A DNA stretch of 64,000 bases, from contig CAZYKH010000001.1 in the NCBI GenBank assembly GCA_964648225.1, positions 135,959-199,958 of the forward strand, read 5' to 3'. Shown piece after piece: positions 1 to 64,000 of the stretch. A model generated the notes under the pieces. That model was not told the origin of the DNA. It made no database searches and saw only the letters and a program-made list of their open reading frames with translations. The position numbers and the translations under genes are program-made. The stretch is from an uncultured Acholeplasma sp. (GTDB taxonomy: Bacteria; Bacillota_I; Bacilli_A; Acholeplasmatales; Acholeplasmataceae). Within the stretch, counting starts at the first letter, position 1, and every line of letters begins with the position of its first letter.

Positions 1-349
1 CATAAATACGACTCATAAATTTAGAATCAAATAATCTATCACCTTCAAGATAAGTCTTCTTAATAGACTCGTAAATCGCTTGATTACCAACAATTGTTAC
101 TTTATAACCGCCATATAACCAAAGTAAGGTTTTTACTAAACGGTCTGCAAAAAATAAGTTTTGTTGTAATTTTTGAGGGTCTTTAAAAATGTTGGTTGTA
201 TAACTTTCGTTAAAGCCATCCATTCTTTCAACAACAACTGTTAATGCTTCATAATCATTAGATGCCAGTACTTCCTCTTTAAATTGATTAAAATAAAGTA
301 TGGCTGGTTCATATGTAGGATCTAGTTTTAATTTATTTTTTAATGCCAT
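1..349 (-). CDS. hypothetical protein, N-terminal ~116 codons only (runs off the left window edge); last visible gene of the nagB operon
   Basis: Truncated, so absent from the ORF track. Hand translation of the minus strand from ATG 349..347 gives MALKNKLKLDPTYEPAILYFNQFKEEVLASNDYEALTVVVERMDGFNESYTTNIFKDPQKLQQNLFFADRLVKTLLWLYGGYKVTIVGNQAIYESIKKTYLEGDRLFDSKFMSRIY, open to position 2. It starts 17 nt after the nagB stop. No family recognised with confidence; it does not look like NagA. Confidence 0.5.
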   Translation of the reverse strand, partial: MALKNKLKLDPTYEPAILYFNQFKEEVLASNDYEALTVVVERMDGFNESYTTNIFKDPQKLQQNLFFADRLVKTLLWLYGGYKVTIVGNQAIYESIKKTYLEGDRLFDSKFMSRIY

Positions 350-366
350 CAATATATACCTGCTTT

Positions 367-1089
367 CTATTTTAATTTTGATGCTGCTGCTTCATCTAAA
401 TAGATGACTACATCTTTATGTTTTTGTAAAATCGATGCTGGTAAACTTTCATCTACTGGGCCATGAATCATACCATAAACAGCTTCTGCTTTTTGTTCAC
501 CAGTTGCTATTAATATGATTTTAGATGCACGCATAATATCTTGAATACCCATGGTAATGGATTGTGTAGGTACATCATCGATTGAGTCAAACATTCTAGA
601 ATTATCTTCAATTGTTGATAATGCAAGATCCGTTTGATGGGTTGTGGAGTCAAATGGTGTGCCAGGTTCATTAAACCCAATATGACCATTTGAACCTAAT
701 CCTAGTAATTGAATATCCACTTGATGTGCGTCCAATGCTTTTTGGAAAGTTTGAATTGCTTCTTTCGGTTCTAACGTCCCACTTGGAATAAAAGTATTTT
801 CTAATTTGATATCAATGTGATCAAATAATTGATTTCTCATAAAGTAAGCGTAAGATGCTTCATGTGTTTCATCTAAACCAATGTATTCATCTAAGTTAAA
901 TGTTGTTATATCCTTAAATGATACTTGTTTGTTTTTGTATGCTTCAATCAAATTTTTATATAAGGGAATTGGTGTTGTACCTGTTGCTAACCCTAATGTC
1001 ATATTCGGCTTTTCGTTAATTGCCTTGATATAAAAATCTGATACCGACCTATATAAGGTTTCTTTATCTTTAAAAATTTCTACTTTCAA
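367..1089 (-). CDS. nagB: glucosamine-6-phosphate deaminase
   Basis: 240 aa with [15 protein letters not shown] and [12 protein letters not shown] motifs typical of NagB. Confidence 0.95.
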
Positions 1090-1093
1090 TCTA

Positions 1094-1558
1094 TCAACCT
1101 CTTATTAATCTATTGTATACATTGCCTTCTTTTTCAATGACTATTGCATCCACGGTTTTTCTATAAAAATCTAGGACGCCCTCGCCTGCACCACCGATGA
1201 TTGCATAACCGTAACCATCATGATACATAGCCTCTAAAGTATGTAAAATTAAAGCCTTCCCTATATTTTTCCCGCGTAAAGTTTGGTCAACACCGATTGG
1301 ACCAAAATAGCCTTTTGCTGTTGCATCATAAGCTGCGAAACCAACAATTTTATTTTCGTGTAATGCAACAAAACATGTTGGTTGGCTCTTATAAAGCGCT
1401 GCTTTGGCTTCTGCAGCCCAACCTTTTGAGAAGTTATTTTCGACAAATGTGATAATTTTATCACTATTTGGGGAAAGTGCTCTAACAATTATAACATCTT
1501 TTGCAGGCATTTTCATATTAAAATCTAAATTATATAAATGAACTAACATATCTTTCAT
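1094..1558 (-). CDS. GNAT family N-acetyltransferase
   Basis: 154 aa with a GNAT motif-A-like [11 protein letters not shown] core. Wedged between murQ (1-nt gap) and nagB (4-nt gap). Confidence 0.7.
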
Positions 1559-1559
1559 A

Positions 1560-2477
1560 TTAAATATCTCCTAAAGTCATAGAATATTTGAGTGCTTCTC
1601 TTATATTACCATTAAACCTGTTTAACACTTTATCAATTTCTTCACTATCATCAATTTTTGAGATAATTGCGAAAATTGCATGTTTAACAGATTTAAATTT
1701 ATCGATATATAGTTTGGCAACATCTTCACCAACACCAGTAACTTCAACAACAATACCAACGGCACGAGATACAAGTTTATCGTTACTCATTTGAATATCA
1801 ATCATGAGGTTTTCATAAACTTTGCCAAGTTTTACCATGGTTGCTGTTGAAATCATGTTTAAAATTAGTTTTTGTGCTGTACCTGATTTCATACGTGTAG
1901 AACCAGTAAGTGGTTCTGCACCAGTGACTGCCTCTATTGGAAAATCAACAATATTAGATAACGGTGCATTTTCAGAAGTTGTAATACCACCTGTTTTAGC
2001 ACCAATGGATTTTGCATATTTCATGGCTGCAATAACATAAGGTGTACGACCACTTGCCGTTAGTCCTACAACAATATCTTGTGCACTAAAGTTGTAGTTT
2101 TTAAGATCTTCAACGCCAGCTTCTTCATTATCTTCTGCACCTTCTACAGCAATTCTTAGCGCTCTATCGCCACCGGCAATAACACCAATGACCATATCTT
2201 CTGCTACACCAAAGGTTGGTACACATTCGGATGCATCTAAAACACCCAGGCGACCAGATGTGCCGGCTCCAATATAAAATAGTCTACCACCATCTGCTAA
2301 TCTTTTAGAGATTTCGTCTACTAAGTTTGCAATCTTATCAATTTCTTTTTCGACTGCAAGCGGAACCTTTTTGTCTTCATTATTAAACATCGTTAATATT
2401 TCTTTTGTTGAGCTCACATCTAAGTTTTTAGTTAGTTTATTACGCTGTTCAGTTGTAATAGATTTTATGTCTACCAT
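1560..2477 (-). CDS. murQ: N-acetylmuramic acid 6-phosphate etherase
   Basis: 305 aa; SIS-domain etherase signature FYIGAGTSGRLGVLDASECVPTFG and a TTEQRN N-terminus. Confidence 0.95.
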   Translation of the reverse strand: MVDIKSITTEQRNKLTKNLDVSSTKEILTMFNNEDKKVPLAVEKEIDKIANLVDEISKRLADGGRLFYIGAGTSGRLGVLDASECVPTFGVAEDMVIGVIAGGDRALRIAVEGAEDNEEAGVEDLKNYNFSAQDIVVGLTASGRTPYVIAAMKYAKSIGAKTGGITTSENAPLSNIVDFPIEAVTGAEPLTGSTRMKSGTAQKLILNMISTATMVKLGKVYENLMIDIQMSNDKLVSRAVGIVVEVTGVGEDVAKLYIDKFKSVKHAIFAIISKIDDSEEIDKVLNRFNGNIREALKYSMTLGDI

Positions 2478-2482
2478 AATTA

Positions 2483-3367
2483 TTATTCCTTTCCTTTGGA
2501 TAGTTTAGATAGTATATAACCGCCATATACCGCTTCTTTAACATCCCGATTTAATATGTAATTTACTTTATTTTTATTTAATATATTTAAGACTTCATCT
2601 TTTAAATTTGGTGCGGATTCTAAAAATCCGCCACGTAAGGCAATCATCCACTGTTTTGTAGTGTTAATAGATTTAGAAACTTCGATAATACTTTGTGCAA
2701 TTAATTTAGCTTGAACTTGTATTTTTTCTAAAACATATGGATGTTGGTGGTTTGTAATATTTCTTGCAAGTTTGGCTATATCTTGTTTTTTCACCTTGTG
2801 TGTATAACCTATAATATCTTCGTTTGTTGTAAGATTTAAATCGTTTAATAAACTTTGTTGTACTTCATTTAAAGGTTTACCATAATCTAAATGATGTAGA
2901 CAATCTTTAAAGATATCCATAACGAAGTTATATGCAGAGCCTGGATCGCCAAATAGATGTCCATAACCACCATAGCGTTTCATTTGACCATCCACTAAAC
3001 TATACACGATACTTCCAGTACCACCTACAACATAAATTAATGGGGTTTTCGCATCATATGCTGAGTAAAGTCCTAAGTGTGCATCTGGATAAATGAAAAC
3101 ACGTGTATGATAAGTTTTTTCCAAATCTTTTATTAAGTTATCTTTGTTTGGAACCATACTATAACCTGAAAGTCCGATATGAATGCTTTGAACATCTTCT
3201 AGATTCATGTCATTAAGCGTGGTTTTTAAATTATCTAATGCATCTTTTACATCGACTGCAAAATTACTAGATCCTTTCATAACACGCTGAAGTTCTTGAC
3301 CATTTTCATCATATAAGACTGCTAAGGTTTTAGTGCCTCCACCATCAATGCTTACTATCTTACTCAT
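2483..3367 (-). CDS. BadF/BadG/BcrA/BcrD-type ATPase; putative GlcNAc/MurNAc 6-kinase (MurK-like)
   Basis: N-terminal IVSIDGGGTKT phosphate-1 motif and GGTGS motif of ASKHA BadF-type kinases. The ORF track starts at TTG 3373. ATG 3367 gives an 8-nt ATGAGTAA overlap with the nagZ stop, the same junction type as the two upstream genes. Start uncertain by 2 codons. Confidence 0.75.
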   Translation of the reverse strand: MSKIVSIDGGGTKTLAVLYDENGQELQRVMKGSSNFAVDVKDALDNLKTTLNDMNLEDVQSIHIGLSGYSMVPNKDNLIKDLEKTYHTRVFIYPDAHLGLYSAYDAKTPLIYVVGGTGSIVYSLVDGQMKRYGGYGHLFGDPGSAYNFVMDIFKDCLHHLDYGKPLNEVQQSLLNDLNLTTNEDIIGYTHKVKKQDIAKLARNITNHQHPYVLEKIQVQAKLIAQSIIEVSKSINTTKQWMIALRGGFLESAPNLKDEVLNILNKNKVNYILNRDVKEAVYGGYILSKLSKGKE

Positions 3368-4931
3368 AAACAATCGGCGAAACTCCTTTTGGTTTAAGTG
3401 TACCTTCTAAATACTTAACAACCGCTTCAATAGAGTTTGGTGTGTATTCATAAAAGGCTACATAATTTTTAATATTTTTTGTGTAATATAAATCATATGG
3501 ATTTCTTAAGGCTAAAACATGTAAGTCTTTGTTTAACGCACTTAAGTTATCAATAAGTTCAATTTGACTTTGATAAACATTTCCATTATACGATGTATAA
3601 ACTATTTGGTCAAAGTCTTGCGCGGTTGAGACTAACTGCTTTCTTTGTGATTCATTTGGATTAACATTTGCTTCAAGTACTGTCACATCTTTGAAATTTT
3701 GGCGTAAGCGACGTGCTAGTGTTGATTTATGTGAGTCTTCATCAGCAATGGTAGTAGCTTCAGGGTTGGTAGAAATAACTAATGTCTTACCACTTAATTT
3801 AAATGGATTTCCTTTAATTAAAGTCACTGCATCTTCTACAACTTGACGTGAAAACAATTTAGAACTCTCAGATTCAACATCCGCTTTAACATCTTCATAA
3901 GTACGTGTTAAATCAACATTTAGTTTTTCTTTATACTTTAAAGTACGTGCAACACGTTCATTTAAAGTATCCATAGATAACTCACCGGTTTTTAGTGCTT
4001 TGTTTAAGCGATCAGATGCACCAATTTGATATGGTAGATCATGACAGATACATACAAGGTTTGCACCCGCATTGACAGTCATTAAAGTCGCTTCAATCGT
4101 ACCGTAATTATCATGGATTGCTTTCATTTCAATACCATCGGTAATAATTAAACCTTCAAAGCCCATTTCTTCACGTAATAAACCTGTTAAAGCACGTTTT
4201 GATAATGTAACAGGTAAACCATTTTCAGTTAAATGCGTAAAGTTAATATGTGCTGACATAATCGCATCAATACCTGCTTTAATCGCCGCTTTAAATGGTT
4301 TAAATTCAAACTTTTCTAATTCAGATAATGGTTTTTCTACTTTTGGTAGTGCTAAGTGTGAGTCTACATGTGTATCGCCGTGACCTGGAAAGTGTTTTGC
4401 TGTTGCTACAATATGGTTTTGTAAACCTTCAATATACGCATTACCAAATGCTGCAACTTTATCTGGGTTATCTGAAAAACTACGTACACCAATGACTGGA
4501 TTTTTCGGATTATTATTGACATCTAATACTGGTGCTAAATCCATGTTAATACCTAAGTCAATTAATGTTTTACCCATTAAATCACCAATTTTATAAGCAT
4601 TATCTACTTCATTGGTTGCAGCAATGGTCATGGCTCCAGGGAAAAATGTTGCATCCTCAAAAATACGTGTGACCATACCACCTTCTTGATCAATAGTAAT
4701 ATATAGTGGTATACCCATTTCTTCCATTGCTATTTTTTGTAAATCTTGGTTTAACTTAAATAATTGTTCTGCTGATTCTACGTTTCTTGAAAATAGTAAA
4801 ATGTTACCTACTTTATATTCACGGATAAGTTTTTCAATTTCTGGTGTGACTGTTGTACCGTAAAAACCAGCAACAATCAGTTGTCCAATTTTTTCTTGAG
4901 TTGTTAATTTATTCATATCAAATTTACGCAT
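3360..4931 (-). CDS. nagZ: glycoside hydrolase family 3 beta-N-acetylglucosaminidase, no signal peptide
   Basis: GH3 motifs KHFPGHGDTHVDSH and GLIITDGIEM. Start moved from 4991 to ATG 4931 (MRKFDMNKLTTQEKIGQLIV), which has AGGAGG 10 nt upstream and overlaps the namZ stop by 8 nt. Confidence 0.9.
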   Translation of the reverse strand: MRKFDMNKLTTQEKIGQLIVAGFYGTTVTPEIEKLIREYKVGNILLFSRNVESAEQLFKLNQDLQKIAMEEMGIPLYITIDQEGGMVTRIFEDATFFPGAMTIAATNEVDNAYKIGDLMGKTLIDLGINMDLAPVLDVNNNPKNPVIGVRSFSDNPDKVAAFGNAYIEGLQNHIVATAKHFPGHGDTHVDSHLALPKVEKPLSELEKFEFKPFKAAIKAGIDAIMSAHINFTHLTENGLPVTLSKRALTGLLREEMGFEGLIITDGIEMKAIHDNYGTIEATLMTVNAGANLVCICHDLPYQIGASDRLNKALKTGELSMDTLNERVARTLKYKEKLNVDLTRTYEDVKADVESESSKLFSRQVVEDAVTLIKGNPFKLSGKTLVISTNPEATTIADEDSHKSTLARRLRQNFKDVTVLEANVNPNESQRKQLVSTAQDFDQIVYTSYNGNVYQSQIELIDNLSALNKDLHVLALRNPYDLYYTKNIKNYVAFYEYTPNSIEAVVKYLEGTLKPKGVSPIVYE

Positions 4932-6057
4932 AAAGCTTGAACCTCCTAATTGATTGTTCAAATATTTTTTCATCTTGTTTAAACCCTTCAAATATGAGGT
5001 CTAAATCCACACTTGTTTTTAACTTATTATCACCAGTTAATAAATCAATCATTTGATTGCTACCTTCAGTCCAGGGGACTCGAAATTCAAACTCTTTATA
5101 ATCTTTTCTAATTAAATCAAGAAGTTTGTAACCAAATTTTACAGGTTCAAATATGTTTTTATCTCTTAAAAATATTTCTATACCAGAACAATTTTTCCCT
5201 TCATGTTTACTAAAATTCGGAATAAAATGTACTGGTCTAACTAATATGCCCGGTGTTTGCCAAGCACTCACCTTTTTAGCGAGATCATCTGCATCGATAA
5301 ACGGTGCACCAATCATACTAAATGGTCTGGTTGTGCCACGACCTTCACTAACGTTTGTGCCTTCAAACACACAAGTACCTAAATAAATGTGTGCACTATC
5401 TAAAGTAGGAATATTTGGACTTGGTGCTAACCAAGGTAGGTTATAGTCCATAAAATCTTTATCATAGCTATAACCTGTCATTGGTATTACCGTTAAGTCA
5501 CAACCAATATTTTGTACTTCATTAAAATATAATGCAAGTTCACCTATGGTCATGCCATAACGTTGTAGGATTGGATAATACCCAACAAATGAACGGTATT
5601 TTAAATCTAAAATATTACCTTCAAGTCGATGTCCTACCGGATTTGGTCTATCAAATACAACAAATTTAAGTCCATGTTCTTTTGCTGCTTGCATCGCATG
5701 ACTCATTGTATAAATGTATGTATAAAATCTCGCCCCAACATCTTGCATATCAAAACATAAAACATCAACATTTTTAAGCATCTCTACATTAGGTCTTCTG
5801 TTTTTACCGTATAGTGAATGTACTTCTAAGCCCAGTGCTTTATCAAAGTAGCTTTCAACATGAACACCTGCTTCTGCATCTCCACGTATACCGTGCTCAG
5901 GACCATATAAAGTTGTTAAGTTGACCTTCTTACTTAATATATCTGCAGTAAGTTCTAACGATGAATTCACGCCAGTTGGATTGGTAATCAAACCAACACG
6001 TTTACCTTCAAATAGGTGTAAATATTCATCAATACGATCAATACCTAGTTTAAACAT
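4924..6057 (-). CDS. namZ: DUF1343 family exo-beta-N-acetylmuramidase (NamZ/YbbC-like), no signal peptide
   Basis: 377 aa; N-terminus GKRVGLITNPTGV and overall DUF1343 pattern. Sits beside nagZ, as ybbC-ybbD do in Bacillus subtilis. Confidence 0.85.
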   Translation of the reverse strand: MFKLGIDRIDEYLHLFEGKRVGLITNPTGVNSSLELTADILSKKVNLTTLYGPEHGIRGDAEAGVHVESYFDKALGLEVHSLYGKNRRPNVEMLKNVDVLCFDMQDVGARFYTYIYTMSHAMQAAKEHGLKFVVFDRPNPVGHRLEGNILDLKYRSFVGYYPILQRYGMTIGELALYFNEVQNIGCDLTVIPMTGYSYDKDFMDYNLPWLAPSPNIPTLDSAHIYLGTCVFEGTNVSEGRGTTRPFSMIGAPFIDADDLAKKVSAWQTPGILVRPVHFIPNFSKHEGKNCSGIEIFLRDKNIFEPVKFGYKLLDLIRKDYKEFEFRVPWTEGSNQMIDLLTGDNKLKTSVDLDLIFEGFKQDEKIFEQSIRRFKLYA

Positions 6058-6706
6058 TGGCCTTATCCAAACTTTCTATATATTCAACAACATTTCTAAA
6101 GATTAATGCATAAAGTAAAACCATCACTGACATACCCATAAAGACTAAAACTAAGACGAGTAATGGATGTAGGAATAATACAATCGGTATAAATAATATA
6201 ATGACTGCAAGTACCGTTCTAAAGATAAACTTACCACTTAAGAAGAATGCAAACTTAATCATGAGCCATATATTTGTATTTGGATATACAACCATAATTG
6301 GTAATGTATACATTGCAACAAATAAGACACTTAACACCATAATAATCATCACATATTGACCAACTAAGTTCATTGGCGATGGATTGGCTTCTAAAAAGTC
6401 ATTGTAGATTGTTAAGTTAATGACGCCGACAAAAATAGCTGCTGCTAAAATAAATCCGATTTTTAATTTTTGTTTAAAATCTTCTATAAAAAACTTAAAG
6501 TAAGTTTTAAAGATTGGTGTTTCTTCTTTTTTCAAGAACTTATGAAACATCTTATATCCAGCAATTAATGCTGGATATAAGGTTACAATTGGTAAGCTTG
6601 TTACAATAATTAATACGTTAATAACAATTAATCGAATAATCCAATCAGCAATTGTATTTAATTTTTGATATAAACTTTTATCATAAGTTTTATTTTCTTT
6701 TTTCAT
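6050..6706 (-). CDS. DUF624 (YesL-like) integral membrane protein
   Basis: 218 aa with about 6 predicted TM helices. The N-terminal pattern is typical of YesL-family proteins that accompany sugar ABC importers. Confidence 0.65.
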   Translation of the reverse strand: MKKENKTYDKSLYQKLNTIADWIIRLIVINVLIIVTSLPIVTLYPALIAGYKMFHKFLKKEETPIFKTYFKFFIEDFKQKLKIGFILAAAIFVGVINLTIYNDFLEANPSPMNLVGQYVMIIMVLSVLFVAMYTLPIMVVYPNTNIWLMIKFAFFLSGKFIFRTVLAVIILFIPIVLFLHPLLVLVLVFMGMSVMVLLYALIFRNVVEYIESLDKANV

Positions 6707-7704
6707 TAGCCTACAATACCTGTTCTTTCTATCGATTCAACGAATTGTCTTTGGACAAATAGATACATAATTAGAAGTGGTAACATCATGAGTAATGCAG
6801 CAACGTTAGAAATAGTTGCTAAAAACATTGGGTTAGACCAAACGTCTTGACCAATTAAGCTTAAACCACCTGTATAGAATAATGCCGCATAGACATTTTC
6901 AGCTGCGTTGACGAGACGCATCGTTAAAATCGGGAATGCTTCAGATAAGATGTTAAAGATCGATGCATAATATGTATCGTTCCATTGCCATACAAATGCA
7001 AATAACCCAACAGTAACTATCGCACCTCTAGCATTTGGCAACATAACATTCCAAAATATTCTAAAGACAGATGCACCATCGACTTGAGCCGCTTCTTCTA
7101 ACTCTTTAGGTAGCCCTTGGAAGAAACTTCTAAAGATGTAGATGAAAATACCACTACGTATACCTTGACCTAATCCACTCATTAAATAAATTGCATTTTC
7201 ACTACCAACAATACCTATTTCTCTAAAATATAAGTATTGAGCTAATGATAAAGCTTGCGGTGGAATAATAATTGTTAATATAACAAAGAAGAATAATATA
7301 TTACTTCCTCTAAATTTAAGTCTAGAAAATGCATAACCTGCTAGTGCTGTAGATGCAACTTGTAACACCATGGATATACCACTGAGTTTAAAGGTATTTA
7401 CCAAGGAGTTCCAATAATCTAATACGATGGCTGCTAATTCAAAGTTTTGTAAACTCCAGTTTTTAGGAATCCAAATAACTGAAGGGTCGTTTGAATCAAT
7501 TGGTGCTCTAAGACCTAGTAAAACTTGTTGGATGACTGGGTATAAAATAATGAAACATAACCCACCTAATAATAGGCCACGTAATACAGATAATAAGATA
7601 CTTTGGAACTTACGAATACGTCTTAATTGTTTACCGTGTTCTTTAGCTGCTTCAACTAAGGTAAGTTTACCTAAAGTACGATCTGCTGTAATTTTAATGT
7701 TCAT
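6706..7704 (-). CDS. carbohydrate ABC transporter permease (MalG-like)
   Basis: 332 aa, multi-TM, with EAA loop EEAAQVDGASVFRIFWNVMLP. Confidence 0.9.
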   Translation of the reverse strand: MNIKITADRTLGKLTLVEAAKEHGKQLRRIRKFQSILLSVLRGLLLGGLCFIILYPVIQQVLLGLRAPIDSNDPSVIWIPKNWSLQNFELAAIVLDYWNSLVNTFKLSGISMVLQVASTALAGYAFSRLKFRGSNILFFFVILTIIIPPQALSLAQYLYFREIGIVGSENAIYLMSGLGQGIRSGIFIYIFRSFFQGLPKELEEAAQVDGASVFRIFWNVMLPNARGAIVTVGLFAFVWQWNDTYYASIFNILSEAFPILTMRLVNAAENVYAALFYTGGLSLIGQDVWSNPMFLATISNVAALLMMLPLLIMYLFVQRQFVESIERTGIVG

Positions 7705-8641
7705 AGTGTGACCCTCCTACTTTAAATATTTTTGCTAGTAAGAAGACTACAAGTAAAGTACCAAGTATGAAGAGGACATAAATCCACGCCATTGCTGAAC
7801 TTAAGCCCCAGTTTTGTGTATTTAATTCATGTTGAATAATACCAGAAACTGGTGATGTTAAGAATGTATCTACAAGTGCGTAGACAACAACCGTTAATAT
7901 GTGTGGACTCACATTTGGTAGTGTAATTAACCAAAATGTTTCATAACCAGTTGCACCTTCGATTTTTGCTGCTTCGTATAAATGTTTAGGTATAGATTGA
8001 ATACTTGCTAAAAATAGTAGAATTGGTACCCCACTTAATGATAATATATCATAAATTCGGTCGATTAATCCGACAACAAAGTTCACCATAAACTCTGGTA
8101 TGCCCGTTTGTAGAAGGAAAAAGTGTAAGTCAAATATTTGGCCAATACCTTGTTGTTCTAAAATTTCCGTCATAATAGATCCACCACCAAGTGCAGATGC
8201 AACTGCAGCAGAGTTTAATATAACAGGTACGAAAAATATAGCACGAACGATCGCTCGACCTTTAAACTTCATGTTTAATAATACGGCCATAAATAAACTA
8301 AAGATTAATAATACCGGTAAGTTAAAGGCAACATCCGTCATTGTATTAATCATTTCAACACTAAAACTTGTTGAAGTCGATGTACTGACGTGTTGATTTA
8401 ATGCATATAAATAGTTATCAAAACCAACATGTTCAAATAAAATGGAGCCTACTTGTGGTGTAAGTTTATAAAAACTATAATTTAACGATTGGAAAAACGG
8501 CACAATAAATAGTAACAATAAGCCGATAAACCATGGCAACAAGAATACAACTGCCCATAACAGTTTTTGACGTTTATATGTCATTTCAAACTTCTTCTTA
8601 CCGTTAGGATTTAGTTGTTTGTTTGACGCTGTATCTTGCAT
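7694..8641 (-). CDS. carbohydrate ABC transporter permease (MalF/LplB-like)
   Basis: 315 aa, multi-TM, with EAA loop YEAAKIEGATGYETFWLITLP. Confidence 0.9.
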   Translation of the reverse strand: MQDTASNKQLNPNGKKKFEMTYKRQKLLWAVVFLLPWFIGLLLLFIVPFFQSLNYSFYKLTPQVGSILFEHVGFDNYLYALNQHVSTSTSTSFSVEMINTMTDVAFNLPVLLIFSLFMAVLLNMKFKGRAIVRAIFFVPVILNSAAVASALGGGSIMTEILEQQGIGQIFDLHFFLLQTGIPEFMVNFVVGLIDRIYDILSLSGVPILLFLASIQSIPKHLYEAAKIEGATGYETFWLITLPNVSPHILTVVVYALVDTFLTSPVSGIIQHELNTQNWGLSSAMAWIYVLFILGTLLVVFLLAKIFKVGGSHYEH

Positions 8642-11229
8642 TAGAGGGCTCCTTTCGTTATATAGTAATTCATTCCAGAAACTACGTTACCATCGACAAC
8701 GACATTAAATAAGTTGTAGTTAATGATGATTTCTAAACCATTTGAATATTGCACCTTATACACGTTATTAAAACCACTTAATTTTTCATGATTTACCAAA
8801 TAACCTTCGGCAATTTTCATGCCATTTAAGGTTTTAACTTGTTGTTCAATAACATCTAACCAGTTGACATAATGGGTTGACATATATTCATTGTGTTGTG
8901 TATTTAATAGTTTTTGTGAACTGTCATAAGATAATGTATATTTAATGTTTGATCCAGTTTCTAAAGCTTTTAAAAATTGGAACTGTGGACTACGGTTACT
9001 TGATAAGTTCATCGAGTCACCAGTATATTCTTTCATACCACTTATGACAAGTTGCATAAATGGTACGGCATAGTCAATTAAGCCATAAAGCGTTGTTTCT
9101 GTTGGTACATTATCAAAACTTGTGCCATATGGAATTGCAAATCCTAATGGACTTGAAATTAAGATATCTTCATTGATTTGTTGTAATAAGTTTTCTTGAA
9201 TCAATAAAGCATCTTGTTTATAAATTGTATTGTTGTAATCATGGTTTGAAACAATTTGAGAACCAATAATATTTAAGCTTAAACCTGATGTATACACTTG
9301 TTTACTAAATTGTTTATATTGTGCTTCATAATAAAGTGGATTAATTAAATATTGACTACCATCACTTGAAACCGTTGCTACTTCAGATTCTGGTAAAAGA
9401 GATGGCAAGTGATAACTGTAAAGCATGGATTCTGATCCACGTATACGTTTCGTATTGTAAATGGATTTATCTAATAAACCACGATACGCTTTGGTTGAGG
9501 CAAAGTTAACATTTTGATATAGGTTAATCCCTTTAGATTCAAGTAAGTTTGAAAAACTTGCAAACTTATCACTGCCACCTAAGACAGATGGAATACGATT
9601 TCTATCAAACATTTGATTATCTAATCCACCGTTTGCAACACCTAAGTAATTGACATTGATATCAGTAATACCACGTTGTTCTAAAGCATTAATAATTTCT
9701 AATGCTTGATCAAATGTTGTTAAACTATCTAATCTTGTATAAGGAATACCTAAGAAGAAATCCTTTTTATCAAATGCACCAAGTAGCTCTGCTGTTAAAA
9801 CAGTTTTTGTTGTTTCATCTGTTTTAGTTAAACCTTTTTCATGAATTAAATAATCACGGTAGACGTTTGCAATACCCACATAGTTATTGTCTGTACCACT
9901 TAAAAAGTGGAATGCAACTTCAAAGTCTGTTTGAACAATATCTTTAGTTAGTAGTGTCACACCATATTGGTTAAAACCAGAACCTAAAATAACTTGTTCA
10001 GTTTCTCTGACTTGGAATGATGCAAACACACGGTTATATGAGTCACGACGATTCGATACGTCAGCATTGACATATGCCATGGCATCGCCTTGGGTAATAA
10101 TTGCTGCAAAACCATTGTTTTCTTTCACCATACCAAAAACTGGTAAGTTTAATTTTTGTTGTTGTTCAGCCATTTTCATAGGCATTTGTGATAAATCCAT
10201 ACCATACATACGTTTTCTATACGCTGCTTGGTTGGTTTTACCATTGTTAAATTCCATAATGGCACCACTCCCATCTGGTATGAAAATATAACCTTCAGAT
10301 GGCTGATCGTTAACAATCATATGTGCTGTGCCAAACATAGGATACAGTGAGATTTCAGAAAGTCTACCACCAGTTTCAACGATTGAATCTTTAATGATTT
10401 TGGTATTAATACCGTAGTCTTCTAAAGTTACTTCGACCCCTATTTTAAATTGGACACGACTAATTTCTTCTACAATACCAAACTGGTAGTTTAATTCTTG
10501 AATATCTTCTTCAGTAAATTCTAAAGTTTCATAAAATATTTCAAATAAGATTCTTTTAACACCGACACTTAAATCTGATTCATAATTTAATATATGGTAA
10601 GCATCGAGTGCTTCATCATAACCTAAATATGCATATAGTTGTAATCTGGATTGAATTTCTTCATCAAATGTAGCCATTAATTCTGCTGGAATGTATTTTG
10701 GAAAATATAGGTTTGTTATATCATCAGAACCAATGGTATAAAGCACTTGAAATCCATTATCAAGATATTTAAATTGATAGGTACGTTTACCCGCAGGATC
10801 TTTAACACCCGCCGGATGAGAAATACTTAATGCATAGTTGTTCGCAGTTGTAACAGAACCTGCATCATTATAATAGTTAAATTCTAATGTAGCCATTTGT
10901 CTATTTCTAGCAGCAGGGGTTGTACCCGGTCTTGTATCATTAGTTTGAGGGTTGGATAACCATATATAACCTGTAAATTTATCCAGTACACTAAAGTGAG
11001 ATGTTGTTTCATCAAAGTATAGTTCATACTGATCATTAAAGGACACTAACTGGTTTGTTTCTGTTGCATCTTGTGCATCCATAAAACCGGTTGTATCAAA
11101 TGCTTGTGTAGTTTGGTATGTATAACTTGCCTTCGATAAAGGTATACCGATTGCTATAAACAATAGTAAGGCAACAAACAAGACACCAATGATTAATTTA
11201 ATATAATGTTTTTGAATAAATAGTTTCAT
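8641..11229 (-). CDS. N-terminally membrane-anchored 862-aa extracytoplasmic protein, DUF5696-like; candidate glycoside hydrolase
   Basis: Single N-terminal TM ([19 protein letters not shown]) followed by a large soluble region. From memory it resembles DUF5696 proteins found next to Yip1 and large SBP genes. ATGA overlap with the upstream gene. Confidence 0.5.
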
Positions 11230-11864
11230 CGTCGTAACCCCAATTCTTCAATAATTGCTGAGATAAACGCTATAATTTGCTGAATCACATCAAAGAATAG
11301 TAAGCCTAAAAACATCATAACCATCATCGAAACGGCGGTTGCTATAAATGCCATGATGGTTTTTAATAAGCCATATTGATGGATGTTTAAAATACCCATA
11401 AATAACATCCAACCTGTTAAGAAATATGCAATACCCATTGCAAGTGTATAAAATGCCATTTCATCTAAGGTTAAGAAGTTTGAGATAAATAATGCTGGAT
11501 AACCAATGATGATTACTGGAAATAAAGCATATCCAGTGACCATTAATATTTCTTTAAACTTACCTTTACCTTCCATTAATGTTGTCACAGACCAGTTGGC
11601 TGTAACAAATAATATCACAAGTAAGCCAACCACAAATATTTCTTGTAAATTGTTGATCATCATTGGATTACGTTCATTAATTAAAAAGCTTTCATATTGA
11701 TAGGTTAAAATGCGTAGTAAAGCAAACAAAGCGATATAAACTAATGCAACGCTCAGTTTACCTTTCTTTTCTGTTTTAAATTCATCATACCCATCAAATG
11801 GATGCATTAATATATATTTAGGAAAGGATAGGTAATCATTAATAATAAGTTTAAGTTTGTTCAT
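11226..11864 (-). CDS. Yip1-domain integral membrane protein
   Basis: 212 aa with five hydrophobic segments and a Yip1-like topology. 1-nt overlap upstream and 4-nt overlap downstream. Confidence 0.6.
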
Positions 11865-13675
11865 TATTTTATGCTATCCTTTCTTTTTCTAATTTGTTTA
11901 TAAACTATAAATGCAGTAGGTAGGGCTAAAATCGCTAAAAAGATATAACCAAAATTTTCTTTTATAAGTTGATTTCTGTAGGACTTATACGCTCTAGAAT
12001 AATAGTATTTATCATAACCATACTTAAAATATTCCATCGCTGTTTCATAGTCACCTTTTCTTAAATAGTATTTACCAATACCATTGTAAGCAACCTCATA
12101 GTTTGTATTTAAGACAAGTACTTCTTCCCATAGTCTAGCTGCTTGTTCAAACTCACCACGTTCATGGTGATAAATTGCTTCATTAACAGTTTGACCAAAT
12201 TCTGTATGTTCATAAACAACAACAGTTCTTAAGTCTTTATCTAAGACTAACAAGTTGTCGCCAAAATAATCTAAGGCAACACCACTGGTAAACTTATCTA
12301 ATTGTTGGCCTGCTTCACCGTTGATATAAAGTAGGTTACCTTCAGCATCATAGGTAAATAATCTTGATCGTTTTGCATCTAAGACTGTATAGATACCATC
12401 TTTGTATATAGCAACATCAACAAGTCTTGATGGACCATCAACAACATAGTTATTCATGCCTTCAACAAAATGAATATCACCTTTTGGTACATGGTATCCA
12501 TTACGTATTAAGACATCAACACCTTTCGGGTTGATAAGTTGAATCATATTATCTGAGTTATTTGTAGATGCTAAAGATGTTGCATAAATAAAGTTTTCTT
12601 CGCTCATCGTGACATTGGTATAACTGGTTGGTAAAAACTTTGGTAGTTTATCAATTTGTGCATCACTCATCCAAAAACGGTTAAAGATATCAATCGGACT
12701 TAAAGTAATTGGGTTAACACCTGTAAAGCGGTTAAATGAACCATCTGTATCAAGCTCAATAATACCTTCGAAAACATCTCTGGCAACAACATACATTCTA
12801 CCGGTAGAATCGGTTGTCACTTTAAGTGGCATAAAATCAAGTTCATCAAATGTAATATCATCAATTTCTTGAAAGATATCAATGACTTCAAAGTGATGAT
12901 TTAATTTAACAATACGGTTGTTATTGGTATCTGCAATATAAATACCTGTGTGTGCAACATCTAATCCCATAGGTGTATTTAGTGTTAACGGTTCTAAGAA
13001 GTTTAATACTTCACTTCTTTCAACTGTTGTTACTAATTCTAGTACCGGGATTGGTTTGGTTGCATCTAAATCTAAATCAACTCTCGTTGCTTCATTTTCT
13101 GCTTTAGCTTCATTATAGATGGTTGTAATACCACTATTTGTGGTAGTTAACAATTGACCTAATTGAGTTGGTACATAATTTTGATTTGCTAGTGCTAAAT
13201 TACCATCAATCATTTGGTCTACTTGATCATTAAAGAATGTTTTTCTATCGTTTGCTAAAAACTCTAAATCATCAATACTTGTTGTTGCTTCATTACCAGC
13301 AGTTTGAATACCATCTAAAATCTCAAGTTTATAAAGATTAAAGGTGTCTTCTAAATCTGCGACTGTTTCAAATAAATAGTCTCTATAATCTTCTGAAATT
13401 AAAAAGTCTTTAAAATAATGTTCTAATGCAAAGTTATCATTGACCACAGCTAAAGCATTTGATCCACTGGATATAACAAATATTTCATTTTCAAAAACGA
13501 CTAAATCTTCTGGACTAACTAAATCGACACCTAATGTGCGATCACTAAATGTTTGAGCATAACTTAAACCTGGTGCTGAATGAATTACTTCACCATAATA
13601 TGAATAGTTATAACGTATGATTGAAAAGTTTATTGGTAATGTAAATATAAGAGAGATAAGTGTAAATAATTTCAT
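11864..13675 (-). CDS. exported NHL-repeat beta-propeller / TPR protein with C-terminal TM anchor
   Basis: 603 aa with an N-terminal hydrophobic signal. NHL-like motif GIYIADTNNNRIVKLN; C-terminal TPR-like YNGIGKYYLRKGDYETAMEYF; then TM FGYIFLAILALPTAFIVY and a KQIRKRK tail. Confidence 0.6.
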   Translation of the reverse strand: MKLFTLISLIFTLPINFSIIRYNYSYYGEVIHSAPGLSYAQTFSDRTLGVDLVSPEDLVVFENEIFVISSGSNALAVVNDNFALEHYFKDFLISEDYRDYLFETVADLEDTFNLYKLEILDGIQTAGNEATTSIDDLEFLANDRKTFFNDQVDQMIDGNLALANQNYVPTQLGQLLTTTNSGITTIYNEAKAENEATRVDLDLDATKPIPVLELVTTVERSEVLNFLEPLTLNTPMGLDVAHTGIYIADTNNNRIVKLNHHFEVIDIFQEIDDITFDELDFMPLKVTTDSTGRMYVVARDVFEGIIELDTDGSFNRFTGVNPITLSPIDIFNRFWMSDAQIDKLPKFLPTSYTNVTMSEENFIYATSLASTNNSDNMIQLINPKGVDVLIRNGYHVPKGDIHFVEGMNNYVVDGPSRLVDVAIYKDGIYTVLDAKRSRLFTYDAEGNLLYINGEAGQQLDKFTSGVALDYFGDNLLVLDKDLRTVVVYEHTEFGQTVNEAIYHHERGEFEQAARLWEEVLVLNTNYEVAYNGIGKYYLRKGDYETAMEYFKYGYDKYYYSRAYKSYRNQLIKENFGYIFLAILALPTAFIVYKQIRKRKDSIK

Positions 13676-13684
13676 ATAATCCTC

Positions 13685-14578
13685 CTACTTCAGACCAGAT
13701 GTACTAAATGTTTCTACAATCTTAGATTGTGAGAATATAAAGAACACAACTGGAACAATCATCATAATAAATGCAACCGCTGCAACGGTACCTGCACGTT
13801 CAATAGAGCCTTGTGCAATTTGACGCAATGCAAACGATAACGGCTTAAATTCTTCACTAAAGATAAATGCACCACCATCAGTTGTCCATAATCTTTGGAA
13901 GAGTAAAATAATTAATGTTAACCATGCTGGTTTAACCAGTGGCATCACAATTTGGAAAAATATACGATATTCGCTTGCACCATCTATTTTTGCAGATTCA
14001 ATTAACTCTGTTGGTACTTGTTCCATAAATTGCTTCATTAAGTATAACCCTAATGAGGAAGCAATTGCCGGTAAGATGATCGCAAACGGTGTATCAATTA
14101 ATCCAATCCAAGAAACAATAATATAGTTTGGCGTTGCTGTAACTTGAGGTGCAAACATCAGTGAGTATACAACGAGCATAAAGATAATTTTTGAACCTGG
14201 AAATTTATATTTAGCTAGTGGGTATGCACACATACTTGCAATCAGAACGTGTCCTGCAGTACCGGTTATCGTAATAAAGATTGTATTAAAGAAATATCTA
14301 GAAAATGGAATCCATGAATTACCAATAAGTTCTGATAAATCTCTAAAGTTATTAAATGTGATATTTCTAGGTAGTAATGTTGGTGGGAAAACAAAGAGCT
14401 CATCTAATGGCTTAAATGCATTAGATGCTGTCATAATTAATGGATATGCTGAAAATATCCCAAATATTGCCAGTAAAATAAATAAGGCAATATCGCCACC
14501 TAATGAACGGTTGAGTCTTTTGCGTTTTTTAATTTTACGTTGCATCATAAACTTTTGAACAGCTTGCATATTACTCAC
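13685..14578 (-). CDS. carbohydrate ABC transporter permease (MalG-like)
   Basis: 297 aa with EAA loop ESAKIDGASEYRIFFQIVMP. GTG start per the ORF track; an alternative ATG lies at 14569. Confidence 0.9.
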   Translation of the reverse strand: MSNMQAVQKFMMQRKIKKRKRLNRSLGGDIALFILLAIFGIFSAYPLIMTASNAFKPLDELFVFPPTLLPRNITFNNFRDLSELIGNSWIPFSRYFFNTIFITITGTAGHVLIASMCAYPLAKYKFPGSKIIFMLVVYSLMFAPQVTATPNYIIVSWIGLIDTPFAIILPAIASSLGLYLMKQFMEQVPTELIESAKIDGASEYRIFFQIVMPLVKPAWLTLIILLFQRLWTTDGGAFIFSEEFKPLSFALRQIAQGSIERAGTVAAVAFIMMIVPVVFFIFSQSKIVETFSTSGLK

Positions 14579-15500
14579 CCATCCTTCTTAAGAATTTTTG
14601 GACAATTAAGTTTGCACTAATCATAATAATAAATAACACGGTTGCAATCGCTGATGCATAACCTAGGTCAAATCGAATGGAACCATAGTCAATCAAGTGC
14701 GTTACAATGGTATGTCCTTCATATTGTACTGATGGGAACCCAACTAATTGCATCGACACTTCAGCAATCGCAAGTGATGTTGTAATTTGCATCACGGCCC
14801 CAAATAATAATTGTGGTTTCATAGATGGAATCGTAATGTACCATAATTCCTGCCATCTATTACGAATACCATCGATACTACCTGCTTCATAAAGTGTTTT
14901 ATCAACACCTTGAAGACCAGCAATAAAGGCAAGGAATGAAACCCCTAAACTTAGCCATAATTGAACTAATATAATAACAAATAACATATAATCTGGGTCT
15001 CGTAACCATAAGATTGGGTTATTAATCAGACCAAACTGCATTAAGAAAGCATTGGCATAACCATGAACGTCACCTGAAAAGATTAATAACCAAATTAAGA
15101 ATGCATTACCACTAATGGAAGGTGCATAAAATACTAAGGTCATAAACGCTCTAAGTTTTGGTCTAAGTTCATTAATTAACCAGGCAAATACGAAAGCCAG
15201 TAAGTAGGATACTGGACCCGTAACAACCGCTAAGACAAGCGTGTTTCTAATGGCGATGATAAATATCTCATCGTCTAGTAATAATTTTATATAGTTATCA
15301 AAGCCCACAAAACGTGGTGCTTCTAACATGTTAAATTGGGTAAAACTAATACCAAGTGACATGAATACTGGAATAATTGTGAAGGTTAAAAACAAGATTA
15401 AATACGGTGCCATTAACACATATAAATGTTTTGACTCCTTCATTTCTTTCCAAAGCATTTTGGATCTAGTTTTAAAATCTGGTTTAGCTGTAGCTTGCAT
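14571..15500 (-). CDS. carbohydrate ABC transporter permease (MalF-like)
   Basis: 309 aa, multi-TM, with EAA-like YEAGSIDGIRNRWQELWYITIP and RBS AAGAGGA upstream. Confidence 0.9.
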   Translation of the reverse strand: MQATAKPDFKTRSKMLWKEMKESKHLYVLMAPYLILFLTFTIIPVFMSLGISFTQFNMLEAPRFVGFDNYIKLLLDDEIFIIAIRNTLVLAVVTGPVSYLLAFVFAWLINELRPKLRAFMTLVFYAPSISGNAFLIWLLIFSGDVHGYANAFLMQFGLINNPILWLRDPDYMLFVIILVQLWLSLGVSFLAFIAGLQGVDKTLYEAGSIDGIRNRWQELWYITIPSMKPQLLFGAVMQITTSLAIAEVSMQLVGFPSVQYEGHTIVTHLIDYGSIRFDLGYASAIATVLFIIMISANLIVQKFLRRMGE

Positions 15501-15513
15501 ATAGATCCTCTTT

Positions 15514-18429
15514 CTAATCTAATCCGAACTCGCGACGTTTCTTAGCAAGTTCTTCATTAATCATTTGTACATAATCATAAATCGTCTCACGTGGATTTGC
15601 AGCTTCGTTTAATACGAGTCTAAATGCGTTATCTAAGTGACGACCTGTCATGTACCCACCTGGTACTTCTGGAATACCTCTTACCCATTGCCATTGTTCT
15701 TTAAGTTTTGCTAGTTCATCAACAGTCCATGGAAGTTGTTCCATCGCCTCAACGTTTGCGGTAGGATATCTTGCAGCAGCTCCTAAAATACCTTCTAGTT
15801 CACGACCAAAACGCATTTGAGTTTCTGTAGAAGTCCACCACTTTAAGAATTCCCATGACTCTTCTTTTTTAGTTGATTGGTTTAATATAATACCACCTGT
15901 ACCACTTGCAACAGTTTCACGGCGAATTTGTGTTTGCCCAAATTCATCCACGTATTCTGTACCAGGTACAGCAATAAAGTTCCATTTACCACGTATCTCA
16001 GGTGCAAAAACACTTAATACGTTGTAAGTATTGTAATAAGAGATACCAATTGGCATTTGTCCACTTCTAAAGCGGTTGTTGAAGTTTGCTTCAACAGGGA
16101 ATGAGTAGTTCGTATAAAAGGATGTCCACTGTTCAAATACTTGCGGTCCCATACCTTCATTAAAGCCTGATTGGCGATCCCCATCAATATAAAACTCACC
16201 ATCATTTTGGTAAAACATTGTTGAGAAAATCGGATTTGGTGGTAGCGTAACTGCCGCACCTTGTGTTAGTGGTACGGGTAAGTAAAACTCTAAGTTGTGT
16301 TTTTGAAGAGATGGAATCATTTCAACAACTTCACGCCATGTATTTGGCGGTGTAAGACCAATTTCTTCAAAAATATCTGTACGGTAAAACATCATTAAAA
16401 ATATTTGTTGTTCAGGTAGTGCGTAGTATTTACCATCAAATTCATATGGTACCATTGCACTTGGCATGAATCTTGTTACAATTTCATCGAAATCATCAAA
16501 TTGACTTAAATCATAAACTGCATTACGCATTGCATAGTTTACAGGTGTCGAGTCTGCTTGACCAATGGCCACATCCGGTCCACGGCCAGATAATGTTGCT
16601 GGAAGTAAACTTGCAGCCGATACTAATTTTAAGTCCACTTGTATTTGATGTTGTGGTGCAAATGATTCGTCAATTAATTTTCTTAAAATGTTTGCTTGGT
16701 CTTGACCAATCGATAACCATACATCAATGGTTTCATTGACTTGACCAGTATCAATACGTCCAACAGATGCAAAATCTGTTGTAAAAGATGCTAAAAATGA
16801 TCTAAAGCCAAACCAAGTACTTTCAAAGAATCCTGGTCTTGCTTGCGGTAAATCATAGTTTTCGTTATGTAATATAAAATAATCAATTTCTAATGGTTGA
16901 CTCGATAATAAAATAACGAGTGTTCCTAATGAAGATATGTTTGAAACATAGGTTGAAAGGCTATTTTGAATGTCTCTAGGACGATCTATAAAGTCTTCTA
17001 ATTGTAAAATAACCGTATCTAAAATACCAGTTTTTTCACTTCTATTTCCTGATGCATCAATGAGTGTTTGTCGTATCAGTTTTGCTTGTTCTAATTCAGT
17101 TTCAAATCTTTCAAGTAAATTTGGAATACGATTGACTAACTCATAATCTCTAAATGGGTCCGGACTTGGTCCGGTATAAATTAATATTTCTCTATAAATT
17201 TTATTTAAATTATCAATGACATGTTGTAAGTCAGAAATAAGTTGACCATAAATACCAAGTGAAACTTCCATGGTTAACTCATGTTCACCAGCTTCTAAGT
17301 AAAATAAGAATGCTTCTTCTTCAGTACCTAGTGTTTGAATACGCCAGTCGTTTGAAAATTTGAATGCGAACCCTTCCATTTCTTTAAATGGAATTTCTCC
17401 GTCAATATAAATATCTCTAAAAACAACCATACCGTTGGCTAAGCGTTGTTTTACACGCATAGAAATTTCATAGAGTCCTGACTTAGGAACCGAGAATTTC
17501 CAAGAGATTTGGTCACCCGCTTTATCCCAGTTCGTTCCACCCATTGTATTTAACTTAATCAATGTTGGATCTGATGGTGATGTTCTAGCAGATGTACGAT
17601 CATTTAAAGGATAAAGTGTTGGTGATGTTGTACGAATTGCAGATTCTGCTTCAATAATTTCAACTTTATCTTCGACAGTTTGATATCCGTTTTGATCATA
17701 AATTGCTTTAACTTCTTCATAGCTTGGTAATTCTCTTACTGATACTAACTCAACAGATTCTATGAGTAACGGTTCTCTTAAACTTTCAAAAGTTATCGTG
17801 TGTGAACCCGGCTCAAAATAAAATTTAAATGGCTCTGTAATATAACCTAATGGGTCACCAATGAGTTTGGATGTCCATATTGGTTTTTCAACTTGACTAG
17901 GCCTGATATCATTACCAACATAGTCTTGAATCACTTCGCCTTCACTACCAAAATAGCGGTGAAATATAATGTTTTCTGCTGCATCAAAAGGCGTTACCCC
18001 ATCTAAATACACACGACGCTCTATCGCCGAGTTTTTACCTGGATACGCATAATAATTAACACGAATATTGTAAAACCCTTCAGTTTCAACTTCAACCGGC
18101 AAGGTAATAGATCCTGTTTCATCAGTTAAAACAGATTCTGAAACACCCTCGAAATTATATTTAATTTCGTAGTTGCCTTCTATATCTGTAAAATCTGTAG
18201 CCGAAATCAAAATTGTTTTGTCTTCTGGAAATATTTGTGGTTTTGATGCAATATAATCTTCATAGTCTTTGACGTAAGAATCCTCACCAGGTTCTCTGTT
18301 TGTATCAACACTTAAACTTGTATTGTATTTTAAGTGATTATTATCAAAGGCTATACTGAGTGTGTCATTAATTATAAACGCAATAAACGCAATTAATAGC
18401 ACCAATAATGTTATGTGTAATCTTTTCAA
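15514..18429 (-). CDS. 971-aa TM-anchored protein: two CBM/galactose-binding-like domains + helical region + family-1 extracellular solute-binding domain
   Basis: TTG start with GAGGTGAGG RBS; N-terminal TM with no lipobox. Two ~150-aa beta-sandwich-like segments (GFYNIRVNYYAY.., GLYEISMRVKQR..). The C-terminal half resembles SBP_bac_1 (DVWLSIGQDQANILRKLIDESF..). Confidence 0.7.
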   Translation of the reverse strand: MKRLHITLLVLLIAFIAFIINDTLSIAFDNNHLKYNTSLSVDTNREPGEDSYVKDYEDYIASKPQIFPEDKTILISATDFTDIEGNYEIKYNFEGVSESVLTDETGSITLPVEVETEGFYNIRVNYYAYPGKNSAIERRVYLDGVTPFDAAENIIFHRYFGSEGEVIQDYVGNDIRPSQVEKPIWTSKLIGDPLGYITEPFKFYFEPGSHTITFESLREPLLIESVELVSVRELPSYEEVKAIYDQNGYQTVEDKVEIIEAESAIRTTSPTLYPLNDRTSARTSPSDPTLIKLNTMGGTNWDKAGDQISWKFSVPKSGLYEISMRVKQRLANGMVVFRDIYIDGEIPFKEMEGFAFKFSNDWRIQTLGTEEEAFLFYLEAGEHELTMEVSLGIYGQLISDLQHVIDNLNKIYREILIYTGPSPDPFRDYELVNRIPNLLERFETELEQAKLIRQTLIDASGNRSEKTGILDTVILQLEDFIDRPRDIQNSLSTYVSNISSLGTLVILLSSQPLEIDYFILHNENYDLPQARPGFFESTWFGFRSFLASFTTDFASVGRIDTGQVNETIDVWLSIGQDQANILRKLIDESFAPQHQIQVDLKLVSAASLLPATLSGRGPDVAIGQADSTPVNYAMRNAVYDLSQFDDFDEIVTRFMPSAMVPYEFDGKYYALPEQQIFLMMFYRTDIFEEIGLTPPNTWREVVEMIPSLQKHNLEFYLPVPLTQGAAVTLPPNPIFSTMFYQNDGEFYIDGDRQSGFNEGMGPQVFEQWTSFYTNYSFPVEANFNNRFRSGQMPIGISYYNTYNVLSVFAPEIRGKWNFIAVPGTEYVDEFGQTQIRRETVASGTGGIILNQSTKKEESWEFLKWWTSTETQMRFGRELEGILGAAARYPTANVEAMEQLPWTVDELAKLKEQWQWVRGIPEVPGGYMTGRHLDNAFRLVLNEAANPRETIYDYVQMINEELAKKRREFGLD

Positions 18430-18458
18430 AATGCCTCACCTCAATGAAAATGGTACCT

Positions 18459-18491
18459 CCTTCCTTATGTCATATAAAAACATAAGGAAGG
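18459..18491 (-). promoter_or_regulatory. intercistronic stem-loop between the two binding-protein genes
   Basis: Perfect 11-bp stem CCTTCCTTATG / CATAAGGAAGG (18459-18469 / 18481-18491) with an 11-nt loop and no immediate T-run. Likely an mRNA-stabilising or partial terminator element downstream of the first SBP gene. Confidence 0.5.
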
Positions 18492-18511
18492 TTATACCAA
18501 GTTCGTTTCTT

Positions 18512-20095
18512 TTAATCTTCTCCTAGATATGTCGCTAGTGCGTCTTCGTAAATTGGTTTAATTCTTTCCATCTCTGTTCTTGCATCACCATTTTGGATTG
18601 CTAGGTTTGCTGCACCATACCATCCATTTGCTGCAAATTTAGAGATACCTAATGCACCAGTTAAATCTAATGTTGTCTTATCAAAAATACTTAAGTATGC
18701 ATCAATTGATGCTGAATCGTTAAATCTTTGAATTAATGTTGCATGGAATTCTGTCGATAATTCTTCGTCAGTTTTCCACATTTGAATTTCATTCCATACT
18801 TGGAACGCTAATGCTTCTTTTTCTGCACTTAATCCACTTGCTATTGTATAAACTGCAACACCACTAATCGGTGAAACATACTCACCGGTATATGTGTCGC
18901 TAACTGGATAAGGAACAAATCCAACATCAAAGTTTAATCCTGCCCATCTATTATCTGCGTTTAAGAACCAGAAACTACCTGGATGGAGCGCAACTTTACC
19001 AGCTATCCATAAAGCAGAACCTGCGTCATATTGTGGTGAACCTTCCCATAGACCTTTATTGGATAATCCATGTAAGAAGTTATATGTTTCTAATGCTGGT
19101 GCTTGATGGAATGCAACACGACCTGATCTTGCATTAATGAGTGAACCACCATTTAAAGGAATCATATTTTCTGCATAAACAGCTTTAATACCACCTAATA
19201 CACGGTAGTCATCACCCATACTTGGTAATGCTGCTTGAGCTGCATCAGCCCATTGTTCAAATTTAGACCAAGTCCATTCACCATTATTAAATAGTTCTGC
19301 TGGGTTATCTAAACCTAAGTCATTGATTAGTTCTACGTTAAAGTATAGACCTACATCCACTGTTGGTTTATTTACTGAAAACGCATAGAATTGACCTTTA
19401 AATGTACCTAGTTCCTTTGCTGGAGCTGTAATATTAGATCCTGTAGTACTTAAGTACTTATCTACTGCTGCGATTGCGTTTGCATTAGCAAGTTGAGCAG
19501 TCCAGTCAGATGTTGTCCAATAAATATCTGCTAATGGAGCACCTTCAACTGATGCTTGAATAATTGCATTTACGCGGTCTGGTCCCCAAGTTGCAGCCGT
19601 TGGATATGCTTTATATACAACTTTAACATTTAATCTTTCTTCAACTTCTCTTTGTTTATTTTGTCTAGCTTGTTGTTCTCTACCAGAGAATGCTGGATCA
19701 AATGGGTCAACTTCATATGGTGCACCGTGCATAATAACAATTTCAGTCGGAGGTGTTGTATGGACTATCTTCACTGTAATTGTTCTTTTTTTAGTGACGA
19801 CATTTCCATCTGAGCCTTCAACTGTATAAGTTAGTGTATAAGTACCAGCTGCACTCGTTACAACTGTACCTTCTACATTAATACGTGATGTAATATCACC
19901 ATCTACAGTATCGTTTGCTGTGACCCCTTCCATTGGATCAAATGCGTCCCCTACATTAATTGTTTTATCTGAAACTCCAACAATTGTTGCAGTGTTTTCT
20001 TCATTACCATTGCCATTATCATCGCCGCCGTTACCACAAGCTGCTAAAGTAAATAGCATCACAAACAGTAATAAGAATGAGAATATCTTTTTCAT
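18512..20095 (-). CDS. lipoprotein: Ig-like (DUF5011-type) domain fused to ABC sugar-binding protein
   Basis: Lipobox LAAC|G, an NG/D-rich linker, a DUF5011-like segment (GDITSRINVEGTVVTSAAGTYTLTYTV), then an SBP_bac_1-like domain. RBS AAAGGAG. Confidence 0.85.
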   Translation of the reverse strand: MKKIFSFLLLFVMLFTLAACGNGGDDNGNGNEENTATIVGVSDKTINVGDAFDPMEGVTANDTVDGDITSRINVEGTVVTSAAGTYTLTYTVEGSDGNVVTKKRTITVKIVHTTPPTEIVIMHGAPYEVDPFDPAFSGREQQARQNKQREVEERLNVKVVYKAYPTAATWGPDRVNAIIQASVEGAPLADIYWTTSDWTAQLANANAIAAVDKYLSTTGSNITAPAKELGTFKGQFYAFSVNKPTVDVGLYFNVELINDLGLDNPAELFNNGEWTWSKFEQWADAAQAALPSMGDDYRVLGGIKAVYAENMIPLNGGSLINARSGRVAFHQAPALETYNFLHGLSNKGLWEGSPQYDAGSALWIAGKVALHPGSFWFLNADNRWAGLNFDVGFVPYPVSDTYTGEYVSPISGVAVYTIASGLSAEKEALAFQVWNEIQMWKTDEELSTEFHATLIQRFNDSASIDAYLSIFDKTTLDLTGALGISKFAANGWYGAANLAIQNGDARTEMERIKPIYEDALATYLGED

Positions 20096-20209
20096 TTTTT
20101 ATCTCCTTTTTTTAAAAAGTATTTGTCACCAATATTATACTATGTATATAGTATCTATGAATTTATTACACTAAATTATGCTTGATATTTTCACATTATT
20201 AAAATCTTT

Positions 20210-20223
20210 TTCAAACGCTTACA
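20210..20223. promoter_or_regulatory. cre-like box upstream of the SBP-to-nagB operon
   Basis: Minus strand reads TGTAAGCGTTTGAA, a 12/14 match to cre consensus TGWAANCGNTNWCA. Lies between the terminator at 20243-20270 and the operon start. Confidence 0.4.
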
Positions 20224-20242
20224 TAATCTACCATAATGAAAC

Positions 20243-20270
20243 AAAAAGCCCAATTTATCATTGGGCTTTT
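20243..20270 (-). terminator. rho-independent terminator of the 822-aa surface protein gene
   Basis: Stem AAAGCCCAA / TTGGGCTTT with a 7-nt loop, followed on the minus strand by TTTTTGT. Confidence 0.8.
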
Positions 20271-20287
20271 CGAATTAAACTAATTTC

Positions 20288-22756
20288 TTATTTTTTCTTC
20301 ATGAAGAATAATAGTGCTGAACCACCAAATGCAACGAGGGCTGCACCTAATGACATAAGAACTGCAGTTAATACGTTTACCCCACCGTTAGCCTTTAAAG
20401 CGTCTTCGATTGCTTTATCTACTTGTTCAGGTGTTAATCTGTTATCAACTTCATCTTTTGTTTCTTCAACTTTGTTATCAACTTCATCTACTTTATTTTC
20501 GACCTCAGTTACTTTTTCTTCAAGATCTTCTTGTGTAGGTTTAGCTTGTTTAACTACTACTGTGAAAGCAACTTCAGTTTCGTTACCAGCACGGTCAGCT
20601 GCACCAACGATAACTTGGTATGTACCTGGTAATAATTTACCATCAGCCATTGCCATATTACCATTATCTAATACATATAGACTTAATTGTGCTCTTGTAT
20701 CAAAGTTGTCAATTGCAACAACGTTTGCAAGAATTGCATTATCAACAGATGTAAATCTATCGGATTCAACTGTATATTGATTGTCAACAACTACTAATTG
20801 AGGCGCTGTTTTATCATCAATAACGAGTTCATAAGAAGTCTTTGTAACGATATCTGTTTCAAAATCTTCAGTACCTAGTACAAATGAAATTGGATGACCA
20901 AATGGTAAGTTTCTTAAACCAGCAGCATTTACTGAACCATGAACACCAACAACAAATTCACCTTCAGCAAGCACTAAGCCGCTTCTCCATGCATTAAATT
21001 GAGTTTCATCTTCTACAGCAACACCATCTTCAGTCATGTGATTCCAGTTATAACGGTCATACCATTCTTTTAATGTACCATCTGCAGCAACATATAAGAA
21101 TACTGAACCATAAGCAGATCCCACATTATTAACAGCTTCAGATTCTGTAAAGATTGCGAAGCGTCCATAATTTGTCACACTTACGTTAGTAACTGTATTC
21201 ACTACTGAAAGATCGATTGAATAATCTGTACCATCAATTGTTAATACTGTAGGTTCCCCAGCGATAAATACATTATAAGTAAATTCTAAATTAATTTGAT
21301 AAGTACCTGGTTTTGGATTATACATGTTAAAACCAGCAGGTGGTGTTACTTTGATTGTATTTGTTAAATCATTACCATAACCATCATCAGCTTTAATGTC
21401 ACCTAATAGGTCAACAAAGACACCCTCATCTGCAAAACGTTTTTTAACGTTTGTGAATTTAGGAGGTAAGACACCAACAGCAATTTCAACTTCAACTTCT
21501 GTTAATCCATTTTCTGGATGTTCAGCTGAATATAACGCAATATAACCATTACCAAATCCTGATGAATCGACAACAGTTAATGCAGCATCTGGAGTATATG
21601 TATCACTATCAGCATCGTAAACAAAATTAATTGTTTGTAATGGTGTAGGTACATGATCTTCATCAGCTAAGTTATAATCTGCAACATCAAATATTTCTAC
21701 TTTATAAGATAACTTTTCTGTTTGATTAACAATGAAACCATCTTCATCATACATTTTTACCCAAGTTACAGATATGTCATTTGGTAAATCAAATGAAGGT
21801 GCATTAAATTCAACAATCATTTGTGTTCCAGGTGTAGCGCCATCATCATCATGTGAACTAATTCCAGCAAATACAGGATCTGGGAAATTATACGGTCTAT
21901 TCATCTTAGGTGCTTCTTCTTCTAAGAATGATGGTACAAACATCTTAACAAAGTCTGTCGATGAGTATGCACCACGGTCATTTGTACCGAATGAGACTGT
22001 AGACCATCCTGCAGGAATAACTACATGATTTGGATTGTAATCTAATAATAAAGTTTGTTCTGCCTCAGGAACCGCATCTTCACCTGTTAACGCTGCTAAG
22101 TCAGCATTTACCCATTTTAGATATACAAGTGGTTCTAATACATATCCATCTGCATCTGTTTCATCTCTCATGATTCTTACATGAGTTAAACGTGTGTTTG
22201 GTGTATCTACAGCTGGATTTGCAGCTTCATCATATGCTGTGATTTCAGCTTCTGTAGCTAATCTCCAATCAGCATTTTCATAAACATCCGTACCATCATT
22301 GTGGATATAGTAAGTAAAGAAGTGGTCTTCGAACATCATGAGTTCGCCTTCTTCATTAAAATATGCATACATGCGATGTACTGATGTAGTAATATCTGTT
22401 CTTGCAGTATCTGTAGACATTTCAATATCATCTTCACCATCATTAATTGTCATAACAGCAAACGCATTCCATGATAGTGCCGGATAATCTGTTGGTGCAA
22501 TTAGACCATCTGCATCTGCATCAGTCCATAGGTGAGCAAATCTTACCCCGCCACGAACAAAGTGATATCTATGACCTAAAAACTCTAAGTCCCAATTTGA
22601 ATCCCCTACGAGTGTAAAAGGTGTACTGGGTCCATAAAGTGCACTTGGGTCATCATATGGATAGATGTCCACGAGGTCACCATCTTCTGCAAAAGTTGGC
22701 ATCATGACAACTAACGCAGCAACGAACAACAAGAATAATGTTGTAATTTTTTTCAT
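20288..22756 (-). CDS. 822-aa acidic surface protein of unknown function (signal peptide, Ig-like DUF5011-type segments, coiled coil, C-terminal TM anchor)
   Basis: Signal MKKITTLFLLFVAALVVMMPTFA. Coiled coil EEKVTEVENKVDEVDNKVEETKDEVDN. C-terminal TM LTAVLMSLGAALVAFGGSALLFF followed by MKKK. No catalytic family recognised. Confidence 0.8.
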   Translation of the reverse strand: MKKITTLFLLFVAALVVMMPTFAEDGDLVDIYPYDDPSALYGPSTPFTLVGDSNWDLEFLGHRYHFVRGGVRFAHLWTDADADGLIAPTDYPALSWNAFAVMTINDGEDDIEMSTDTARTDITTSVHRMYAYFNEEGELMMFEDHFFTYYIHNDGTDVYENADWRLATEAEITAYDEAANPAVDTPNTRLTHVRIMRDETDADGYVLEPLVYLKWVNADLAALTGEDAVPEAEQTLLLDYNPNHVVIPAGWSTVSFGTNDRGAYSSTDFVKMFVPSFLEEEAPKMNRPYNFPDPVFAGISSHDDDGATPGTQMIVEFNAPSFDLPNDISVTWVKMYDEDGFIVNQTEKLSYKVEIFDVADYNLADEDHVPTPLQTINFVYDADSDTYTPDAALTVVDSSGFGNGYIALYSAEHPENGLTEVEVEIAVGVLPPKFTNVKKRFADEGVFVDLLGDIKADDGYGNDLTNTIKVTPPAGFNMYNPKPGTYQINLEFTYNVFIAGEPTVLTIDGTDYSIDLSVVNTVTNVSVTNYGRFAIFTESEAVNNVGSAYGSVFLYVAADGTLKEWYDRYNWNHMTEDGVAVEDETQFNAWRSGLVLAEGEFVVGVHGSVNAAGLRNLPFGHPISFVLGTEDFETDIVTKTSYELVIDDKTAPQLVVVDNQYTVESDRFTSVDNAILANVVAIDNFDTRAQLSLYVLDNGNMAMADGKLLPGTYQVIVGAADRAGNETEVAFTVVVKQAKPTQEDLEEKVTEVENKVDEVDNKVEETKDEVDNRLTPEQVDKAIEDALKANGGVNVLTAVLMSLGAALVAFGGSALLFFMKKK

Positions 22757-22803
22757 TTTTTAACTCCCTTTTCCTTTATTTTGTTTTCTAAACATGTGGC
22801 TTC

Positions 22804-22832
22804 ATTATATGCTCAACTGAAAGCGCTGTCAA
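22804..22832 (-). promoter_or_regulatory. consensus sigma-A-type promoter for the 822-aa gene
   Basis: Minus strand TTGACA (22832..22827), 17-nt spacer, TATAAT (22809..22804). Both hexamers match consensus perfectly. About 45 nt upstream of the ATG. Confidence 0.7.
22818..22831. promoter_or_regulatory. cre box (14/14 to consensus) overlapping the -35 element and spacer
   Basis: Plus strand TGAAAGCGCTGTCA matches TGWAANCGNTNWCA at all 14 positions. Confidence 0.55.
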
Positions 22833-22851
22833 TTTATTTTTACCAATAAGC

Positions 22852-22865
22852 CGATAACGCTTGCA
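22852..22865. promoter_or_regulatory. second cre-like box upstream of the same promoter
   Basis: Minus strand TGCAAGCGTTATCG, 12/14 to the cre consensus. Confidence 0.3.
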
Positions 22866-22905
22866 TATTTTTACATTTTGGAAAATATTTTCAGTTTTTT
22901 CAATT

Positions 22906-25900
22906 TTATCTAGTTGTACCTGGTACGAATACATTGAATGTACGTGTACTTGTTTGACCATCTAATATAACTGTAATTGTATAACTTACTGTGGTATTAT
23001 GAGTGGGCATTGATATAACACGTCCCGCATGATCAATAATTTCAGGATTACTTGAAACCATCGAAATTTGAGCATTTGCATAGTTTAATGCAACCTCATA
23101 TTCGACGTCTGCCATCTTTTGAAATTTAGGCTCTAAACCTGAAACCAATAAGGCATTTGGACAATGTTTCCCAGAAAAATGTTGATGGAACTTAATGTGT
23201 TCTCTTGGAAGGTTATATTTAACCAGTGTTTGAGATGCCCATTTAGCTGTTCTTTGCCAAATTCTATAAAGATCGTCACCCATACCAACGTTCATTTCAA
23301 TTGCAATAGCGTTTCTATTACCACCGCCTAACAGTTCCGGTCTAACGATGCCTTGGATTATCACAGGTCCACCTACAGGTGCACTGCCATCACCAGCATG
23401 CCATGCAACTTCTCCTTCAGGGATGTGTTGATACATTTCATAATCATCTATTGTGTAATGCCAAGATACTTGCGCACCATTATTAGCTGCCTGACCTAAT
23501 AAATAGTTAGCATGTGATAATGCACTAGACGATGGATCCGTATTTGCAGTATCATGCACAGTTATCCAGTGTACATTTTTGTCATTATACGTTATCGCCG
23601 GTTCTGGAATGTCAGATAATGCATATCCTGGTCTAACACGCCCGCCCTTGTATTGGTCTGGAATCATTTTTGTTGTATCAATTATAATTTCATCAAAATA
23701 GAAGTTTGAGACTGATTCATACCCAACAACTCGGTATGATGGACCTGTTCCTGTTTCCCAGAAATCATGTTTTTTAAGGTATGCTTGCTGATTTAATGTG
23801 AGTAGATCTAATAAGTTGTTTTCATCTAATGATTCGTAGAAAGTTACATAATACGTTTCATAGACTTCGCTATCATCTGCAAGTCTTACAGTGATAATGA
23901 CTTGACCCGCTGTATGCGATGTAACCACACCATTTTCATCTACAGTAGCGACCAAATCATTGGATGATTCAAAAGTTACCGCTTTATCTTGTATTGTAAT
24001 TGGGAAAGGTGTCGCTTCAATCGTTAGACTATCACCTGCAACAAGTGATTGTGTATCGATTGATGGTGTTAAATTAATACCCGGATCGGTAGTGACTTTA
24101 AAGTCAACTGTGGTTTCTGCATCAGATGCTCTTGATGATGCAGAAATTGTAATTGCTGCTTCACCACTTTGTTTTGGAACAAGTTTACCAGTACCTTCAA
24201 CCATGAGTATGTCTGCATCTGTAGTTCTAAATCTAAAACGAGCATTTTCTAGTTCATATGGTAAATATTCATACTCAATAAATAATTCTTCACCAACCCA
24301 AAGTGTATCTAAATCTGTGGTAACAAAAATGAATAATACAATTTCCGGATCAAAGTTTGCTTCAGATACAATATCTGCTTTTTCTTCATAATGACCTATA
24401 AGCATTCGTTCTGGAATATTTTCAAAATCATTTAAATCAAGTGTTTGGCTACCCCAAAAATTGAGCGTGAAATCAATATTAGAATTTAAGTTTGCAATTG
24501 CTCCTTTATCACTATAATTTACAACCGAATTAAAACGAACAAATGCAGATATTTCTGTCTCAGCTAGCATCACTTTAAATGCAGTTTCAATGTCTTCAAT
24601 ATCATTCCAAGCAATTTGTAGTGAAGTTTCTTCACTATATGTAGTACCTAAAACTTCTACAGCTACTTTGGTATTTTTAATGATATTGTTTTTAATATCT
24701 AATTTGCCATCTAGTATTTCTCTAACCAATATTGCATGACCATCAACATTAGAAATAGTGTTTTTATCCACATATAAAGTTGCTGCTAATGCAACATCTA
24801 TTGCAGCCAATACGGAAGCATCTAAATTACTAAATTCATTATGAACTACCGTTAGGTTTTCAGCACTTTCAAGTGCTTTGATAAACCCTTCATCACTAAA
24901 TTTGAATCCATCTATTGTTATACCCGGTGCATCAATTGTAAGTTGTTTGGTAATAACGACATTTGGTGTTGCAGCAATAAGCGTTACATCTGACTTGTCG
25001 AGTGTAATCGATGTATCTAATGTCATGTCAAAGACATGAATTTTAGTACCATCATTTGCTTTTTCTAATGCCGCTTCTAGTGTATTAAACAAGCTTGCGC
25101 CATAAATGAATTCTAAGTCATTAATTACAACTTTATCACCATCTTGTTTTGTTACATCAACTGCCAATTCATTATAAATTGTCATTTCATGATTTGCAAA
25201 AACTGCTTCATCAGCAATAGAGGTTGCAGTAATAACAACTACACCACTACCAACTGGTGTTACAACACCATCTTGGCTAACTTGAGCAACTGCTTCATCA
25301 CTTGATGACCAAATCACTTGAGGAACAGATGTTTCAGGACCTAAGATGGTTGTAAGTTTGACATTGCTGCCTACATTTAACTTCGTTTCACCTTCAATTA
25401 AGATTGTAGTAGCAACATCATAAACTATTAAGTCAATTGATGCTTTAACTGAACTATCTGATTTAAGTGTCATCGTAATCGTAAAGTCTCCTGGCGCAAT
25501 TGCAGTAATAATTCCACCTTCATCTACTGTTGCAACCAAGTCATTACTTGAACTAAATGTAACTTCCCCATCAGCTTCAAATTGTAATTGTAAGGTTTGG
25601 CCCTGCCATAAATAAGCACTTGGTTCTCCAATGGATAATTCAACAGTTGGCTCAGTCACCAAAACATCTACACTTTTAAAGACTTCTTCATCTGTTTTGG
25701 AAGTCACCTTAATCGTTGTATTACCAGCTTTTAAAGCAGTAATTAGGCCCGCATTAGATACATCAATAATTGATGGATCTGTAACATTTATCTCGTAACC
25801 AAGTGGGTCATTCGTTGTAATTTCTAGTTGAAATGTATCATCGACTTCTAAACTAATTGGGCCACTTGAAATACTTAATGTAATATCCTTTGTCGTATCA

Positions 25901-25974
25901 TCTGTACCTTCTGCACAAGCTACTAAAGTAACAAACGCTACAACAATACTTACCATAGTAAATATTTTCTTCAC
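22906..25974 (-). CDS. 1022-aa lipoprotein: Big_2 Ig-like repeats + parallel beta-helix-like region + N-acetylmuramoyl-L-alanine amidase (Amidase_2) domain
   Basis: GTG start with GGAGGAGG RBS and lipobox LVAC. Big_2-like segments (GLITALKAGNTTIKVTS, GIITAIAPGDFTITMT, GVVTPVGSGVVVITAT, GVVTSHTAGQVIITV). Amidase_2 region around aa 795-945 (nt ~23140-23592) has WITVHDTA, AWHAGDG, NAIAIEM and KHCP, so the Zn ligands His/His/Cys are present. Confidence 0.85.
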   Translation of the reverse strand: MKKIFTMVSIVVAFVTLVACAEGTDDTTKDITLSISSGPISLEVDDTFQLEITTNDPLGYEINVTDPSIIDVSNAGLITALKAGNTTIKVTSKTDEEVFKSVDVLVTEPTVELSIGEPSAYLWQGQTLQLQFEADGEVTFSSSNDLVATVDEGGIITAIAPGDFTITMTLKSDSSVKASIDLIVYDVATTILIEGETKLNVGSNVKLTTILGPETSVPQVIWSSSDEAVAQVSQDGVVTPVGSGVVVITATSIADEAVFANHEMTIYNELAVDVTKQDGDKVVINDLEFIYGASLFNTLEAALEKANDGTKIHVFDMTLDTSITLDKSDVTLIAATPNVVITKQLTIDAPGITIDGFKFSDEGFIKALESAENLTVVHNEFSNLDASVLAAIDVALAATLYVDKNTISNVDGHAILVREILDGKLDIKNNIIKNTKVAVEVLGTTYSEETSLQIAWNDIEDIETAFKVMLAETEISAFVRFNSVVNYSDKGAIANLNSNIDFTLNFWGSQTLDLNDFENIPERMLIGHYEEKADIVSEANFDPEIVLFIFVTTDLDTLWVGEELFIEYEYLPYELENARFRFRTTDADILMVEGTGKLVPKQSGEAAITISASSRASDAETTVDFKVTTDPGINLTPSIDTQSLVAGDSLTIEATPFPITIQDKAVTFESSNDLVATVDENGVVTSHTAGQVIITVRLADDSEVYETYYVTFYESLDENNLLDLLTLNQQAYLKKHDFWETGTGPSYRVVGYESVSNFYFDEIIIDTTKMIPDQYKGGRVRPGYALSDIPEPAITYNDKNVHWITVHDTANTDPSSSALSHANYLLGQAANNGAQVSWHYTIDDYEMYQHIPEGEVAWHAGDGSAPVGGPVIIQGIVRPELLGGGNRNAIAIEMNVGMGDDLYRIWQRTAKWASQTLVKYNLPREHIKFHQHFSGKHCPNALLVSGLEPKFQKMADVEYEVALNYANAQISMVSSNPEIIDHAGRVISMPTHNTTVSYTITVILDGQTSTRTFNVFVPGTTR

Positions 25975-27017
25975 TACTTTTCCTCCTCCATTTCATAAAT
26001 TATGTTCCCTATCTCATTTCTTAATCCAATGATTTGATTTAAATTTCTCTTAGGGTGGACCGCATTCGAAACTAAAACAAATCCCAATTTATTTTTCTTA
26101 TCGATAAACATATGACAACCTGTAAAACCTGTATGACCAATCGTTTGATCAAAATCACGGTACTTGCCAGCAAAACTATCATCATATGGTTTTAGATAAC
26201 CCAAGGTTCTTGTCACTTTGTAGCCCAAGGAATCATCAGTAATTACTGGTTCAAATAACATATCTGTTAATTGTTTGTTTAAAACAAATTCATCTTTTAA
26301 AATACTTTGAATGAATAATCCAATATCATAGGCTGTAGAAAACAAGCCGGCATGACCAGATAACCCACCTAGTAAATAAGATTTTTCATCATGGACTTGC
26401 CCTTTTAATAATCCTTTTGAAAAATCATCATCATGATATTCTGTAGGGGCAGCACGATTGACATCCGGTTTATAATTAGAATCTTTCATACTTAGTGGTT
26501 CAAAAACATACTTTATGGCTGCTTGATCAATGGGCATACCAAAAAGTTTTTCTGTAATTTTGCCCAGTAAGATAAACCCTACATCCGAATAAACTACTTT
26601 AGTGTGTGGTTCATATGTAAGTTCCATATTATAAATAATATCCATCACTGTACTACCATCTTTAACTGTACGTATTTTAGGTACATCTGCAGGTAGGCCT
26701 GATTGATGTGAAAGTAAATCTTTGATTGTTGTATTAGGGTGTTTATAACGTTCTAATAAAGTCTGTATTTTCGTTTCCAAACTTAATTGATTAAGCTCAA
26801 TTAATTTCATAATGAGCGTCGTTGTCGATATAACTTTTGTTAAAGAAGCTACATCATAAACTTCATCGCCTTTTAATACTTCCTTTGTTGGGTATATTTG
26901 TTTATACCCAACAAAGTCTGTTGTGATTTTATCTTTAGTTACGTAAGCATAGTGTGCGCCAGGAAATTTATTTTGTTCAATTGCACTTTGTAAAAACGCT
27001 TTTAATCTATTCATCAT
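25974..27017 (-). CDS. serine hydrolase of the beta-lactamase/AmiE (YbbE) family, cytoplasmic
   Basis: 347 aa with no signal peptide. Motifs SxxK (ASLTK), YSD and HTG (IGHTGFTG). Confidence 0.8.
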   Translation of the reverse strand: MMNRLKAFLQSAIEQNKFPGAHYAYVTKDKITTDFVGYKQIYPTKEVLKGDEVYDVASLTKVISTTTLIMKLIELNQLSLETKIQTLLERYKHPNTTIKDLLSHQSGLPADVPKIRTVKDGSTVMDIIYNMELTYEPHTKVVYSDVGFILLGKITEKLFGMPIDQAAIKYVFEPLSMKDSNYKPDVNRAAPTEYHDDDFSKGLLKGQVHDEKSYLLGGLSGHAGLFSTAYDIGLFIQSILKDEFVLNKQLTDMLFEPVITDDSLGYKVTRTLGYLKPYDDSFAGKYRDFDQTIGHTGFTGCHMFIDKKNKLGFVLVSNAVHPKRNLNQIIGLRNEIGNIIYEMEEEK

Positions 27018-30000
27018 GGTCTTTTCTTCATAATAAATACAATTGACGATACTACAAATATAATACCTATGACAACCGATGATATGATGCCTATGATTTG
27101 TAAGTTATTATTGCCTTCGGGTGTTTCTTCATCCGGTATTTCTTCACCTGGTGTTTCCTCATCTGGATTTCCATCAAACATATGTGTTTCCCAAGTATGT
27201 TCTACATCTTCTGTCCAATAATGTGTACTTAAACGATTAAGTGCTTTTTGCACTAAATCATTGTTTAAGTTTAATGATTTATATGAGAATATTGAACTAC
27301 CAATAATCTCTTCATATTGAGACATATATCTTAATTGTTCTAAGAATTCGGATTCATGCGGCCAATTATTAGAGTTTTCGGCATATCGATAAAAACCTTG
27401 ACCAATGATAAGATCTACATTTGTATCTTTAACCGTATCAACCCACCAATCCACTAAATCTGCAAAGCGTGCAGTTGAATGGTTAAATGGCCAATAAAGT
27501 TGCGGAATAATATAGTGTAACCAACCTTCTTTAACCCATTTTCTAGAATCTGCAAATTGTGCTGAATAGCTTGATAATCCCATAGAATTGGACCCTAATG
27601 GATCTTGAGATTTATTACGCCAAATACCAAATGGTGAAATACCAAATTTAACATGCATATCATTAGCTTCATTATGTGCTTCAACTAAATTAAAGATATC
27701 ACGAACAAGTGTATTAACATTTTCACGTCGCCAATCTTCACGTGATAACCCATTTGGATTAAAGTTTAAGAATGCATAATCATCTTCAGTATCTAATGTA
27801 CCGGAATAACTATAGAAGTAATCATCAAAATGAATACCATCAATTGCATAGTTTTCCATAATTTCTGCAACTATATTATATAAATATTGGCGTACTGCTG
27901 GCATACCAGGGTTTAAGATGAGTGCTCCATTTGTATCTTGAATGACATAGCTTGGGTTTTGTTTAGCGAAGTTAGAATCATGAAGTAATGATAATTGTTC
28001 TTCTTTGGAGCCCCCAGTATTAGATACTCGATAAGGGTTCATCCAAGCATGTACTTCAATACCTCGCTTATGTGCTTCATCTACTACAAATTCTAATACA
28101 TCCCAACCTACACCTACACCTTCTTCACCAGATAAATATCTAGAAAACGGGGCATATGCTGATGGATAAAATGCATCATTCATTGGTCTTGTTTGGAAAA
28201 ATAAGGTATTAAATTTCAATGTTTTCATACGTTCTAAAGCATTAATGATACTCGCTTTATATGATGCTTCATCTTCATATTGTGCTATATCAATGTTCGC
28301 TACAGTCGCTAGCCAAACAGCACGTATTTCTTTCGTTTTTTCAGTATATGAAGTAGGTAATTCTACTGGTGTATCCGTTTGATAATATGTAACTTTTTGT
28401 CCATTTCTGACAACAAATTGATTATCTTCAGTCAGCGGAATACGTACACGTACACGCACATCTAAAACATCTGATTCGATACCATTTTCAGCAATCGATT
28501 TATATTCTACGCGGAAGTTTGCTGATTCTGTGAATGTAAAACTTTCAGTGTAGATTTTCCATTCAGACCAATCAATACCATTATGGATACGGTAACTAAT
28601 TGTATCTGTTTCATTTTCCGCTTCTAAAATAACTTCAACCGGCTCAATAAAGTAGCCATCTTCTTCTGTACCATTTAATATAACTGTAACCTCACCCGGT
28701 CCTTCAACAATATTAAATTGATAACTAAATATTTTTTCTTGTGGTCCATTGCGATATTCTAATGTATAGTGTCCTAGTTGTTCATATAATATAGGTTCAA
28801 CATATTGTTGCCATGCACCACCATTTACACGATATCTTGGTTCTGGTGCATTTGGATCAAACTGGATATCTACTTCTAGCCACTCGAAATTAGGGGCAAC
28901 ACCATCTCCTGCAATTTGAATAGTTGGATCTGTGTAATTTGAAACTATTTTTAAGTTTTGTTGTATAGCATTTGATTCAACACCACCAGCATCAATTGTT
29001 TTAGCAAATACTGCATAATTTCCAGTATCTGTTAAGGTGATCGGACCTTCATAAAGTTCCCAAGGCCCAATACTTCCGTGGTTAATACGGACCCAAATTT
29101 CATGATCCTGTGCTGTAATTTCAATGTGTGCACCAGATTCATAATTATCCCCTATTTTATTACCAACGATTGTAATTTCAGGGACAACAAGGTTTTCTAT
29201 TTCTGTATAAAATGTTGTAACGAGTGTTTTCGATGCAACATCATTCGTATCAATCGCTTTATAATAAAGTTCGTGTCTCCCATTTGAAATAACTTCAATA
29301 GGTTCAGTATAAGTTACCCAAGTTTCTTGATCAAAACTATATAAAATATCATGATCACTTGTAAGCGTAATTGTTACTTGTGACATAAAGCGTTGGCCAA
29401 TGAAATCACCATCAAAGCTAATAGTTGGTGCTTCAACACTACTTTCTGGTAAATCACTTAAATGATTTGTGTAAGATAATGCTCTAACACCATATGTGTA
29501 ATTTGTAGATGTATCATTAGAATCCCAAGTGATTGTGGATTGTCCATCGTTATAAATAACATCTACAATTTGACTTTGTTCATATGCTAGTGCATCATCT
29601 GTTTTATAAATATAATAAAACTTTGCATCACTGTGACCATCAAATGTCAGTTCACCAGTTGCTGCATTATGTACAACGTTTGTTACCGTTGGTACTTTAA
29701 CTGGTGTCATACTTTTTAATGGTGGTAAGACTGCGATATGATTAAAATGATTATTGCGTGCATTGGTTAAATTTGCTTGTGATGGTCTATTTAAATTTTG
29801 ACCAGCATCGCGAATCATATTATATGAATAAATTGAAAAGCCTTGAACATTTTCATAAGTACTTAATATATCTAATTGATTACTAAATTCATTAGGATTA
29901 TTACGCCAAGAATAAACATTAGATTGGGTACCAGCATCTGCTAGATAAAGACCAACACCTGAATATAGGTTTACATCTAAGTATCTAACAACTTTTTCCC

Positions 30001-31024
30001 ACCAACCCATAACATCTTCAAGACCAGCTTGAGGATGAGTGATTGCCCAATAACTTTGAGGTAGCATATAATCTAGCCATCCTTCTTTGATCCAATGTAG
30101 CGTATCGGCAAATAAATAAGATTGATAATGTTCTTGTCCACTTGTTTTAGAACCATTGGTGATTGGCATACCATTAGAATCATAAGTCACTTCACCGTTA
30201 CCGTTTCTATAAATACCGGTTGGTGAAATACCAAATTGTACATAACGATTATTATCGATGTTAAATTGTTTGATTGCTTCATGGGTTGCTTCTATAAATA
30301 AATTTATTTGTTCACGGCGCCAATTACTCTTGCCTGCAACCGTATTTGGTTGTCCTAAAGGATCTGCTAAAAATAGTGTTTGATCTGGGTCATTTAAAAT
30401 ACTACCATTACCCATTTCCATATAAAAGTAATCATCAAAATGGATAGCATCTACATTATAGTTTTCAATAATCTCTAGAATTGTATTGACCACATGTTCT
30501 CTAACCACTGGTAAGGCAGGGTTTAATATGTGTGCTGTATTTTCTTTATTAGACAAAATATTTGCGGGATTACTTTGCGGATTTTCAGTTGGCATCGTTC
30601 CTCTTTGATAAGTGGTTGAAACACGATAGGGATTTAACCAAGCATGAAATTCAATACCACGTTTATGTGCTTCATCAATGAAGTATGCCATCGGATCAAA
30701 TACATCAAAATCAACACTTGAAAACCAGCTTGCTACTGGGTTAATTTCAGATTTATATAATGCGTTATTATGTGTTCTCATATGTACGATTGCAACATTT
30801 AAATTATTAATTTCCATATTATTTAATATGGCATTGACTTCATTTTTAAATGCTTGCTCGGTGGAGTATGCCTGCATACTACCAATAAAATGTGTGATCC
30901 ATGTTGCTCTAAACTCACCTTGTTCTTCTGCAACTTCAACTTCCGGATAAGCATAAACTTTTTGATTTGGAACAAGTGTGAGTGCTAAAATACTTATCAG
31001 TAAAAACAAAACTACTTTTTTCAT
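27014..31024 (-). CDS. 1336-aa surface enzyme with two GHL10 (DUF187, YngK/YddW-DigH-like) glycosidase domains, an Fn3-like domain and Ig-like repeats between them, and a C-terminal TM anchor
   Basis: Signal peptide. GHL10 signatures occur twice (HAWLNPYRVS + AIHFDDYFY; HAWMNPYRVS + GIHFDDYFY). P/E/T-rich linker, then TM IIGIISSVVIGIIFVVSSIVFI followed by MKKRP. Confidence 0.8.
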   Translation of the reverse strand: MKKVVLFLLISILALTLVPNQKVYAYPEVEVAEEQGEFRATWITHFIGSMQAYSTEQAFKNEVNAILNNMEINNLNVAIVHMRTHNNALYKSEINPVASWFSSVDFDVFDPMAYFIDEAHKRGIEFHAWLNPYRVSTTYQRGTMPTENPQSNPANILSNKENTAHILNPALPVVREHVVNTILEIIENYNVDAIHFDDYFYMEMGNGSILNDPDQTLFLADPLGQPNTVAGKSNWRREQINLFIEATHEAIKQFNIDNNRYVQFGISPTGIYRNGNGEVTYDSNGMPITNGSKTSGQEHYQSYLFADTLHWIKEGWLDYMLPQSYWAITHPQAGLEDVMGWWEKVVRYLDVNLYSGVGLYLADAGTQSNVYSWRNNPNEFSNQLDILSTYENVQGFSIYSYNMIRDAGQNLNRPSQANLTNARNNHFNHIAVLPPLKSMTPVKVPTVTNVVHNAATGELTFDGHSDAKFYYIYKTDDALAYEQSQIVDVIYNDGQSTITWDSNDTSTNYTYGVRALSYTNHLSDLPESSVEAPTISFDGDFIGQRFMSQVTITLTSDHDILYSFDQETWVTYTEPIEVISNGRHELYYKAIDTNDVASKTLVTTFYTEIENLVVPEITIVGNKIGDNYESGAHIEITAQDHEIWVRINHGSIGPWELYEGPITLTDTGNYAVFAKTIDAGGVESNAIQQNLKIVSNYTDPTIQIAGDGVAPNFEWLEVDIQFDPNAPEPRYRVNGGAWQQYVEPILYEQLGHYTLEYRNGPQEKIFSYQFNIVEGPGEVTVILNGTEEDGYFIEPVEVILEAENETDTISYRIHNGIDWSEWKIYTESFTFTESANFRVEYKSIAENGIESDVLDVRVRVRIPLTEDNQFVVRNGQKVTYYQTDTPVELPTSYTEKTKEIRAVWLATVANIDIAQYEDEASYKASIINALERMKTLKFNTLFFQTRPMNDAFYPSAYAPFSRYLSGEEGVGVGWDVLEFVVDEAHKRGIEVHAWMNPYRVSNTGGSKEEQLSLLHDSNFAKQNPSYVIQDTNGALILNPGMPAVRQYLYNIVAEIMENYAIDGIHFDDYFYSYSGTLDTEDDYAFLNFNPNGLSREDWRRENVNTLVRDIFNLVEAHNEANDMHVKFGISPFGIWRNKSQDPLGSNSMGLSSYSAQFADSRKWVKEGWLHYIIPQLYWPFNHSTARFADLVDWWVDTVKDTNVDLIIGQGFYRYAENSNNWPHESEFLEQLRYMSQYEEIIGSSIFSYKSLNLNNDLVQKALNRLSTHYWTEDVEHTWETHMFDGNPDEETPGEEIPDEETPEGNNNLQIIGIISSVVIGIIFVVSSIVFIMKKRP
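28445..29428 (-). repeat. four tandem ~75-85-aa Ig-like repeats (chitobiase/hexosaminidase C-terminal-like) inside the 1336-aa ORF
   Basis: aa ~533-860. Each unit has the pattern (I/V)x(I/L)..., an aromatic core and a Y(K/R)xI(D/A) ending, for example ...HELYYKAIDTNDVAS, ...NYAVFAKTIDAGGVES, ...HYTLEYRNGPQEK, ...NFRVEYKSIAENGIES. Boundaries approximate. Confidence 0.5.
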
Positions 31025-32238
31025 TTGTTGTCCTTTCTATTATTGAGTAATTTTTTAACAAGGTCCATACCTTGTTTTTGCTTTTCAGGTTCAATAAATG
31101 TCTTATAAGTGAAAAACACATTACCTTGGATAGTATCAAATTGATTCGCATATTTTATTTGATTTACAATTTCATATGGGTTTGAGTAACCACCTTTTTC
31201 ACCTAAGCGATATGCACCATGGCCAATATATAAATCAACTTGAGTACCATCGCATACATTTGCCCACCATTTGGTTAAATCACCAAATGGTGCTAATTCA
31301 TGTTCAAAATCCCAATAAATTTGTGGAATAATATAATCTATGTAACCTTCTTTGACCCATAGGTAACTATCGGCATATTGATTATCAAACGATTGACTAC
31401 ATTTTGGATTAACGTTGGCTCCAAGCACATCTTTGGATTTTGTTTTCCATATACCAAATGGTGATACTCCAAAGCGTAGTTTAGGATGTTTTTCTTTAAG
31501 TGCTTCGTTTAAGTTTTTAATAACATTGGTAATTTGTGATCTTCTAAAATCACCAAGTGTTTGTGACTTATCATCTCTTCTTTCAAAGTCTTCTAAGTCA
31601 TTATCATCATCACTTAAACCAGCATATGGATAAAAGTAATCATCAAAATGAATACCATCCACATCATAGTTATCTGCTATTTCTAACATCGATTCAATAA
31701 TAAAGTCTTGAACTTGTTTTTTTGCAGGATTTAAAATGAGCTGTCTATTTTTATCAGTAACAACTAAGTCCGGATATTTTTTAGCGAAATTTAGGTCATC
31801 TAAAGTTTCTAAATATTCCATTTTAGACATATCAATTTTCATGCTCACACGATACGGATTACACCAAGCATGCACTTCAATATTTCTTTTTTTAGCTTCT
31901 TTAATGACAAAGTCTAACACATCAAATTTTGGTGCAACACCTTCTTTACCAGTTAAATATTTTGAATAGGGATTGAACTTAGATTTGTAAAAAGCATCAT
32001 TAGTTGTTCGCACTTGAAAAAATATTGCTGTCATATGATAAGCTTTTGCTGTATCTAACATTTGAATAACTTTTTGTTGATAATTAGGATCTTGTGTTGT
32101 TGGTAGATCTATGTTAAGGACATTGGATACCCAAAAAGCTCTAAATGGTTTTTCTTGATAGTTTTCGGGGATAATAATTTGTTCTTCTGTTTCGTAATAA
32201 TTTAGTGGCTTATTCGTACCAAAATATGTTAACTTCAT
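31021..32238 (-). CDS. cytoplasmic GHL10 (DUF187) family glycosidase-like protein
   Basis: 405 aa with no signal peptide. Same signatures as the other two domains: HAWCNPYRVS, GIHFDDYFY, GVSPFGIW. Confidence 0.8.
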   Translation of the reverse strand: MKLTYFGTNKPLNYYETEEQIIIPENYQEKPFRAFWVSNVLNIDLPTTQDPNYQQKVIQMLDTAKAYHMTAIFFQVRTTNDAFYKSKFNPYSKYLTGKEGVAPKFDVLDFVIKEAKKRNIEVHAWCNPYRVSMKIDMSKMEYLETLDDLNFAKKYPDLVVTDKNRQLILNPAKKQVQDFIIESMLEIADNYDVDGIHFDDYFYPYAGLSDDDNDLEDFERRDDKSQTLGDFRRSQITNVIKNLNEALKEKHPKLRFGVSPFGIWKTKSKDVLGANVNPKCSQSFDNQYADSYLWVKEGYIDYIIPQIYWDFEHELAPFGDLTKWWANVCDGTQVDLYIGHGAYRLGEKGGYSNPYEIVNQIKYANQFDTIQGNVFFTYKTFIEPEKQKQGMDLVKKLLNNRKDNK

Positions 32239-33533
32239 TTGTTATACACTCCATAGTATGTTAAATATTCTTTGTGCTTATCATATAATGCATTAAATGC
32301 ATCCTTGGTTGATTTAAATGATTTAGATAAGGGGTGAATTTGAAAAGCTAACAATGCCTTATTTAAATCTTTTTCATAAATTGCATCACATAGTAATTCT
32401 TCATATGCTTTTAAGTGTTGAACAATACCACGCACATGTAAAGGTAGTTCACCAATATGAACGGGTATTGGTCCATCTTTAGTCATGCGAGCGGTAATTT
32501 CAATAGACGTTTCATCGGGTATACCAACGATATGACCGTGGTTTACTGTATGAATGACATGGTAGTTTTTCTTGTTATTTTTAATAGAGTCCATAATTTC
32601 AACTGCGGTTTGAGCAAAACTATGATCTAAGAGCTTTTGCATGTCTTTAAAAACATTTAAAGTATTTTCATCAGCATATTTTTTATATAACAAGTCATTA
32701 AATTCAATCATTTGATTGGTTAGTATTTTTTTATTTTTTTGGTTATCTAAAAATGTTTTTGTAACGACTTCATCTTGATAATAATACTTTAAATTAGGAT
32801 GTGGATAACATCCTAAACGTTGTAGATTTTCTAAAGCCATCGGATGATTTTTTGGTAAAAATCCACCGGATAATAACTTTGGTAATTTATCTTTTCCTTT
32901 ATGATAAACTTTAAGCATAAAGGATAGTTCGCTTAAACCAGCATAATATGGGACAAGTTCATTAGGATGTGCTTTTAGTTTATCTATAACTTCCTTAGTT
33001 ATTTGATTTGGCTCATTTGATAGACCAATATAACGGTCAAACTCACTAAAACGACATACCGCTTCACTAATAATACCGGTTGGGTTTGTTGCATTAATCA
33101 CCCATGCTTTTGGGGCTAGTTCTTTAATGTCTTCGATCATTTCATAAATTACCGGAACAGTTCTTAAGGCATTAAATAACCCACCAATGCCTATCGATTC
33201 ATGACCAAGCATATTAAATTCAGCCGGTATGGTTTCGTCATAAAAACGTGCTTGCATGTGACCAACTCTAATTTGAATAAGAACAAAATCAGCATCCAAT
33301 AGACCATGTCTTTGGTTTAAGCTAGATGTAACTGAAATTGGTATGTTGTGATGTTTTAACATTCTTTGAATGAAATTGGTCATAATGTCTAAGCGTTCTT
33401 CACTTGTTTTTAAATCAATTAAAACTACTTCTGTAAATTTTAAATCATCATAATGTTTGATGATGTATTCAAATACTTCTGCTGTATTCGTTGATGCGCC
33501 ACCTAATATGGCCAGTTTTAGTTTTGTTTGCAT
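32235..33533 (-). CDS. GH4-like NAD-dependent glycosidase homologue with non-canonical metal-site residues
   Basis: 432 aa. By eye it aligns along its length to E. coli ChbF-type GH4 (KLAILGGASTNTAE, DADFVLIQIRVG, WVINATNPTGIISEA). It has IGLSNEP where GH4 has G(V/L)CN(I/V)P, and AGLSE where GH4 has GLNH. Confidence 0.75.
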   Translation of the reverse strand: MQTKLKLAILGGASTNTAEVFEYIIKHYDDLKFTEVVLIDLKTSEERLDIMTNFIQRMLKHHNIPISVTSSLNQRHGLLDADFVLIQIRVGHMQARFYDETIPAEFNMLGHESIGIGGLFNALRTVPVIYEMIEDIKELAPKAWVINATNPTGIISEAVCRFSEFDRYIGLSNEPNQITKEVIDKLKAHPNELVPYYAGLSELSFMLKVYHKGKDKLPKLLSGGFLPKNHPMALENLQRLGCYPHPNLKYYYQDEVVTKTFLDNQKNKKILTNQMIEFNDLLYKKYADENTLNVFKDMQKLLDHSFAQTAVEIMDSIKNNKKNYHVIHTVNHGHIVGIPDETSIEITARMTKDGPIPVHIGELPLHVRGIVQHLKAYEELLCDAIYEKDLNKALLAFQIHPLSKSFKSTKDAFNALYDKHKEYLTYYGVYNK

Positions 33534-33549
33534 TATATCACTTTCTTTT

Positions 33550-34698
33550 CTAGGTAAAGTATGAAACTGTACCTAACACTACATGTTTTTTAGCGCCGGT
33601 TGCGCTTGGTAAATTGGCTGTTTGTTGAAATAATGTTTGATTACCCAATACAATGAAGGCTAACGCTTCTTTATAATCACTTGATACCCCCACATCGTCA
33701 CTAGATAATACTTTAATATCTGGTAAAGATTTTTGTATAAAATTCATTAAAAATTGATTATGTACACCGCCACCAGAAATAATTAATTCATCGACTTCGT
33801 GTTTGTTTAAGATAAATTGTTTAATATTCGATATCATCGTTGATGCTGTTGCAACCGTTAAAGTATGAATGATATCTTCTGGTGCATGATTTTTGTATTT
33901 TGTCATTAAAGTTTGTGTGTATGCCCCACCAAATTGTTCTCTACCACAAGATTTTGGTGGCATTTGGTGAACAAATGGGTGCTGCATAATTTCATCATAT
34001 AACGGTAAGATGAGTTGACCTTTTTTTGCAATTTGACCACCATCATCATAAGGTTTGTTGTATAACTTTTCCATAGCATAATTAATCATCATATTGCCTG
34101 GTCCTGTATCAAATGCATAGACGTCATGTTCATTTTTCGTTTTTGGTAAATACGTAATATTAGAAATACCACCAATATTTTGTGCAATGCGTGATTTATC
34201 GCTACTTGACAATAATAGATAATCTACATAAGGTACAAGTGGTGCACCTTGTCCGCCTTGAATCATATCAGCAATTCTAAAATCAGAAACTACTGTTGTT
34301 TCTGTCAGTCCTGCAATGACTGAGCCACTACCTAATTGTAAAGTAGATGGTAATCTTGTATCTTCTATTTCGCTTTGATGGTAAACAGTTTGTCCGTGCG
34401 ATGCAATAAAGTTTAAGCTCGATGGGCTTAATTTTAATTCTTTACACAAACTGATAACACAACTTGCATAGAGCCGACCCAACTCAAAATGAAGACTCGA
34501 TACGTCTTTAACTGTTAGTTGGTCTGTCACTGCAAGTTTTACCTTTTCAAGTAACATTGGTGGATAATCAAATGTTTTACCTGCAATCATTTCTATTTTA
34601 GTTGTTAAACCAGTACCTGAGATGGTTGCTATCACTACATCAATGCCATCAAGCGATGTACCACTCATAATACCGCATGCTAACTTAGACTGATTCAT
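33550..34698 (-). CDS. anmK: anhydro-N-acetylmuramic acid kinase
   Basis: GIMSGTSLDGIDV N-terminal motif and AnmK-like length. Start moved from 34731 to ATG 34698, which has AAGAGG 8 nt upstream; the putative -10 element overlaps 34731. Confidence 0.9.
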   Translation of the reverse strand: MNQSKLACGIMSGTSLDGIDVVIATISGTGLTTKIEMIAGKTFDYPPMLLEKVKLAVTDQLTVKDVSSLHFELGRLYASCVISLCKELKLSPSSLNFIASHGQTVYHQSEIEDTRLPSTLQLGSGSVIAGLTETTVVSDFRIADMIQGGQGAPLVPYVDYLLLSSSDKSRIAQNIGGISNITYLPKTKNEHDVYAFDTGPGNMMINYAMEKLYNKPYDDGGQIAKKGQLILPLYDEIMQHPFVHQMPPKSCGREQFGGAYTQTLMTKYKNHAPEDIIHTLTVATASTMISNIKQFILNKHEVDELIISGGGVHNQFLMNFIQKSLPDIKVLSSDDVGVSSDYKEALAFIVLGNQTLFQQTANLPSATGAKKHVVLGTVSYFT

Positions 34699-34731
34699 AA
34701 TCAAAACCTCTTTAATTTGTGATATTTTCAT

Positions 34732-34760
34732 TATATAGTATTAATTTGTAAAATCTTGTA
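34732..34760 (-). promoter_or_regulatory. putative promoter of the anmK-to-amidase operon
   Basis: Minus strand TTACAA (34760..34755), 17 nt, TATATA (34737..34732). Confidence 0.45.
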
Positions 34761-34769
34761 AGCGCTTAA
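34756..34769. promoter_or_regulatory. cre-like box overlapping the anmK -35 element
   Basis: Plus strand TGTAAGCGCTTAAT, 12/14 to TGWAANCGNTNWCA, with a palindromic TAAGCGCTTA core. Confidence 0.45.
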
Positions 34770-34804
34770 TTTTTGTAAGGTTCTTTCATACTTAGAAAAT
34801 ACTT

Positions 34805-34832
34805 TTCAAAAAAACACCTTTCAAAAGGTGTT
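34805..34832 (-). terminator. rho-independent terminator of murR
   Basis: Stem AACACCTT / AAGGTGTT with a 4-nt loop, followed on the minus strand by TTTTTTTG. Confidence 0.8.
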
Positions 34833-34843
34833 TTCGTTTTTAG

Positions 34844-35689
34844 TTATCGTTTAAATTTTTTAAATGTTCGATATGTAGTTTCTAATGCTTGCACAGATCG
34901 GTCAATATCGGTATACGCACATTTTGCATACAATGCATCTATAACAGACATTTGAGAAATTCTTGATGTCATCGCTGCACTTCTAAATTCTGACTCTAAT
35001 GCCGATGTATATAATACAACATCAGATATATCTGCTAAAATACTGGAACCAATTCTAGTAATACTAATAATTGGTGTTTTATTTTCTTTGGCTAATAATG
35101 CTGAAGAAACTATTTCTTTTGTCTTACCAGAGTTTGAAACAAATATAACAACATCCTTATGATTAATAAATGATGCATCGACTAATTGATCGTGTGATTC
35201 ACCTTGTGCAATACAAAACTTATTAATACGTCTAAGTTTCATTTCCAAATCTTTACATACTAAATAACTAGAACCTTTACCAAAAATTAAAATCTTTCGA
35301 GCACTCATTATTAATTGGGCAGCTTTAGTATATGTTTTTTCATCATAAAGATTAATGGTCTCTTCTAAAGCTCTAATATTATTTTCAATTGCCTTGCGTC
35401 CACTATTTTGATCTTTAATTAAAATAACGTCTGTATACTCACTAGTTTCAGGTATTTCTACTTTAGAATTGGCTAGAATAAAGTCAATCTTAAAGTCTTT
35501 AAACCCTTTATATCCTAATTTTTTACACATTCTAACAACGGATGCAGGTGAAGTATAAGCGGCTTCAGCAATTTTTTCTACACTAAAATCTTTGATTTGA
35601 GTTTTGTTTTCAATCAAATAATCTAAAACAATGCGTTCGGCCATACTTAGTGCTTCTTTATTTTTTAGCATGTTTAACATTACACTCAT
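34844..35689 (-). CDS. murR: MurR/RpiR family transcriptional regulator (HTH_6 + SIS)
   Basis: 281 aa. N-terminal RpiR-type HTH (IAEAAYTSPASVVRMCKKLGYKGFKDFK) and a C-terminal SIS domain (ILIFGKGSSYLV). Confidence 0.85.
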   Translation of the reverse strand: MSVMLNMLKNKEALSMAERIVLDYLIENKTQIKDFSVEKIAEAAYTSPASVVRMCKKLGYKGFKDFKIDFILANSKVEIPETSEYTDVILIKDQNSGRKAIENNIRALEETINLYDEKTYTKAAQLIMSARKILIFGKGSSYLVCKDLEMKLRRINKFCIAQGESHDQLVDASFINHKDVVIFVSNSGKTKEIVSSALLAKENKTPIISITRIGSSILADISDVVLYTSALESEFRSAAMTSRISQMSVIDALYAKCAYTDIDRSVQALETTYRTFKKFKR

Positions 35690-35770
35690 TTATTCATACA
35701 CCTCGTTTTTCCTATCTATATTATATCATGAGTGTAACTGTTTTTATTTTTCACACTTTTAACTTTATGT

Positions 35771-37174
35771 TTAAATGACCTTTTTAGGATTTAAAATATG
35801 TTTTGGATCAAAGACTGATTTAATGCCTCGCATCAGTTCAATTTGTTCTTTACCTAAGAGTTCATGCATGTATGCTTTTTTGGCAATACCTATACCATGC
35901 TCTCCTGAGACCCTACCACCATAACTAAAAGCTTTTTCATAAAGTAAGTCAAAAGCATTTTTTAATACTTTTTGCCAGGAAGTTTCATCCATATTATCCT
36001 TACATAAATAAATGTGTAGGTTACCATCTCCAATATGGCCAAAATATGGGATTCTAACATTAAGTTTTTTACTCACTTCATTCACATAATTTAAAAAGCT
36101 TTCAATATGTGATCTTGGTAAAACGACATCACATTCATCAATAAAGTCAGAGCTTGCCTTAATGGCATTTAAAAATCCACCACGTATATTCCATATATTG
36201 GAACGATGTTTTTGTGGGTCAACGATTAAGGCACTTTTTGCACCATATGTTTCTAACATAAGTTTTTTTACATGTTCTAAATCTTTATCAAGTGATGACT
36301 CATTACTACTATCATAACTTAATAGCAAGTAAGCATTGGCACCTTCACCTTCAACTTTTGTACCAAAAAAGGTTTCACTATACTCCACTGCTTGCTTTTC
36401 AAAAAACTCAACGGCCGTTGGTAGTATAAAGTCTTTAATGAGTTTAGGTGATGCATGAATGGCATCACTTCTTTTATCAAAAGCAACCAACATAGATTTT
36501 GTGTACTTTGGTTTTGGAATGAGTTTTAAGGTTGCACTGACAATAATTGCTAGGGTACCTTCACTACCTATGATTAAGTCTTTAAGTCCATAACCGGTCG
36601 AATCCTTAACCACTTTTCCACCTAGTGTTAAAAGCTCACCCTTAGGGGTCACTACTTCTAGTGCGCGCACCCATGCTCTTGTTGTACCATATTTAATGGC
36701 ACGCATTCCACCAGCATTGGTTGAAATATTACCACCAATCGATGCACGTTTTTCACCAGGATCTGGTGCATAAAATAATCCTTTAGATTCTACTGCATCA
36801 TAGATTTCAAATAACCTAACGCCTGGTTCGACTGTCAAGGTTAAATTAACTTCATCAAGTTCGATGATTTTATTCATCCCAGACATATCTAATAATATAC
36901 CACCTAAAATAGGCACAGCAGCACCGACTAAGCCGGTGCCTGCGCCTCTTACTGTTACGGGTATGGATGCTTTATAAGCATATGCCATTATTTTTACAAC
37001 TTGATGTTTGTCTTGAATGCGTATATAAATATCTGGCATATGTTGTGCAGTGCCTAATTGATCATGACTATACTTAGGATCAATGTCTTTACCCATTTTT
37101 ATATGATCTGAACCAACAATTTCTTTTAGGTATAAAAAATCATCGGTATTTACTTTTTTATATGTCATCTTCAC
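35771..37174 (-). CDS. FAD-linked oxidase, GlcD / D-lactate dehydrogenase family
   Basis: 467 aa. FAD_binding_4 motifs (VTVRGAGTGLVGAAVP, GGNISTNAGGMRAIKYG) and a C-terminal FAD-oxidase domain (GEHGIG). Confidence 0.85.
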   Translation of the reverse strand: MKMTYKKVNTDDFLYLKEIVGSDHIKMGKDIDPKYSHDQLGTAQHMPDIYIRIQDKHQVVKIMAYAYKASIPVTVRGAGTGLVGAAVPILGGILLDMSGMNKIIELDEVNLTLTVEPGVRLFEIYDAVESKGLFYAPDPGEKRASIGGNISTNAGGMRAIKYGTTRAWVRALEVVTPKGELLTLGGKVVKDSTGYGLKDLIIGSEGTLAIIVSATLKLIPKPKYTKSMLVAFDKRSDAIHASPKLIKDFILPTAVEFFEKQAVEYSETFFGTKVEGEGANAYLLLSYDSSNESSLDKDLEHVKKLMLETYGAKSALIVDPQKHRSNIWNIRGGFLNAIKASSDFIDECDVVLPRSHIESFLNYVNEVSKKLNVRIPYFGHIGDGNLHIYLCKDNMDETSWQKVLKNAFDLLYEKAFSYGGRVSGEHGIGIAKKAYMHELLGKEQIELMRGIKSVFDPKHILNPKKVI

Positions 37175-37177
37175 TAC

Positions 37178-38746
37178 CTAATTAGTTTGAGCAATATTTC
37201 TAAATAGATCTAATATCGCACGGACATCATCATTGTGGACATTATATGTAAATGTATCACTAAATGGTGAGGTTGCATAGTTTGGATTACCTTTAACCCG
37301 TACTTGGATTTCATGGGTTCCGGCTGCTAATATTAAAGGTATGGATTCTTTCGTAACATAAGTTTCTCGTCCATTAATCTTTAATATATATTGCATGTTT
37401 TCATTATTACCTGTGAAATGGAATACCCCTTCACCATCTACATATAACCCAGTTGGTGCTTCATAAGATGCTCTTGTATCTGGATAAGGTATTTCATAAA
37501 ATGTTGGTTCTAAATTACCTCTTGCAAATAATAAACCATTAGAAATGGATCGTATTGTCCCATCAGAGAACGTATTAAGACCATCATATTCACCTGTTTC
37601 ATCATTTCTTAATAACATTGTTGATGAACCACCACCATCTAAGTTAAAGGCATTAACTGCACCGTGAAGCTTCATTAATTCCCCTAATTCACCATATTTA
37701 ACACCATTTTTACCAGCTATAATATCACGACCATCAACAACGATAAAGAAAATTGTACCATCTTCTTTTTCACCAACTGCAGTTCTTGGGTGACGGAAGT
37801 GTGCCATATTATTACTTGGTAGCGATTGGAAGTAATCGTGTTGAACAACACCATTAAGAACTAGTGGTGCACCAGCACCAATAGCGTGTCTGACATTTTC
37901 AAAACCATTACCTAATAGTTCTTGAACAAGTAACGTATCAGTTGGTTGAATTAAATCTTCATCCTGAAACATTTTACCAACTAAAATAAATGATTTTTCT
38001 TCAACCGTAACTGCTTCAGTTGTTTTATAATCCAGTTGACCTTTAGAATAATTAGCATTACCATTAGCATCTGTTTTAATATCGCTTGCTTTTACGACGA
38101 CCTTAATATAATCTTCTGGAATTTCATCTTCAAAAGATGTATGGAAGATTGCTACCTCTAAATCATTTTGCGGTAATTGATTAATGCGATCAATTTTAAT
38201 ACGTTTTTTAAGTTCTCTAAACTCATTTAAAATATTTAAGTGTTGTCCTAAAAAGCTTGGATTGCCATGAACCATATCACCATCTGTTGTAAAACCTATC
38301 ACACTACGGTGAATGCTTGCTCCAACACCACGGTGTTTAACTTCATAATCTACAATATGTGTATGTGTTGAACGTCCGGTATTATTGATATCATAAAAGT
38401 CACCATTCACACCTGCAGTAATTTCTAACTGTGGAAATCTTTGTTGCGCAGTTGCGATATGTACTCTTAAATTAGACATACCCCATTCAAATGGGCGATA
38501 ATTATCACTAGCAATAACATTATAATCTGTTGTTTTGAGGTTAACTCCTAGATAATTATAATGTTGTTCTTTTTGTTCCTCATTCCATGTTAACAAACCT
38601 GTTCTGCGAATATGTTCTAAACCGTGAACATAACGTCTTTCATGAGTTAATATATCAAATCTAAAATCATTAGCACTATATGTATTCGGTGTTAATGATA
38701 ACAGCAGCATAATTGATACAAATATTGTTATAAATAGTTTTTTCAT
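37178..38746 (-). CDS. secreted phosphodiester glycosidase family protein (DUF2233 / NAGPA-like) with C-terminal Ig-like domain
   Basis: 522 aa. Signal peptide ending TYS|AND, RTAVGEKEDGTIFFIVVDGR and NLDGGGSSTM motifs characteristic of DUF2233. Confidence 0.75.
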   Translation of the reverse strand: MKKLFITIFVSIMLLLSLTPNTYSANDFRFDILTHERRYVHGLEHIRRTGLLTWNEEQKEQHYNYLGVNLKTTDYNVIASDNYRPFEWGMSNLRVHIATAQQRFPQLEITAGVNGDFYDINNTGRSTHTHIVDYEVKHRGVGASIHRSVIGFTTDGDMVHGNPSFLGQHLNILNEFRELKKRIKIDRINQLPQNDLEVAIFHTSFEDEIPEDYIKVVVKASDIKTDANGNANYSKGQLDYKTTEAVTVEEKSFILVGKMFQDEDLIQPTDTLLVQELLGNGFENVRHAIGAGAPLVLNGVVQHDYFQSLPSNNMAHFRHPRTAVGEKEDGTIFFIVVDGRDIIAGKNGVKYGELGELMKLHGAVNAFNLDGGGSSTMLLRNDETGEYDGLNTFSDGTIRSISNGLLFARGNLEPTFYEIPYPDTRASYEAPTGLYVDGEGVFHFTGNNENMQYILKINGRETYVTKESIPLILAAGTHEIQVRVKGNPNYATSPFSDTFTYNVHNDDVRAILDLFRNIAQTN

Positions 38747-38765
38747 TTACTTAACCTCCTATCAT

Positions 38766-39398
38766 TTACGCCGGTAAAACAAGATTAACTTGTCCGATAT
38801 TTGATATTGTTAAAGTCACCAAGTAAGTTGTCTCATTGACAACAATATCAAATATAATTTCATGGATATGGTTTTCATTGGCACGAAGCTGTAGTACTTC
38901 AATTGAATCTACTGCTTCATGAAGACCAATAAAACCATCTAATGATGCTAAATCATCTGATTTCATAATGTATGATGTTTCGTTATTTACGCTAAATTGT
39001 TCGAACTCAAAACCATAGAAGAATAAGTCGGATGATTTAAAGTTTGACTCACTGACTACGAATGTATTACCTTGTTTTTCATACATCTTAGATTTTGAGC
39101 CACTATTATCATAGTAAGCTTCATAATCACCGTCGATATATTTGACGACATCCCCATCAAAATACATCATAACAATCGTTTCTTTTAATGCTTGATGATC
39201 TTTTACTTTGATTTCTAATTCAAAATTATTTTCATCTAAAAATTGTAAACGTTCATTAAATAACGTTTTGGCTACTTCATCTGGATTATCTGTTCCATCG
39301 CCATTACCGTTACCATCGCCATTACCATTATTAGCTGGTAAACAACCAACAAGTAGTAAACTTAATGCAAAGATGACGGTTAATAATATTTTCTTCAT
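38766..39398 (-). CDS. lipoprotein of unknown function
   Basis: 210 aa with lipobox LLVGC and an NGNGDGNGNGDG linker. First gene of the transcription unit. Confidence 0.7.
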   Translation of the reverse strand: MKKILLTVIFALSLLLVGCLPANNGNGDGNGNGDGTDNPDEVAKTLFNERLQFLDENNFELEIKVKDHQALKETIVMMYFDGDVVKYIDGDYEAYYDNSGSKSKMYEKQGNTFVVSESNFKSSDLFFYGFEFEQFSVNNETSYIMKSDDLASLDGFIGLHEAVDSIEVLQLRANENHIHEIIFDIVVNETTYLVTLTISNIGQVNLVLPA

Positions 39399-39493
39399 TT
39401 TTCTTTCCTTCCTACTTTATTTTATAAAAACGCTTTCTTGTTTTCATTTTACAAAATATAGAGTGAAAATAATTTTGAATAAATGAATATTTA

Positions 39494-39529
39494 CAAAAAC
39501 AAAGGCCTAAAACGTTGAAGTTTTAGGCC
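39494..39529 (-). terminator. rho-independent terminator after the DUF2130 gene
   Basis: Stem GGCCTAAAAC / GTTTTAGGCC with a 6-nt loop, then TTTGTTTTTG on the minus strand. Confidence 0.8.
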
Positions 39530-39534
39530 CTAGT

Positions 39535-40875
39535 TTATTGATTTACTTTGTCGATATGATTTAATACTTTTCTAATTGAAAATGATTCAATTTTACTTTT
39601 AATCGTATTTAAGTGCGTATCTAAGACAATACGGGTACTTTCTTTTATAGCATCAGCACTTGAAATAATTGTTTCGGTGCGTTTTCTAATGTTTTCCATT
39701 TGAGTTCCGATATGACGTATGGAATTATTTAAAATTTCTTCTTTAAATGCTTCAAATGCTTCTAATATTTCAAGAGATTCTTTAAATTCAATACGTTCAG
39801 CTTCTTTTTCTGTAATAATATCAGCATATTTTAATCCGATAGATTCAATAATTCCTAACAGTGTCACAAAAAATTGTGGTCGTACAACATACATCTTTTC
39901 ATATTGATCTACGACAAATATTGGGGCATCAGACTCAACATTGTATTCTAATTCACTTACTAAAATAGCGTACTCTAAGTTTTTCTTAACCCTATCTTCA
40001 TGTAGTTTCTTATAGTGATCAGCATTCTTTTTCTTATTTTCAGATTCTAAAGCTTCACTTTTCATTTCAACCATCGCACTGGTTAATAAGATAGAGTGAT
40101 TTGAATCATTATAAACTTTAAAGATATAGTCACCCTTAGTACCTTTTGTATCCCCTTCAGATCTTACAACGACATTATCTTTTTCAAACGTTGACGTTTT
40201 AAAGCCAAAAAGGGAAACATTTTTGTATTGTTCATAGCACCAATTTTCTAAGTTTTCACCTATGTTTTTGACATTTCTAGATCCCCATTCACGTCTAAGT
40301 GTTTCTAGCTCTTTATCTTTGACATGAACTGCTTGTGTAAGGTCTTTTAGTTTTTCATTTAAAGACACTTCATGTTCTAGTTTTAGCTTTGCTTGTTCAG
40401 CTTTTAACGCTTCAATTTGAGCTAATCTTTGGTTAAGTTGTTCTTTATATTGGTTTTCTATTTTGAGTTGGGTTTGTGTTTCAATGAGCTTAATATCTGC
40501 TAATAATTTTTGTCGTTCTAATTCAAACTCTGATTTGAGTTTTTGTTCTATGATGCTTATATTTTTTTCACCCAAAGCTTGTTGATTTGCCATCTTTAAT
40601 TCAAGTTCTCTTTTTTCTTGAATGAGTTCATTTTTGGTTTGTTCAAATATACTTGCTTGTTCTTTTAAACTAAGTTTGGTTTTAGTTTCATTTTCTTGAA
40701 TGACATTTTCAAGCATACGTTGATAAACCTCATCAGTTTTTGCTTTAATGCGGTCTATAATGAATGATTCATCAACTGTATGTAATGACTTTAAGTCAAT
40801 TGTATCGCCCTTTTTACCATCCTCATTTAATTTTAGTGTATGTTGATCAACAATACTTACACTAAGTTTAGCCAT
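39535..40875 (-). CDS. DUF2130 family protein (long coiled coil + C-terminal PD-(D/E)xK-like region)
   Basis: Start moved to ATG 40875 (MAKLSVSIVDQ) with an AAGGGGGA RBS. Long E/K/Q-rich coiled coil. C-terminal GDYIF...VEMKS resembles a D...ExK nuclease motif. Confidence 0.7.
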   Translation of the reverse strand: MAKLSVSIVDQHTLKLNEDGKKGDTIDLKSLHTVDESFIIDRIKAKTDEVYQRMLENVIQENETKTKLSLKEQASIFEQTKNELIQEKRELELKMANQQALGEKNISIIEQKLKSEFELERQKLLADIKLIETQTQLKIENQYKEQLNQRLAQIEALKAEQAKLKLEHEVSLNEKLKDLTQAVHVKDKELETLRREWGSRNVKNIGENLENWCYEQYKNVSLFGFKTSTFEKDNVVVRSEGDTKGTKGDYIFKVYNDSNHSILLTSAMVEMKSEALESENKKKNADHYKKLHEDRVKKNLEYAILVSELEYNVESDAPIFVVDQYEKMYVVRPQFFVTLLGIIESIGLKYADIITEKEAERIEFKESLEILEAFEAFKEEILNNSIRHIGTQMENIRKRTETIISSADAIKESTRIVLDTHLNTIKSKIESFSIRKVLNHIDKVNQ

Positions 40876-40895
40876 GTAAATTCCCCCTTTTTTAT

Positions 40896-42299
40896 TTACC
40901 AATTGTGATGAAAATCACCTTTTTTATCAATACGTTCAAATGTATGTGCACCAAATAAATCACGTTGTGCTTGGATTAGATTAGCACTGGAGTTTTTAGT
41001 ACGATATGCATCAAAATAACTAATTGCTGCAGTAAATGCTGGTGTGCTTACACCATGTATAACAGCTTTAGTAATGGTTTTTCTTAAATTAAACTGATAT
41101 TTTTGTAGTGTATTTGAAAAAGTATCATCTAACATTAAATTAACTAAATTTTTATATTTACCATAAGCATCACTAATGATATTTAAAAACTTTGCACGAA
41201 TAATACACCCTGCTCTAAATATTTTAGCAATTGATTCAAAATTTAAATCCCAGTTATGTAGCTTGGCAGCATTTTTCATTAAATCAAACCCTTGTGCATA
41301 GGCAATAATCTTGCTAGCATAAAGTGCTTGACGTACCATTTCTACAAATTCTTTTTTATTCATACTTAATTTAGGTGCATCATATTTAAGGATTTTAGAT
41401 GCATGAACACGTTCATCTTTTTTTGAAGACATCAATCTTGCATAAACAGCTGAAGTTAAAAGTGAAGCATCAGTCCCTGTATTTAAGGCTTCTTCAGTTG
41501 TCCATTTACCGGTACCTTTTTGGGCTGCTCTATCTAAAATCATATCAATTAAATCATTGTTTGTTTCAGGATCCTTTGTTTTAAATATTTGTGCGGTAAT
41601 TTCAATTAAGTAAGAATCTAATTCACCTTGGTTCCACTCATTAAATACTTCACTAAGTTCTTTATTTGTTAGTCCACCTAATTGTTTTAATAAGGCATAA
41701 CTTTCTGCTATCAATTGCATATCAGCATATTCAATACCATTATGAACCATTTTGACATAATGACCTGCACCATCAGCACCAATATAATCTACACACGGTA
41801 GACCATCATCTGCCTTGGCAGCAATTGCTTCAAAAATTGGTTGAACATATTGATAAGAATCTTTACTGCCGCCCGGCATAATTGCTGGACCAAAACGGGC
41901 ACCTTCTTCACCACCTGAAATACCAACACCTAAATACCTAAATCCTTTTGACTCAAGTTCTTTAGTTCTCTTGATTGTGTCATTAAAGTTTGAATTACCA
42001 CCATCAATGATGATATCACCTTGGTCAAGCAGTGGTAATAGATCTGCTATGACATAATCTACTGGTTTACCCGCTTGAACCATTAAAATAACCTTTCTTG
42101 GTTTACTTAAAGCTGCTACAAAATCTTTTAAGTGTTCAAATAACGTTAAGTTTGCATCCGGGTTGTCTTTAATCACTTGTTGGCCGACAGAATAAGTCCT
42201 ATTATAAATAGCAACACTATAACCATTATCAGCCATGTTAAGCGCTAAATTTGAACCCATAACACGTAATCCAATTAATCCAACATCATGTAATTTCAT
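40896..42299 (-). CDS. gnd: 6-phosphogluconate dehydrogenase, decarboxylating
   Basis: 467 aa with the GLIGLRVMGSNLALN Rossmann motif and the GIEYADMQLI and GTGKWT motifs. Confidence 0.95.
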   Translation of the reverse strand: MKLHDVGLIGLRVMGSNLALNMADNGYSVAIYNRTYSVGQQVIKDNPDANLTLFEHLKDFVAALSKPRKVILMVQAGKPVDYVIADLLPLLDQGDIIIDGGNSNFNDTIKRTKELESKGFRYLGVGISGGEEGARFGPAIMPGGSKDSYQYVQPIFEAIAAKADDGLPCVDYIGADGAGHYVKMVHNGIEYADMQLIAESYALLKQLGGLTNKELSEVFNEWNQGELDSYLIEITAQIFKTKDPETNNDLIDMILDRAAQKGTGKWTTEEALNTGTDASLLTSAVYARLMSSKKDERVHASKILKYDAPKLSMNKKEFVEMVRQALYASKIIAYAQGFDLMKNAAKLHNWDLNFESIAKIFRAGCIIRAKFLNIISDAYGKYKNLVNLMLDDTFSNTLQKYQFNLRKTITKAVIHGVSTPAFTAAISYFDAYRTKNSSANLIQAQRDLFGAHTFERIDKKGDFHHNW

Positions 42300-42353
42300 A
42301 TTTTCCCTCCACTATATCAAGCTAAAAATGTATATCGTACATTTAACAAATTA

Positions 42354-42362
42354 ATTATAACA
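42354..42362 (-). promoter_or_regulatory. extended -10 promoter element upstream of gnd
   Basis: Minus strand TGTTATAAT (TGnTATAAT) about 55 nt upstream of the gnd ATG. The -35 element is weak. Confidence 0.4.
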
Positions 42363-42635
42363 TTTTTATATAGATTTCGCTTTAATCCTTATCAATTCTT
42401 TTCTTATTTTTTTCATACAAATCCATTTAGATTCAGTTTATATGTGAATTTTTTATATAATTACTCCAAGATTTAAAGTTAATTATTCATAGCACGTTTA
42501 TTTTAACAATCATCTATTTGAAATATCCCATTTTAAACTAGTTTCTTTGGTTGTCATTTGTTTCTTAGAATCACGGGCACGTGCATTATATACTCATAAA
42601 GTCATAATATAAAATTCGAAAACTTATTACGAAAT

Positions 42636-42665
42636 AAAAAAAGTCTGACATCATAAAGATCAGAC
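42636..42665 (-). terminator. terminator downstream of tRNA-Leu
   Basis: Stem GTCTGA / TCAGAC with an 11-nt loop, followed on the minus strand by seven T. Confidence 0.65.
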
Positions 42666-42677
42666 AAATTTCAAAAT

Positions 42678-42763
42678 TGGTGCTCGGGAAGGGATTTGAA
42701 CCCTCACAGGATTTCTCCCACTACCACCTCAAGGTAGCGTGTATACCGTTTCACCACCCGAGC
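42678..42763 (-). tRNA. tRNA-Leu (anticodon GAG), class II with long variable arm, CCA encoded
   Basis: Minus strand GCTCGGGTGGTGAAACGGTATACACGCTACCTTGAGGTGGTAGTGGGAGAAATCCTGTGAGGGTTCAAATCCCTTCCCGAGCACCA. The 7-bp acceptor pairs, the anticodon stem is CTACC/GGTAG with loop TTGAGGT, and the T-loop is GGTTCAAATCC. Confidence 0.9.
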
Positions 42764-42773
42764 ATGCTATAAA

Positions 42774-42802
42774 ATAATATCACTTTAAATGATAAAAATC
42801 AA
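42774..42802 (-). promoter_or_regulatory. putative promoter of tRNA-Leu
   Basis: Minus strand TTGATT (42802..42797), 17 nt, TATTAT (42779..42774), about 10 nt before the mature 5' end. Confidence 0.5.
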
Positions 42803-42810
42803 TACACCAT

Positions 42811-42857
42811 AAAAATAATGGAAGCAGACTTAATTAAATGTCTTGTTTGCTTCCATT
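42811..42857 (-). terminator. terminator after the DAK2 (yloV-like) gene
   Basis: 10-bp stem AATGGAAGCA / TGCTTCCATT with an inner GAC/GTC extension, followed on the minus strand by ATTTTTAT. Confidence 0.6.
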
Positions 42858-42877
42858 ATGATTAAGTTTTTTATAAT

Positions 42878-44578
42878 TTACTCGACTGCAATAATATATG
42901 AATAAATATCTTGCTTGCCATCGATTGTTTCAACTTCACAGTCTTCATTGACTGATGAGACAAACTCAACAACCTTTTCAACCTCGTCTTGGCTAACACC
43001 GTTTCCAATAAAGAGGGTTGCGATTTCTGATTCATCATCGATTAATGATTTCAGTAACTTTGTTACAGTTTCATATCGATCTTTAGATGAAACAATAATC
43101 TTAGATTTCGATAGACCTAAATAATCTCCGGTTTTGACTTGTACACCATGCATTTCAGTATCTCGAACTGCATAGGTAACTTCACCGGATTTCATTTCAG
43201 ATACAACTTCCAACATTACTTCTGTATTTTCCTCAATAGTTGCCGTTGGATCAAATGAAATAAGCGCTGTATATCCTTGTGCAACAGTCTTAGTTTTTAA
43301 TACAGATACATTTTGGTTTTCAGTTAAACTCGCTGCTTGTTCAGCAGTTAATATAATATTAGAGTTATTTGGTAAAATAATGACATTATCAGCGTTAACA
43401 GCTTCAATAGCCTTAATAAAGTCTTCTGTTGGTGGGTTCATTGTTTGACCACCATCAATAACAATATCAACACCTAATTCTTTAAAGGCAGCTTTTACAC
43501 CTTCGCCTTGACCAACTGCAATTAAACCATATTTTGATCTCGGTTTTTTAGCCTTAGCCGCTTCCAAGTCTAAAGGTGCATGACCATGGGCTCCATGATC
43601 ATGTGCACTGTGATCTTGACCTGTGATACTTCCATGTTGTAGTCGCATATTATCTATTTTGATTGTTTTTAACTCACCAAATTTTTGAGCAAGTGTTAGT
43701 GCCACACCAGGTTGATTTGTATGTACGTGAACTTTTAATAACTCTTCATCTGTGACAACAACTAATGAGTCGCCCATTTGTTCTAACGGGTTACGAACGT
43801 TGTTCACATCAAAGTTTTTCCAATCAAATAATTCAACAATAAATTCAGTACAATAACCAAATTTAATATCGACTTCCCCAAGATTATGCGCACCAAGATA
43901 TTCAGGATTGCCACCCTGAGGCATTGATTTTACAACATCTTGTTCTGTGAGCACTTCACCTTCAAGTGCCATTAACATACCTTCAATAATTTTAATAAAC
44001 CCAGCACCACCACTATCTACAACACCAGCTTCTTTTAAGACAGGTAGTAAATCAGGTGTTTTAATTAAGGTTTCTTTTGCTTGCATTAGATATGTTTTTA
44101 AAACATCTTCAATCGATGTAAATTTCTTTTGATCCTTTAATACACGCTCAGCTGATTCTCTAACCACAGTTAAAATGGTTCCTTCCACAGGATCCATGAC
44201 TGCACGGTATGCCATTTGGTAGCCACCGACCAGTGCTTGTATAAATTCTTTAATTGTTAGTGAGCCGTTATTAATTTTAGAAATTTCAGAATATAACCCT
44301 CTAAAGAATTGAGATAAGATAACGCCTGAGTTACCTCTTGCGCCCATGAGTAATCCTCTAGATAAGATTTTTGATACATCTACGATTGAAGTTGACTGAT
44401 CTTGGGAAACTTCTTTAACACCCGCCATCATTGTCATTTGCATATTTGTCCCCGTGTCACCATCTGGTACCGGAAACACATTAAGGTGATCCACTTCTTT
44501 ATGATTATTTTTTAAGTGGATAGCACCATTAGTGACCATCTTCTTAAAGAGATCACCACTAATTTTTTTATTAGACAT
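42878..44578 (-). CDS. DAK2 domain-containing protein (YloV family)
   Basis: 566 aa. N-terminal DhaL/Dak2 motifs (FPVPDGDTGTNM, GARGNSGVILSQ) and a YloV-type C-terminal domain. Divergent from rpmB, as in Bacillus. Confidence 0.9.
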   Translation of the reverse strand: MSNKKISGDLFKKMVTNGAIHLKNNHKEVDHLNVFPVPDGDTGTNMQMTMMAGVKEVSQDQSTSIVDVSKILSRGLLMGARGNSGVILSQFFRGLYSEISKINNGSLTIKEFIQALVGGYQMAYRAVMDPVEGTILTVVRESAERVLKDQKKFTSIEDVLKTYLMQAKETLIKTPDLLPVLKEAGVVDSGGAGFIKIIEGMLMALEGEVLTEQDVVKSMPQGGNPEYLGAHNLGEVDIKFGYCTEFIVELFDWKNFDVNNVRNPLEQMGDSLVVVTDEELLKVHVHTNQPGVALTLAQKFGELKTIKIDNMRLQHGSITGQDHSAHDHGAHGHAPLDLEAAKAKKPRSKYGLIAVGQGEGVKAAFKELGVDIVIDGGQTMNPPTEDFIKAIEAVNADNVIILPNNSNIILTAEQAASLTENQNVSVLKTKTVAQGYTALISFDPTATIEENTEVMLEVVSEMKSGEVTYAVRDTEMHGVQVKTGDYLGLSKSKIIVSSKDRYETVTKLLKSLIDDESEIATLFIGNGVSQDEVEKVVEFVSSVNEDCEVETIDGKQDIYSYIIAVE

Positions 44579-44819
44579 AGTTTTTCCTCCGATTCACCAA
44601 ATCTGTTAGATGAATGCTTGATTAAGTTATTTTTTAAACGATTAATTTACTTTGAGTTCTTAATCGATATTAAGTATATCATAATATTTTTAAATTGCAA
44701 TCTTTTATAAATTCAAACGAATACTCATATATTATATCACAATTTAAATTGTGGGTAAACTTTATGTAAACTACACAAAAGTATTATTTTTATCATTATT
44801 CCTTTTATTAAAAAAACAA

Positions 44820-44848
44820 TTGCTTTTTATATATTATTGTGTTAAACT
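44820..44848 (+). promoter_or_regulatory. putative rpmB promoter
   Basis: TTGCTT (44820-44825), 17-nt spacer ending TGT, TAAACT (44843-44848). RBS AAAGGAG before the ATG at 44876. Confidence 0.5.
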
Positions 44849-44875
44849 TAATAAGGCAATAAAAGGAGTGATACT

Positions 44876-45064
44876 ATGGCAAAGTGCTACGTAACTGGTA
44901 AAACTACATCTTTTGGTAATAAACGCAGTCATGCGTTAAACGCAAGCCGTCGTACTTGGAAGGCAAACTTACAGACTGTCCGTATCAAAGATGAAAATGG
45001 AAATGTCAAACGAGTTAGAATTTCCGCAAAAGCTTTAAAGAAATTAGAGCTGGAGCGCGTTTAA
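44876..45064 (+). CDS. rpmB: 50S ribosomal protein L28
   Basis: 62 aa, [33 protein letters not shown], a typical L28. Confidence 0.95.
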
Positions 45065-45090
45065 TCATCACCTAAATTTGTAGATAAACT

Positions 45091-45113
45091 AAGGCATATT
45101 AATGCCTTTTTTT
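45091..45113 (+). terminator. rpmB terminator
   Basis: Stem AAGGCAT / ATGCCTT with a 4-nt loop, then a T-run. Confidence 0.7.
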
Positions 45114-45714
45114 ATTGGTCTTTGTTCGTATACATCACAATAACTTTACCTTTTTTTACCGTTAGTACACCTTTTTTTTCTTTTAGTTCATTAGAAATAC
45201 CTAAACTATTAAAATGATCCAAAGTATAATCTTTTAAATCATACTTAAAGCCTTTAAGGCTTATGATGGCACTACTTGCACTAAAAATATTAATATACCC
45301 ATCATATTTAATAGTATAAGTACCTACCGGATAAGCACTTACCGTGGTTTGATCGGTGATAATTGTTAGGTTTTCATAGACTGATGTTAACAGTATGTTG
45401 GCATAGCTATGTTCAAACCTTAAACCACCAAGTCCACCTAGCACATATATATGTTTAGGGTTTAAGTTTTGAGCATGTAATACAGCACTTTCTGTATCTG
45501 TGTAGTCTTTTGCGGTATTCAATTTTATACTTTCAATTGTATTTAGTAATGATTTATCTGTTAGAGAATCAAAATCTCCAATGGCTAAATCAACTTCTAC
45601 ACCTTGTTGATAAGCATCAAAAAGCCCCTGGTCGACTGCGATCACATATGCGGGCTTTTTGATATATTTTTTTATATTTTCTACAACTGGGTGTACGATA
45701 AGATACACATTCAT
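45112..45714 (-). CDS. thiN: thiamine pyrophosphokinase (YloS/ThiN-like)
   Basis: Start moved to ATG 45714 (MNVYLIVHP), just after the rpe stop. DLAIGDFDS motif and C-terminal thiamine-binding domain. Conserved position after rpe. Confidence 0.8.
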   Translation of the reverse strand: MNVYLIVHPVVENIKKYIKKPAYVIAVDQGLFDAYQQGVEVDLAIGDFDSLTDKSLLNTIESIKLNTAKDYTDTESAVLHAQNLNPKHIYVLGGLGGLRFEHSYANILLTSVYENLTIITDQTTVSAYPVGTYTIKYDGYINIFSASSAIISLKGFKYDLKDYTLDHFNSLGISNELKEKKGVLTVKKGKVIVMYTNKDQ

Positions 45715-45715
45715 A

Positions 45716-46348
45716 TTATTTAAGAGATGCGATTCTTTCTTTACGGTCTTCATAGTTAAAGATAAATGTACCTGCAACGACTATGGTTGCACCTGCTTCT
45801 TTAACTTGTTTAGCAGTTGACACATTAATACCACCATCAACCTGTATTTCATATCTATAACCATTTTCTTCCTTGAGTTTGGCTAATTGTTCAATCTTTT
45901 TAAGTTGGCTTTGAATAAATAGTTGTCCACCATAACCTGGTTCTACCCCCATCACTAATACGAGATCAAGTTGATCTAAATAAGGTTTAATAAAATCCAC
46001 ATCCGTACTAGGTTTAATTGCTAAACCTGCTTTTTTACCTAAGTAAAGAATTCTACGAATACTTTCCTTAAAACGATTGCATTCAGCATGAATTGTAATA
46101 AATTCTGTGGTTGGAAATATAACCTTATCAATCCAATCTAACGGATGTTCCACCATTAAGTGAATATCCATTGGTAATTTTGTTAATTCGCCAATTTGAG
46201 AAACGATCGCTGGTCCAAAACTAATGTTTGGAACAAAGTGACCGTCCATAACATCCACATGTACATAATCAGAGCCCTCCTCAATCGACTTTAATTCATC
46301 TTCAAGCCTAATGAAATTGGCTGTTAAAATTGATGGTGCAACTTTCAT
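45716..46348 (-). CDS. rpe: ribulose-phosphate 3-epimerase
   Basis: 210 aa with motifs PSILTANF, HVDVMDGHFVPN and VDGGIN. Confidence 0.95.
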   Translation of the reverse strand: MKVAPSILTANFIRLEDELKSIEEGSDYVHVDVMDGHFVPNISFGPAIVSQIGELTKLPMDIHLMVEHPLDWIDKVIFPTTEFITIHAECNRFKESIRRILYLGKKAGLAIKPSTDVDFIKPYLDQLDLVLVMGVEPGYGGQLFIQSQLKKIEQLAKLKEENGYRYEIQVDGGINVSTAKQVKEAGATIVVAGTFIFNYEDRKERIASLK

Positions 46349-46359
46349 TTTGTCCCCTC

Positions 46360-47313
46360 CTAAAATTTTTCTTTTCTCGTTTTTAATATCTCTACAAAAT
46401 TTAAGTAACTTTCATATCTAGATTTCAAAATGTCACCAGATGCTACCTTTGATTTTACCATACAATCCGGTTCACTTATATGTTGACAACTATAACCAAA
46501 CTTACAATCATCACTATATTTTTTAAAATCTAAAAAGTAGTTTTTAATCATTGTTGCATCATGGAACTCAAAATCCACCTTACTAAAGCCCGGTGTATCA
46601 CAAATATAACCGCCGCCGTATTCAAATAATTCCGAATGCCTTGTTGTATGCTTACCACGGCCTAAACTTTCTGAAATCTCTTGAGTTTTCAATGCTAACT
46701 CCGGTCTTAATGCGTTTAAAAAAGTAGATTTACCAGCACCTGTTTGACCAGCTAGAATTGTAATTTTACCTTCAAAGATATCATCTAATGTATCTATACC
46801 AACCCGTGCTTTACTATTGACATAATAAATGTCGTAAAAGGGTTTATAGTAGTTAAGGCTTTCTTTTAGTTTAATGAGTGACTCTTCGTCAATTAAATCT
46901 ATTTTTGTAACAAGAATAATTGGTTTTAACGCATTGTAGCCTAGTATCACTAAAAACTTATCTAATAAGTTAAAACTAAAATCTGGGCTGACTGCCGAAA
47001 AAACTAATAGTACCTGATCAATGTTTGCTATATCCGGTCGAATCAGTTCATTTTGCCTTGGCAATACTTCTGTAATCATATACTGATCAGATTCAAACTC
47101 ATAATGCACAATGTCACCAACCTTAGGACTTAAGACGATATCTTTGACATCCTTTTTCGTGCTCATCGTAACATTTTTATTAAAACTCGAGTCTTTTTCA
47201 ACCCGTATTTTTCTTAATTTACCGCGTGCATAGCCTTCGAATACTTCTTTGGTTTTTAAGTCTTTAAAACTATATAACCCGCCGATTAATTTAACAACAC
47301 GTGCTTTTTTCAA
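46360..47313 (-). CDS. rsgA: ribosome small subunit-dependent GTPase A
   Basis: 317 aa. Circularly permuted GTPase (VTKIDL ... GQTGAGKST) with a C-terminal Zn knuckle, CKFGYSCQHISEPDC. Confidence 0.9.
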   Translation of the reverse strand: MKKARVVKLIGGLYSFKDLKTKEVFEGYARGKLRKIRVEKDSSFNKNVTMSTKKDVKDIVLSPKVGDIVHYEFESDQYMITEVLPRQNELIRPDIANIDQVLLVFSAVSPDFSFNLLDKFLVILGYNALKPIILVTKIDLIDEESLIKLKESLNYYKPFYDIYYVNSKARVGIDTLDDIFEGKITILAGQTGAGKSTFLNALRPELALKTQEISESLGRGKHTTRHSELFEYGGGYICDTPGFSKVDFEFHDATMIKNYFLDFKKYSDDCKFGYSCQHISEPDCMVKSKVASGDILKSRYESYLNFVEILKTRKEKF

Positions 47314-47329
47314 AAATTATCAATTCTCC

Positions 47330-48346
47330 TTATAAGTTTTGACTTCTTAATTGGCCACAAGCAGCATTAATGTCATGACCCTGTTCTTTTCTTAAAATAG
47401 CAGTGATTTTATGTGATTTTAATACTTTATGAAATGCTTGTCTACGCTCTAAGCTTGAACGTTCATAAGGTGCTTCTTTAACCGTATTATAAGGTATTAA
47501 ATTCACATAGACGTTCATACCTTTTAACAGTTTTGCAAGTTCATGTGCTGTTTTTTCGCTATCGTTTAGCTCTTGTATCATGATGTATTCAATTGTGACA
47601 CGTCTATTGGTCACAGAAATATAGTACTTAATTGCATCGATAACTTCTTCAACTTTAAAACGTTCATTAATCTTCATTAACTTTGAGCGTATTTCATTAT
47701 TGGGTGCATGTAGTGATACAGCGAGGTTTACCTGTACCCCTAAATGGGCAAAATCCTTAATTTTAGGTACTAATCCAGAAGTGGATACCGTAATATGACG
47801 TGCTCCAATTGCTAAGCCTTTAGGATGATTTACAATCTCAACAAATTTAACAAAGTTCTTATAATTATCAAAAGGTTCACCAATGCCCATAATGACAATA
47901 CTTGAGACACGTTTACCGGATTCTTTTTCTGCTTTCATAATTTGGAGCACAATTTCTCCGGCTGTTAGATCTCTTTTTTTCTTTAAAACACCGGATGCAC
48001 AAAAACTACACCCTATGTTACAACCCACTTGGGTTGTCACACAAGCACTCATACCATAATTATGGTTCATTAATACTGTTTCAATTAAATTGCTATCTTT
48101 TAAATCAAATAGAAATTTGATTGTACCATCACTACTTGTGTTTTTAATAACAGTTTCTAAACCATCAAAAGTAAATGCCTGACTTAATAAATCAATGATT
48201 TCTTTAGGCATGTTTTGCATTTGTTCAAATGCATCAATTTTTTGTTGATAGAGCCAGTGCCATATTTGGTCTGCTCTATATTTTTTAAAGCCGTTTTCAA
48301 CAATGAATGATTCTAATTCATTGTATGTTAGATCATAAATTAGCAT
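47330..48346 (-). CDS. rlmN: 23S rRNA (adenine2503-C2)-methyltransferase, radical SAM
   Basis: 338 aa with CNIGCSFCASG and the C-terminal INAACGQL motif. Confidence 0.93.
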   Translation of the reverse strand: MLIYDLTYNELESFIVENGFKKYRADQIWHWLYQQKIDAFEQMQNMPKEIIDLLSQAFTFDGLETVIKNTSSDGTIKFLFDLKDSNLIETVLMNHNYGMSACVTTQVGCNIGCSFCASGVLKKKRDLTAGEIVLQIMKAEKESGKRVSSIVIMGIGEPFDNYKNFVKFVEIVNHPKGLAIGARHITVSTSGLVPKIKDFAHLGVQVNLAVSLHAPNNEIRSKLMKINERFKVEEVIDAIKYYISVTNRRVTIEYIMIQELNDSEKTAHELAKLLKGMNVYVNLIPYNTVKEAPYERSSLERRQAFHKVLKSHKITAILRKEQGHDINAACGQLRSQNL

Positions 48347-48414
48347 ATTATTTTGTCCTCACTTGTTATTATACAAGATTTATTCTATTTTTGTTATGTT
48401 TCATAAAAAATGCA

Positions 48415-50769
48415 TTAGTCTCTAAACACAGCTTTAAAATTAAATTCTAGTCTATTTTGAATCGATCTGAGTGCTTTTTCTACATCTTGTTTTTCTAAAG
48501 TTTTATCTTTGTTGTTAAGCGTCATTGAGATTGCTAATGAATGATATCCATCTGCCATTGTTTCATCTTCATAAACATCAAATACTTCAACATGAGTTAA
48601 TAGTTTTCTAGCTGTTTGATAAATGATTTTTAAAATATCTCCTACCGGATGTGCTTTAGACACGATAAAAGAAATGTCTCTTTGAACTGAAGGGTATTTT
48701 GAAATTGGTTCAAATACAACCATATCTTTTTGATCAATAATATGTGTTAAGTCAAGTTCTAAGACATAAGCATCTTTAATATCAAATGCCTGGTCTGTTA
48801 ATGGATGTGTTTTACCCATAATACCAACAAGCTTATCACCAACATAAATATCTGCTTGCATACCAGGATGCAGTGCTTCAATTCTACTTGTTTGTTTCAC
48901 TTCAAAGTCGACATGAAGTAAAGCACTAATTTGATTTAAAACACCTTTTAATGTGTAAAAATCAACTTTAATGTCTTGTTTTAAGTAGCTAGAATCTACG
49001 TATTTACCATTTAATAAAACTGCTAAATGGTTTTGTTCAACACCTTCGGCAAATACATGTCCAATTTCAAATAAACTTAAATCTTGCATTTGACGTGATA
49101 GATGATAGTTTAAGTTGTTTAATAACCCTGGAATGAGTGATTGTCTTAAATATTTTCTATCATCGCTTAAAGGTGTTAGTATACGTACTGACTTACCTAT
49201 TTTAGGGAATTTAGATGTATCATCTTCTTGACCTAAACTGTAATTAACAACCTCATTAAAACCTAATCCTACCAAAGTGTTTTTTAGACGACGGATATTT
49301 TTTTGAACCGGTGTTAATTGACCAAGTGAAGATGGTTGTAGCCTTTTTCCTTCAATCTTGTGGTAACCATAAACACGTAATATTTCTTCGGTTACATCTG
49401 CTTGAATTAAAATGTCTTTTCGATAACTTGGTGCTTGAACTAATAAACTGTTTGATACTTCTTTAACATTGTAGTTTAATTGATCAAGTATTTGTAACAA
49501 TTCTTTTTCGTTTAAACTGGTTCCTAATAAACCATTAATGTATTGAAGTTCAATTTCAACCCAAGGATTTTCTTCTTTAACTTTAAGTTTAGAAGCTATA
49601 GCTGAATAGACTTTTGCATCGGCTAAATCAACCAACATTTGCGTTGCAGCTTCTAAACCTAAACGTACGCGTTCTTGATCAATACCACGCTCAAAACGTA
49701 GTGAAGAATCACTTCTTAAGTCTAGACGCTTACTTGTTTTAGCAATCGCTTGTGGATTAAATTGTGCAGCTTCTAAAAGGATTGTTGTTGTATCGTTATC
49801 AACACCGGTATTTAATAAGCCCATCACACCACCTAATGCAATTGGGTTTTTACCATCTGTAATAACAATATCATCTACTTCTAATACTCTTTTTACTTCA
49901 TCTAATGTAACAACAGTTTCACCTTTTTTAGCTTGTCTAACTAAAATGTTTTTTGAGTTGACTTTGTTAGCATCAAATGCATGTAGCGGTGTACCATATG
50001 TCATTAAAATATAGTTTGTAATATCTACAACATTATTAATTGGACGTATATCACTTTGGATAAGTGCATTTTTAAGCCACCATGGACTTTCTTTAACAAC
50101 AACATCCATCACTCTTAAATCATACTTTAAACAGTTATTGGTTGTAATATCAACCGTCCAATCATTATTGATTGTCGTTTCTTTAAATGTTGGTTTTGGT
50201 AAATTTACCTTTTGATTTAACATCGCACCTAAATCATAGGCAAAACCTAAATGAGATAGTAAGTCACCACGGTTAGGTGTTAAATCAAGTAATAGTTTAT
50301 GACCATTTAAGCCTAGAGCTTTTAAAGCATCATCGCCTGGTTGAACTTTAGATTCAAAGTAAAAAATACCTTCTTTATACTTTTCAGGTATATACTTTTC
50401 ATCAAATCCTAACTCCGTTAAAGAACAGATCATACCGTTAGATACTTCACCACGAACTTTGGCAGATTTAATCTTAAAGTCCCCTGGTAAAACAGCACCA
50501 ACTTTAGCAACTATAACAAATTGTCCGACTTCAACATTTGGAGCACCACATACAATATCTAAAACTTCATCACCAACATCAACAGTTGTTAAACTTAAAG
50601 TATCTGCATTTGGATGTTTAACTTTAGTTTTAACAAGACCAACCACTAAATTTGTAGAACTATTTAATTTTTCATAACTATCTACTTCAATAATTTGTTG
50701 GTTCGTAACTTCATATAAGTTGTCTGGTACTTTAATAAATTGCTTGAGTATATTATCTAAAATAAACAT
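48415..50769 (-). CDS. pheT: phenylalanine--tRNA ligase beta subunit
   Basis: 784 aa with tRNA-binding, B3/4, B5 and FDX-ACB domain patterns. 1-nt overlap with pheS. Confidence 0.95.
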   Translation of the reverse strand: MFILDNILKQFIKVPDNLYEVTNQQIIEVDSYEKLNSSTNLVVGLVKTKVKHPNADTLSLTTVDVGDEVLDIVCGAPNVEVGQFVIVAKVGAVLPGDFKIKSAKVRGEVSNGMICSLTELGFDEKYIPEKYKEGIFYFESKVQPGDDALKALGLNGHKLLLDLTPNRGDLLSHLGFAYDLGAMLNQKVNLPKPTFKETTINNDWTVDITTNNCLKYDLRVMDVVVKESPWWLKNALIQSDIRPINNVVDITNYILMTYGTPLHAFDANKVNSKNILVRQAKKGETVVTLDEVKRVLEVDDIVITDGKNPIALGGVMGLLNTGVDNDTTTILLEAAQFNPQAIAKTSKRLDLRSDSSLRFERGIDQERVRLGLEAATQMLVDLADAKVYSAIASKLKVKEENPWVEIELQYINGLLGTSLNEKELLQILDQLNYNVKEVSNSLLVQAPSYRKDILIQADVTEEILRVYGYHKIEGKRLQPSSLGQLTPVQKNIRRLKNTLVGLGFNEVVNYSLGQEDDTSKFPKIGKSVRILTPLSDDRKYLRQSLIPGLLNNLNYHLSRQMQDLSLFEIGHVFAEGVEQNHLAVLLNGKYVDSSYLKQDIKVDFYTLKGVLNQISALLHVDFEVKQTSRIEALHPGMQADIYVGDKLVGIMGKTHPLTDQAFDIKDAYVLELDLTHIIDQKDMVVFEPISKYPSVQRDISFIVSKAHPVGDILKIIYQTARKLLTHVEVFDVYEDETMADGYHSLAISMTLNNKDKTLEKQDVEKALRSIQNRLEFNFKAVFRD

Positions 50770-51788
50770 TATAACACCCCTTTAAATTGATTTAAAAATC
50801 TTAAATCATTGGTATAAAATTGGCGAATATCATCAATTTTATATTTTAAAATTGCAATACGTTCAATACCGATACCAAAAGCAAATCCGCTCACTTTTTT
50901 AGGATCGTAGCCACCCATCTTTAAAACATTAGGGTGTACCATACCCGCACCTAATACTTCAATCCATTCGGTTGTACCATCAGCTTTTGTGTAGGAAACA
51001 TCCACTTCAACAGATGGTTCTGTAAATGGAAAATATGATGGGCGAAGACGAATTTGTCTTTCTTGACCAAAGATATGTCTTGCCATACTTAAAAGTGTGT
51101 CTTTTAAATGCGCAAATGTTACGCCTTGATCAATAACTAACCCTTCACATTGCATAAACTGATGTGAGTGCGTACGATCATCTGGATCTCTTCTATATGT
51201 TTTACCTGGTGCAATAATTGCTACCGGTTTATTTGCATACTTTTCCATATATCGCGCTTGTATTGGTGATGTGTGTGTTCTTAATAATGTATTGGTTGTT
51301 ACATAAAATGAATCATGCATTTCGCGTGCCGGATGATCTTTGGCGATATTCATCATCTCAAAGTTATATTTATCAAGTTCTAACTCAGGACCTTCTGCCA
51401 CCTGATAGCCTAATCCAATGAAATAATCTTCTAAATCTTGTGTCACAATCGTTAAAGGATGTAACGTACCTTGTTTAAAGTTAAGACCAGGTAAAGTCAC
51501 ATCAATAGTTTCTTTTTCTAATTGTGCATTCATTTGTCGCGTTAGCGCGATATTTTTATAGTGATGAATTTTAGATTCTACTTTTTGTTTAGCCTCATTC
51601 ATTAACTGACCAAACTTAGGTTTTTCTTCATTTGGCAAAGTTCTAATCAGTGACATTTGTGAAGTTAATAAGCCTTGTTTACCTAAATATTCAACTCTTA
51701 AAGATTCCAAATCATTAAGTGAAAGCTCTTCATTAAGTTTCTCATCTAATGATTGAACAATTTTATCGATTGTTTGTTTCATATTCAT
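50769..51788 (-). CDS. pheS: phenylalanine--tRNA ligase alpha subunit
   Basis: 339 aa with class II motifs ([23 protein letters not shown]-type, [12 protein letters not shown]). Confidence 0.95.
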
Positions 51789-51799
51789 TTCTCCTCTGT

Positions 51800-52015
51800 A
51801 TTTAAGATAAAAGTCCTTAGACGTATAAATATACGCTAAGGACGAATTGTTTTTTATCGCGGTACCACCTTAGTTCCAAGATAGATATCTTGACACTCAA
51901 ATCTTGTAACGTAAGATGTTGACGGAATAGATTTTACCTATTCACTCCATAACCGAATTCAAATATGTTTTCTTAAGTGGCTTTCACTATCCCACATATC
52001 GCTAGTTTTAAGAAA
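51800..52015 (-). promoter_or_regulatory. T-box leader (Phe specifier) with terminator/antiterminator controlling pheST
   Basis: Minus strand contains the T-box sequence CTAAGGTGGTACCGCG (51873..51858). Terminator hairpin GTCCTTAGCGTAT...ATACGTCTAAGGAC (51843..51813) is followed by TTTTAT. The Stem-I region AGCGATATGTGGGATAGTGAAAG has a candidate UUC specifier at 51957..51955 (GAATTCGG). Confidence 0.8.
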
Positions 52016-52046
52016 ATTAATATTTTACTACTGTTATATCGACGTT

Positions 52047-52787
52047 TTAATTATTATTTCTTGCCATAACGGTGACTGCTAATCTTAAGATATTATAGTA
52101 TATCCATATTAATGTTACCATAAATCCAAGTGCTACAGTCCATTCATAACTCTTTGGTAGTCCACTTTTAGCAACCATTTCCGCTCTTTCAAAGTCAAGT
52201 GTTAGCATTAAAGCACCCATAACGATTAAAATTAAGCTGATTGCTACAGTCAATTCATAGGACATGAAGCTTTCTATAAATTGTGGATTCATTAAACCAA
52301 TAATACCAACAACAAGTGAACCGACTAATACAGTTAATAGTGCACCAAAGACAACTGATCTTAGTAATCTAGATCCTCTTAATAACCCTGTATTATACAA
52401 TACGAACATCACCGTAAATACTAAACCAGTGCCTAACAATGCAATCGATGCAACACCAGGAAATGCAGCTTCAAGTACCCAAGTTAAAAGCCCATAAGTA
52501 AAACCTTGCATTACTGCATATAGAATACTCATCGGCGCAGCAATTTTTGGAACAAACATTGCAAGCATAACCGCTAAAAATGCAAAGATACCTGAACCAA
52601 TTAAAATACCATACAATAATCCTGCTGGCATTGCTTGTGCTAAGAATATGGATGAAAAACCTGTGACAATTGTAACCATCACTAATATGATTGTCTTAAT
52701 GTTTATCCCCGATTTTGAAGCAGTTTCAACATCATTAGCAAACGTTTGTTTTTCTAGATTTGCAAATACTGGATTTGAACTACGCAT
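52047..52787 (-). CDS. Bax inhibitor-1/YccA-like (BaxI_1) membrane protein
   Basis: 246 aa with the MRSSNPVF N-terminus typical of this family and about 7 TM segments. Confidence 0.65.
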   Translation of the reverse strand: MRSSNPVFANLEKQTFANDVETASKSGINIKTIILVMVTIVTGFSSIFLAQAMPAGLLYGILIGSGIFAFLAVMLAMFVPKIAAPMSILYAVMQGFTYGLLTWVLEAAFPGVASIALLGTGLVFTVMFVLYNTGLLRGSRLLRSVVFGALLTVLVGSLVVGIIGLMNPQFIESFMSYELTVAISLILIVMGALMLTLDFERAEMVAKSGLPKSYEWTVALGFMVTLIWIYYNILRLAVTVMARNNN

Positions 52788-52873
52788 AATTGTTTCACCT
52801 CTTATATAGATTTTATAATGTTATTTTATCATTTTAAATTTTATATCTAATATATATGTGTAATTTTATACAA

Positions 52874-55800
52874 TTAATATTTATAGGCAAACAGTCCATG
52901 TTCAAGTTCACTACTGACCTCTGCCAGATCATCAAATGCCCCAGATAAGTCTAATCTTTCATAAACCGTCTTGTTTATTTTACCACGTTTTCTTGCATCT
53001 TCTTTAGAATTGAATGGTTTTTTCTCTCTTTCTTCTACAATTTCTAAAGCAGCTTTTAAGCCTAAACCGTCAATACTTACAAATGGCATCCTCAATCCAT
53101 TTTTTTCCATCACAAATTCAACAGCTTGAGACTTCTTAATATGGACCGGTAAAAACTTAAATCCACGTTTTGTCATTTCAAGTGCCACCAATAACGTAAC
53201 AAGCACATCTTGGTCTTTCGCAGTTAAATTATTTTCTTTTCTTAGAGCAATGATTCTATTTCTAATCGCATTAGTTCCCATAACCATCACATCATGTTCA
53301 AACTGAACAGCACGCTTTGAAAAGAAACTAGAATAAAATAATAGCGGACTATAAACTTTAAACCAAGCAATACGCATTGCCATAATGACATAGGCTGCGG
53401 CGTGAGCCTTTGGAAACATGTATTTTATTTGTGAAGCACTCCAAATATACCAATCCGGTATGTTGCTAGCCTTCATATCATTTTCGTATTCAACCCATTT
53501 TTTAGGATTTGATGATGGACGACCACGTCTAACAAACTCCATAATTTCAAAAGCCTTAGACTCCGACATACCTCGGTTTGATAATTCCACCATAATATCA
53601 TCACGACAACCAATAATGTCATCAAATGGTATTTTACCAAACTGGGTTGTACCTAAAACAAGCTCTTGTGAGTTTTTAAGCCACACATCCGTTCCATGTG
53701 AGAGCCCAGAAATTTTAACTAAACCAGCAAATGTGTTGGGTCTTGTTTGTTGTAACATCTGTCTTGTAAAAGGTGTTCCAAACTCAGGTATTGCTAAACT
53801 TGCAATATCACCATACACATCATCTTTATCTTTGATACCAATGATTGTAGTATCTTGGAATAGGCGATATACTTTAGGATCGTCTAGTGGAATATCTTGG
53901 GCATTATCAAATGGGAATTCATCTGGATGTTCTTTAACATAATCCATTAAGAATTTAATCATTGTTGGATCATCATGCCCTAAAATATCTAATTTTAGTA
54001 AGTTATCTTCAAATGCATGGTAATCAAAGTGTGTTGTTTTCCATGAACTAGTTGTATCATCTGCCGGATACTGAATAGGTGTGACATCAAATATAGATTT
54101 ATCTTTAGGTACAACAACAATCCCACCTGGGTGTTGTCCGGTTGAACGTTTAACACCTTCTATACCTTTAGCAAGTCTTTCAATATAGGCACTTCTTGCA
54201 TCTTTACCTAAATACTCTAAATAACCTTTAACATAACCATAAGCATTACGTTCAGCAACGGTTTGAATTGTACCGGCTCTAAAGGTATATTCTTCACCTA
54301 ATAATTCTCTAACATATTCATGTGCTTTAGCTTGATAGTCACCACTAAAGTTCAAGTCGATATCAGGGATTTTATCACCATCAAAACCAAGGAATGTTTC
54401 AAATGGTATGTCATGGCCATCTTTATGCATTGGCTCGCCACAATGTGGACAATTCATGTTGGGTAGGTCATAACCTGACTTGACATGTTTTAATACTTCA
54501 ATAAATGGTTCATCTATTTTATCGACACCTTGTTCATAAATTTCTTCATCGGTTAATTTAAAGACAGCATATTCTCCTTTTTTACAACGATAATGCGGTC
54601 TTAAAGGATTGACTTCTGTAATATTCATTAAGGTTGCTACTAAGGACGAACCAACAGAACCACGTGAACCGACTAAATAGCCATCTTCAAGTGATTTTTT
54701 AACTAATAAATGCGAAATAAAATAAATTGGTGCAAACTGGTTTTCAATAATGTTATTAAGTTCACGATTCACCCGTGCTAAGACATACGGATGAATTGGG
54801 TCACCATAAAGTCTTTTAGCTTCATCATAGACCATTTTTTCAACATGTACTTTAATCGATGGAATACCAAGTGTATCCTTAAAGGCATCATCTTTAATAG
54901 AATATAATTCTTTGGGAAATGCACGAACCAGTTCAAACTGTTCATTGAGTTTGTTGGTGTTTGTTACAACAATCTCATAGGCAGTTTGTTGATCTAAAAA
55001 CGAAAATGCCTCCAACATTTCTTGTGTTGTCAATAAATGTTGGTCTGGTGAAACTTCATAGTTTGCCAGTGGATGTAATCCACCACCAACTGACTTGGTT
55101 TGGATATATATTTCTCGGTATTGTTTATCTTCAGGGTTTAAATAATGTGCATTAGAACTTGCAATGACTATTTTATTTTGTTCTTTTGCAAATGTAATAA
55201 TTTTTTTAATAGCCGCTTGAATTACTTCTCGTCCAAGTGGCCCAATTTCTTTTTCTAAATGAAGATATGCGTTTAAAGGCTGTACTTCAATGTAATCATA
55301 AAAACTAATCGCTTGTTTTAAAGTTTCATCGTTTAAGTTCAGTGCGGCTTCAAATACTTCACTACCTTCCGTACCACTACCAATCATTAAACCGTCTTTA
55401 TATTTTAAATACGTTGATTTTAACAATCTAGGGCCACCATCAAAGTGGGTTGTTAATGCATCCGATACTAATTTAAATAAATTTTTATAACCTGCTTGAT
55501 TTTTAGCAAGTACCGTTGCATATTTAGGAATCGGATGACGCCATACTTCTTTTTTATCAATAGATGCTTGAAGTTCGAAATATGAATAAATTTCTTCTTT
55601 ATAAAAATCTTGTAGCATATTTAAAAATACTTCTGCTGTTGCATAAGCATCATGAATCGCACGGTGATGTGCTTCTAAGTTAACCTTAAAGAACTTTGTG
55701 ACTGCTTTTAAGTTAAAGCGTTTTAAATCCGGAATTTTTCCATTATCAGAAACATAGAATCTTGCATGATTATTTTCTTTATTTGTATGATTATAAAAAT

Positions 55801-57388
55801 ATCTTGCAATATTTAAAGTATCAATGACAGCAAAATCTTCATGTTCTAAGCCAAGTGCTCTAGCTTTTTCATAAATAAATCCGATATCAAAAGATGCATT
55901 ATGTGCAACTAAAACACTGCCTTTAATAAACTCTAAAAACTTTGGCAATACCACATCAATGGTTGGTTCATTTTCAACCATTTCATCTGTGATATTAGTA
56001 AGTCTTTTCGTTGTTTCACTTAATGGTTCTTCTGGATTAATTAACACTTCAAAACGTTCAGATATAAAACCGCCCTTGACTCTATAAGCAGCGATTTCAA
56101 TGATCTTATCTCTAGTATGTGAAAAGCCAGTGGTTTCAACGTCAAAAACGGTGTAGGTTGCTTCTTTTAAAAGTAGATCCTCATGATAATCTTTGGCTAC
56201 CCAAAAGGCATCATCATCAACATAGTCGAGTTGTACACCATAAATTGGTTTAATCTTTTTACCTTTAATTGCTTGATGTAATTCTGGGAAAGCATATAAA
56301 CCGTTTCTATCTGTAATCGCAAACGCCTTATGGCCCCATTTTTCAAGTGTTTCAACATAATCGGTAATCGATGTTACGGCATCCATTGGTGATGCCTTTG
56401 TATGGATATGAAACTCAATACGTTTTTCTTTAGCTTTATCAACTCGTTCAAACTTTTTAGGACGTTCAATTTGGTGAAAAGATCTAGCCATAATAACAAC
56501 TTCTTTTTGGAAGGTATCATATTGTGCATTACCAGAAATTTGGACGATATCACCAACTTTTACTTCTTTAGCTAATGCAATATCCTTATCAGTTCTTACA
56601 AATCTTTTGACTGTAATGGCATCATCTTTATCGAAAATGGACATCGTTAAAAGACTCGTGTTTTTAAGTTGTCTAACTTCTGTTTTAAAGACTTCGCCTT
56701 CAATTAAAAAGTTCACATCGCCTTTTTCATTTTGATATTTATCAAGCTCGTAAGCACTTTTTGGTATTTCATGAATACGTACGGCAGATGGGCTTGATTT
56801 TCTTGAAAAGGTTGCTTTTTGATCTAAAATAATTGTATCCGGTGTTCTAGCTAATCGAGACATATTTTCTCTTTGTACTTCAATGTTTTGTCTTACTTGT
56901 TCTGCAACAGGTGTTAATGCTTCATTAACTTTGAGTTTAAAGTTCACATCTAGTCCATGCTTATAAAAATATTCTTTTAGTTTTGGTAAATATTTTTTTA
57001 AGCCTCGACTATCTTTTTCTATTAAAATAAAAAATGTGTTATCTTCAAATTCAACAGTATAGTTTTTAAATACAGAAACAGGTTGAAATAAATCTGAAGC
57101 TTTGTGTACTAATGCTTCAAAATATGTCTTATATGACTTAGATAAATCAATGGTTTTAAAAGACAGCTGATAATCAACTTCTTTTACAACACCTTTAACT
57201 AAAAAGAAAGTTTGAAGTTGATTAATAAACAAACTCATTTCACTGGCTGATAATAAGGTATCAAACGTAATATCAAATAACCAAGTTTGTTTTTTAACAT
57301 TGACAACCACTTGATTTAAGTGGGCAGTTGATAGTGGTGGTGTATTTAATTGGGCTTGTTGTAAAAATAAATCAAATTTGTTTGTCAT
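52874..57388 (-). CDS. polC: DNA polymerase III, PolC type
   Basis: 1504 aa. PHP domain (IEFHIHTKASPMDA), DnaQ-like exonuclease (YTVFDVETTG, HNASFDIGF, HRAIHDA), Zn module (CPHCGEPMHKDGHD) and polymerase core. Confidence 0.97.
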   Translation of the reverse strand: MTNKFDLFLQQAQLNTPPLSTAHLNQVVVNVKKQTWLFDITFDTLLSASEMSLFINQLQTFFLVKGVVKEVDYQLSFKTIDLSKSYKTYFEALVHKASDLFQPVSVFKNYTVEFEDNTFFILIEKDSRGLKKYLPKLKEYFYKHGLDVNFKLKVNEALTPVAEQVRQNIEVQRENMSRLARTPDTIILDQKATFSRKSSPSAVRIHEIPKSAYELDKYQNEKGDVNFLIEGEVFKTEVRQLKNTSLLTMSIFDKDDAITVKRFVRTDKDIALAKEVKVGDIVQISGNAQYDTFQKEVVIMARSFHQIERPKKFERVDKAKEKRIEFHIHTKASPMDAVTSITDYVETLEKWGHKAFAITDRNGLYAFPELHQAIKGKKIKPIYGVQLDYVDDDAFWVAKDYHEDLLLKEATYTVFDVETTGFSHTRDKIIEIAAYRVKGGFISERFEVLINPEEPLSETTKRLTNITDEMVENEPTIDVVLPKFLEFIKGSVLVAHNASFDIGFIYEKARALGLEHEDFAVIDTLNIARYFYNHTNKENNHARFYVSDNGKIPDLKRFNLKAVTKFFKVNLEAHHRAIHDAYATAEVFLNMLQDFYKEEIYSYFELQASIDKKEVWRHPIPKYATVLAKNQAGYKNLFKLVSDALTTHFDGGPRLLKSTYLKYKDGLMIGSGTEGSEVFEAALNLNDETLKQAISFYDYIEVQPLNAYLHLEKEIGPLGREVIQAAIKKIITFAKEQNKIVIASSNAHYLNPEDKQYREIYIQTKSVGGGLHPLANYEVSPDQHLLTTQEMLEAFSFLDQQTAYEIVVTNTNKLNEQFELVRAFPKELYSIKDDAFKDTLGIPSIKVHVEKMVYDEAKRLYGDPIHPYVLARVNRELNNIIENQFAPIYFISHLLVKKSLEDGYLVGSRGSVGSSLVATLMNITEVNPLRPHYRCKKGEYAVFKLTDEEIYEQGVDKIDEPFIEVLKHVKSGYDLPNMNCPHCGEPMHKDGHDIPFETFLGFDGDKIPDIDLNFSGDYQAKAHEYVRELLGEEYTFRAGTIQTVAERNAYGYVKGYLEYLGKDARSAYIERLAKGIEGVKRSTGQHPGGIVVVPKDKSIFDVTPIQYPADDTTSSWKTTHFDYHAFEDNLLKLDILGHDDPTMIKFLMDYVKEHPDEFPFDNAQDIPLDDPKVYRLFQDTTIIGIKDKDDVYGDIASLAIPEFGTPFTRQMLQQTRPNTFAGLVKISGLSHGTDVWLKNSQELVLGTTQFGKIPFDDIIGCRDDIMVELSNRGMSESKAFEIMEFVRRGRPSSNPKKWVEYENDMKASNIPDWYIWSASQIKYMFPKAHAAAYVIMAMRIAWFKVYSPLLFYSSFFSKRAVQFEHDVMVMGTNAIRNRIIALRKENNLTAKDQDVLVTLLVALEMTKRGFKFLPVHIKKSQAVEFVMEKNGLRMPFVSIDGLGLKAALEIVEEREKKPFNSKEDARKRGKINKTVYERLDLSGAFDDLAEVSSELEHGLFAYKY

Positions 57389-57399
57389 GTTATCCCTTT

Positions 57400-58167
57400 C
57401 TAAATAATTGTTAATTTTGAAAATGTTCTACGCATATAACTCATCATGAGTATAATGCCGATAAAGATAAATAAACCGTTGTTTAAAAATAATGCAAATA
57501 GACTGGCTACAACATAGACTGTTAAGACATGTACTGCAATTTTAAACTTATATTTAAACGTAATTGGATATCTTGAAAATAACGCAGTTAATAAAGTGAA
57601 AAATAATAGCTCGATACATAAAGACATGAAAATAACGCTCACCTGAAATATTTTAGCAGATGCACTATGTTCTATAATAATTTGATCGATTGCTTTAATC
57701 AGCCTATCTACATTGTCACTTCTTTCATTACTAAACTTAAAATTTTGCAAACCCACTTCTTCATATGTATACAATTGAGTTACGGTCATAAATTTAGTAA
57801 GTCGTATACCATCTTTAACAAAAATCATGCGCATACCTTGAAATTCCGGATTTGTTGGTGTGTTAATCAACCCAACCGTATAAATATCCAAACGTAAATA
57901 ACGGTCTTCTAATATTTGACCATAATCAATGATTAATTCACCGTCCACAATTTGATGTGGACTTTTTAATGTTTGAGTATATTGAGATTTAATGGCTAAC
58001 TTTTCTTGATGGCTTAATCCTTTACTTGCAAGTGCAAGCACGACCAAAGGTAATGCCGCCAAGATAAGCAATAAAAAAAAGTAAGCCCAAACTTTAAGCC
58101 ACGAGTCTTTTAAGTATAATGAAAGTTCACTTGGACGGAGTAAGCCTCGTTTAAATTTTTGATACAT
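57400..58167 (-). CDS. DUF1189-like integral membrane protein
   Basis: 255 aa. N-terminal pattern and TM layout resemble DUF1189 (YvdJ-like). 11 nt upstream of polC, so probably co-transcribed. Confidence 0.5.
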   Translation of the reverse strand: MYQKFKRGLLRPSELSLYLKDSWLKVWAYFFLLLILAALPLVVLALASKGLSHQEKLAIKSQYTQTLKSPHQIVDGELIIDYGQILEDRYLRLDIYTVGLINTPTNPEFQGMRMIFVKDGIRLTKFMTVTQLYTYEEVGLQNFKFSNERSDNVDRLIKAIDQIIIEHSASAKIFQVSVIFMSLCIELLFFTLLTALFSRYPITFKYKFKIAVHVLTVYVVASLFALFLNNGLFIFIGIILMMSYMRRTFSKLTII

Positions 58168-58237
58168 AGCGTCACCAATCCTTTAAATTATTATAACATA
58201 ATCGAGACAATATGATAAAATTATATTAGGTGAAAAT

Positions 58238-59182
58238 ATGATATTACTTACAAAAGAAAAACATTATAATACTTTAAATAATTATTACCGAAAAACCTAT
58301 GGACAAAAAGTCTTTAAGGTTGCATTAAATGCCGGTTTTACTTGTCCTAATATTGACGGTACTGTCGCAAGCGGTGGCTGTACTTTTTGTTCATGGATGG
58401 GTTCTGGTGATTTTGCAGGGGATAAACGCGATAGCCTTAAAGTACAATTTGAAACTATCAAACAACAAATGCATAAAAAATGGAAAGATGGACTCTACAT
58501 TGCTTACTTTCAAGCTAATACCAACACACATGCACCCTTACCTAGACTGAAAGAAATTTATGAAGAAGCCATTACATTAGATCCTAAAATTGTTATGATA
58601 TCTTTAGGGACTAGACCGGATTCATTACCTGATGATGTTGTTGATTACTTAGCAGAACTCAATACAAGAATGCCGGTTCAAGTGGAACTTGGTCTCCAAA
58701 CAATTCATCAAGCTACCAGTGATTTAATTAATCGTGCACATGACCTTAAAACTTTTGATGATGCGGTTTTAAGGTTAAATGCTCGTGGTATTGAAGTGGT
58801 TGTACATATTATTAATGGCTTACCAACTGAAACTAAAGACATGATGATTGAAACTGTTAAGCATTTAAATACACTACCAATTCAAGGTATTAAAATCCAT
58901 ATGTTGCATCTTATGGAAAAAACTAAAATGGGTCATGATTATTTAAAAAATCCTTGGCCACTTCTAACCTTAGAAGAGTATGTTGATATTACAACCGAAC
59001 AACTTTTATGGTTAAGACCAGACATCATCGTTCATCGTGTCACAGGTGATGCGCCTGAAGATATGTTAATCGCACCACTTTGGACTAAAAAGAAATTTGT
59101 TGTTTCAAATGAAATTGATAAACGTTTAAGAAAACTCAATTTATACCAAGGTGATTATTATGAAAAGACAAAACGTCGTTGA
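58238..59182 (+). CDS. TIGR01212-family radical SAM protein (YtqA-like)
   Basis: 314 aa. FTCPNIDGTVASGGCTFCS cluster motif typical of the YtqA/YhcC family. Confidence 0.85.
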   Translation: MILLTKEKHYNTLNNYYRKTYGQKVFKVALNAGFTCPNIDGTVASGGCTFCSWMGSGDFAGDKRDSLKVQFETIKQQMHKKWKDGLYIAYFQANTNTHAPLPRLKEIYEEAITLDPKIVMISLGTRPDSLPDDVVDYLAELNTRMPVQVELGLQTIHQATSDLINRAHDLKTFDDAVLRLNARGIEVVVHIINGLPTETKDMMIETVKHLNTLPIQGIKIHMLHLMEKTKMGHDYLKNPWPLLTLEEYVDITTEQLLWLRPDIIVHRVTGDAPEDMLIAPLWTKKKFVVSNEIDKRLRKLNLYQGDYYEKTKRR

Positions 59183-59684
59183 ATTAGCACACAATCTTCT
59201 TCAAGAAGTTATTACACCTCAAATGACGATTGTAGATGCTACTTGTGGACATGGCTATGATACGTTATTTTTAGCAAAACATGTTTTTCATGTCCATGCA
59301 TTTGACATTCAAGAAGCTGCTATTTTAAGTAGTAAAAATTCAACCATAGATTTTGATAATATTACATACCATCATGCAAGTCATGAATTGATTACTGATC
59401 TAATTGATGACTATGATGGTGTCATATTTAATTTAGGTTATTTACCTCAAAGTGATAAAAAGATTACAACCACTTATGAGACAACCATTAAAACATTAAA
59501 CAAGTTGTATAAGCGTCAAAAAGGGTTTGTTTTAATCGTTGCTTATCCTGGTCATATAGAAGGCTTAAAAGAAGCAGTTGCTATCCAATCATTTTTAGAC
59601 AAACTTCATATAAAGTATAGAGTGATTCGGTTAGATCGTATCACAAAAAAACAAGCGCCTTTTATATTCTATTATGAAAATTAA
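59160..59684 (+). CDS. class I SAM-dependent methyltransferase (YtqB/MnmM-like)
   Basis: Start placed at ATG 59160 (MKRQNVVELAH) with an AAGGTGA RBS. VDATCGHGYDT SAM-binding motif. Overlaps the ytqA-like stop. Confidence 0.75.
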   Translation: MKRQNVVELAHNLLQEVITPQMTIVDATCGHGYDTLFLAKHVFHVHAFDIQEAAILSSKNSTIDFDNITYHHASHELITDLIDDYDGVIFNLGYLPQSDKKITTTYETTIKTLNKLYKRQKGFVLIVAYPGHIEGLKEAVAIQSFLDKLHIKYRVIRLDRITKKQAPFIFYYEN

Positions 59685-59687
59685 TAA

Positions 59688-59742
59688 GGGACTGTGGCTA
59701 GATAAAATCATTTGATTTCATAGCTTACAGTCCCATTTTTTT
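59688..59742. terminator. convergent (bidirectional) terminator between the ytqB-like gene and leuS
   Basis: Outer stem GGGACTGT / ACAGTCCC enclosing an imperfect inner hairpin, with a T-run at 59736-59742. Confidence 0.55.
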
Positions 59743-62152
59743 ATTTTATGACAATATTAACAATTTTATTTGGTATGACAATCACTTTAACGACTTGTTT
59801 ACCTTCGATATGTCTTAAGACATTTTCATGATTTAAAGCAAGCGACTCTAAATCTGTATCTGGCATATCCTTTTTAACTTGAAGGCGTCCTCTTAATTTA
59901 CCATTAACCTGAACAACGACTTCAACTTCTGTTTCAATTAAGTACTTTTCATCATGTTTTGGCCACTGTGAATAAATAAGTTCTTCATTAAACTTAAGTA
60001 CTTCTTTATTGAGTTCTTCTGTAATATGTGGTGCCACTGGATTTAATAACTTTAAGAAATTTCTTGCTTGTCCAAGTCCAATGGACTTCACTTTATAAAC
60101 CTCATTGACAAAAATCATCATTTGAGAAATCGCTGTATTAAACGCAAGTTTTTCATAATCTTCTGTTACTTTTTTAATGGTTTGATGTAATACAGTTTGT
60201 AGTGCATCTACATCTTCTTTCTCAATATCAAAGTCAAACATACGCCATACGCGGTCTAAAAATCTTTTAGCACCATCCATACCTTCATCACTCCAAGGTT
60301 TATCGGCTTCAAGTGGTCCTAAAAACATTTCAAATAATCTTAGGCTATCGGCACCATGGCTCATAATATACTCATCTGGAGAGACACTATTACCTTTAGA
60401 TTTACTCATTTTAGCATGGTCTTCACCTAAAATCATACCTTGATTAACAAGTTTCATAAATGGTTCTTGGGTACTTACAAAGCCTAGATCATAAAAGAAC
60501 TTATGCCAGAATCTTGCATAAAGCAAGTGCCCTACAGCATGTTCTGTACCACCAATATAAAGATCTACTGGTAAAAATTGATCTAAGACTGCTTTAGCTT
60601 CTTTAGAATCTAGTGGTATATAACCTAAATTGGATTTTAAAATATAGCCGATATAATACCAACTAGAGCCAGCTAGTTGTGGCATGGTATTGGTATCACG
60701 GCGTCCTTTTTTACCATTGATATCGACATATAACCAATCATGTGCATTCGCCAGTGGTGATTCCCCTGTTCCACTTGGTTTAATAAATTCAAGATATGGT
60801 AATTCAAGTGGTAATTCATCATCTGATACTAAATGAATATTGCCTTCAGCATCATAAATAACTGGGAATGGTTCACCCCAATAACGTTGACGACTAAAGA
60901 CCCAGTCTCTTAATTTATATGTATGATGGCGATATCCTTTATGACGATCTTCTAGGTGTTTTGTGATCTTTTCAATTGCCTCATCATTATATAATCCATC
61001 AATGATGCCTGAATGATGATGTATACCGTCACCAGTATAAGCACCTTCACTACCACCTTTAATGACTTCAATCATATTCAGTCCATATTGCATAGCAAAC
61101 TCATAATCGCGTTCATCATGTGCAGGTACAGCCATGACTGCACCCATACCATAATGTGGTAATACATAATCTGCAATCCAAATTGGAAGCAATTGGTTTG
61201 TCAGTGGGTGTTTTGCAAATGCACCCGTAAATACACCTGTTTTAGTTTTATCTGAAATACGTTCTAAATCAGACTTCATTTTGGTTTTTTCAATATATTT
61301 TAAAACATCCTTCGATTCATCTTTAGTCATAATTTTTTCAATTAATGGATGCTCTGGTGCTAATACACAATATGTCACACCATAAATTGTATCTGGTCTT
61401 GTTGTAAAGACATCAAAGCTTTCATCAGTACCAGACACTTCAAAATTAATGACAGTGCCGCTAGATTTGCCAATCCAGTTTCGTTGCATTTCTTTTAAGT
61501 TTTCTGGCCAGTCAACAAGTTCTAAATCTTCTAATAATCTATCGGCATATTCTGTGATTTTTAATACCCATTGACGCATAGGTTTTTTAACAACTGGGTA
61601 GTGACCACGCTCAGATACCATTTGTCCATCAATGATTTCTATTTCATCATTTGCTAACACAGTACCTAAACCTTCACACCAGTTAACTTCTACATCTTTT
61701 AAAACCGCAAGTCCTTTTTCATATAGACGTTTAAAAATCCATTGTGTCCATTTAAAATATTCTGGGTCTGTTGTTGCTAACTCTTTATCCCAGTCTACAC
61801 CTTTACCCATTTCAATAATTTGTCTTTTAAAATTCTTAATATTTTGATATGTAAATGTTTTAGGATCTTTTCCGGTTGCAAGTGCGTATTGTTCAGATGG
61901 TAATCCAAATGCATCCCACCCCATTGGGTGAAGTACATTATAACCTTGCATACGTTTAAAACGTGACACAATGTCACTTGCAGTATAACCTTCGATATGG
62001 CCTACGTGAAGTCCCGATGCAGAAGGATATGGAAACATATCCAAAACATAATATTTCGGATGAAAACGATCGTTTTTAGTTTTAAACAACTTATTATCTA
62101 ACCAATGTTGTTGCCATTTTTCTTCAATTTTTCTATGTTCATATTTACGCAT
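59741..62152 (-). CDS. leuS: leucine--tRNA ligase
   Basis: Start moved to ATG 62152 ([17 protein letters not shown]) with a GAGG RBS. HIGH-type motif (SGLHVGH) and KMSKS present. Confidence 0.95.
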
Positions 62153-62177
62153 ATTTCTAACCTCACTCATAGCATCT

Positions 62178-62206
62178 ATTATATACAATTTAAGCCTATT
62201 TTTCAA
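62178..62206 (-). promoter_or_regulatory. leuS promoter (short leader, no T-box)
   Basis: Minus strand TTGAAA (62206..62201), 17 nt, TATAAT (62183..62178). Confidence 0.6.
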
Positions 62207-62209
62207 TGC

Positions 62210-62235
62210 AAAAAAAATCCCCTCACATGAGGAGA
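62210..62235 (-). terminator. acpP terminator
   Basis: Imperfect 7-bp stem TCCCCTC / GAGGAGA with a 4-nt loop, followed on the minus strand by eight T. Confidence 0.65.
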
Positions 62236-62244
62236 TATTTTATA

Positions 62245-62475
62245 TTATTGATTGTCTTTAATATAAGCAACCAAATCATTCACAGTTTTTAAATTTTGTA
62301 GAACTTCGTCTGATATTTCAATAGAAAACTCATCTTCTACTGTCATAATTAATTCTACAGCGTCAATTGAGTCCGCACCTAAATCCTCTACTAATCTTGC
62401 ATCTGGATTTACTAAAGCCTCATCTACTGCTAATTCGTCAACGATAAGCTCTTTGACTTTATCAAATATATCCAT
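62245..62475 (-). CDS. acpP: acyl carrier protein
   Basis: 76 aa with the LGADSIDAVELIM phosphopantetheine-attachment motif. Confidence 0.9.
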   Translation of the reverse strand: MDIFDKVKELIVDELAVDEALVNPDARLVEDLGADSIDAVELIMTVEDEFSIEISDEVLQNLKTVNDLVAYIKDNQ

Positions 62476-62605
62476 TTTAAAAACCTCCTAAAGTTTTCCT
62501 TTTTGTACCCATACATTATAACACAATTTTATATTTGTCTACTATTTAATCACCCTAATTGTTTTAATATCAAAGTATTTTATTTCATTTTATGATTTAA
62601 CGGTA

Positions 62606-62634
62606 TTCAATGAATCTTTATATCATGATATAAT
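62606..62634 (+). promoter_or_regulatory. putative pgl promoter with extended -10
   Basis: TTCAAT (62606-62611), 17 nt, TGATATAAT ending at 62634. Confidence 0.55.
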
Positions 62635-62658
62635 AGTTGTTGAAAGTTGAGGATGATT

Positions 62659-63582
62659 ATGAAATTTTTAGTTGGAACTTATACAAAAAACACATCTGAA
62701 GGCATCTATTTAGTAGACGAAAATAAAGTGTCTTTATATAAAAGGTTATTTAACCCAACATACTTTACACAACAAGAAGGTTATTTATTTACAATCGCAC
62801 ATGGTGGTATTGAAATTTATCAAGATGATAATTTAATTTATGAAGACCATTCAGAATACAGTAGGCCTGCACATATTTTTTATGAACCAACCTTAGAAAT
62901 GATATTTACAGCAAACTATCATGCTGGACAAATTTCTACTTATAAGTTTGATGGTCCAATGACTAAAAAGATTCAAACAATTATTTATCCAGGTGGTTCT
63001 CATGCCCACCAAGCTTATTACGATGTTCATAGTCAAACACTTTATGTCTGTGATCTGGGCTTAGATACAATCTTTACATATACCATTGGCGAAGATTTAA
63101 AGTTAGTACCAAAAAAAGATTTAACACTACATAAAGGGGTAGGACCAAGACACTTGGTTGTTGCAGAAACAGGATTTGTCTATGTAATGACTGAATATTC
63201 TAGAGAAATCTATGTTTTTAATGAGAACTTAGATTTTGTTAAAAAATATAAAACATTAGATAAAAACTTCCAAGGTATTACTGGTGCTGCAATACGTCTA
63301 ACTCAAAATGGTAAACATTTATATGTATCAAACCGTGGGTTTGATGCCATTACCCATTTTGAAGTATTAGATGATGGCACACTACGTAGAAAACGAATTT
63401 ATAACACTTTAGGCAAACATCCACGTGATTTTAATTTATCATTAGATGAGTCACACTTAGTCGTTGGTAATATGCACTCTAATAACGTCGCAATTTTTGA
63501 AAGAAATCAAGATACCGGTACATTAAGGCATGTTCAAACTGTTACGGTTCCTGAACCAAGTTGTATTGTCTTTATACCTTAA
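62659..63582 (+). CDS. pgl: lactonase family protein (7-bladed beta-propeller 6-phosphogluconolactonase, YbhE-like)
   Basis: MKFLVGTYTK N-terminus and GKHPRDFNL motif typical of Lactonase family proteins. The ORF track starts at TTG 62647. ATG 62659 is preferred (GAGGA 5 nt upstream); ATG 62653 is also possible. Confidence 0.75.
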   Translation: MKFLVGTYTKNTSEGIYLVDENKVSLYKRLFNPTYFTQQEGYLFTIAHGGIEIYQDDNLIYEDHSEYSRPAHIFYEPTLEMIFTANYHAGQISTYKFDGPMTKKIQTIIYPGGSHAHQAYYDVHSQTLYVCDLGLDTIFTYTIGEDLKLVPKKDLTLHKGVGPRHLVVAETGFVYVMTEYSREIYVFNENLDFVKKYKTLDKNFQGITGAAIRLTQNGKHLYVSNRGFDAITHFEVLDDGTLRRKRIYNTLGKHPRDFNLSLDESHLVVGNMHSNNVAIFERNQDTGTLRHVQTVTVPEPSCIVFIP

Positions 63583-63617
63583 AAAAAACGAATCCAAACG
63601 GATTCGTTATTTTTTTA
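63581..63617. terminator. bidirectional terminator between pgl and the FMN reductase gene
   Basis: Stem AACGAATCC / GGATTCGTT with a 4-nt loop, flanked by an A-run and a T-run. Confidence 0.8.
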
Positions 63618-63621
63618 TTAA

Positions 63622-64000
63622 TTATTTAATTTCACCCTTGCGTAAAGCTTTTAATGCTTTAGACCAGTTTGTTAATTGAGTAAATAATGCATCTAATTCT
63701 GGTTCATGCCATGCACCTGGTGTAAATTCTTGTTCTGGTGTCATAGGGTTTTTAAAATCAGTTGGGAAGTTTAAGTTGATTTGTTGTTGGGTTAAAGCAA
63801 TTTGTTGGTATGCTAAATGTGCTCTAAATCCAACAATACCACGTGATGCACCTAACCAACCATAACCTACAAATGCTAATGCTTTATTTTGAACCTCGCT
63901 ACCTAATAGTTGGAATGCGTTTTGTAATGCACCTGGTACAACATGGTTGTATTCTGGTGTTACTAAAATGTAACCATCAAATGATGCCATTGTTTCGCTC
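63622..64000 (-). CDS. NAD(P)H-dependent FMN reductase family protein, C-terminal part (5' end outside window)
   Basis: LVTPEYNHVVPGALQNAF motif of the FMN_red family. The frame stays open upstream of the internal Met at 63990 to the window edge. Confidence 0.7.
   Translation of the reverse strand, partial: SETMASFDGYILVTPEYNHVVPGALQNAFQLLGSEVQNKALAFVGYGWLGASRGIVGFRAHLAYQQIALTQQQINLNFPTDFKNPMTPEQEFTPGAWHEPELDALFTQLTNWSKALKALRKGEIK

What the first reader, a model, noticed from the sequence alone, without database searches (positions are those of the whole stretch)
27014..31024. Tandem-catalytic surface enzyme: two GHL10 (DigH/YddW-like) domains separated by an Fn3-like domain and four Ig-like repeats
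GHL10/DUF187 is a poorly characterised family. The one studied member I know of, E. coli DigH (YddW), cleaves denuded, peptide-free peptidoglycan glycan strands. Here two full GHL10 domains (aa ~35-430 and ~897-1290) share the signatures HAW(L/M)NPYRVS and (A/G)IHFDDYFY. They are fused in one 1336-aa TM-anchored protein, two genes upstream of an Amidase_2 lipoprotein in the same operon; that amidase would produce denuded strands. Dual catalytic domains could provide endo plus exo, or processive, cleavage of the glycan.
Basis: partly seen in the sequence, partly recalled or inferred. Interest (0 to 1): 0.7.

Follow-up and report, generated by a model that had tools for sequence, protein, structure and literature searches.

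The report
Two-headed peptidoglycan cutter of wall-less bacterium
A bacterium that has no cell wall of its own (an uncultured Acholeplasma) displays on its surface a large enzyme with two complete peptidoglycan-cutting heads on a rigid stalk, inside a roughly 38-kb gene cluster that appears to digest, import and burn the cell walls of other bacteria.

Summary
Window 27014-31024 (-) encodes a 1336-aa protein made of these parts:
- a signal peptide
- GHL10 domain N
- one Fn3-like module
- four homologous Ig-like repeats
- GHL10 domain C
- an acidic linker
- a C-terminal membrane anchor

Both heads keep all 39 universally invariant GHL10 positions. Both are under strong purifying selection (dN/dS 0.05 and 0.04).

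The closest solved relative is C. difficile Cwp19, a lytic transglycosylase, not only DigH. The architecture is not unique: 107 of the 120 best database relatives are two-headed.

All named relatives are Acholeplasma, Acholeplasmataceae or Izemoplasmatales, which are wall-less Mollicutes. The enzyme therefore cannot remodel its own wall.

The gene sits in a conserved operon: AnmK, GH4, a cytoplasmic GHL10, the target, a beta-lactamase-fold hydrolase and an Amidase_2 lipoprotein. That operon lies within a larger locus holding ABC importers, NagZ, NamZ, a kinase, MurQ, NagB and a D-lactate-type oxidase.

Best reading: the protein is the surface depolymerase of a system that forages on foreign peptidoglycan. 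Division of labour between the two heads (endo/exo, or hydrolase versus lytic transglycosylase) remains untested. I found no literature describing this locus.

The parts
27014..31024 (-). Whole gene: 1336-aa two-headed GHL10 surface protein.
   Evidence: ORF and translation. Pfam GHL10 in two stretches. 100% identical to database protein P0122.
30950..31024 (-). Signal peptide, aa 1-25 (MKKVVLFLLISILALTLVPNQKVYA|YPE). No lipobox.
   Evidence: N-terminal hydrophobic segment and sequence inspection. The cleavage site is inferred.
29720..30934 (-). GHL10 head N (N-type), aa ~31-435. Membrane-distal.
   Evidence: Domain hit. 34% identity to Cwp19, E 5e-67. 39/39 universal core residues. 11/13 Cwp19 active-site residues identical, with Q77H and F367Y. 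dN/dS 0.052.
29429..29719 (-). Fn3-like beta-sandwich module, aa 436-532.
   Evidence: All-beta in the AF2 model. Not homologous to the four repeats. Foldseek matches to Ig/Fn3 chains.
28439..29428 (-). Four homologous Ig-like repeats (CHB_HEX_C_1 / Fn3_assoc / OmpL47-type): R1 aa 533-610, R2 611-696, R3 697-775, R4 776-862. They form the stalk between the heads.
   Evidence: hhalign probability 98-99.5% between repeats. NCBIfam NF047446 scores 57.6 bits against a cutoff of 40. Weak PF13290 hit, and PF13290/PF13287 are precomputed on homologs. pLDDT above 90. dN/dS 0.064.
28349..28438 (-). Conserved linker, aa 863-892 (IPLTEDNQFVVRNGQKVTYYQTDTPVELPT).
   Evidence: Conserved across the family in alignment A1. 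No amino-acid differences from the 96% ortholog.
27155..28348 (-). GHL10 head C (C-type), aa ~893-1290. Membrane-proximal.
   Evidence: phmmer to Cwp19 5OQ2, E 1e-92. 42% identity to Cwp19 and 36% to DigH. 13/13 active-site and 39/39 core residues. dN/dS 0.043.
27017..27154 (-). Acidic Pro/Glu-rich tether (aa ~1291-1305), C-terminal TM helix (aa ~1306-1330) and cytoplasmic KKRP tail.
   Evidence: Hydropathy peak of 2.9 at aa 1306-1331. Linker composition.
31021..32238 (-). Upstream single-domain GHL10 (405 aa) with no signal peptide. Predicted cytoplasmic. 4-bp overlap with the target.
32235..33533 (-). GH4 glycosidase, cytoplasmic, specificity unassigned.
   Evidence: Pfam GH4 N and C domains. 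NCBIfam hits are below cutoff. Conserved at this position in all relatives.
33550..34731 (-). AnmK, anhydro-N-acetylmuramic acid kinase. First gene of the operon.
   Evidence: NCBIfam equivalog NF007142 scores 537 bits against a cutoff of 435.
34844..35689 (-). RpiR/MurR-type regulator (HTH_6 + SIS).
   Evidence: Pfam. 72-97% identical across the clade.
25974..27017 (-). Beta-lactamase-fold serine hydrolase (347 aa), PBP4B/YfeW-like, no signal peptide. 4-bp overlap with the target.
22906..25974 (-). Lipoprotein with Big_2 repeats and an Amidase_2 (N-acetylmuramoyl-L-alanine amidase) domain. Last gene of the operon.
   Evidence: Pfam. Lipobox LVAC.
367..22756 (-). Downstream part of the locus, in transcription order:
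- 822-aa unknown surface protein
- Ig/SBP lipoprotein
- 971-aa SBP
- two ABC permeases
- TPR protein
- Yip1
- DUF5696
- two ABC permeases
- DUF624
- NamZ
- GH3 NagZ
- BadF-type sugar kinase
- MurQ
- GNAT
- NagB
   Evidence: Promoter at 22832-22804 and terminator at 20272-20242.
35771..38746 (-). Head of the locus: secreted NAGPA-domain phosphodiester glycosidase (37178-38746) and an FAD-linked oxidase of the D-lactate dehydrogenase type (35771-37174).
   Evidence: Conserved in relatives, with ETF subunits in some.

Best explanation
The protein is the cell-surface depolymerase of a system that forages on foreign peptidoglycan, in a wall-less acholeplasma.

Anatomy:
- It is exported by a signal peptide.
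- It is held on the membrane by a C-terminal TM helix and a short acidic tether.
- The C-type GHL10 head sits next to the membrane.
- A stalk of five beta-sandwich modules, roughly 15-20 nm if extended, carries the N-type GHL10 head outward. The length is inferred from typical Ig/Fn3 module size.

Activity:
- Both heads are catalytically competent members of the Cwp19/DigH family. They cleave the GlcNAc-MurNAc glycan backbone of peptidoglycan from other bacteria, either dead cells and wall debris or possibly live neighbours.
- The co-transcribed Amidase_2 lipoprotein removes stem peptides, which favours a preference for denuded strands as in DigH.
- The products are oligosaccharides with reducing MurNAc ends or 1,6-anhydroMurNAc ends.

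Downstream steps:
1. The two CUT1-type ABC systems of the locus import the oligosaccharides.
2. Cytoplasmic enzymes (single-domain GHL10, GH4, NagZ, NamZ) reduce them to monosaccharides.
3. AnmK and a BadF-type kinase phosphorylate the monosaccharides.
4. [quoted passage not shown]
5. NagB and an FAD-linked D-lactate oxidase feed central metabolism.

Shown here: the architecture, the integrity of and selective constraint on both heads, the topology, the operon structure, the conservation of the locus, the identities of AnmK, MurQ and NagZ, and the taxonomic restriction to Mollicutes.

Inferred: the substrate, the bond cleaved, the reaction type, the order of steps, and any division of labour between the heads.
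For: Family assignment:
- Two full GHL10 domains.
- The C head matches the solved Cwp19 structure at E 1e-92.
- Both heads align end to end with Cwp19 and DigH.
- Both of those enzymes act on peptidoglycan. Cwp19 is a lytic transglycosylase (PMC6016235). DigH is a hydrolase specific for denuded glycan (PMC12288456).

Catalytic integrity:
- 13/13 (C) and 11/13 identical plus 2 conservative (N) of the Cwp19 pocket residues listed in PMC5765458.
- 39/39 universally invariant positions in each head.
- Near-invariance of these residues in both heads across 105 two-headed relatives.
- dN/dS of 0.052 (N), 0.043 (C) and 0.064 (stalk) against a 96% ortholog.

Context:
- AnmK, MurQ and NagZ pass curated equivalog cutoffs.
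- NamZ, Amidase_2, an RpiR regulator, NagB, SBPs and permeases lie in the same 38 kb.
- Start/stop overlaps indicate translational coupling.
- The topology splits cleanly into surface proteins and cytoplasmic proteins.

Conservation:
- The gene order is the same in A. laidlawii, A. hippikon, a Tenericutes MAG and Izemoplasmatales.

Host:
- Named relatives are all Acholeplasma, Acholeplasmataceae or Izemoplasmatales.
- This lineage is Mollicutes, defined by lack of a peptidoglycan wall (PMC4628116; PMC8397711).

Ecology:
- In stable-isotope probing of pig manure slurry, Acholeplasma was the dominant early assimilator of 13C from dead E. coli cells (PMC4628116).
Against: - There is no biochemical evidence for any member of this two-headed subfamily.
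- The reaction type of GHL10 enzymes is itself unsettled. Cwp19 is reported as a lytic transglycosylase, although products with reducing ends were also seen. DigH is reported as a hydrolase whose cleaved bond is undefined.
- The catalytic residues of the family are proposed from structure, not proven.
- One distant GHL10 protein, DogH (21% sequence similarity to Cwp19, as that paper reports), was reported to release maltose from starch. Pfam membership alone therefore does not fix the substrate.
- Only 64 kb of this genome is available, so the absence of peptidoglycan synthesis genes in this particular organism was not verified.
- Some 'Tenericutes' lineages do carry such genes (PMC7301438).
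- A. laidlawii lacks the Amidase_2 gene and A. hippikon lacks the beta-lactamase-fold gene, so the amidase-then-glycosidase order is not universal.
- No ABC ATPase gene is in the locus, although this is common for CUT1 systems that share an ATPase.
Confidence: 0.7

Rival explanations
1. Contact-dependent weapon. The enzyme is used mainly to breach the walls of living neighbouring bacteria (antagonism or predation). Nutrient recovery is secondary. This overlaps with the best explanation and differs only in the primary target and benefit.
For: - The enzyme is tethered to the cell rather than released, and one head is held far from the membrane.
- A producer with no wall is intrinsically immune to its own peptidoglycan-degrading enzymes (inference).
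- The close relative Cwp19 causes lysis.
Against: - The locus is built like a catabolic utilisation locus: importers, kinases, MurQ, NagB, a D-lactate-type oxidase and an RpiR/MurR-type sugar-phosphate regulator.
- There are no toxin, immunity or secretion-system genes in the 38 kb.
- The stable-isotope evidence concerns heat-killed cells.
- DigH-type preference for denuded strands would be poorly suited to intact walls.
Confidence: 0.12
2. The substrate is not peptidoglycan. The two heads act on another beta-linked HexNAc or glucan polymer, such as chitin, poly-GlcNAc biofilm matrix, host or plant glycans, or starch. The peptidoglycan-recycling genes nearby are only loosely associated.
For: - The GHL10 TIM barrel is structurally closest to the PgaB C-terminal domain, which binds PNAG.
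- A distant GHL10 protein was reported to be active on starch.
- The locus also holds genes of unknown specificity: GH4, DUF5696 and NAGPA.
Against: - The heads are 29-42% identical to the two peptidoglycan-active members, whereas DogH is only 21% similar to Cwp19.
- The gene is translationally coupled within an operon that starts with AnmK and ends with a MurNAc-L-Ala amidase.
- This exact neighbourhood is conserved from Acholeplasma to Izemoplasmatales.
- MurQ and NamZ have no role outside MurNAc metabolism.
Confidence: 0.08
3. Only one head is catalytic. The N-type head is a substrate-binding (lectin-like) pseudo-enzyme that targets or holds glycan strands for the C-type head.
For: - In the Acholeplasma subclade the N head is the more diverged of the two. 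It is 35% identical to the C head and carries Q77H. The beta1-alpha1 loop motif TVxNxDxP is replaced by THFIGSMQ.
- N-type heads carry Tyr instead of Phe at the pocket position Cwp19-367.
Against: - All 39 universal core positions are retained, including the DD pair, Arg132 and Tyr297 equivalents.
- dN/dS is as low as for the C head.
- One-headed proteins of about 905 aa with only an N-type head and a stalk exist (P0112-P0120). A pure binding module would make little sense in that form.
Confidence: 0.07
4. Autolysin or own-wall remodelling enzyme, like DigH in E. coli or Cwp19 in C. difficile.
For: This is the role of both characterised family members.
Against: - All named relatives are wall-less Mollicutes.
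- The protein has no cell-wall-binding modules such as CWB2, SPOR, LysM or SH3b.
- Anchoring is by a TM helix, as expected where there is no wall to bind.
Confidence: 0.03

Closest known systems
Cwp19 of Clostridioides difficile (GHL10; PDB 5OQ2/5OQ3)
   Same: - Same catalytic family and fold. The C head is 42% identical over 376 residues and the N head 34%.
- The same 13 pocket residues are present.
- It is secreted and surface-located.
- It degrades peptidoglycan and yields 1,6-anhydroMurNAc products. That matches the AnmK gene in this operon.
   Different: - Cwp19 has one head, followed by three CWB2 wall-binding repeats. It acts as an autolysin on its own wall.
- Here there are two heads, an Ig-like stalk and a TM anchor, with no wall-binding module and a host without a wall.
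- The gene here lies in a catabolic operon.
DigH (YddW) of Escherichia coli
   Same: - GHL10 family. The C head is 36% identical and the N head 29%.
- It acts on peptide-free (denuded) glycan made by amidases, which parallels the co-operonic Amidase_2 lipoprotein here.
   Different: - DigH is a single-domain outer-membrane lipoprotein working at the cell's own division septum.
- It is not part of a catabolic locus.
- It is described as a hydrolase (glucosaminidase or muramidase, undefined).
Bacillus subtilis murQ-murR-murP-amiE-nagZ-namZ peptidoglycan/MurNAc recycling operon
   Same: It shares MurQ, an RpiR/MurR regulator, NagZ, NamZ and possibly an AmiE-like beta-lactamase-fold amidase. The logic is the same: exo-enzymes reduce peptidoglycan to MurNAc and GlcNAc, which then pass through MurQ.
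   Different: - In B. subtilis NagZ, AmiE and NamZ are secreted, and monosaccharides enter by PTS (MurP).
- Here NagZ, NamZ and the beta-lactamase-fold protein lack signal peptides.
- Uptake here is by SBP-dependent ABC systems, implying import of oligosaccharides.
- An endo-acting surface depolymerase (the target), AnmK, GH4 and a cytoplasmic GHL10 are added.
- The purpose is feeding, not recycling of the cell's own wall.
Multi-catalytic surface glycanases and Gram-positive polysaccharide utilisation loci (for example two-headed cellulases/xylanases; the bifunctional autolysin Atl). This comparison is from my own knowledge.
   Same: - Two catalytic modules are joined by Ig/Fn3-like spacers on one cell-attached polypeptide.
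- The gene is encoded next to an SBP/ABC importer, cytoplasmic exo-glycosidases and a regulator.
   Different: - Known two-headed enzymes usually combine different families. Here both heads are from the same family, as diverged paralogous types in a fixed N-to-C order.
- The polymer targeted is bacterial peptidoglycan.

Membership tests
GHL10 (Pfam PF02638; Cwp19/DigH family) | Significant full-length match to the family profile. | tested here: met
   342 bits against a cutoff of 27.9, in two stretches. A local profile gives 614 and 691 bits over HMM positions 1-390 for the two heads.
GHL10 (Pfam PF02638; Cwp19/DigH family) | Homology over the whole (beta/alpha)8 barrel of the solved member Cwp19 (5OQ2). 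| tested here: met
   C head aa 892-1265 aligns to chain residues 19-380 at E 1e-92. N head aligns at E 5e-67 over 370 residues. The barrels themselves were not modelled here.
GHL10 (Pfam PF02638; Cwp19/DigH family) | Conserved pocket residues: Trp36, Gln77, Trp127, Arg132, Asp195, Asp196, Tyr197, Ser250, Gln295, Tyr297, Gly328 and the Phe367-Ser368 cis-peptide (PMC5765458). | tested here: met
   C head 13/13. N head 11/13 identical plus Q77H and F367Y. 39/39 universally invariant positions in each head.
GHL10 (Pfam PF02638; Cwp19/DigH family) | Cleavage of the peptidoglycan glycan backbone. | not testable with these tools
   Supported only by context (AnmK, MurQ, NamZ, NagZ and Amidase_2 in the same locus).
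Lytic transglycosylases (functional class) | Non-hydrolytic cleavage giving 1,6-anhydroMurNAc ends. | not testable with these tools
   Cwp19 does this. An AnmK equivalog is the first gene of the operon. However, anhydro ends also occur naturally on Gram-negative strands, so AnmK does not prove lytic transglycosylase chemistry.
DigH-like denuded-glycan hydrolases | Preference for peptide-free glycan strands made by amidases. | not testable with these tools
   An Amidase_2 lipoprotein is co-operonic here and in Izemoplasmatales, a Tenericutes MAG and A. hippikon, but is absent in A. laidlawii.
B. subtilis-type MurNAc/peptidoglycan recycling operon | MurQ etherase plus an RpiR/MurR regulator. | tested here: met
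   TIGR00274 scores 373 bits against a cutoff of 302. HTH_6 + SIS regulator.
B. subtilis-type MurNAc/peptidoglycan recycling operon | PTS transporter MurP for MurNAc uptake. | tested here: not met
   No PTS component was found among the locus proteins scanned. Four ABC permeases and two or three SBPs are present instead.
B. subtilis-type MurNAc/peptidoglycan recycling operon | Secreted exo-enzymes NagZ, AmiE and NamZ. | tested here: not met
   NagZ and NamZ homologs are present but have no signal peptide or TM segment. The beta-lactamase-fold protein is PBP4B/YfeW-like below cutoff. Its equivalence to AmiE rests on my recollection and was not tested.
Gram-positive-type polysaccharide utilisation locus (concept) | A surface endo-glycanase, an SBP-dependent ABC importer, cytoplasmic exo-glycosidases and a regulator in one conserved cluster. 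| tested here: met
   Topology map. Annotation. Conservation.

The most novel reading that the evidence does not exclude
Acholeplasmas and izemoplasmas lost their own wall and, with it, any self-toxicity of wall-degrading enzymes. They have since evolved a dedicated, vertically conserved machine of about 38 kb for eating the peptidoglycan of other bacteria.

Its two-headed GHL10 enzyme carries two non-redundant chemistries on one stalk. One possibility is that the distal Tyr-type head is an endo-acting hydrolase or glucosaminidase on intact or denuded strands, while the proximal Phe-type head is a Cwp19-like lytic transglycosylase. That proximal head would trim fragments next to the importer into anhydro-oligosaccharides, which the cell then processes with a cytoplasmic GHL10, GH4 and AnmK.

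This would be the first peptidoglycan 'PUL' described in wall-less bacteria. It would also be the first evidence for functional subtypes within GHL10, and a mechanistic basis for the necromass-scavenging niche of free-living Mollicutes.
Probability: 0.3. Interest if true: 0.8.

Novelty: new variant of a known kind. Interest (0 to 1): 0.62.

Why it matters
GHL10 is a large family with only two peptidoglycan-active members studied, and its chemistry is still unresolved (lytic transglycosylase or hydrolase, and which bond is cleaved).

This subfamily offers a natural experiment. It has two diverged heads in a fixed order, naturally occurring one-headed versions, and a cytoplasmic paralog, all in one operon. 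Orthologs exist in a culturable model organism, A. laidlawii PG-8A (ABX80891.1).

The locus also gives a concrete and testable molecular explanation for a published observation: free-living Acholeplasma are first-line consumers of dead bacterial biomass. More broadly, it shows how peptidoglycan, a major pool of organic nitrogen and carbon, can be mineralised by organisms that do not make it.

Practical interest:
- wall-degrading enzymes from a producer that needs no self-protection
- correct annotation, since NCBI's label 'family 10 glycosylhydrolase' suggests a GH10 xylanase, which this is not

Tried and rejected
1. BLASTP self-comparison of the middle region found no repeats. Pfam on single repeats gave only a sub-threshold CHB_HEX_C_1 hit. 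Profile-profile comparison was needed to show the four repeats.
2. Exact-sequence look-ups of the target and of P0122 found no contig. The source was traced through the neighbouring 822-aa protein instead.
It therefore gives only a sample of the taxonomic range. Within that sample, two-headed ORFs were confined to Mollicutes-type records.
4. I first thought the two heads arose by fusion of unrelated paralogs, because in this protein C is closer to Cwp19 and to the neighbouring single GHL10 than to N. Family-wide identities argue otherwise: N-C 0.46, N-single 0.38 and C-single 0.39. These favour an old duplication within the lineage followed by divergence.
5. A search for type-specific residues found only one robust position, Cwp19-367. 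Sequence alone therefore does not support a strong claim of different specificities.
6. Attempts to identify the beta-lactamase-fold protein as AmiE and to identify the 822-aa protein were inconclusive:
   - PDB sequence searches
   - an AlphaFold2 model with pLDDT 83
   - Foldseek, which returned only cadherin/Ig-like chains
7. Papers that could not be read: Lazarev 2011 (A. laidlawii genome), Skennerton 2016 (Izimaplasma) and Yakhnina & Bernhardt 2020 (DigH).
8. Literature searches for a peptidoglycan or MurNAc catabolic locus in Acholeplasma, Tenericutes or Izemoplasma found nothing. That is absence in the held library only.

Full report
**1. The observation**

The minus-strand ORF 27014-31024 is intact and encodes 1336 aa. 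Pfam finds GHL10 (PF02638) twice, at 342 bits against a cutoff of 27.9. A six-frame scan of the whole window with a local GHL10 profile finds exactly three domains. Two are in this ORF (aa 35-439 and 897-1291) and one is in the upstream gene 31021-32238.

Hydropathy shows an N-terminal signal peptide and a single C-terminal TM helix at aa ~1306-1330. The helix is preceded by an acidic Pro/Glu tether and followed by KKRP.

The 460 residues between the heads resolve into two parts:
- One beta module (aa 436-532).
- Four mutually homologous repeats of about 80 aa (aa 533-862), with hhalign probability 98-99.5%.

AlphaFold2 with a 26-sequence alignment models this region as all-beta with mean pLDDT 87.8. 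Foldseek matches it to chains of Ig/Fn3-type domains such as GhpA fragments, complement MG domains and fibronectin. One repeat passes the NCBIfam 'OmpL47-type' domain cutoff. Homologs carry precomputed CHB_HEX_C_1 / Fn3_assoc hits.

**2. It is a conserved architecture, not a one-off**

A search of 5.8 billion proteins returned 1265 relatives. Of the best 120, 107 have two GHL10 domains and one has three. An identical protein is already in NCBI/ENA, unnamed, on a 252-kb contig. The source is a metagenome-derived organism.

Named relatives are as follows:
- Acholeplasma laidlawii, including the model strain PG-8A (ABX80891.1)
- A. hippikon
- Acholeplasmataceae MAGs
- 'Tenericutes'
- Candidatus Izimaplasma / Izemoplasmatales

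In a capped sample of one genome per species, ORFs with two heads occurred only in such records. Single-domain GHL10 genes came from many phyla.

The family is modular:
- N-type head plus stalk without anchor (P0112-P0120).
- Stalk plus C-type head plus TM (P0109-P0110).
- Short-linker two-headed forms (P0102-P0108).
- One N-N-C three-headed form (P0006).
- The order N-type then C-type is never reversed.

Family-wide mean identities are N-N 0.54, C-C 0.60, N-C 0.46, N-single 0.38 and C-single 0.39. Nearest neighbours are almost always of the same type. This indicates an old duplication within this lineage, with both copies retained since.

**3. Are both heads enzymes?**

I used the pocket residues proposed from the Cwp19 structure (PMC5765458). 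The C head has 13 of 13. The N head has 11 identical plus Q77H and F367Y. Across 105 two-headed relatives these positions are near-invariant in both heads.

I then aligned 295 GHL10 domains: N-type, C-type, 80 single-domain genes from many phyla, Cwp19 and E. coli DigH (fetched). Thirty-nine positions are at least 97% invariant. Both heads of the target have 39 of 39.

Against a 96%-identical ortholog, dN/dS is 0.052 for the N head, 0.043 for the C head and about 0.065 for the stalk. Neither head is decaying, and the stalk is also constrained.

The only robust type-specific difference lies at the aromatic residue before the cis-peptide that shapes the S1 pocket (Cwp19 Phe367). It is Tyr in 99% of N-type heads and Phe in 92% of C-type heads. 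In this protein the N head also has an insertion of about 10 residues after GISPTGIY and a diverged beta1-alpha1 loop. These are leads for different subsite preferences, not proof.

**4. What the family does**

Cwp19 is the closest solved relative (C head 42% identity, E 1e-92). It degrades peptidoglycan and yields 1,6-anhydro-muropeptides, which is lytic transglycosylase activity, along with some products carrying reducing ends (PMC6016235).

DigH (36% to the C head, 29% to the N head) degrades peptide-free glycan strands left by amidases at the E. coli septum. It is described as a hydrolase whose cleaved bond is not defined (PMC12288456).

A distant GHL10 protein, DogH (21% sequence similarity to Cwp19, as the paper reports), was reported to act on starch (PMC9967864). 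Context therefore matters.

**5. Context**

All genes from 367 to about 39400 are on the minus strand.

*Curated identifications*
- AnmK (33550-34731): 537 bits against a cutoff of 435.
- MurQ (1560-2477): 373 against 302.
- NagZ (3360-4991): 209.5 against 207.

*Pfam additions*
- NamZ
- Big_2 + Amidase_2 protein
- RpiR/SIS regulator
- GH4
- beta-lactamase-fold protein, closest to PBP4B/YfeW
- NAGPA-domain protein
- FAD-linked oxidase
- BadF-type kinase
- four ABC permeases
- SBPs
- DUF5696
- DUF624
- GNAT
- NagB

*Operon structure*
- AnmK, GH4, GHL10, the target, the beta-lactamase-fold gene and the amidase gene overlap or abut.
- A perfect sigma-70 consensus promoter lies only after the amidase gene, at 22832-22804.
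- A strong terminator lies at 20272-20242.

*Predicted topology*
- Surface proteins: NAGPA, the target, the amidase lipoprotein, an 822-aa unknown protein, the SBPs, the TPR protein and DUF5696.
- Cytoplasmic proteins: single GHL10, GH4, AnmK, the beta-lactamase-fold protein, NamZ, NagZ, the kinase, MurQ and the oxidase.

*Conservation of gene order*

The order NAGPA, (ETF), FAD oxidase, RpiR, AnmK, GH4, GHL10, two-headed GHL10, beta-lactamase-fold, amidase, ~820-aa protein, SBPs recurs in A. laidlawii, A. hippikon, a Tenericutes MAG and Izemoplasmatales. A. laidlawii lacks the amidase gene and A. hippikon lacks the beta-lactamase-fold gene.

*Location*

The flanks are housekeeping genes such as PolC, PheST, LeuS, RlmN, RsgA and FakA. 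The locus is therefore chromosomal.

**6. The host changes the meaning**

Acholeplasma belongs to the Mollicutes. These are defined by absence of a peptidoglycan wall (PMC4628116; PMC8397711). Cultured Izemoplasma cells also show no wall. An enzyme of the Cwp19/DigH family cannot be an autolysin here.

The simplest reading is nutritional: the locus depolymerises, imports and catabolises peptidoglycan made by other bacteria. This fits RNA stable-isotope probing, in which Acholeplasma was the dominant early assimilator of 13C from heat-killed E. coli in pig manure slurry (PMC4628116). That paper attributed the result to peptide and amino-acid transporters and did not mention peptidoglycan.

**7. 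Proposed mechanism**

The steps below are inferred except where marked as shown.
1. The amidase lipoprotein strips stem peptides. The NAGPA protein may remove phosphodiester-linked wall polymers.
2. The target cleaves the glycan backbone. It is tethered by its C terminus, with the C-type head near the membrane and the N-type head at the end of a five-module stalk (architecture shown).
3. The ABC systems import the oligosaccharides.
4. The cytoplasmic GHL10, GH4, NagZ and NamZ finish depolymerisation. Their lack of signal peptides is shown. It contrasts with the secreted B. subtilis enzymes (PMC8054146).
5. AnmK and the kinase make MurNAc-6P.
6. MurQ yields GlcNAc-6P and D-lactate.
7. NagB and the FAD-linked oxidase complete the route.

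AnmK is consistent with lytic transglycosylase chemistry by the GHL10 heads. It would also be needed for the natural anhydro ends of Gram-negative strands.

**8. Comparison and novelty**

The protein is a bona fide member of GHL10, because the sequence-defined features are met. Its activity class cannot be tested here.

It differs from Cwp19 and DigH in these respects:
- two heads
- an Ig-like stalk
- a TM anchor
- no wall-binding module
- catabolic rather than morphogenetic context
- a wall-less host

The locus resembles the B. subtilis murQ operon in its end steps. It fails two of that operon's defining features: PTS uptake and secreted exo-enzymes.

I found no paper describing this locus or a two-headed GHL10. 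Databases label the protein 'family 10 glycosylhydrolase'.

I rate it a new variant of a known kind, with moderate-to-high interest. The protein chemistry is expected. The biology, a conserved peptidoglycan-eating machine in bacteria that lack peptidoglycan, is not yet described and is directly testable in A. laidlawii.

Noticed in passing
window 31021-32238 (-): This single-domain GHL10 (405 aa) has no signal peptide, lipobox or TM segment, yet keeps 38/39 core residues. Both characterised family members are extracytoplasmic, so a cytoplasmic GHL10 implies intracellular cleavage of imported glycan oligomers. It is conserved directly upstream of the two-headed gene in all relatives examined.
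   Followed up: partly
window 32235-33533 (-): A GH4 (NAD/Mn-type) glycosidase is conserved between AnmK and the GHL10 genes from Acholeplasma to Izemoplasmatales. NCBIfam hits (alpha-galactosidase subfamily) are far below cutoff. Its specificity in a MurNAc context is unknown. It could be an analogue of a 6-phospho-muramidase, which is speculation.
   Followed up: partly
window 20288-22756 (-): This 822-aa surface protein has a signal peptide and a C-terminal TM, its own perfect sigma-70 consensus promoter (22832-22804) and a strong terminator (20272-20242). Its family has only about 150 members, all 'hypothetical', and every named member is from Acholeplasma, Paracholeplasma, Mariniplasma, other Tenericutes or Izemoplasmatales. 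It has no significant (above-threshold) Pfam or NCBIfam match. The AF2 model has pLDDT 83, but Foldseek finds only cadherin/Ig-like chains. The fold of its N-terminal ~300 residues remains unidentified.
   Followed up: partly
window 3360-4991 and 4924-6057 (-): The NagZ (GH3) and NamZ homologs lack signal peptides, whereas the B. subtilis enzymes are secreted. This suggests the cell imports oligosaccharides and does the exo-trimming inside. The two ORFs as listed overlap by 68 bp, and the NagZ ORF starts at TTG, so its true start may lie further downstream.
   Followed up: partly
window 25974-27017 (-) and 22906-25974 (-); loci L001, L085: The cytoplasmic beta-lactamase-fold hydrolase (closest to PBP4B/YfeW) and the Amidase_2 lipoprotein are alternately missing. 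A. laidlawii lacks the amidase and A. hippikon lacks the beta-lactamase-fold gene. This may reflect partial functional overlap in removing stem peptides. Equivalence to B. subtilis AmiE was not tested.
   Followed up: partly
window 37178-38746 (-): A secreted NAGPA-domain (phosphodiester glycosidase) protein is conserved at the head of the locus. It may cleave GlcNAc-1-phosphate phosphodiester links that attach teichoic acids or other polymers to MurNAc, exposing the glycan. This is speculation.
   Followed up: no
window 35771-37174 (-); loci L083, L084: An FAD-linked oxidase of the GlcD / D-lactate dehydrogenase type lies next to the regulator. In Izemoplasmatales and a Tenericutes MAG it is preceded by two ETF subunits. 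This fits use of the D-lactate released by MurQ.
   Followed up: no
window 15514-18429 (-) and 18512-20095 (-): There is an unusually large solute-binding protein (971 aa; the SBP domain occupies only aa ~580-876, after a ~550-aa N-terminal extension with a weak CBM35 hit). Next to it is a lipoprotein that combines an Ig-like surface domain with a weak SBP signal. No ABC ATPase gene is present in the locus.
   Followed up: no
window 6050-13675 (-): A second transporter module sits between the first ABC system and NamZ. It comprises a TPR protein with a C-terminal TM (603 aa), Yip1, membrane-anchored DUF5696 (862 aa, 528 bits), two permeases and DUF624. The role of DUF5696 is unknown.
   Followed up: no
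window 367-1558 (-): A NagB-family deaminase and a GNAT acetyltransferase close the locus. NagA was not seen in the window and may lie beyond its start.
   Followed up: no
window 34811-34834: A perfect 10-bp-stem palindrome (AAAACACCTT TCAA AAGGTGTTTT) lies between the RpiR gene and AnmK. It could be a bidirectional terminator or a regulator operator.
   Followed up: no
database annotation of homologs (P0002, P0139 and others): NCBI names these proteins 'family 10 glycosylhydrolase' or 'glycoside hydrolase family 10 protein'. That invites confusion with CAZy GH10 xylanases. They are Pfam GHL10 (formerly DUF187), unrelated in function.
   Followed up: yes

What the first reader, a model, noticed from the sequence alone, without database searches (positions are those of the whole stretch)
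32235..33533. GH4-like protein in which both canonical Mn2+ ligands appear replaced (Cys to Ser172, His to Glu202)
By eye the ORF aligns end to end with GH4 enzymes such as ChbF/CelF and GlvA, including the N-terminal dinucleotide fold GGASTNTAE and the NATNPTG motif. At the position of the conserved G-x-C-(N/H/D) metal-ligand Cys it reads IGLSNEP. At the GLNH His ligand it reads AGLSELS. As I recall, characterised GH4 enzymes use this Cys/His pair (Cys171/His202 in GlvA) for their NAD+/Mn2+ redox-elimination mechanism. A Ser/Glu pair suggests a different metal, a metal-independent variant or a new activity. It sits directly downstream of anmK, so it could be a 6-phospho-MurNAc-type glycosidase analogous to MupG.
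Basis: partly seen in the sequence, partly recalled or inferred. Interest (0 to 1): 0.65.

Follow-up and report, generated by a model that had tools for sequence, protein, structure and literature searches.

The report
GH4 enzyme with rebuilt catalytic centre
A wall-less Acholeplasma that feeds on other bacteria's cell walls keeps, under strong selection, a family-4 glycosidase whose manganese ligands and catalytic tyrosine have all been replaced, so it cannot work like any studied member of the family and is either a new metal-free variant or a non-catalytic relic.

Summary
The ORF (minus strand, 32235-33533, 432 aa) is a full-length GH4 protein (Pfam N and C domains; AF2 model TM 0.90 to 1S6Y/5C3M/1UP6). 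Ser172 and Ser201-Glu202 stand where 100% of about 95 canonical homologues have Cys and Asn-His, the BglT Cys162/His192 Mn2+ ligands.

It is the orthologue of a fully canonical GH4 found in the same peptidoglycan-sugar operon in Izemoplasmatales, other Acholeplasmataceae and Bacillaceae: MurR, AnmK, BadF kinase or Lac/Cel PTS, GH4, GHL10. In Bacillaceae MupG and MurQ are in that operon too. All six canonical Mollicute loci keep a kinase fused in front of GH4; none of about eleven altered loci has it. A tree of neighbouring genes indicates two or three independent co-losses.

GH4L evolved fast during the change and is now tightly constrained (dN/dS 0.04-0.15). The classical mechanism is gone. 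My best guess (0.45) is an NAD(H)-dependent, Mn-independent enzyme acting on unphosphorylated GlcNAc-(anh)MurNAc just upstream of AnmK. The main rival (0.3) is a non-catalytic binding partner. A MupG-like role is unlikely.

The parts
32235..33533 (-). GH4-like protein (GH4L), 432 aa; the finding itself
   Evidence: ORF. Pfam GH4 N and C domains. PDB HMMER 1e-76 to 5C3M/1S6Y. AF2 pLDDT 94 and TM 0.90. dN/dS 0.145 against a 97%-identical strain, and 0.040 within the S/E clade.
33477..33503 (-). Dinucleotide-fold motif G11-G-A-S14-T-N-T-A-E19. With Asp40 (33414-33416) and N147/N150 (33084-33095) it makes up the retained NAD(H)-binding signature
   Evidence: G11, S14 and D40 are invariant in all altered clades and in canonical GH4. 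N147 and N150 are kept except in the SP clade.
33018..33020 (-). Ser172 codon (TCA), at the position of the Mn2+-ligand Cys (BglT Cys162)
   Evidence: No variant at this codon among the variants listed for four metagenomes.
32928..32933 (-). Ser201-Glu202 codons, at the position of Asn-His (BglT Asn191-His192, the Mn2+ ligand)
   Evidence: Invariant in the 11 S/E-clade sequences. No variant listed at these codons.
32793..32801 (-). His245-Pro-Asn247. Asn247 replaces the Tyr that aligns with BglT Tyr241. His245 is a new residue conserved in this group
   Evidence: Alignment. Tyr is 100% in the canonical set. His245 is present in 94% of the core group, against Ser in 78% of canonical sequences.
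33201..33203 (-). His111, replacing the 98%-conserved Gln of the GQET motif, next to the conserved Glu112
   Evidence: His in 100% of the SE/ND/hippikon/NE group.
32622..32633 (-). Leu301-Leu-Asp303-His304, where canonical GH4 has the 98-99% conserved R-G-G-A. This stretch is polymorphic within the species
   Evidence: R301L, G302L, G303D, A304H; the 97%-identical strain has R, G and R at positions 301, 303 and 304; the window allele is in 3 metagenomes and another allele in a fourth.
33550..34731 (-). anmK, anhydro-N-acetylmuramic acid kinase, 16 nt upstream of GH4L
   Evidence: Pfam AnmK 4e-99. NCBIfam equivalog 537 bits against a cut-off of 435.
34844..35689 (-). MurR/RpiR-type regulator (HTH_6 plus SIS)
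   Evidence: 72-97% identical across all related loci.
35771..37174 (-). FAD-linked oxidase, D-lactate-dehydrogenase-like. In relatives it is preceded by EtfAB
   Evidence: ETF genes. That it uses the D-lactate released by MurQ is an inference.
37178..38746 (-). Secreted NAGPA-domain phosphodiester glycosidase
   Evidence: Conserved at this place in most related loci.
31021..32238 (-). GHL10 (DigH/YddW-family) glycosidase-like protein with no signal peptide. Its start overlaps the GH4L stop by 4 nt
   Evidence: Pfam GHL10 1.9e-64. Overlap. It lies immediately downstream of GH4 or GH4L in every Acholeplasmatales/Izemoplasmatales locus whose downstream flank was recovered.
27014..31024 (-). 1336-aa surface protein with two GHL10 domains, an N-terminal signal sequence and a C-terminal membrane anchor
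25974..27017 (-). Beta-lactamase-fold protein, PBP4B/AmpH-like
22906..25974 (-). Secreted Amidase_2 (MurNAc-L-Ala amidase) with Big_2 domains
367..6057 (-). Distal end of the same minus-strand gene block: NamZ (4924-6057), GH3 NagZ (3360-4991), BadF-type GlcNAc/MurNAc kinase (2483-3373), MurQ etherase (1560-2477), GNAT (1094-1558), NagB (367-1089)
   Evidence: MurQ 398 bits against a cut-off of 168; NagZ 209.5 against 207.

Best explanation
GH4L is the Acholeplasma orthologue of a kinase-coupled (in Bacillaceae, PTS-coupled) GH4 6-phospho-beta-glycosidase. That enzyme belongs to a conserved operon for eating peptidoglycan glycan strands.

Ancestral logic (inferred). GHL10 enzymes cut peptide-free glycan. 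A BadF kinase or a Lac/Cel-type PTS phosphorylates the only free 6-OH of a beta-linked disaccharide such as GlcNAc-1,6-anhydroMurNAc. GH4 splits it by the NAD+/Mn2+ redox-elimination route. AnmK then turns the released anhydroMurNAc into MurNAc-6-P for MurQ.

Change in this lineage (shown). The partner kinase has been lost. The catalytic centre has been rebuilt: Cys to Ser172, Asn-His to Ser201-Glu202, Tyr to Asn247, Gln to His111, Ser to His245, and in this strain R271L and R301L. The fold, the Rossmann NAD(H) signature and strong purifying selection are all kept.

Consequences. It therefore cannot use the classical Cys/His-Mn2+ plus Tyr mechanism; this follows from the sequence together with the published mechanism. 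The most likely reading is inferred, not shown. It would still be an NAD(H)-dependent enzyme working just upstream of AnmK, on an unphosphorylated GlcNAc-(anh)MurNAc-type fragment. Polar side chains (Ser172, Ser201, His111, His245) would take the place of Mn2+ in holding O3 and the C2 substituent. Glu202 would serve as the relocated general base.

Confidence by step: orthology and remodelling about 0.9; classical mechanism lost about 0.8; still catalytic about 0.5; named substrate about 0.3.
For: Same synteny for every ligand variant. MurR, AnmK, GH4L, GHL10, GHL10x2 and downstream genes flank the S/E, S/D, C/D-type, C/H (A. hippikon), C/E, S/Q and S/P forms.

Canonical GH4 at the same place elsewhere. 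A GH4 with GVCNVP, GLNH, PYH[RK]YYY and RGGAYYS occupies this position in Izemoplasmatales, other Acholeplasmataceae, Priestia, Peribacillus, Gottfriedia and Epulonipiscium.

Kinase correlation. An orthologous BadF kinase overlaps the GH4 start in four of the canonical Mollicute loci and lies directly upstream of it in the other two. It is absent from all altered loci. The only BadF kinase in the 64-kb window is a 27%-identical paralogue next to murQ.

PTS coupling in Bacillaceae. In Priestia the operon reads MurR, Lac/Cel-family EIIC, GH4, AnmK, MupG, kinase, MurQ.

Independent origins. In a neighbour-gene tree of 1476 columns the S/Q lineage nests inside the canonical Izemoplasmatales with 99% support. 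The S/P lineage falls outside the 100%-supported Acholeplasma core.

Rate burst. Canonical pairs are more alike in GH4 than in AnmK or GHL10 (78 vs 60 and 66%; 68 vs 55 and 60%). Pairs that include an altered member show the reverse (37 vs 52 and 65%).

Renewed constraint. dN/dS is 0.040 for GH4L, 0.133 for anmK and 0.064 for GHL10 at dS about 0.8. Between 97%-identical strains it is 0.145. No frameshift or stop was seen in any of about 25 sequences.

Signs of a live site. G11, S14 and D40 are invariant. His111 (100%) and His245 (94%) are new conserved residues of the core group. The replacements at the four metal-site positions are almost all polar hydrogen-bonding residues. Every clade keeps one possible base at position 202 or 247: E202, D202, D247, E202, Y247 and D247.

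Precedent. NAD+-dependent glycosidases of GH109 and GH188 work without a metal (PMC10755693).
Against: No activity, cofactor or metal measurement exists.

The replacements differ between lineages, as expected if constraint on catalysis was simply lifted.

Non-phospho GH4 enzymes keep Cys/His, so loss of the phosphate does not by itself explain loss of the metal site. This rests on my knowledge of AglA and related enzymes and was not checked here.

The window already encodes NagZ and NamZ, which could perform every glycosidic cleavage needed.

This strain has additionally lost Y16, P18, R271, R301 and G303. Codons 173, 174 and 301-304 are polymorphic within the species. That looks like local relaxation.

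I could not read model coordinates, so it is untested whether His111 and His245 lie near Ser172 and Glu202.

The role of BglT Tyr241 as catalytic base rests on my memory of Yip 2004 and Varrot 2005, not on a paper I could open.

The canonical enzyme's substrate is itself inferred from gene context.
Confidence: 0.45

Rival explanations
1. Non-catalytic relic (pseudoenzyme). Once the kinase or PTS route was replaced by the NagZ/NamZ route, catalysis became dispensable and the catalytic residues drifted. The protein is kept because it has a second, kinase-independent role that needs only the fold and NAD(H) or sugar binding. Such a role could be as a partner or stabiliser of AnmK or of the translationally coupled cytoplasmic GHL10, or as a ligand carrier.
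For: Lineage-specific, non-convergent replacements occur at Cys, Asn, Asn-His and Tyr. Between 12 and 33 of 79 near-invariant family positions are lost, depending on the clade. There was a rate burst relative to neighbouring genes. The kinase was lost but GH4L kept in two or three independent lineages, which argues for a kinase-independent role. NagZ and NamZ are present. The RGG loop and residues 173/174 are polymorphic within the species. GH4L and GHL10 overlap by 4 nt.
Against: dN/dS of 0.04 is lower than for the flanking bona fide enzymes. The NAD motif is invariant. New conserved His residues sit in former active-site loops. A potential base is retained in every clade. Small Mollicute genomes rarely keep non-catalytic proteins in catabolic operons (general knowledge). 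No interaction data exist.
Confidence: 0.3
2. Same job with a different metal. It is still a 6-phospho-beta-glycosidase using redox-elimination, but Ser172/Glu202 (perhaps with His111/His245) hold a harder or differently coordinated divalent ion (Mg2+, Ca2+, Mn2+ or Fe2+). The phospho-substrate would be made by the distant BadF kinase at 2483-3373.
For: Within the core Acholeplasma group position 202 is always H, D or E and position 172 always C or S. All of these are possible ligands, in a graded series C/H, C/D, S/D, S/E. R89, R96, D99, E112 and N150 are kept in the S/E clade. A BadF kinase exists in the locus.
Against: The Tyr aligned with the BglT base is Asn. The dedicated kinase is gone in every altered locus. 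Asn201 and Asn173 are also changed. In this strain R271 and R301, conserved at 91-97% in both the CN and CD subgroups, are Leu. Ser is a poor ligand for Mn2+ (general chemistry).
Confidence: 0.12
3. One reading: a 6-phospho-MurNAc glycosidase that does MupG's job by a modified GH4 mechanism.
For: It is adjacent to anmK, whose product is MurNAc-6-P. No MupG gene is in the window.
Against: MurNAc has no free 3-OH to oxidise, so the family mechanism cannot start (mechanism as in PMC10755693; MurNAc structure is established). AnmK yields MurNAc-6-P at the reducing end, not as a glycone. Canonical orthologues coexist with MupG in one operon. NamZ is present and is reported to be the alternative to MupG (PMC8054146). 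There is no PTS in the locus to make MurNAc-6P-GlcNAc.
Confidence: 0.03
4. A decaying pseudogene or an assembly or annotation artefact.
For: Many conserved residues are lost.
Against: The 432-codon frame is intact here and in about 25 relatives from independent assemblies. dN/dS is 0.04-0.145. The same allele occurs in contigs of several metagenomes, with no indels. The model is confident.
Confidence: 0.02

Closest known systems
GH4 6-phospho-beta-glucosidases of the 'CNVP' type: Geobacillus Gan4C (5C3M) and 1S6Y, Thermotoga BglT (1UP6); also ChbF/LicH by family knowledge
   Same: Same two Pfam domains, length and fold (TM 0.88-0.90). 33-34% identity to Gan4C/1S6Y by Foldseek. The GxGS...D dinucleotide motif, N-x-x-N-P, R89, R96, D99 and E112 are retained. 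The direct orthologues in sister lineages are ordinary members of this group.
   Different: Cys to Ser172, Asn-His to Ser201-Glu202, Tyr to Asn247, Gln to His111, Phe to Ala148, R271L and R301L. In all, 24 of 79 near-invariant positions are changed. There is no partner kinase or PTS. No NCBIfam model reaches its cut-off.
GlvA (1U8X) and other GH4 6-phospho-alpha-glucosidases
   Same: Same family and fold (TM 0.83).
   Different: More distant (20% identity). GlvA has the Cys-Asp motif and keeps the metal site.
Metal-independent NAD+-dependent glycosidases (GH109 alpha-N-acetylgalactosaminidase, GH188 sulfoquinovosidase SqgA)
   Same: They show that the oxidation-elimination-hydration-reduction route can run without a metal, using Tyr, His or Glu side chains. 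GH109 acts on a 2-acetamido sugar (PMC10755693). This is what GH4L may work like.
   Different: They have a different fold family (Gfo/Idh/MocA-like) and no sequence relationship to GH4L. GH4L is not a member of those families.
MupG (GH170) 6-phospho-N-acetylmuramidase
   Same: It works in the same pathway neighbourhood, on peptidoglycan disaccharides ahead of MurQ.
   Different: It is an unrelated TIM-barrel fold and needs no NAD+ (PMC6262408). It is encoded next to the canonical GH4 orthologue in Bacillaceae, so the two are complementary, not equivalent.
NagZ (GH3) beta-N-acetylglucosaminidase
   Same: It cleaves GlcNAc-anhMurNAc and GlcNAc-MurNAc; a B. subtilis nagZ mutant accumulates both (PMC8054146). 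That is the reaction I propose for GH4L.
   Different: It is an unrelated fold and mechanism. A NagZ gene is also present in this window (3360-4991), which raises the question of redundancy.

Membership tests
Glycoside hydrolase family 4 (sequence/fold family) | Both Pfam domains (PF02056 and PF11975) above the gathering score | tested here: met
   149.1 bits against a cut-off of 23.2 and 122 against 24.1, covering residues 6-402.
Glycoside hydrolase family 4 (sequence/fold family) | LDH-like two-domain fold superposable on solved GH4 structures | tested here: met
   AF2 pLDDT 94. Foldseek TM 0.90 to 1S6Y/5C3M and 0.88-0.89 to 1UP6.
Glycoside hydrolase family 4 (sequence/fold family) | N-terminal dinucleotide-binding motif (G-x-G-S plus an acidic residue at the end of beta-2) | tested here: met
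   G11-G-A-S14 and D40 are present and invariant in the subfamily. Actual NAD+ binding was not measured.
GH4 as a mechanistic class (NAD+/Mn2+ redox-elimination glycosidases) | Conserved Cys and His that hold the divalent metal (BglT Cys162/His192) | tested here: not met
   Ser172 and Glu202; the neighbouring Asn201 is also Ser (ligand identity from PMC10755693).
GH4 as a mechanistic class (NAD+/Mn2+ redox-elimination glycosidases) | Catalytic Tyr in the P-Y-x-[RK]-Y-Y loop (BglT Tyr241; its role is recalled, not read here) | tested here: not met
   Asn247 aligns with it in the HMMER and MAFFT alignments. Tyr is 100% in the canonical set.
GH4 as a mechanistic class (NAD+/Mn2+ redox-elimination glycosidases) | Glycosidase activity that depends on NAD+ and Mn2+ | not testable with these tools
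   This needs enzyme assays.
6-phospho-beta-glucosidase subgroup (ChbF/LicH/BglT type) | C-N-V-P and G-L-N-H motifs, and coupling to a PTS or kinase that makes the 6-phosphate | tested here: not met
   The motifs read S-N-E-P and G-L-S-E. The dedicated kinase found in all six canonical Mollicute loci is absent, and there is no PTS in the window.
MupG / GH170 6-phospho-N-acetylmuramidases | MupG_N and MupG_C domains (PF19200, PF05913) | tested here: not met
   The Pfam scan of the ORF returns only the GH4 domains plus a sub-threshold His_biosynth hit. True MupG genes lie beside the canonical orthologues in Bacillaceae.
Metal-independent NAD+ glycosidases (GH109, GH188) | Gfo/Idh/MocA-type fold with the family-specific C-terminal domain | tested here: not met
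   All of the 49 best structural matches are GH4, followed by LDH. The resemblance would be mechanistic only.

The most novel reading that the evidence does not exclude
GH4L is the first GH4 enzyme that runs the NAD+ redox-elimination reaction without the Cys/His-bound metal and without the canonical Tyr. It would use a relocated carboxylate base (Glu202) and new histidines, and act on unphosphorylated GlcNAc-1,6-anhydroMurNAc. The same escape from metal dependence would have arisen two or three times, each time the partner kinase was lost. The ancestral AnmK-kinase-GH4 module, PTS-GH4-AnmK-MupG in Bacillaceae, would itself be an undescribed route for anhydro-muropeptide catabolism.
Probability: 0.35. 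Interest if true: 0.75.

Novelty: new variant of a known kind. Interest (0 to 1): 0.6.

Why it matters
Every characterised GH4 enzyme needs NAD+ and a Cys/His-bound divalent metal. A member kept under strong selection without that site, and without the catalytic Tyr, is one of two things. It may be a natural experiment showing how the redox-elimination mechanism can be rebuilt without a metal, as in the unrelated GH109 and GH188 families. Or it may be the first GH4 pseudoenzyme.

The comparative series is unusually clean and contains cultured strains. The forms run from fully canonical (Priestia, Izemoplasmatales) to Cys/His kept but Tyr lost (A. hippikon), then Ser or Cys with Asp (A. oculi ATCC 27350), and finally Ser/Glu (this window).

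The work also exposes an apparently undescribed module for catabolism of lytic-transglycosylase products: AnmK, BadF kinase or Lac/Cel PTS, and GH4, next to GHL10/DigH-like enzymes. It shows too that wall-less Acholeplasma from compost, manure and landfill carry a roughly 39-kb gene block for feeding on other bacteria's peptidoglycan.

Finally, automatic annotation of these proteins as '6-phospho-beta-glucosidase' is very probably wrong.

Tried and rejected
1. GH4L as a replacement for the MurQ etherase, either by oxidising C1 or by NAD+-driven oxidative cleavage of the 3-O-lactyl ether. I rejected this. A normal murQ is in the same gene block (1560-2477, 398 bits). Such chemistry has no precedent.

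2. GH4L opening a 1,6-anhydro ring by the GH4 route, as levoglucosan dehydrogenase pathways do. This is impossible for anhMurNAc because O3 is etherified. I found no evidence for an anhydro-GlcNAc substrate.

3. A single origin of all altered forms. The GH4 tree groups them with only 60% support and long branches. The neighbour-gene tree contradicts it for the S/Q lineage at 99%. The grouping is therefore probably long-branch attraction.

4. Literature.
- No paper in the library combines GH4 with AnmK, MupG or NamZ beyond a passing mention.
- No listed paper links Acholeplasma or Izemoplasma to peptidoglycan catabolism.
- I could not open Varrot 2005, Yip 2004, Rajan 2004 or Hall 2009. One guessed PMC id turned out to be an unrelated paper. 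The roles of Tyr241 and of the phosphate-binding residues therefore rest on memory.

5. Superposing the model on 1UP6 to measure distances around Ser172, Glu202, His111 and His245. The model's coordinates are not exposed to the script tool, so this was not done.

6. The 50%-identity representative search did not list a representative for the S/E cluster itself. It served only to show how rare forms without Cys/His are.

7. Some pairwise identities are extraction artefacts and were not used (GHL10 of L004, AnmK of L007).

Full report
OBSERVATION. The ORF lies on the minus strand at 32235-33533 (432 aa). Pfam finds both GH4 domains from end to end (1.3e-43 and 4.6e-35). The best solved relatives are the Geobacillus 6-phospho-beta-glucosidases 5C3M and 1S6Y (1e-76) and Thermotoga BglT. 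An AlphaFold2 model built on a 53-sequence alignment has pLDDT 94. It superposes on 1S6Y/5C3M at TM 0.90 and on 1UP6 at 0.88-0.89.

HMMER aligns IGLS172NEP with GLCNVP and AGLS201E202LS with GLNH. These alignments are anchored by the invariant G170 and G199. In my numbering of the BglT chain the aligned residues are Cys162 and His192. PMC10755693 names these two as the conserved Mn2+ ligands.

THE CHANGE IS WIDER THAN REPORTED. In about 95 canonical homologues the columns for Cys172, Asn173, Asn201, His202 and Tyr247 are 100% conserved. Tyr247 is the Tyr of the P-Y-x-[RK]-Y-Y loop and aligns with BglT Tyr241. I recall that residue as the C2 base from Yip 2004 and Varrot 2005, but I could not open those papers.

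The window protein has Ser, Asn, Ser, Glu and Asn at these five positions. It also has His for the 98%-conserved Gln111 and Ala for Phe148. In this strain Y16N, P18A, R271L, R301L and G303D are added. R271 and the RGG arginine are 91-97% conserved in both the 'CN' and 'CD' subgroups of the family. Altogether 24 of 79 positions that are at least 95% conserved in 91 canonical sequences are changed; the canonical sequences themselves retain 98.7% on average.

Contigs from four metagenomes list no variant at codons 172, 201, 202 or 247. Codons 173, 174 and 301-304 are polymorphic within the species, and the window's L301/D303/H304 allele is present in three of the four runs. The organism occurs in landfill, compost, manure and soil.

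SURROUNDINGS. Positions 367-39398 are one minus-strand block for using peptidoglycan. It contains, in order:
- a NAGPA phosphodiester glycosidase, an FAD D-lactate-dehydrogenase-like oxidase and MurR;
- AnmK, GH4L and a cytoplasmic GHL10 whose start overlaps the GH4L stop by 4 nt;
- a 1336-aa surface GHL10x2 protein, a PBP4B-like protein and a secreted Amidase_2;
- an 822-aa protein of unknown function and an Ig-like surface protein;
- a 971-aa solute-binding protein and two pairs of ABC permease genes, with DUF5696, Yip1-domain and TPR-containing proteins between them, and a DUF624 protein after the second pair;
- NamZ, NagZ, a BadF-type kinase, MurQ, a GNAT and NagB.

GHL10 is the family of E. 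coli DigH, a hydrolase specific for peptide-free glycan that also releases anhydro-ended products (PMC12288456). All close homologues come from Acholeplasma-type genomes. This is therefore a wall-less bacterium feeding on other bacteria's walls.

ORTHOLOGY. Every homologue with unusual ligands sits in the same gene order, MurR, AnmK, GH4L, GHL10, GHL10x2 and downstream genes. The forms are:
- S + SE, the clade of the window (64-97% identity, 11 clusters);
- S or C + ND, which includes A. oculi ATCC 27350;
- C + NH but Tyr to Asp, in A. hippikon;
- C + NE;
- S + YQ;
- S + SP.

Crucially, fully canonical GH4 genes occupy the same position in other Acholeplasmataceae and in Izemoplasmatales. They are also linked to anmK, GHL10 and murR in Bacillaceae and Epulonipiscium. 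In Priestia megaterium the operon reads MurR, Lac/Cel-family PTS EIIC, GH4, AnmK, MupG, BadF kinase, MurQ. The ancestral protein was thus an ordinary 6-phospho-beta-glycosidase of a peptidoglycan-sugar operon, working alongside MupG rather than instead of it.

WHAT CHANGED WITH IT. In all six canonical Mollicute loci an orthologous BadF kinase (49-66% identical to one another) lies between anmK and GH4. It overlaps the GH4 start by 4-17 nt in the three loci where I checked this. In none of about eleven altered loci is it present. The only BadF kinase in the window is a 27%-identical paralogue next to murQ.

A tree of the neighbouring genes (AnmK + MurR + D-LDH + GHL10, 1476 columns) gives three results. 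The S/YQ lineage falls inside the canonical Izemoplasmatales with 99% support. The S/SP lineage falls outside the Acholeplasma core. The core itself has 100% support. Kinase loss and catalytic-site replacement therefore went together at least twice, probably three times. The weak (60%) grouping of all altered forms in the GH4 tree is best read as long-branch attraction.

TEMPO. Between canonical genomes GH4 is the best-conserved gene of the block: 78% identity against 60% for AnmK and 66% for GHL10, or 68% against 55% and 60%. Whenever an altered member is in the pair GH4L is the worst: 37% against 52% and 65%.

Yet inside the S/E clade, at dS about 0.8, GH4L has dN/dS of 0.040, against 0.133 for anmK and 0.064 for GHL10. 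Between the window and a 97%-identical strain the value is 0.145. This is a burst of change followed by renewed, strong constraint. It is not a decaying gene.

MECHANISM. It is shown that the Cys/His metal site and the loop Tyr are absent. It is also shown that the dinucleotide motif (G11, S14, D40, N147, N150) is intact and that the protein is under selection. It follows from the published family mechanism (PMC10755693, PMC10628242) that the classical Mn2+-assisted C3-oxidation and C2-deprotonation cannot run as in BglT or GlvA.

The rest is inferred. Three features suggest a rebuilt, still functional pocket rather than an abandoned one:
- the replacements at the four metal-site positions are nearly all polar hydrogen-bonding residues;
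- the core group has gained two conserved histidines in active-site loops, His111 (100%) and His245 (94%);
- each clade keeps one possible general base at position 202 or 247: E202, D202, D247, E202, Y247 and D247.

Metal-free NAD+ glycosidases exist in other folds, namely GH109 and GH188. With the kinase gone, the natural substrate would be an unphosphorylated disaccharide released by the coupled cytoplasmic GHL10. GlcNAc-1,6-anhydroMurNAc is the best candidate, because its cleavage yields AnmK's substrate. I give this reading 0.45.

The main rival (0.30) is a non-catalytic protein kept for a kinase-independent role. Four points favour it: the replacements do not converge between lineages, NagZ and NamZ are present, further conserved arginines are lost in this strain, and there is polymorphism next to Ser172.

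A simple metal swap with unchanged activity gets 0.12. It is weakened by the loss of the Tyr and of the kinase.

The MupG-like idea gets 0.03, for three reasons. MurNAc lacks a free 3-OH. AnmK leaves the phosphate on the reducing-end sugar. MupG coexists with the canonical orthologue.

COMPARISON AND NOVELTY. By sequence and fold this is a GH4 protein. As a mechanistic class member it fails two defining features that I tested: the metal ligands and the loop Tyr. No solved GH4 structure, and none of the characterised enzymes I know of, lacks the Cys/His pair. Among the 150 best 50%-identity representatives 91 are C-N-N-H-Y and most of the rest vary only at position 173 or 247. About 10 lack Cys/His, three of them of the S/SP type. 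No NCBIfam model reaches its cut-off. Databases call these proteins '6-phospho-beta-glucosidase' or 'hypothetical'. I found no paper linking GH4 to AnmK or MupG pathways, or Acholeplasma to peptidoglycan catabolism.

I rate it a new variant of a known kind, with interest 0.6. The evolutionary pattern is clean and testable with cultured strains. The actual activity remains unknown.

LIMITS. No ligand-level structural check was possible, because model coordinates are not exposed. The identity of the phosphate-binding residues and the role of Tyr241 rest on memory. The substrate of the canonical module is inferred from gene context only. The kinase correlation rests on two or three evolutionary events, not on seventeen independent loci.

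Noticed in passing
window 367-39398 (all minus strand): A wall-less Acholeplasma carries a roughly 39-kb uninterrupted gene block for degrading and importing foreign peptidoglycan. It holds a secreted amidase, GHL10 enzymes, NAGPA, two pairs of ABC permease genes, NamZ, NagZ, a kinase, MurQ, NagB, AnmK and a D-lactate oxidase. I found no paper describing peptidoglycan scavenging in Acholeplasma or Izemoplasma.
   Followed up: partly
L085 (Priestia megaterium) 1335-11748; L066 (Peribacillus muralis): A Bacillaceae operon reads GHL10 (divergent), MurR, Lac/Cel-family PTS EIIC, canonical GH4, AnmK, MupG, BadF kinase, MurQ. It looks like an undescribed PTS route for anhydro-muropeptide disaccharides in which GH4 and MupG would split the two kinds of linkage.
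   Followed up: partly
L011 5024-6004; L089 9030-10004; L090 9022-10017: A distinct BadF/NagK-like kinase is translationally coupled to canonical GH4 in Izemoplasmatales and Acholeplasmataceae. It is only about 27% identical to the murQ-adjacent kinase of the window. Its substrate is unknown; a disaccharide 6'-kinase is one possibility.
   Followed up: partly
window 37178-38746: A secreted NAGPA-domain ('uncovering enzyme'-type) phosphodiester glycosidase is conserved at the head of the locus. It could cut the GlcNAc-1-P-6-MurNAc linkage that anchors teichoic acids, leaving MurNAc-6-P on the glycan. This is untested.
   Followed up: no
window 20288-22756: An 822-aa ORF with no Pfam hit. An ORF of about 770-820 aa follows the amidase gene in most of the related loci, so it is a conserved unknown component of the system.
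   Followed up: no
window 8641-13675 and 15514-18429: Three genes, DUF5696 (862 aa, 4e-158), a Yip1-domain membrane protein and a 603-aa protein with a sub-threshold TPR hit, sit between the two pairs of ABC permease genes. The solute-binding protein is unusually long (971 aa), with the SBP domain only in residues about 580-876.
   Followed up: no
window 35771-37174; L005, L006, L089, L090: The FAD-linked D-lactate-dehydrogenase-like gene is preceded by EtfB/EtfA in several relatives but not in the window. This suggests an electron-bifurcating lactate oxidation step for the D-lactate released by MurQ.
   Followed up: no
window 33012-33017 and 32622-32633: Within-species polymorphism occurs right beside Ser172: N173S in three of four metagenomes and E174K in two. 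It also occurs in the former R-G-G-A loop, where L301/D303/H304 alternates with R/G/R. Five of the 11 amino-acid differences from the 97%-identical strain fall in residues 301-316, the only part of the model with lower confidence.
   Followed up: partly
window 25974-27017: The beta-lactamase-fold protein best matches E. coli PBP4B (YfeW). As I recall, and not checked here, yfeW lies next to murQP in E. coli. The association may therefore be ancient.
   Followed up: no
window 34699-34731: The longest anmK ORF has 11 extra N-terminal codons compared with the gene called in the 97%-identical strain (L088). The true start is probably the internal ATG (MNQSK...).
   Followed up: no
P0139, P0143, P0151, P0166, P0216, P0234: A few other deeply divergent GH4-like representatives also lack Cys/His. 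P0234, for example, has GVSGIQ / GPSELS / N, an S-SE-N pattern like the window's. Their genomic context could not be looked up with the tools allowed.
   Followed up: no
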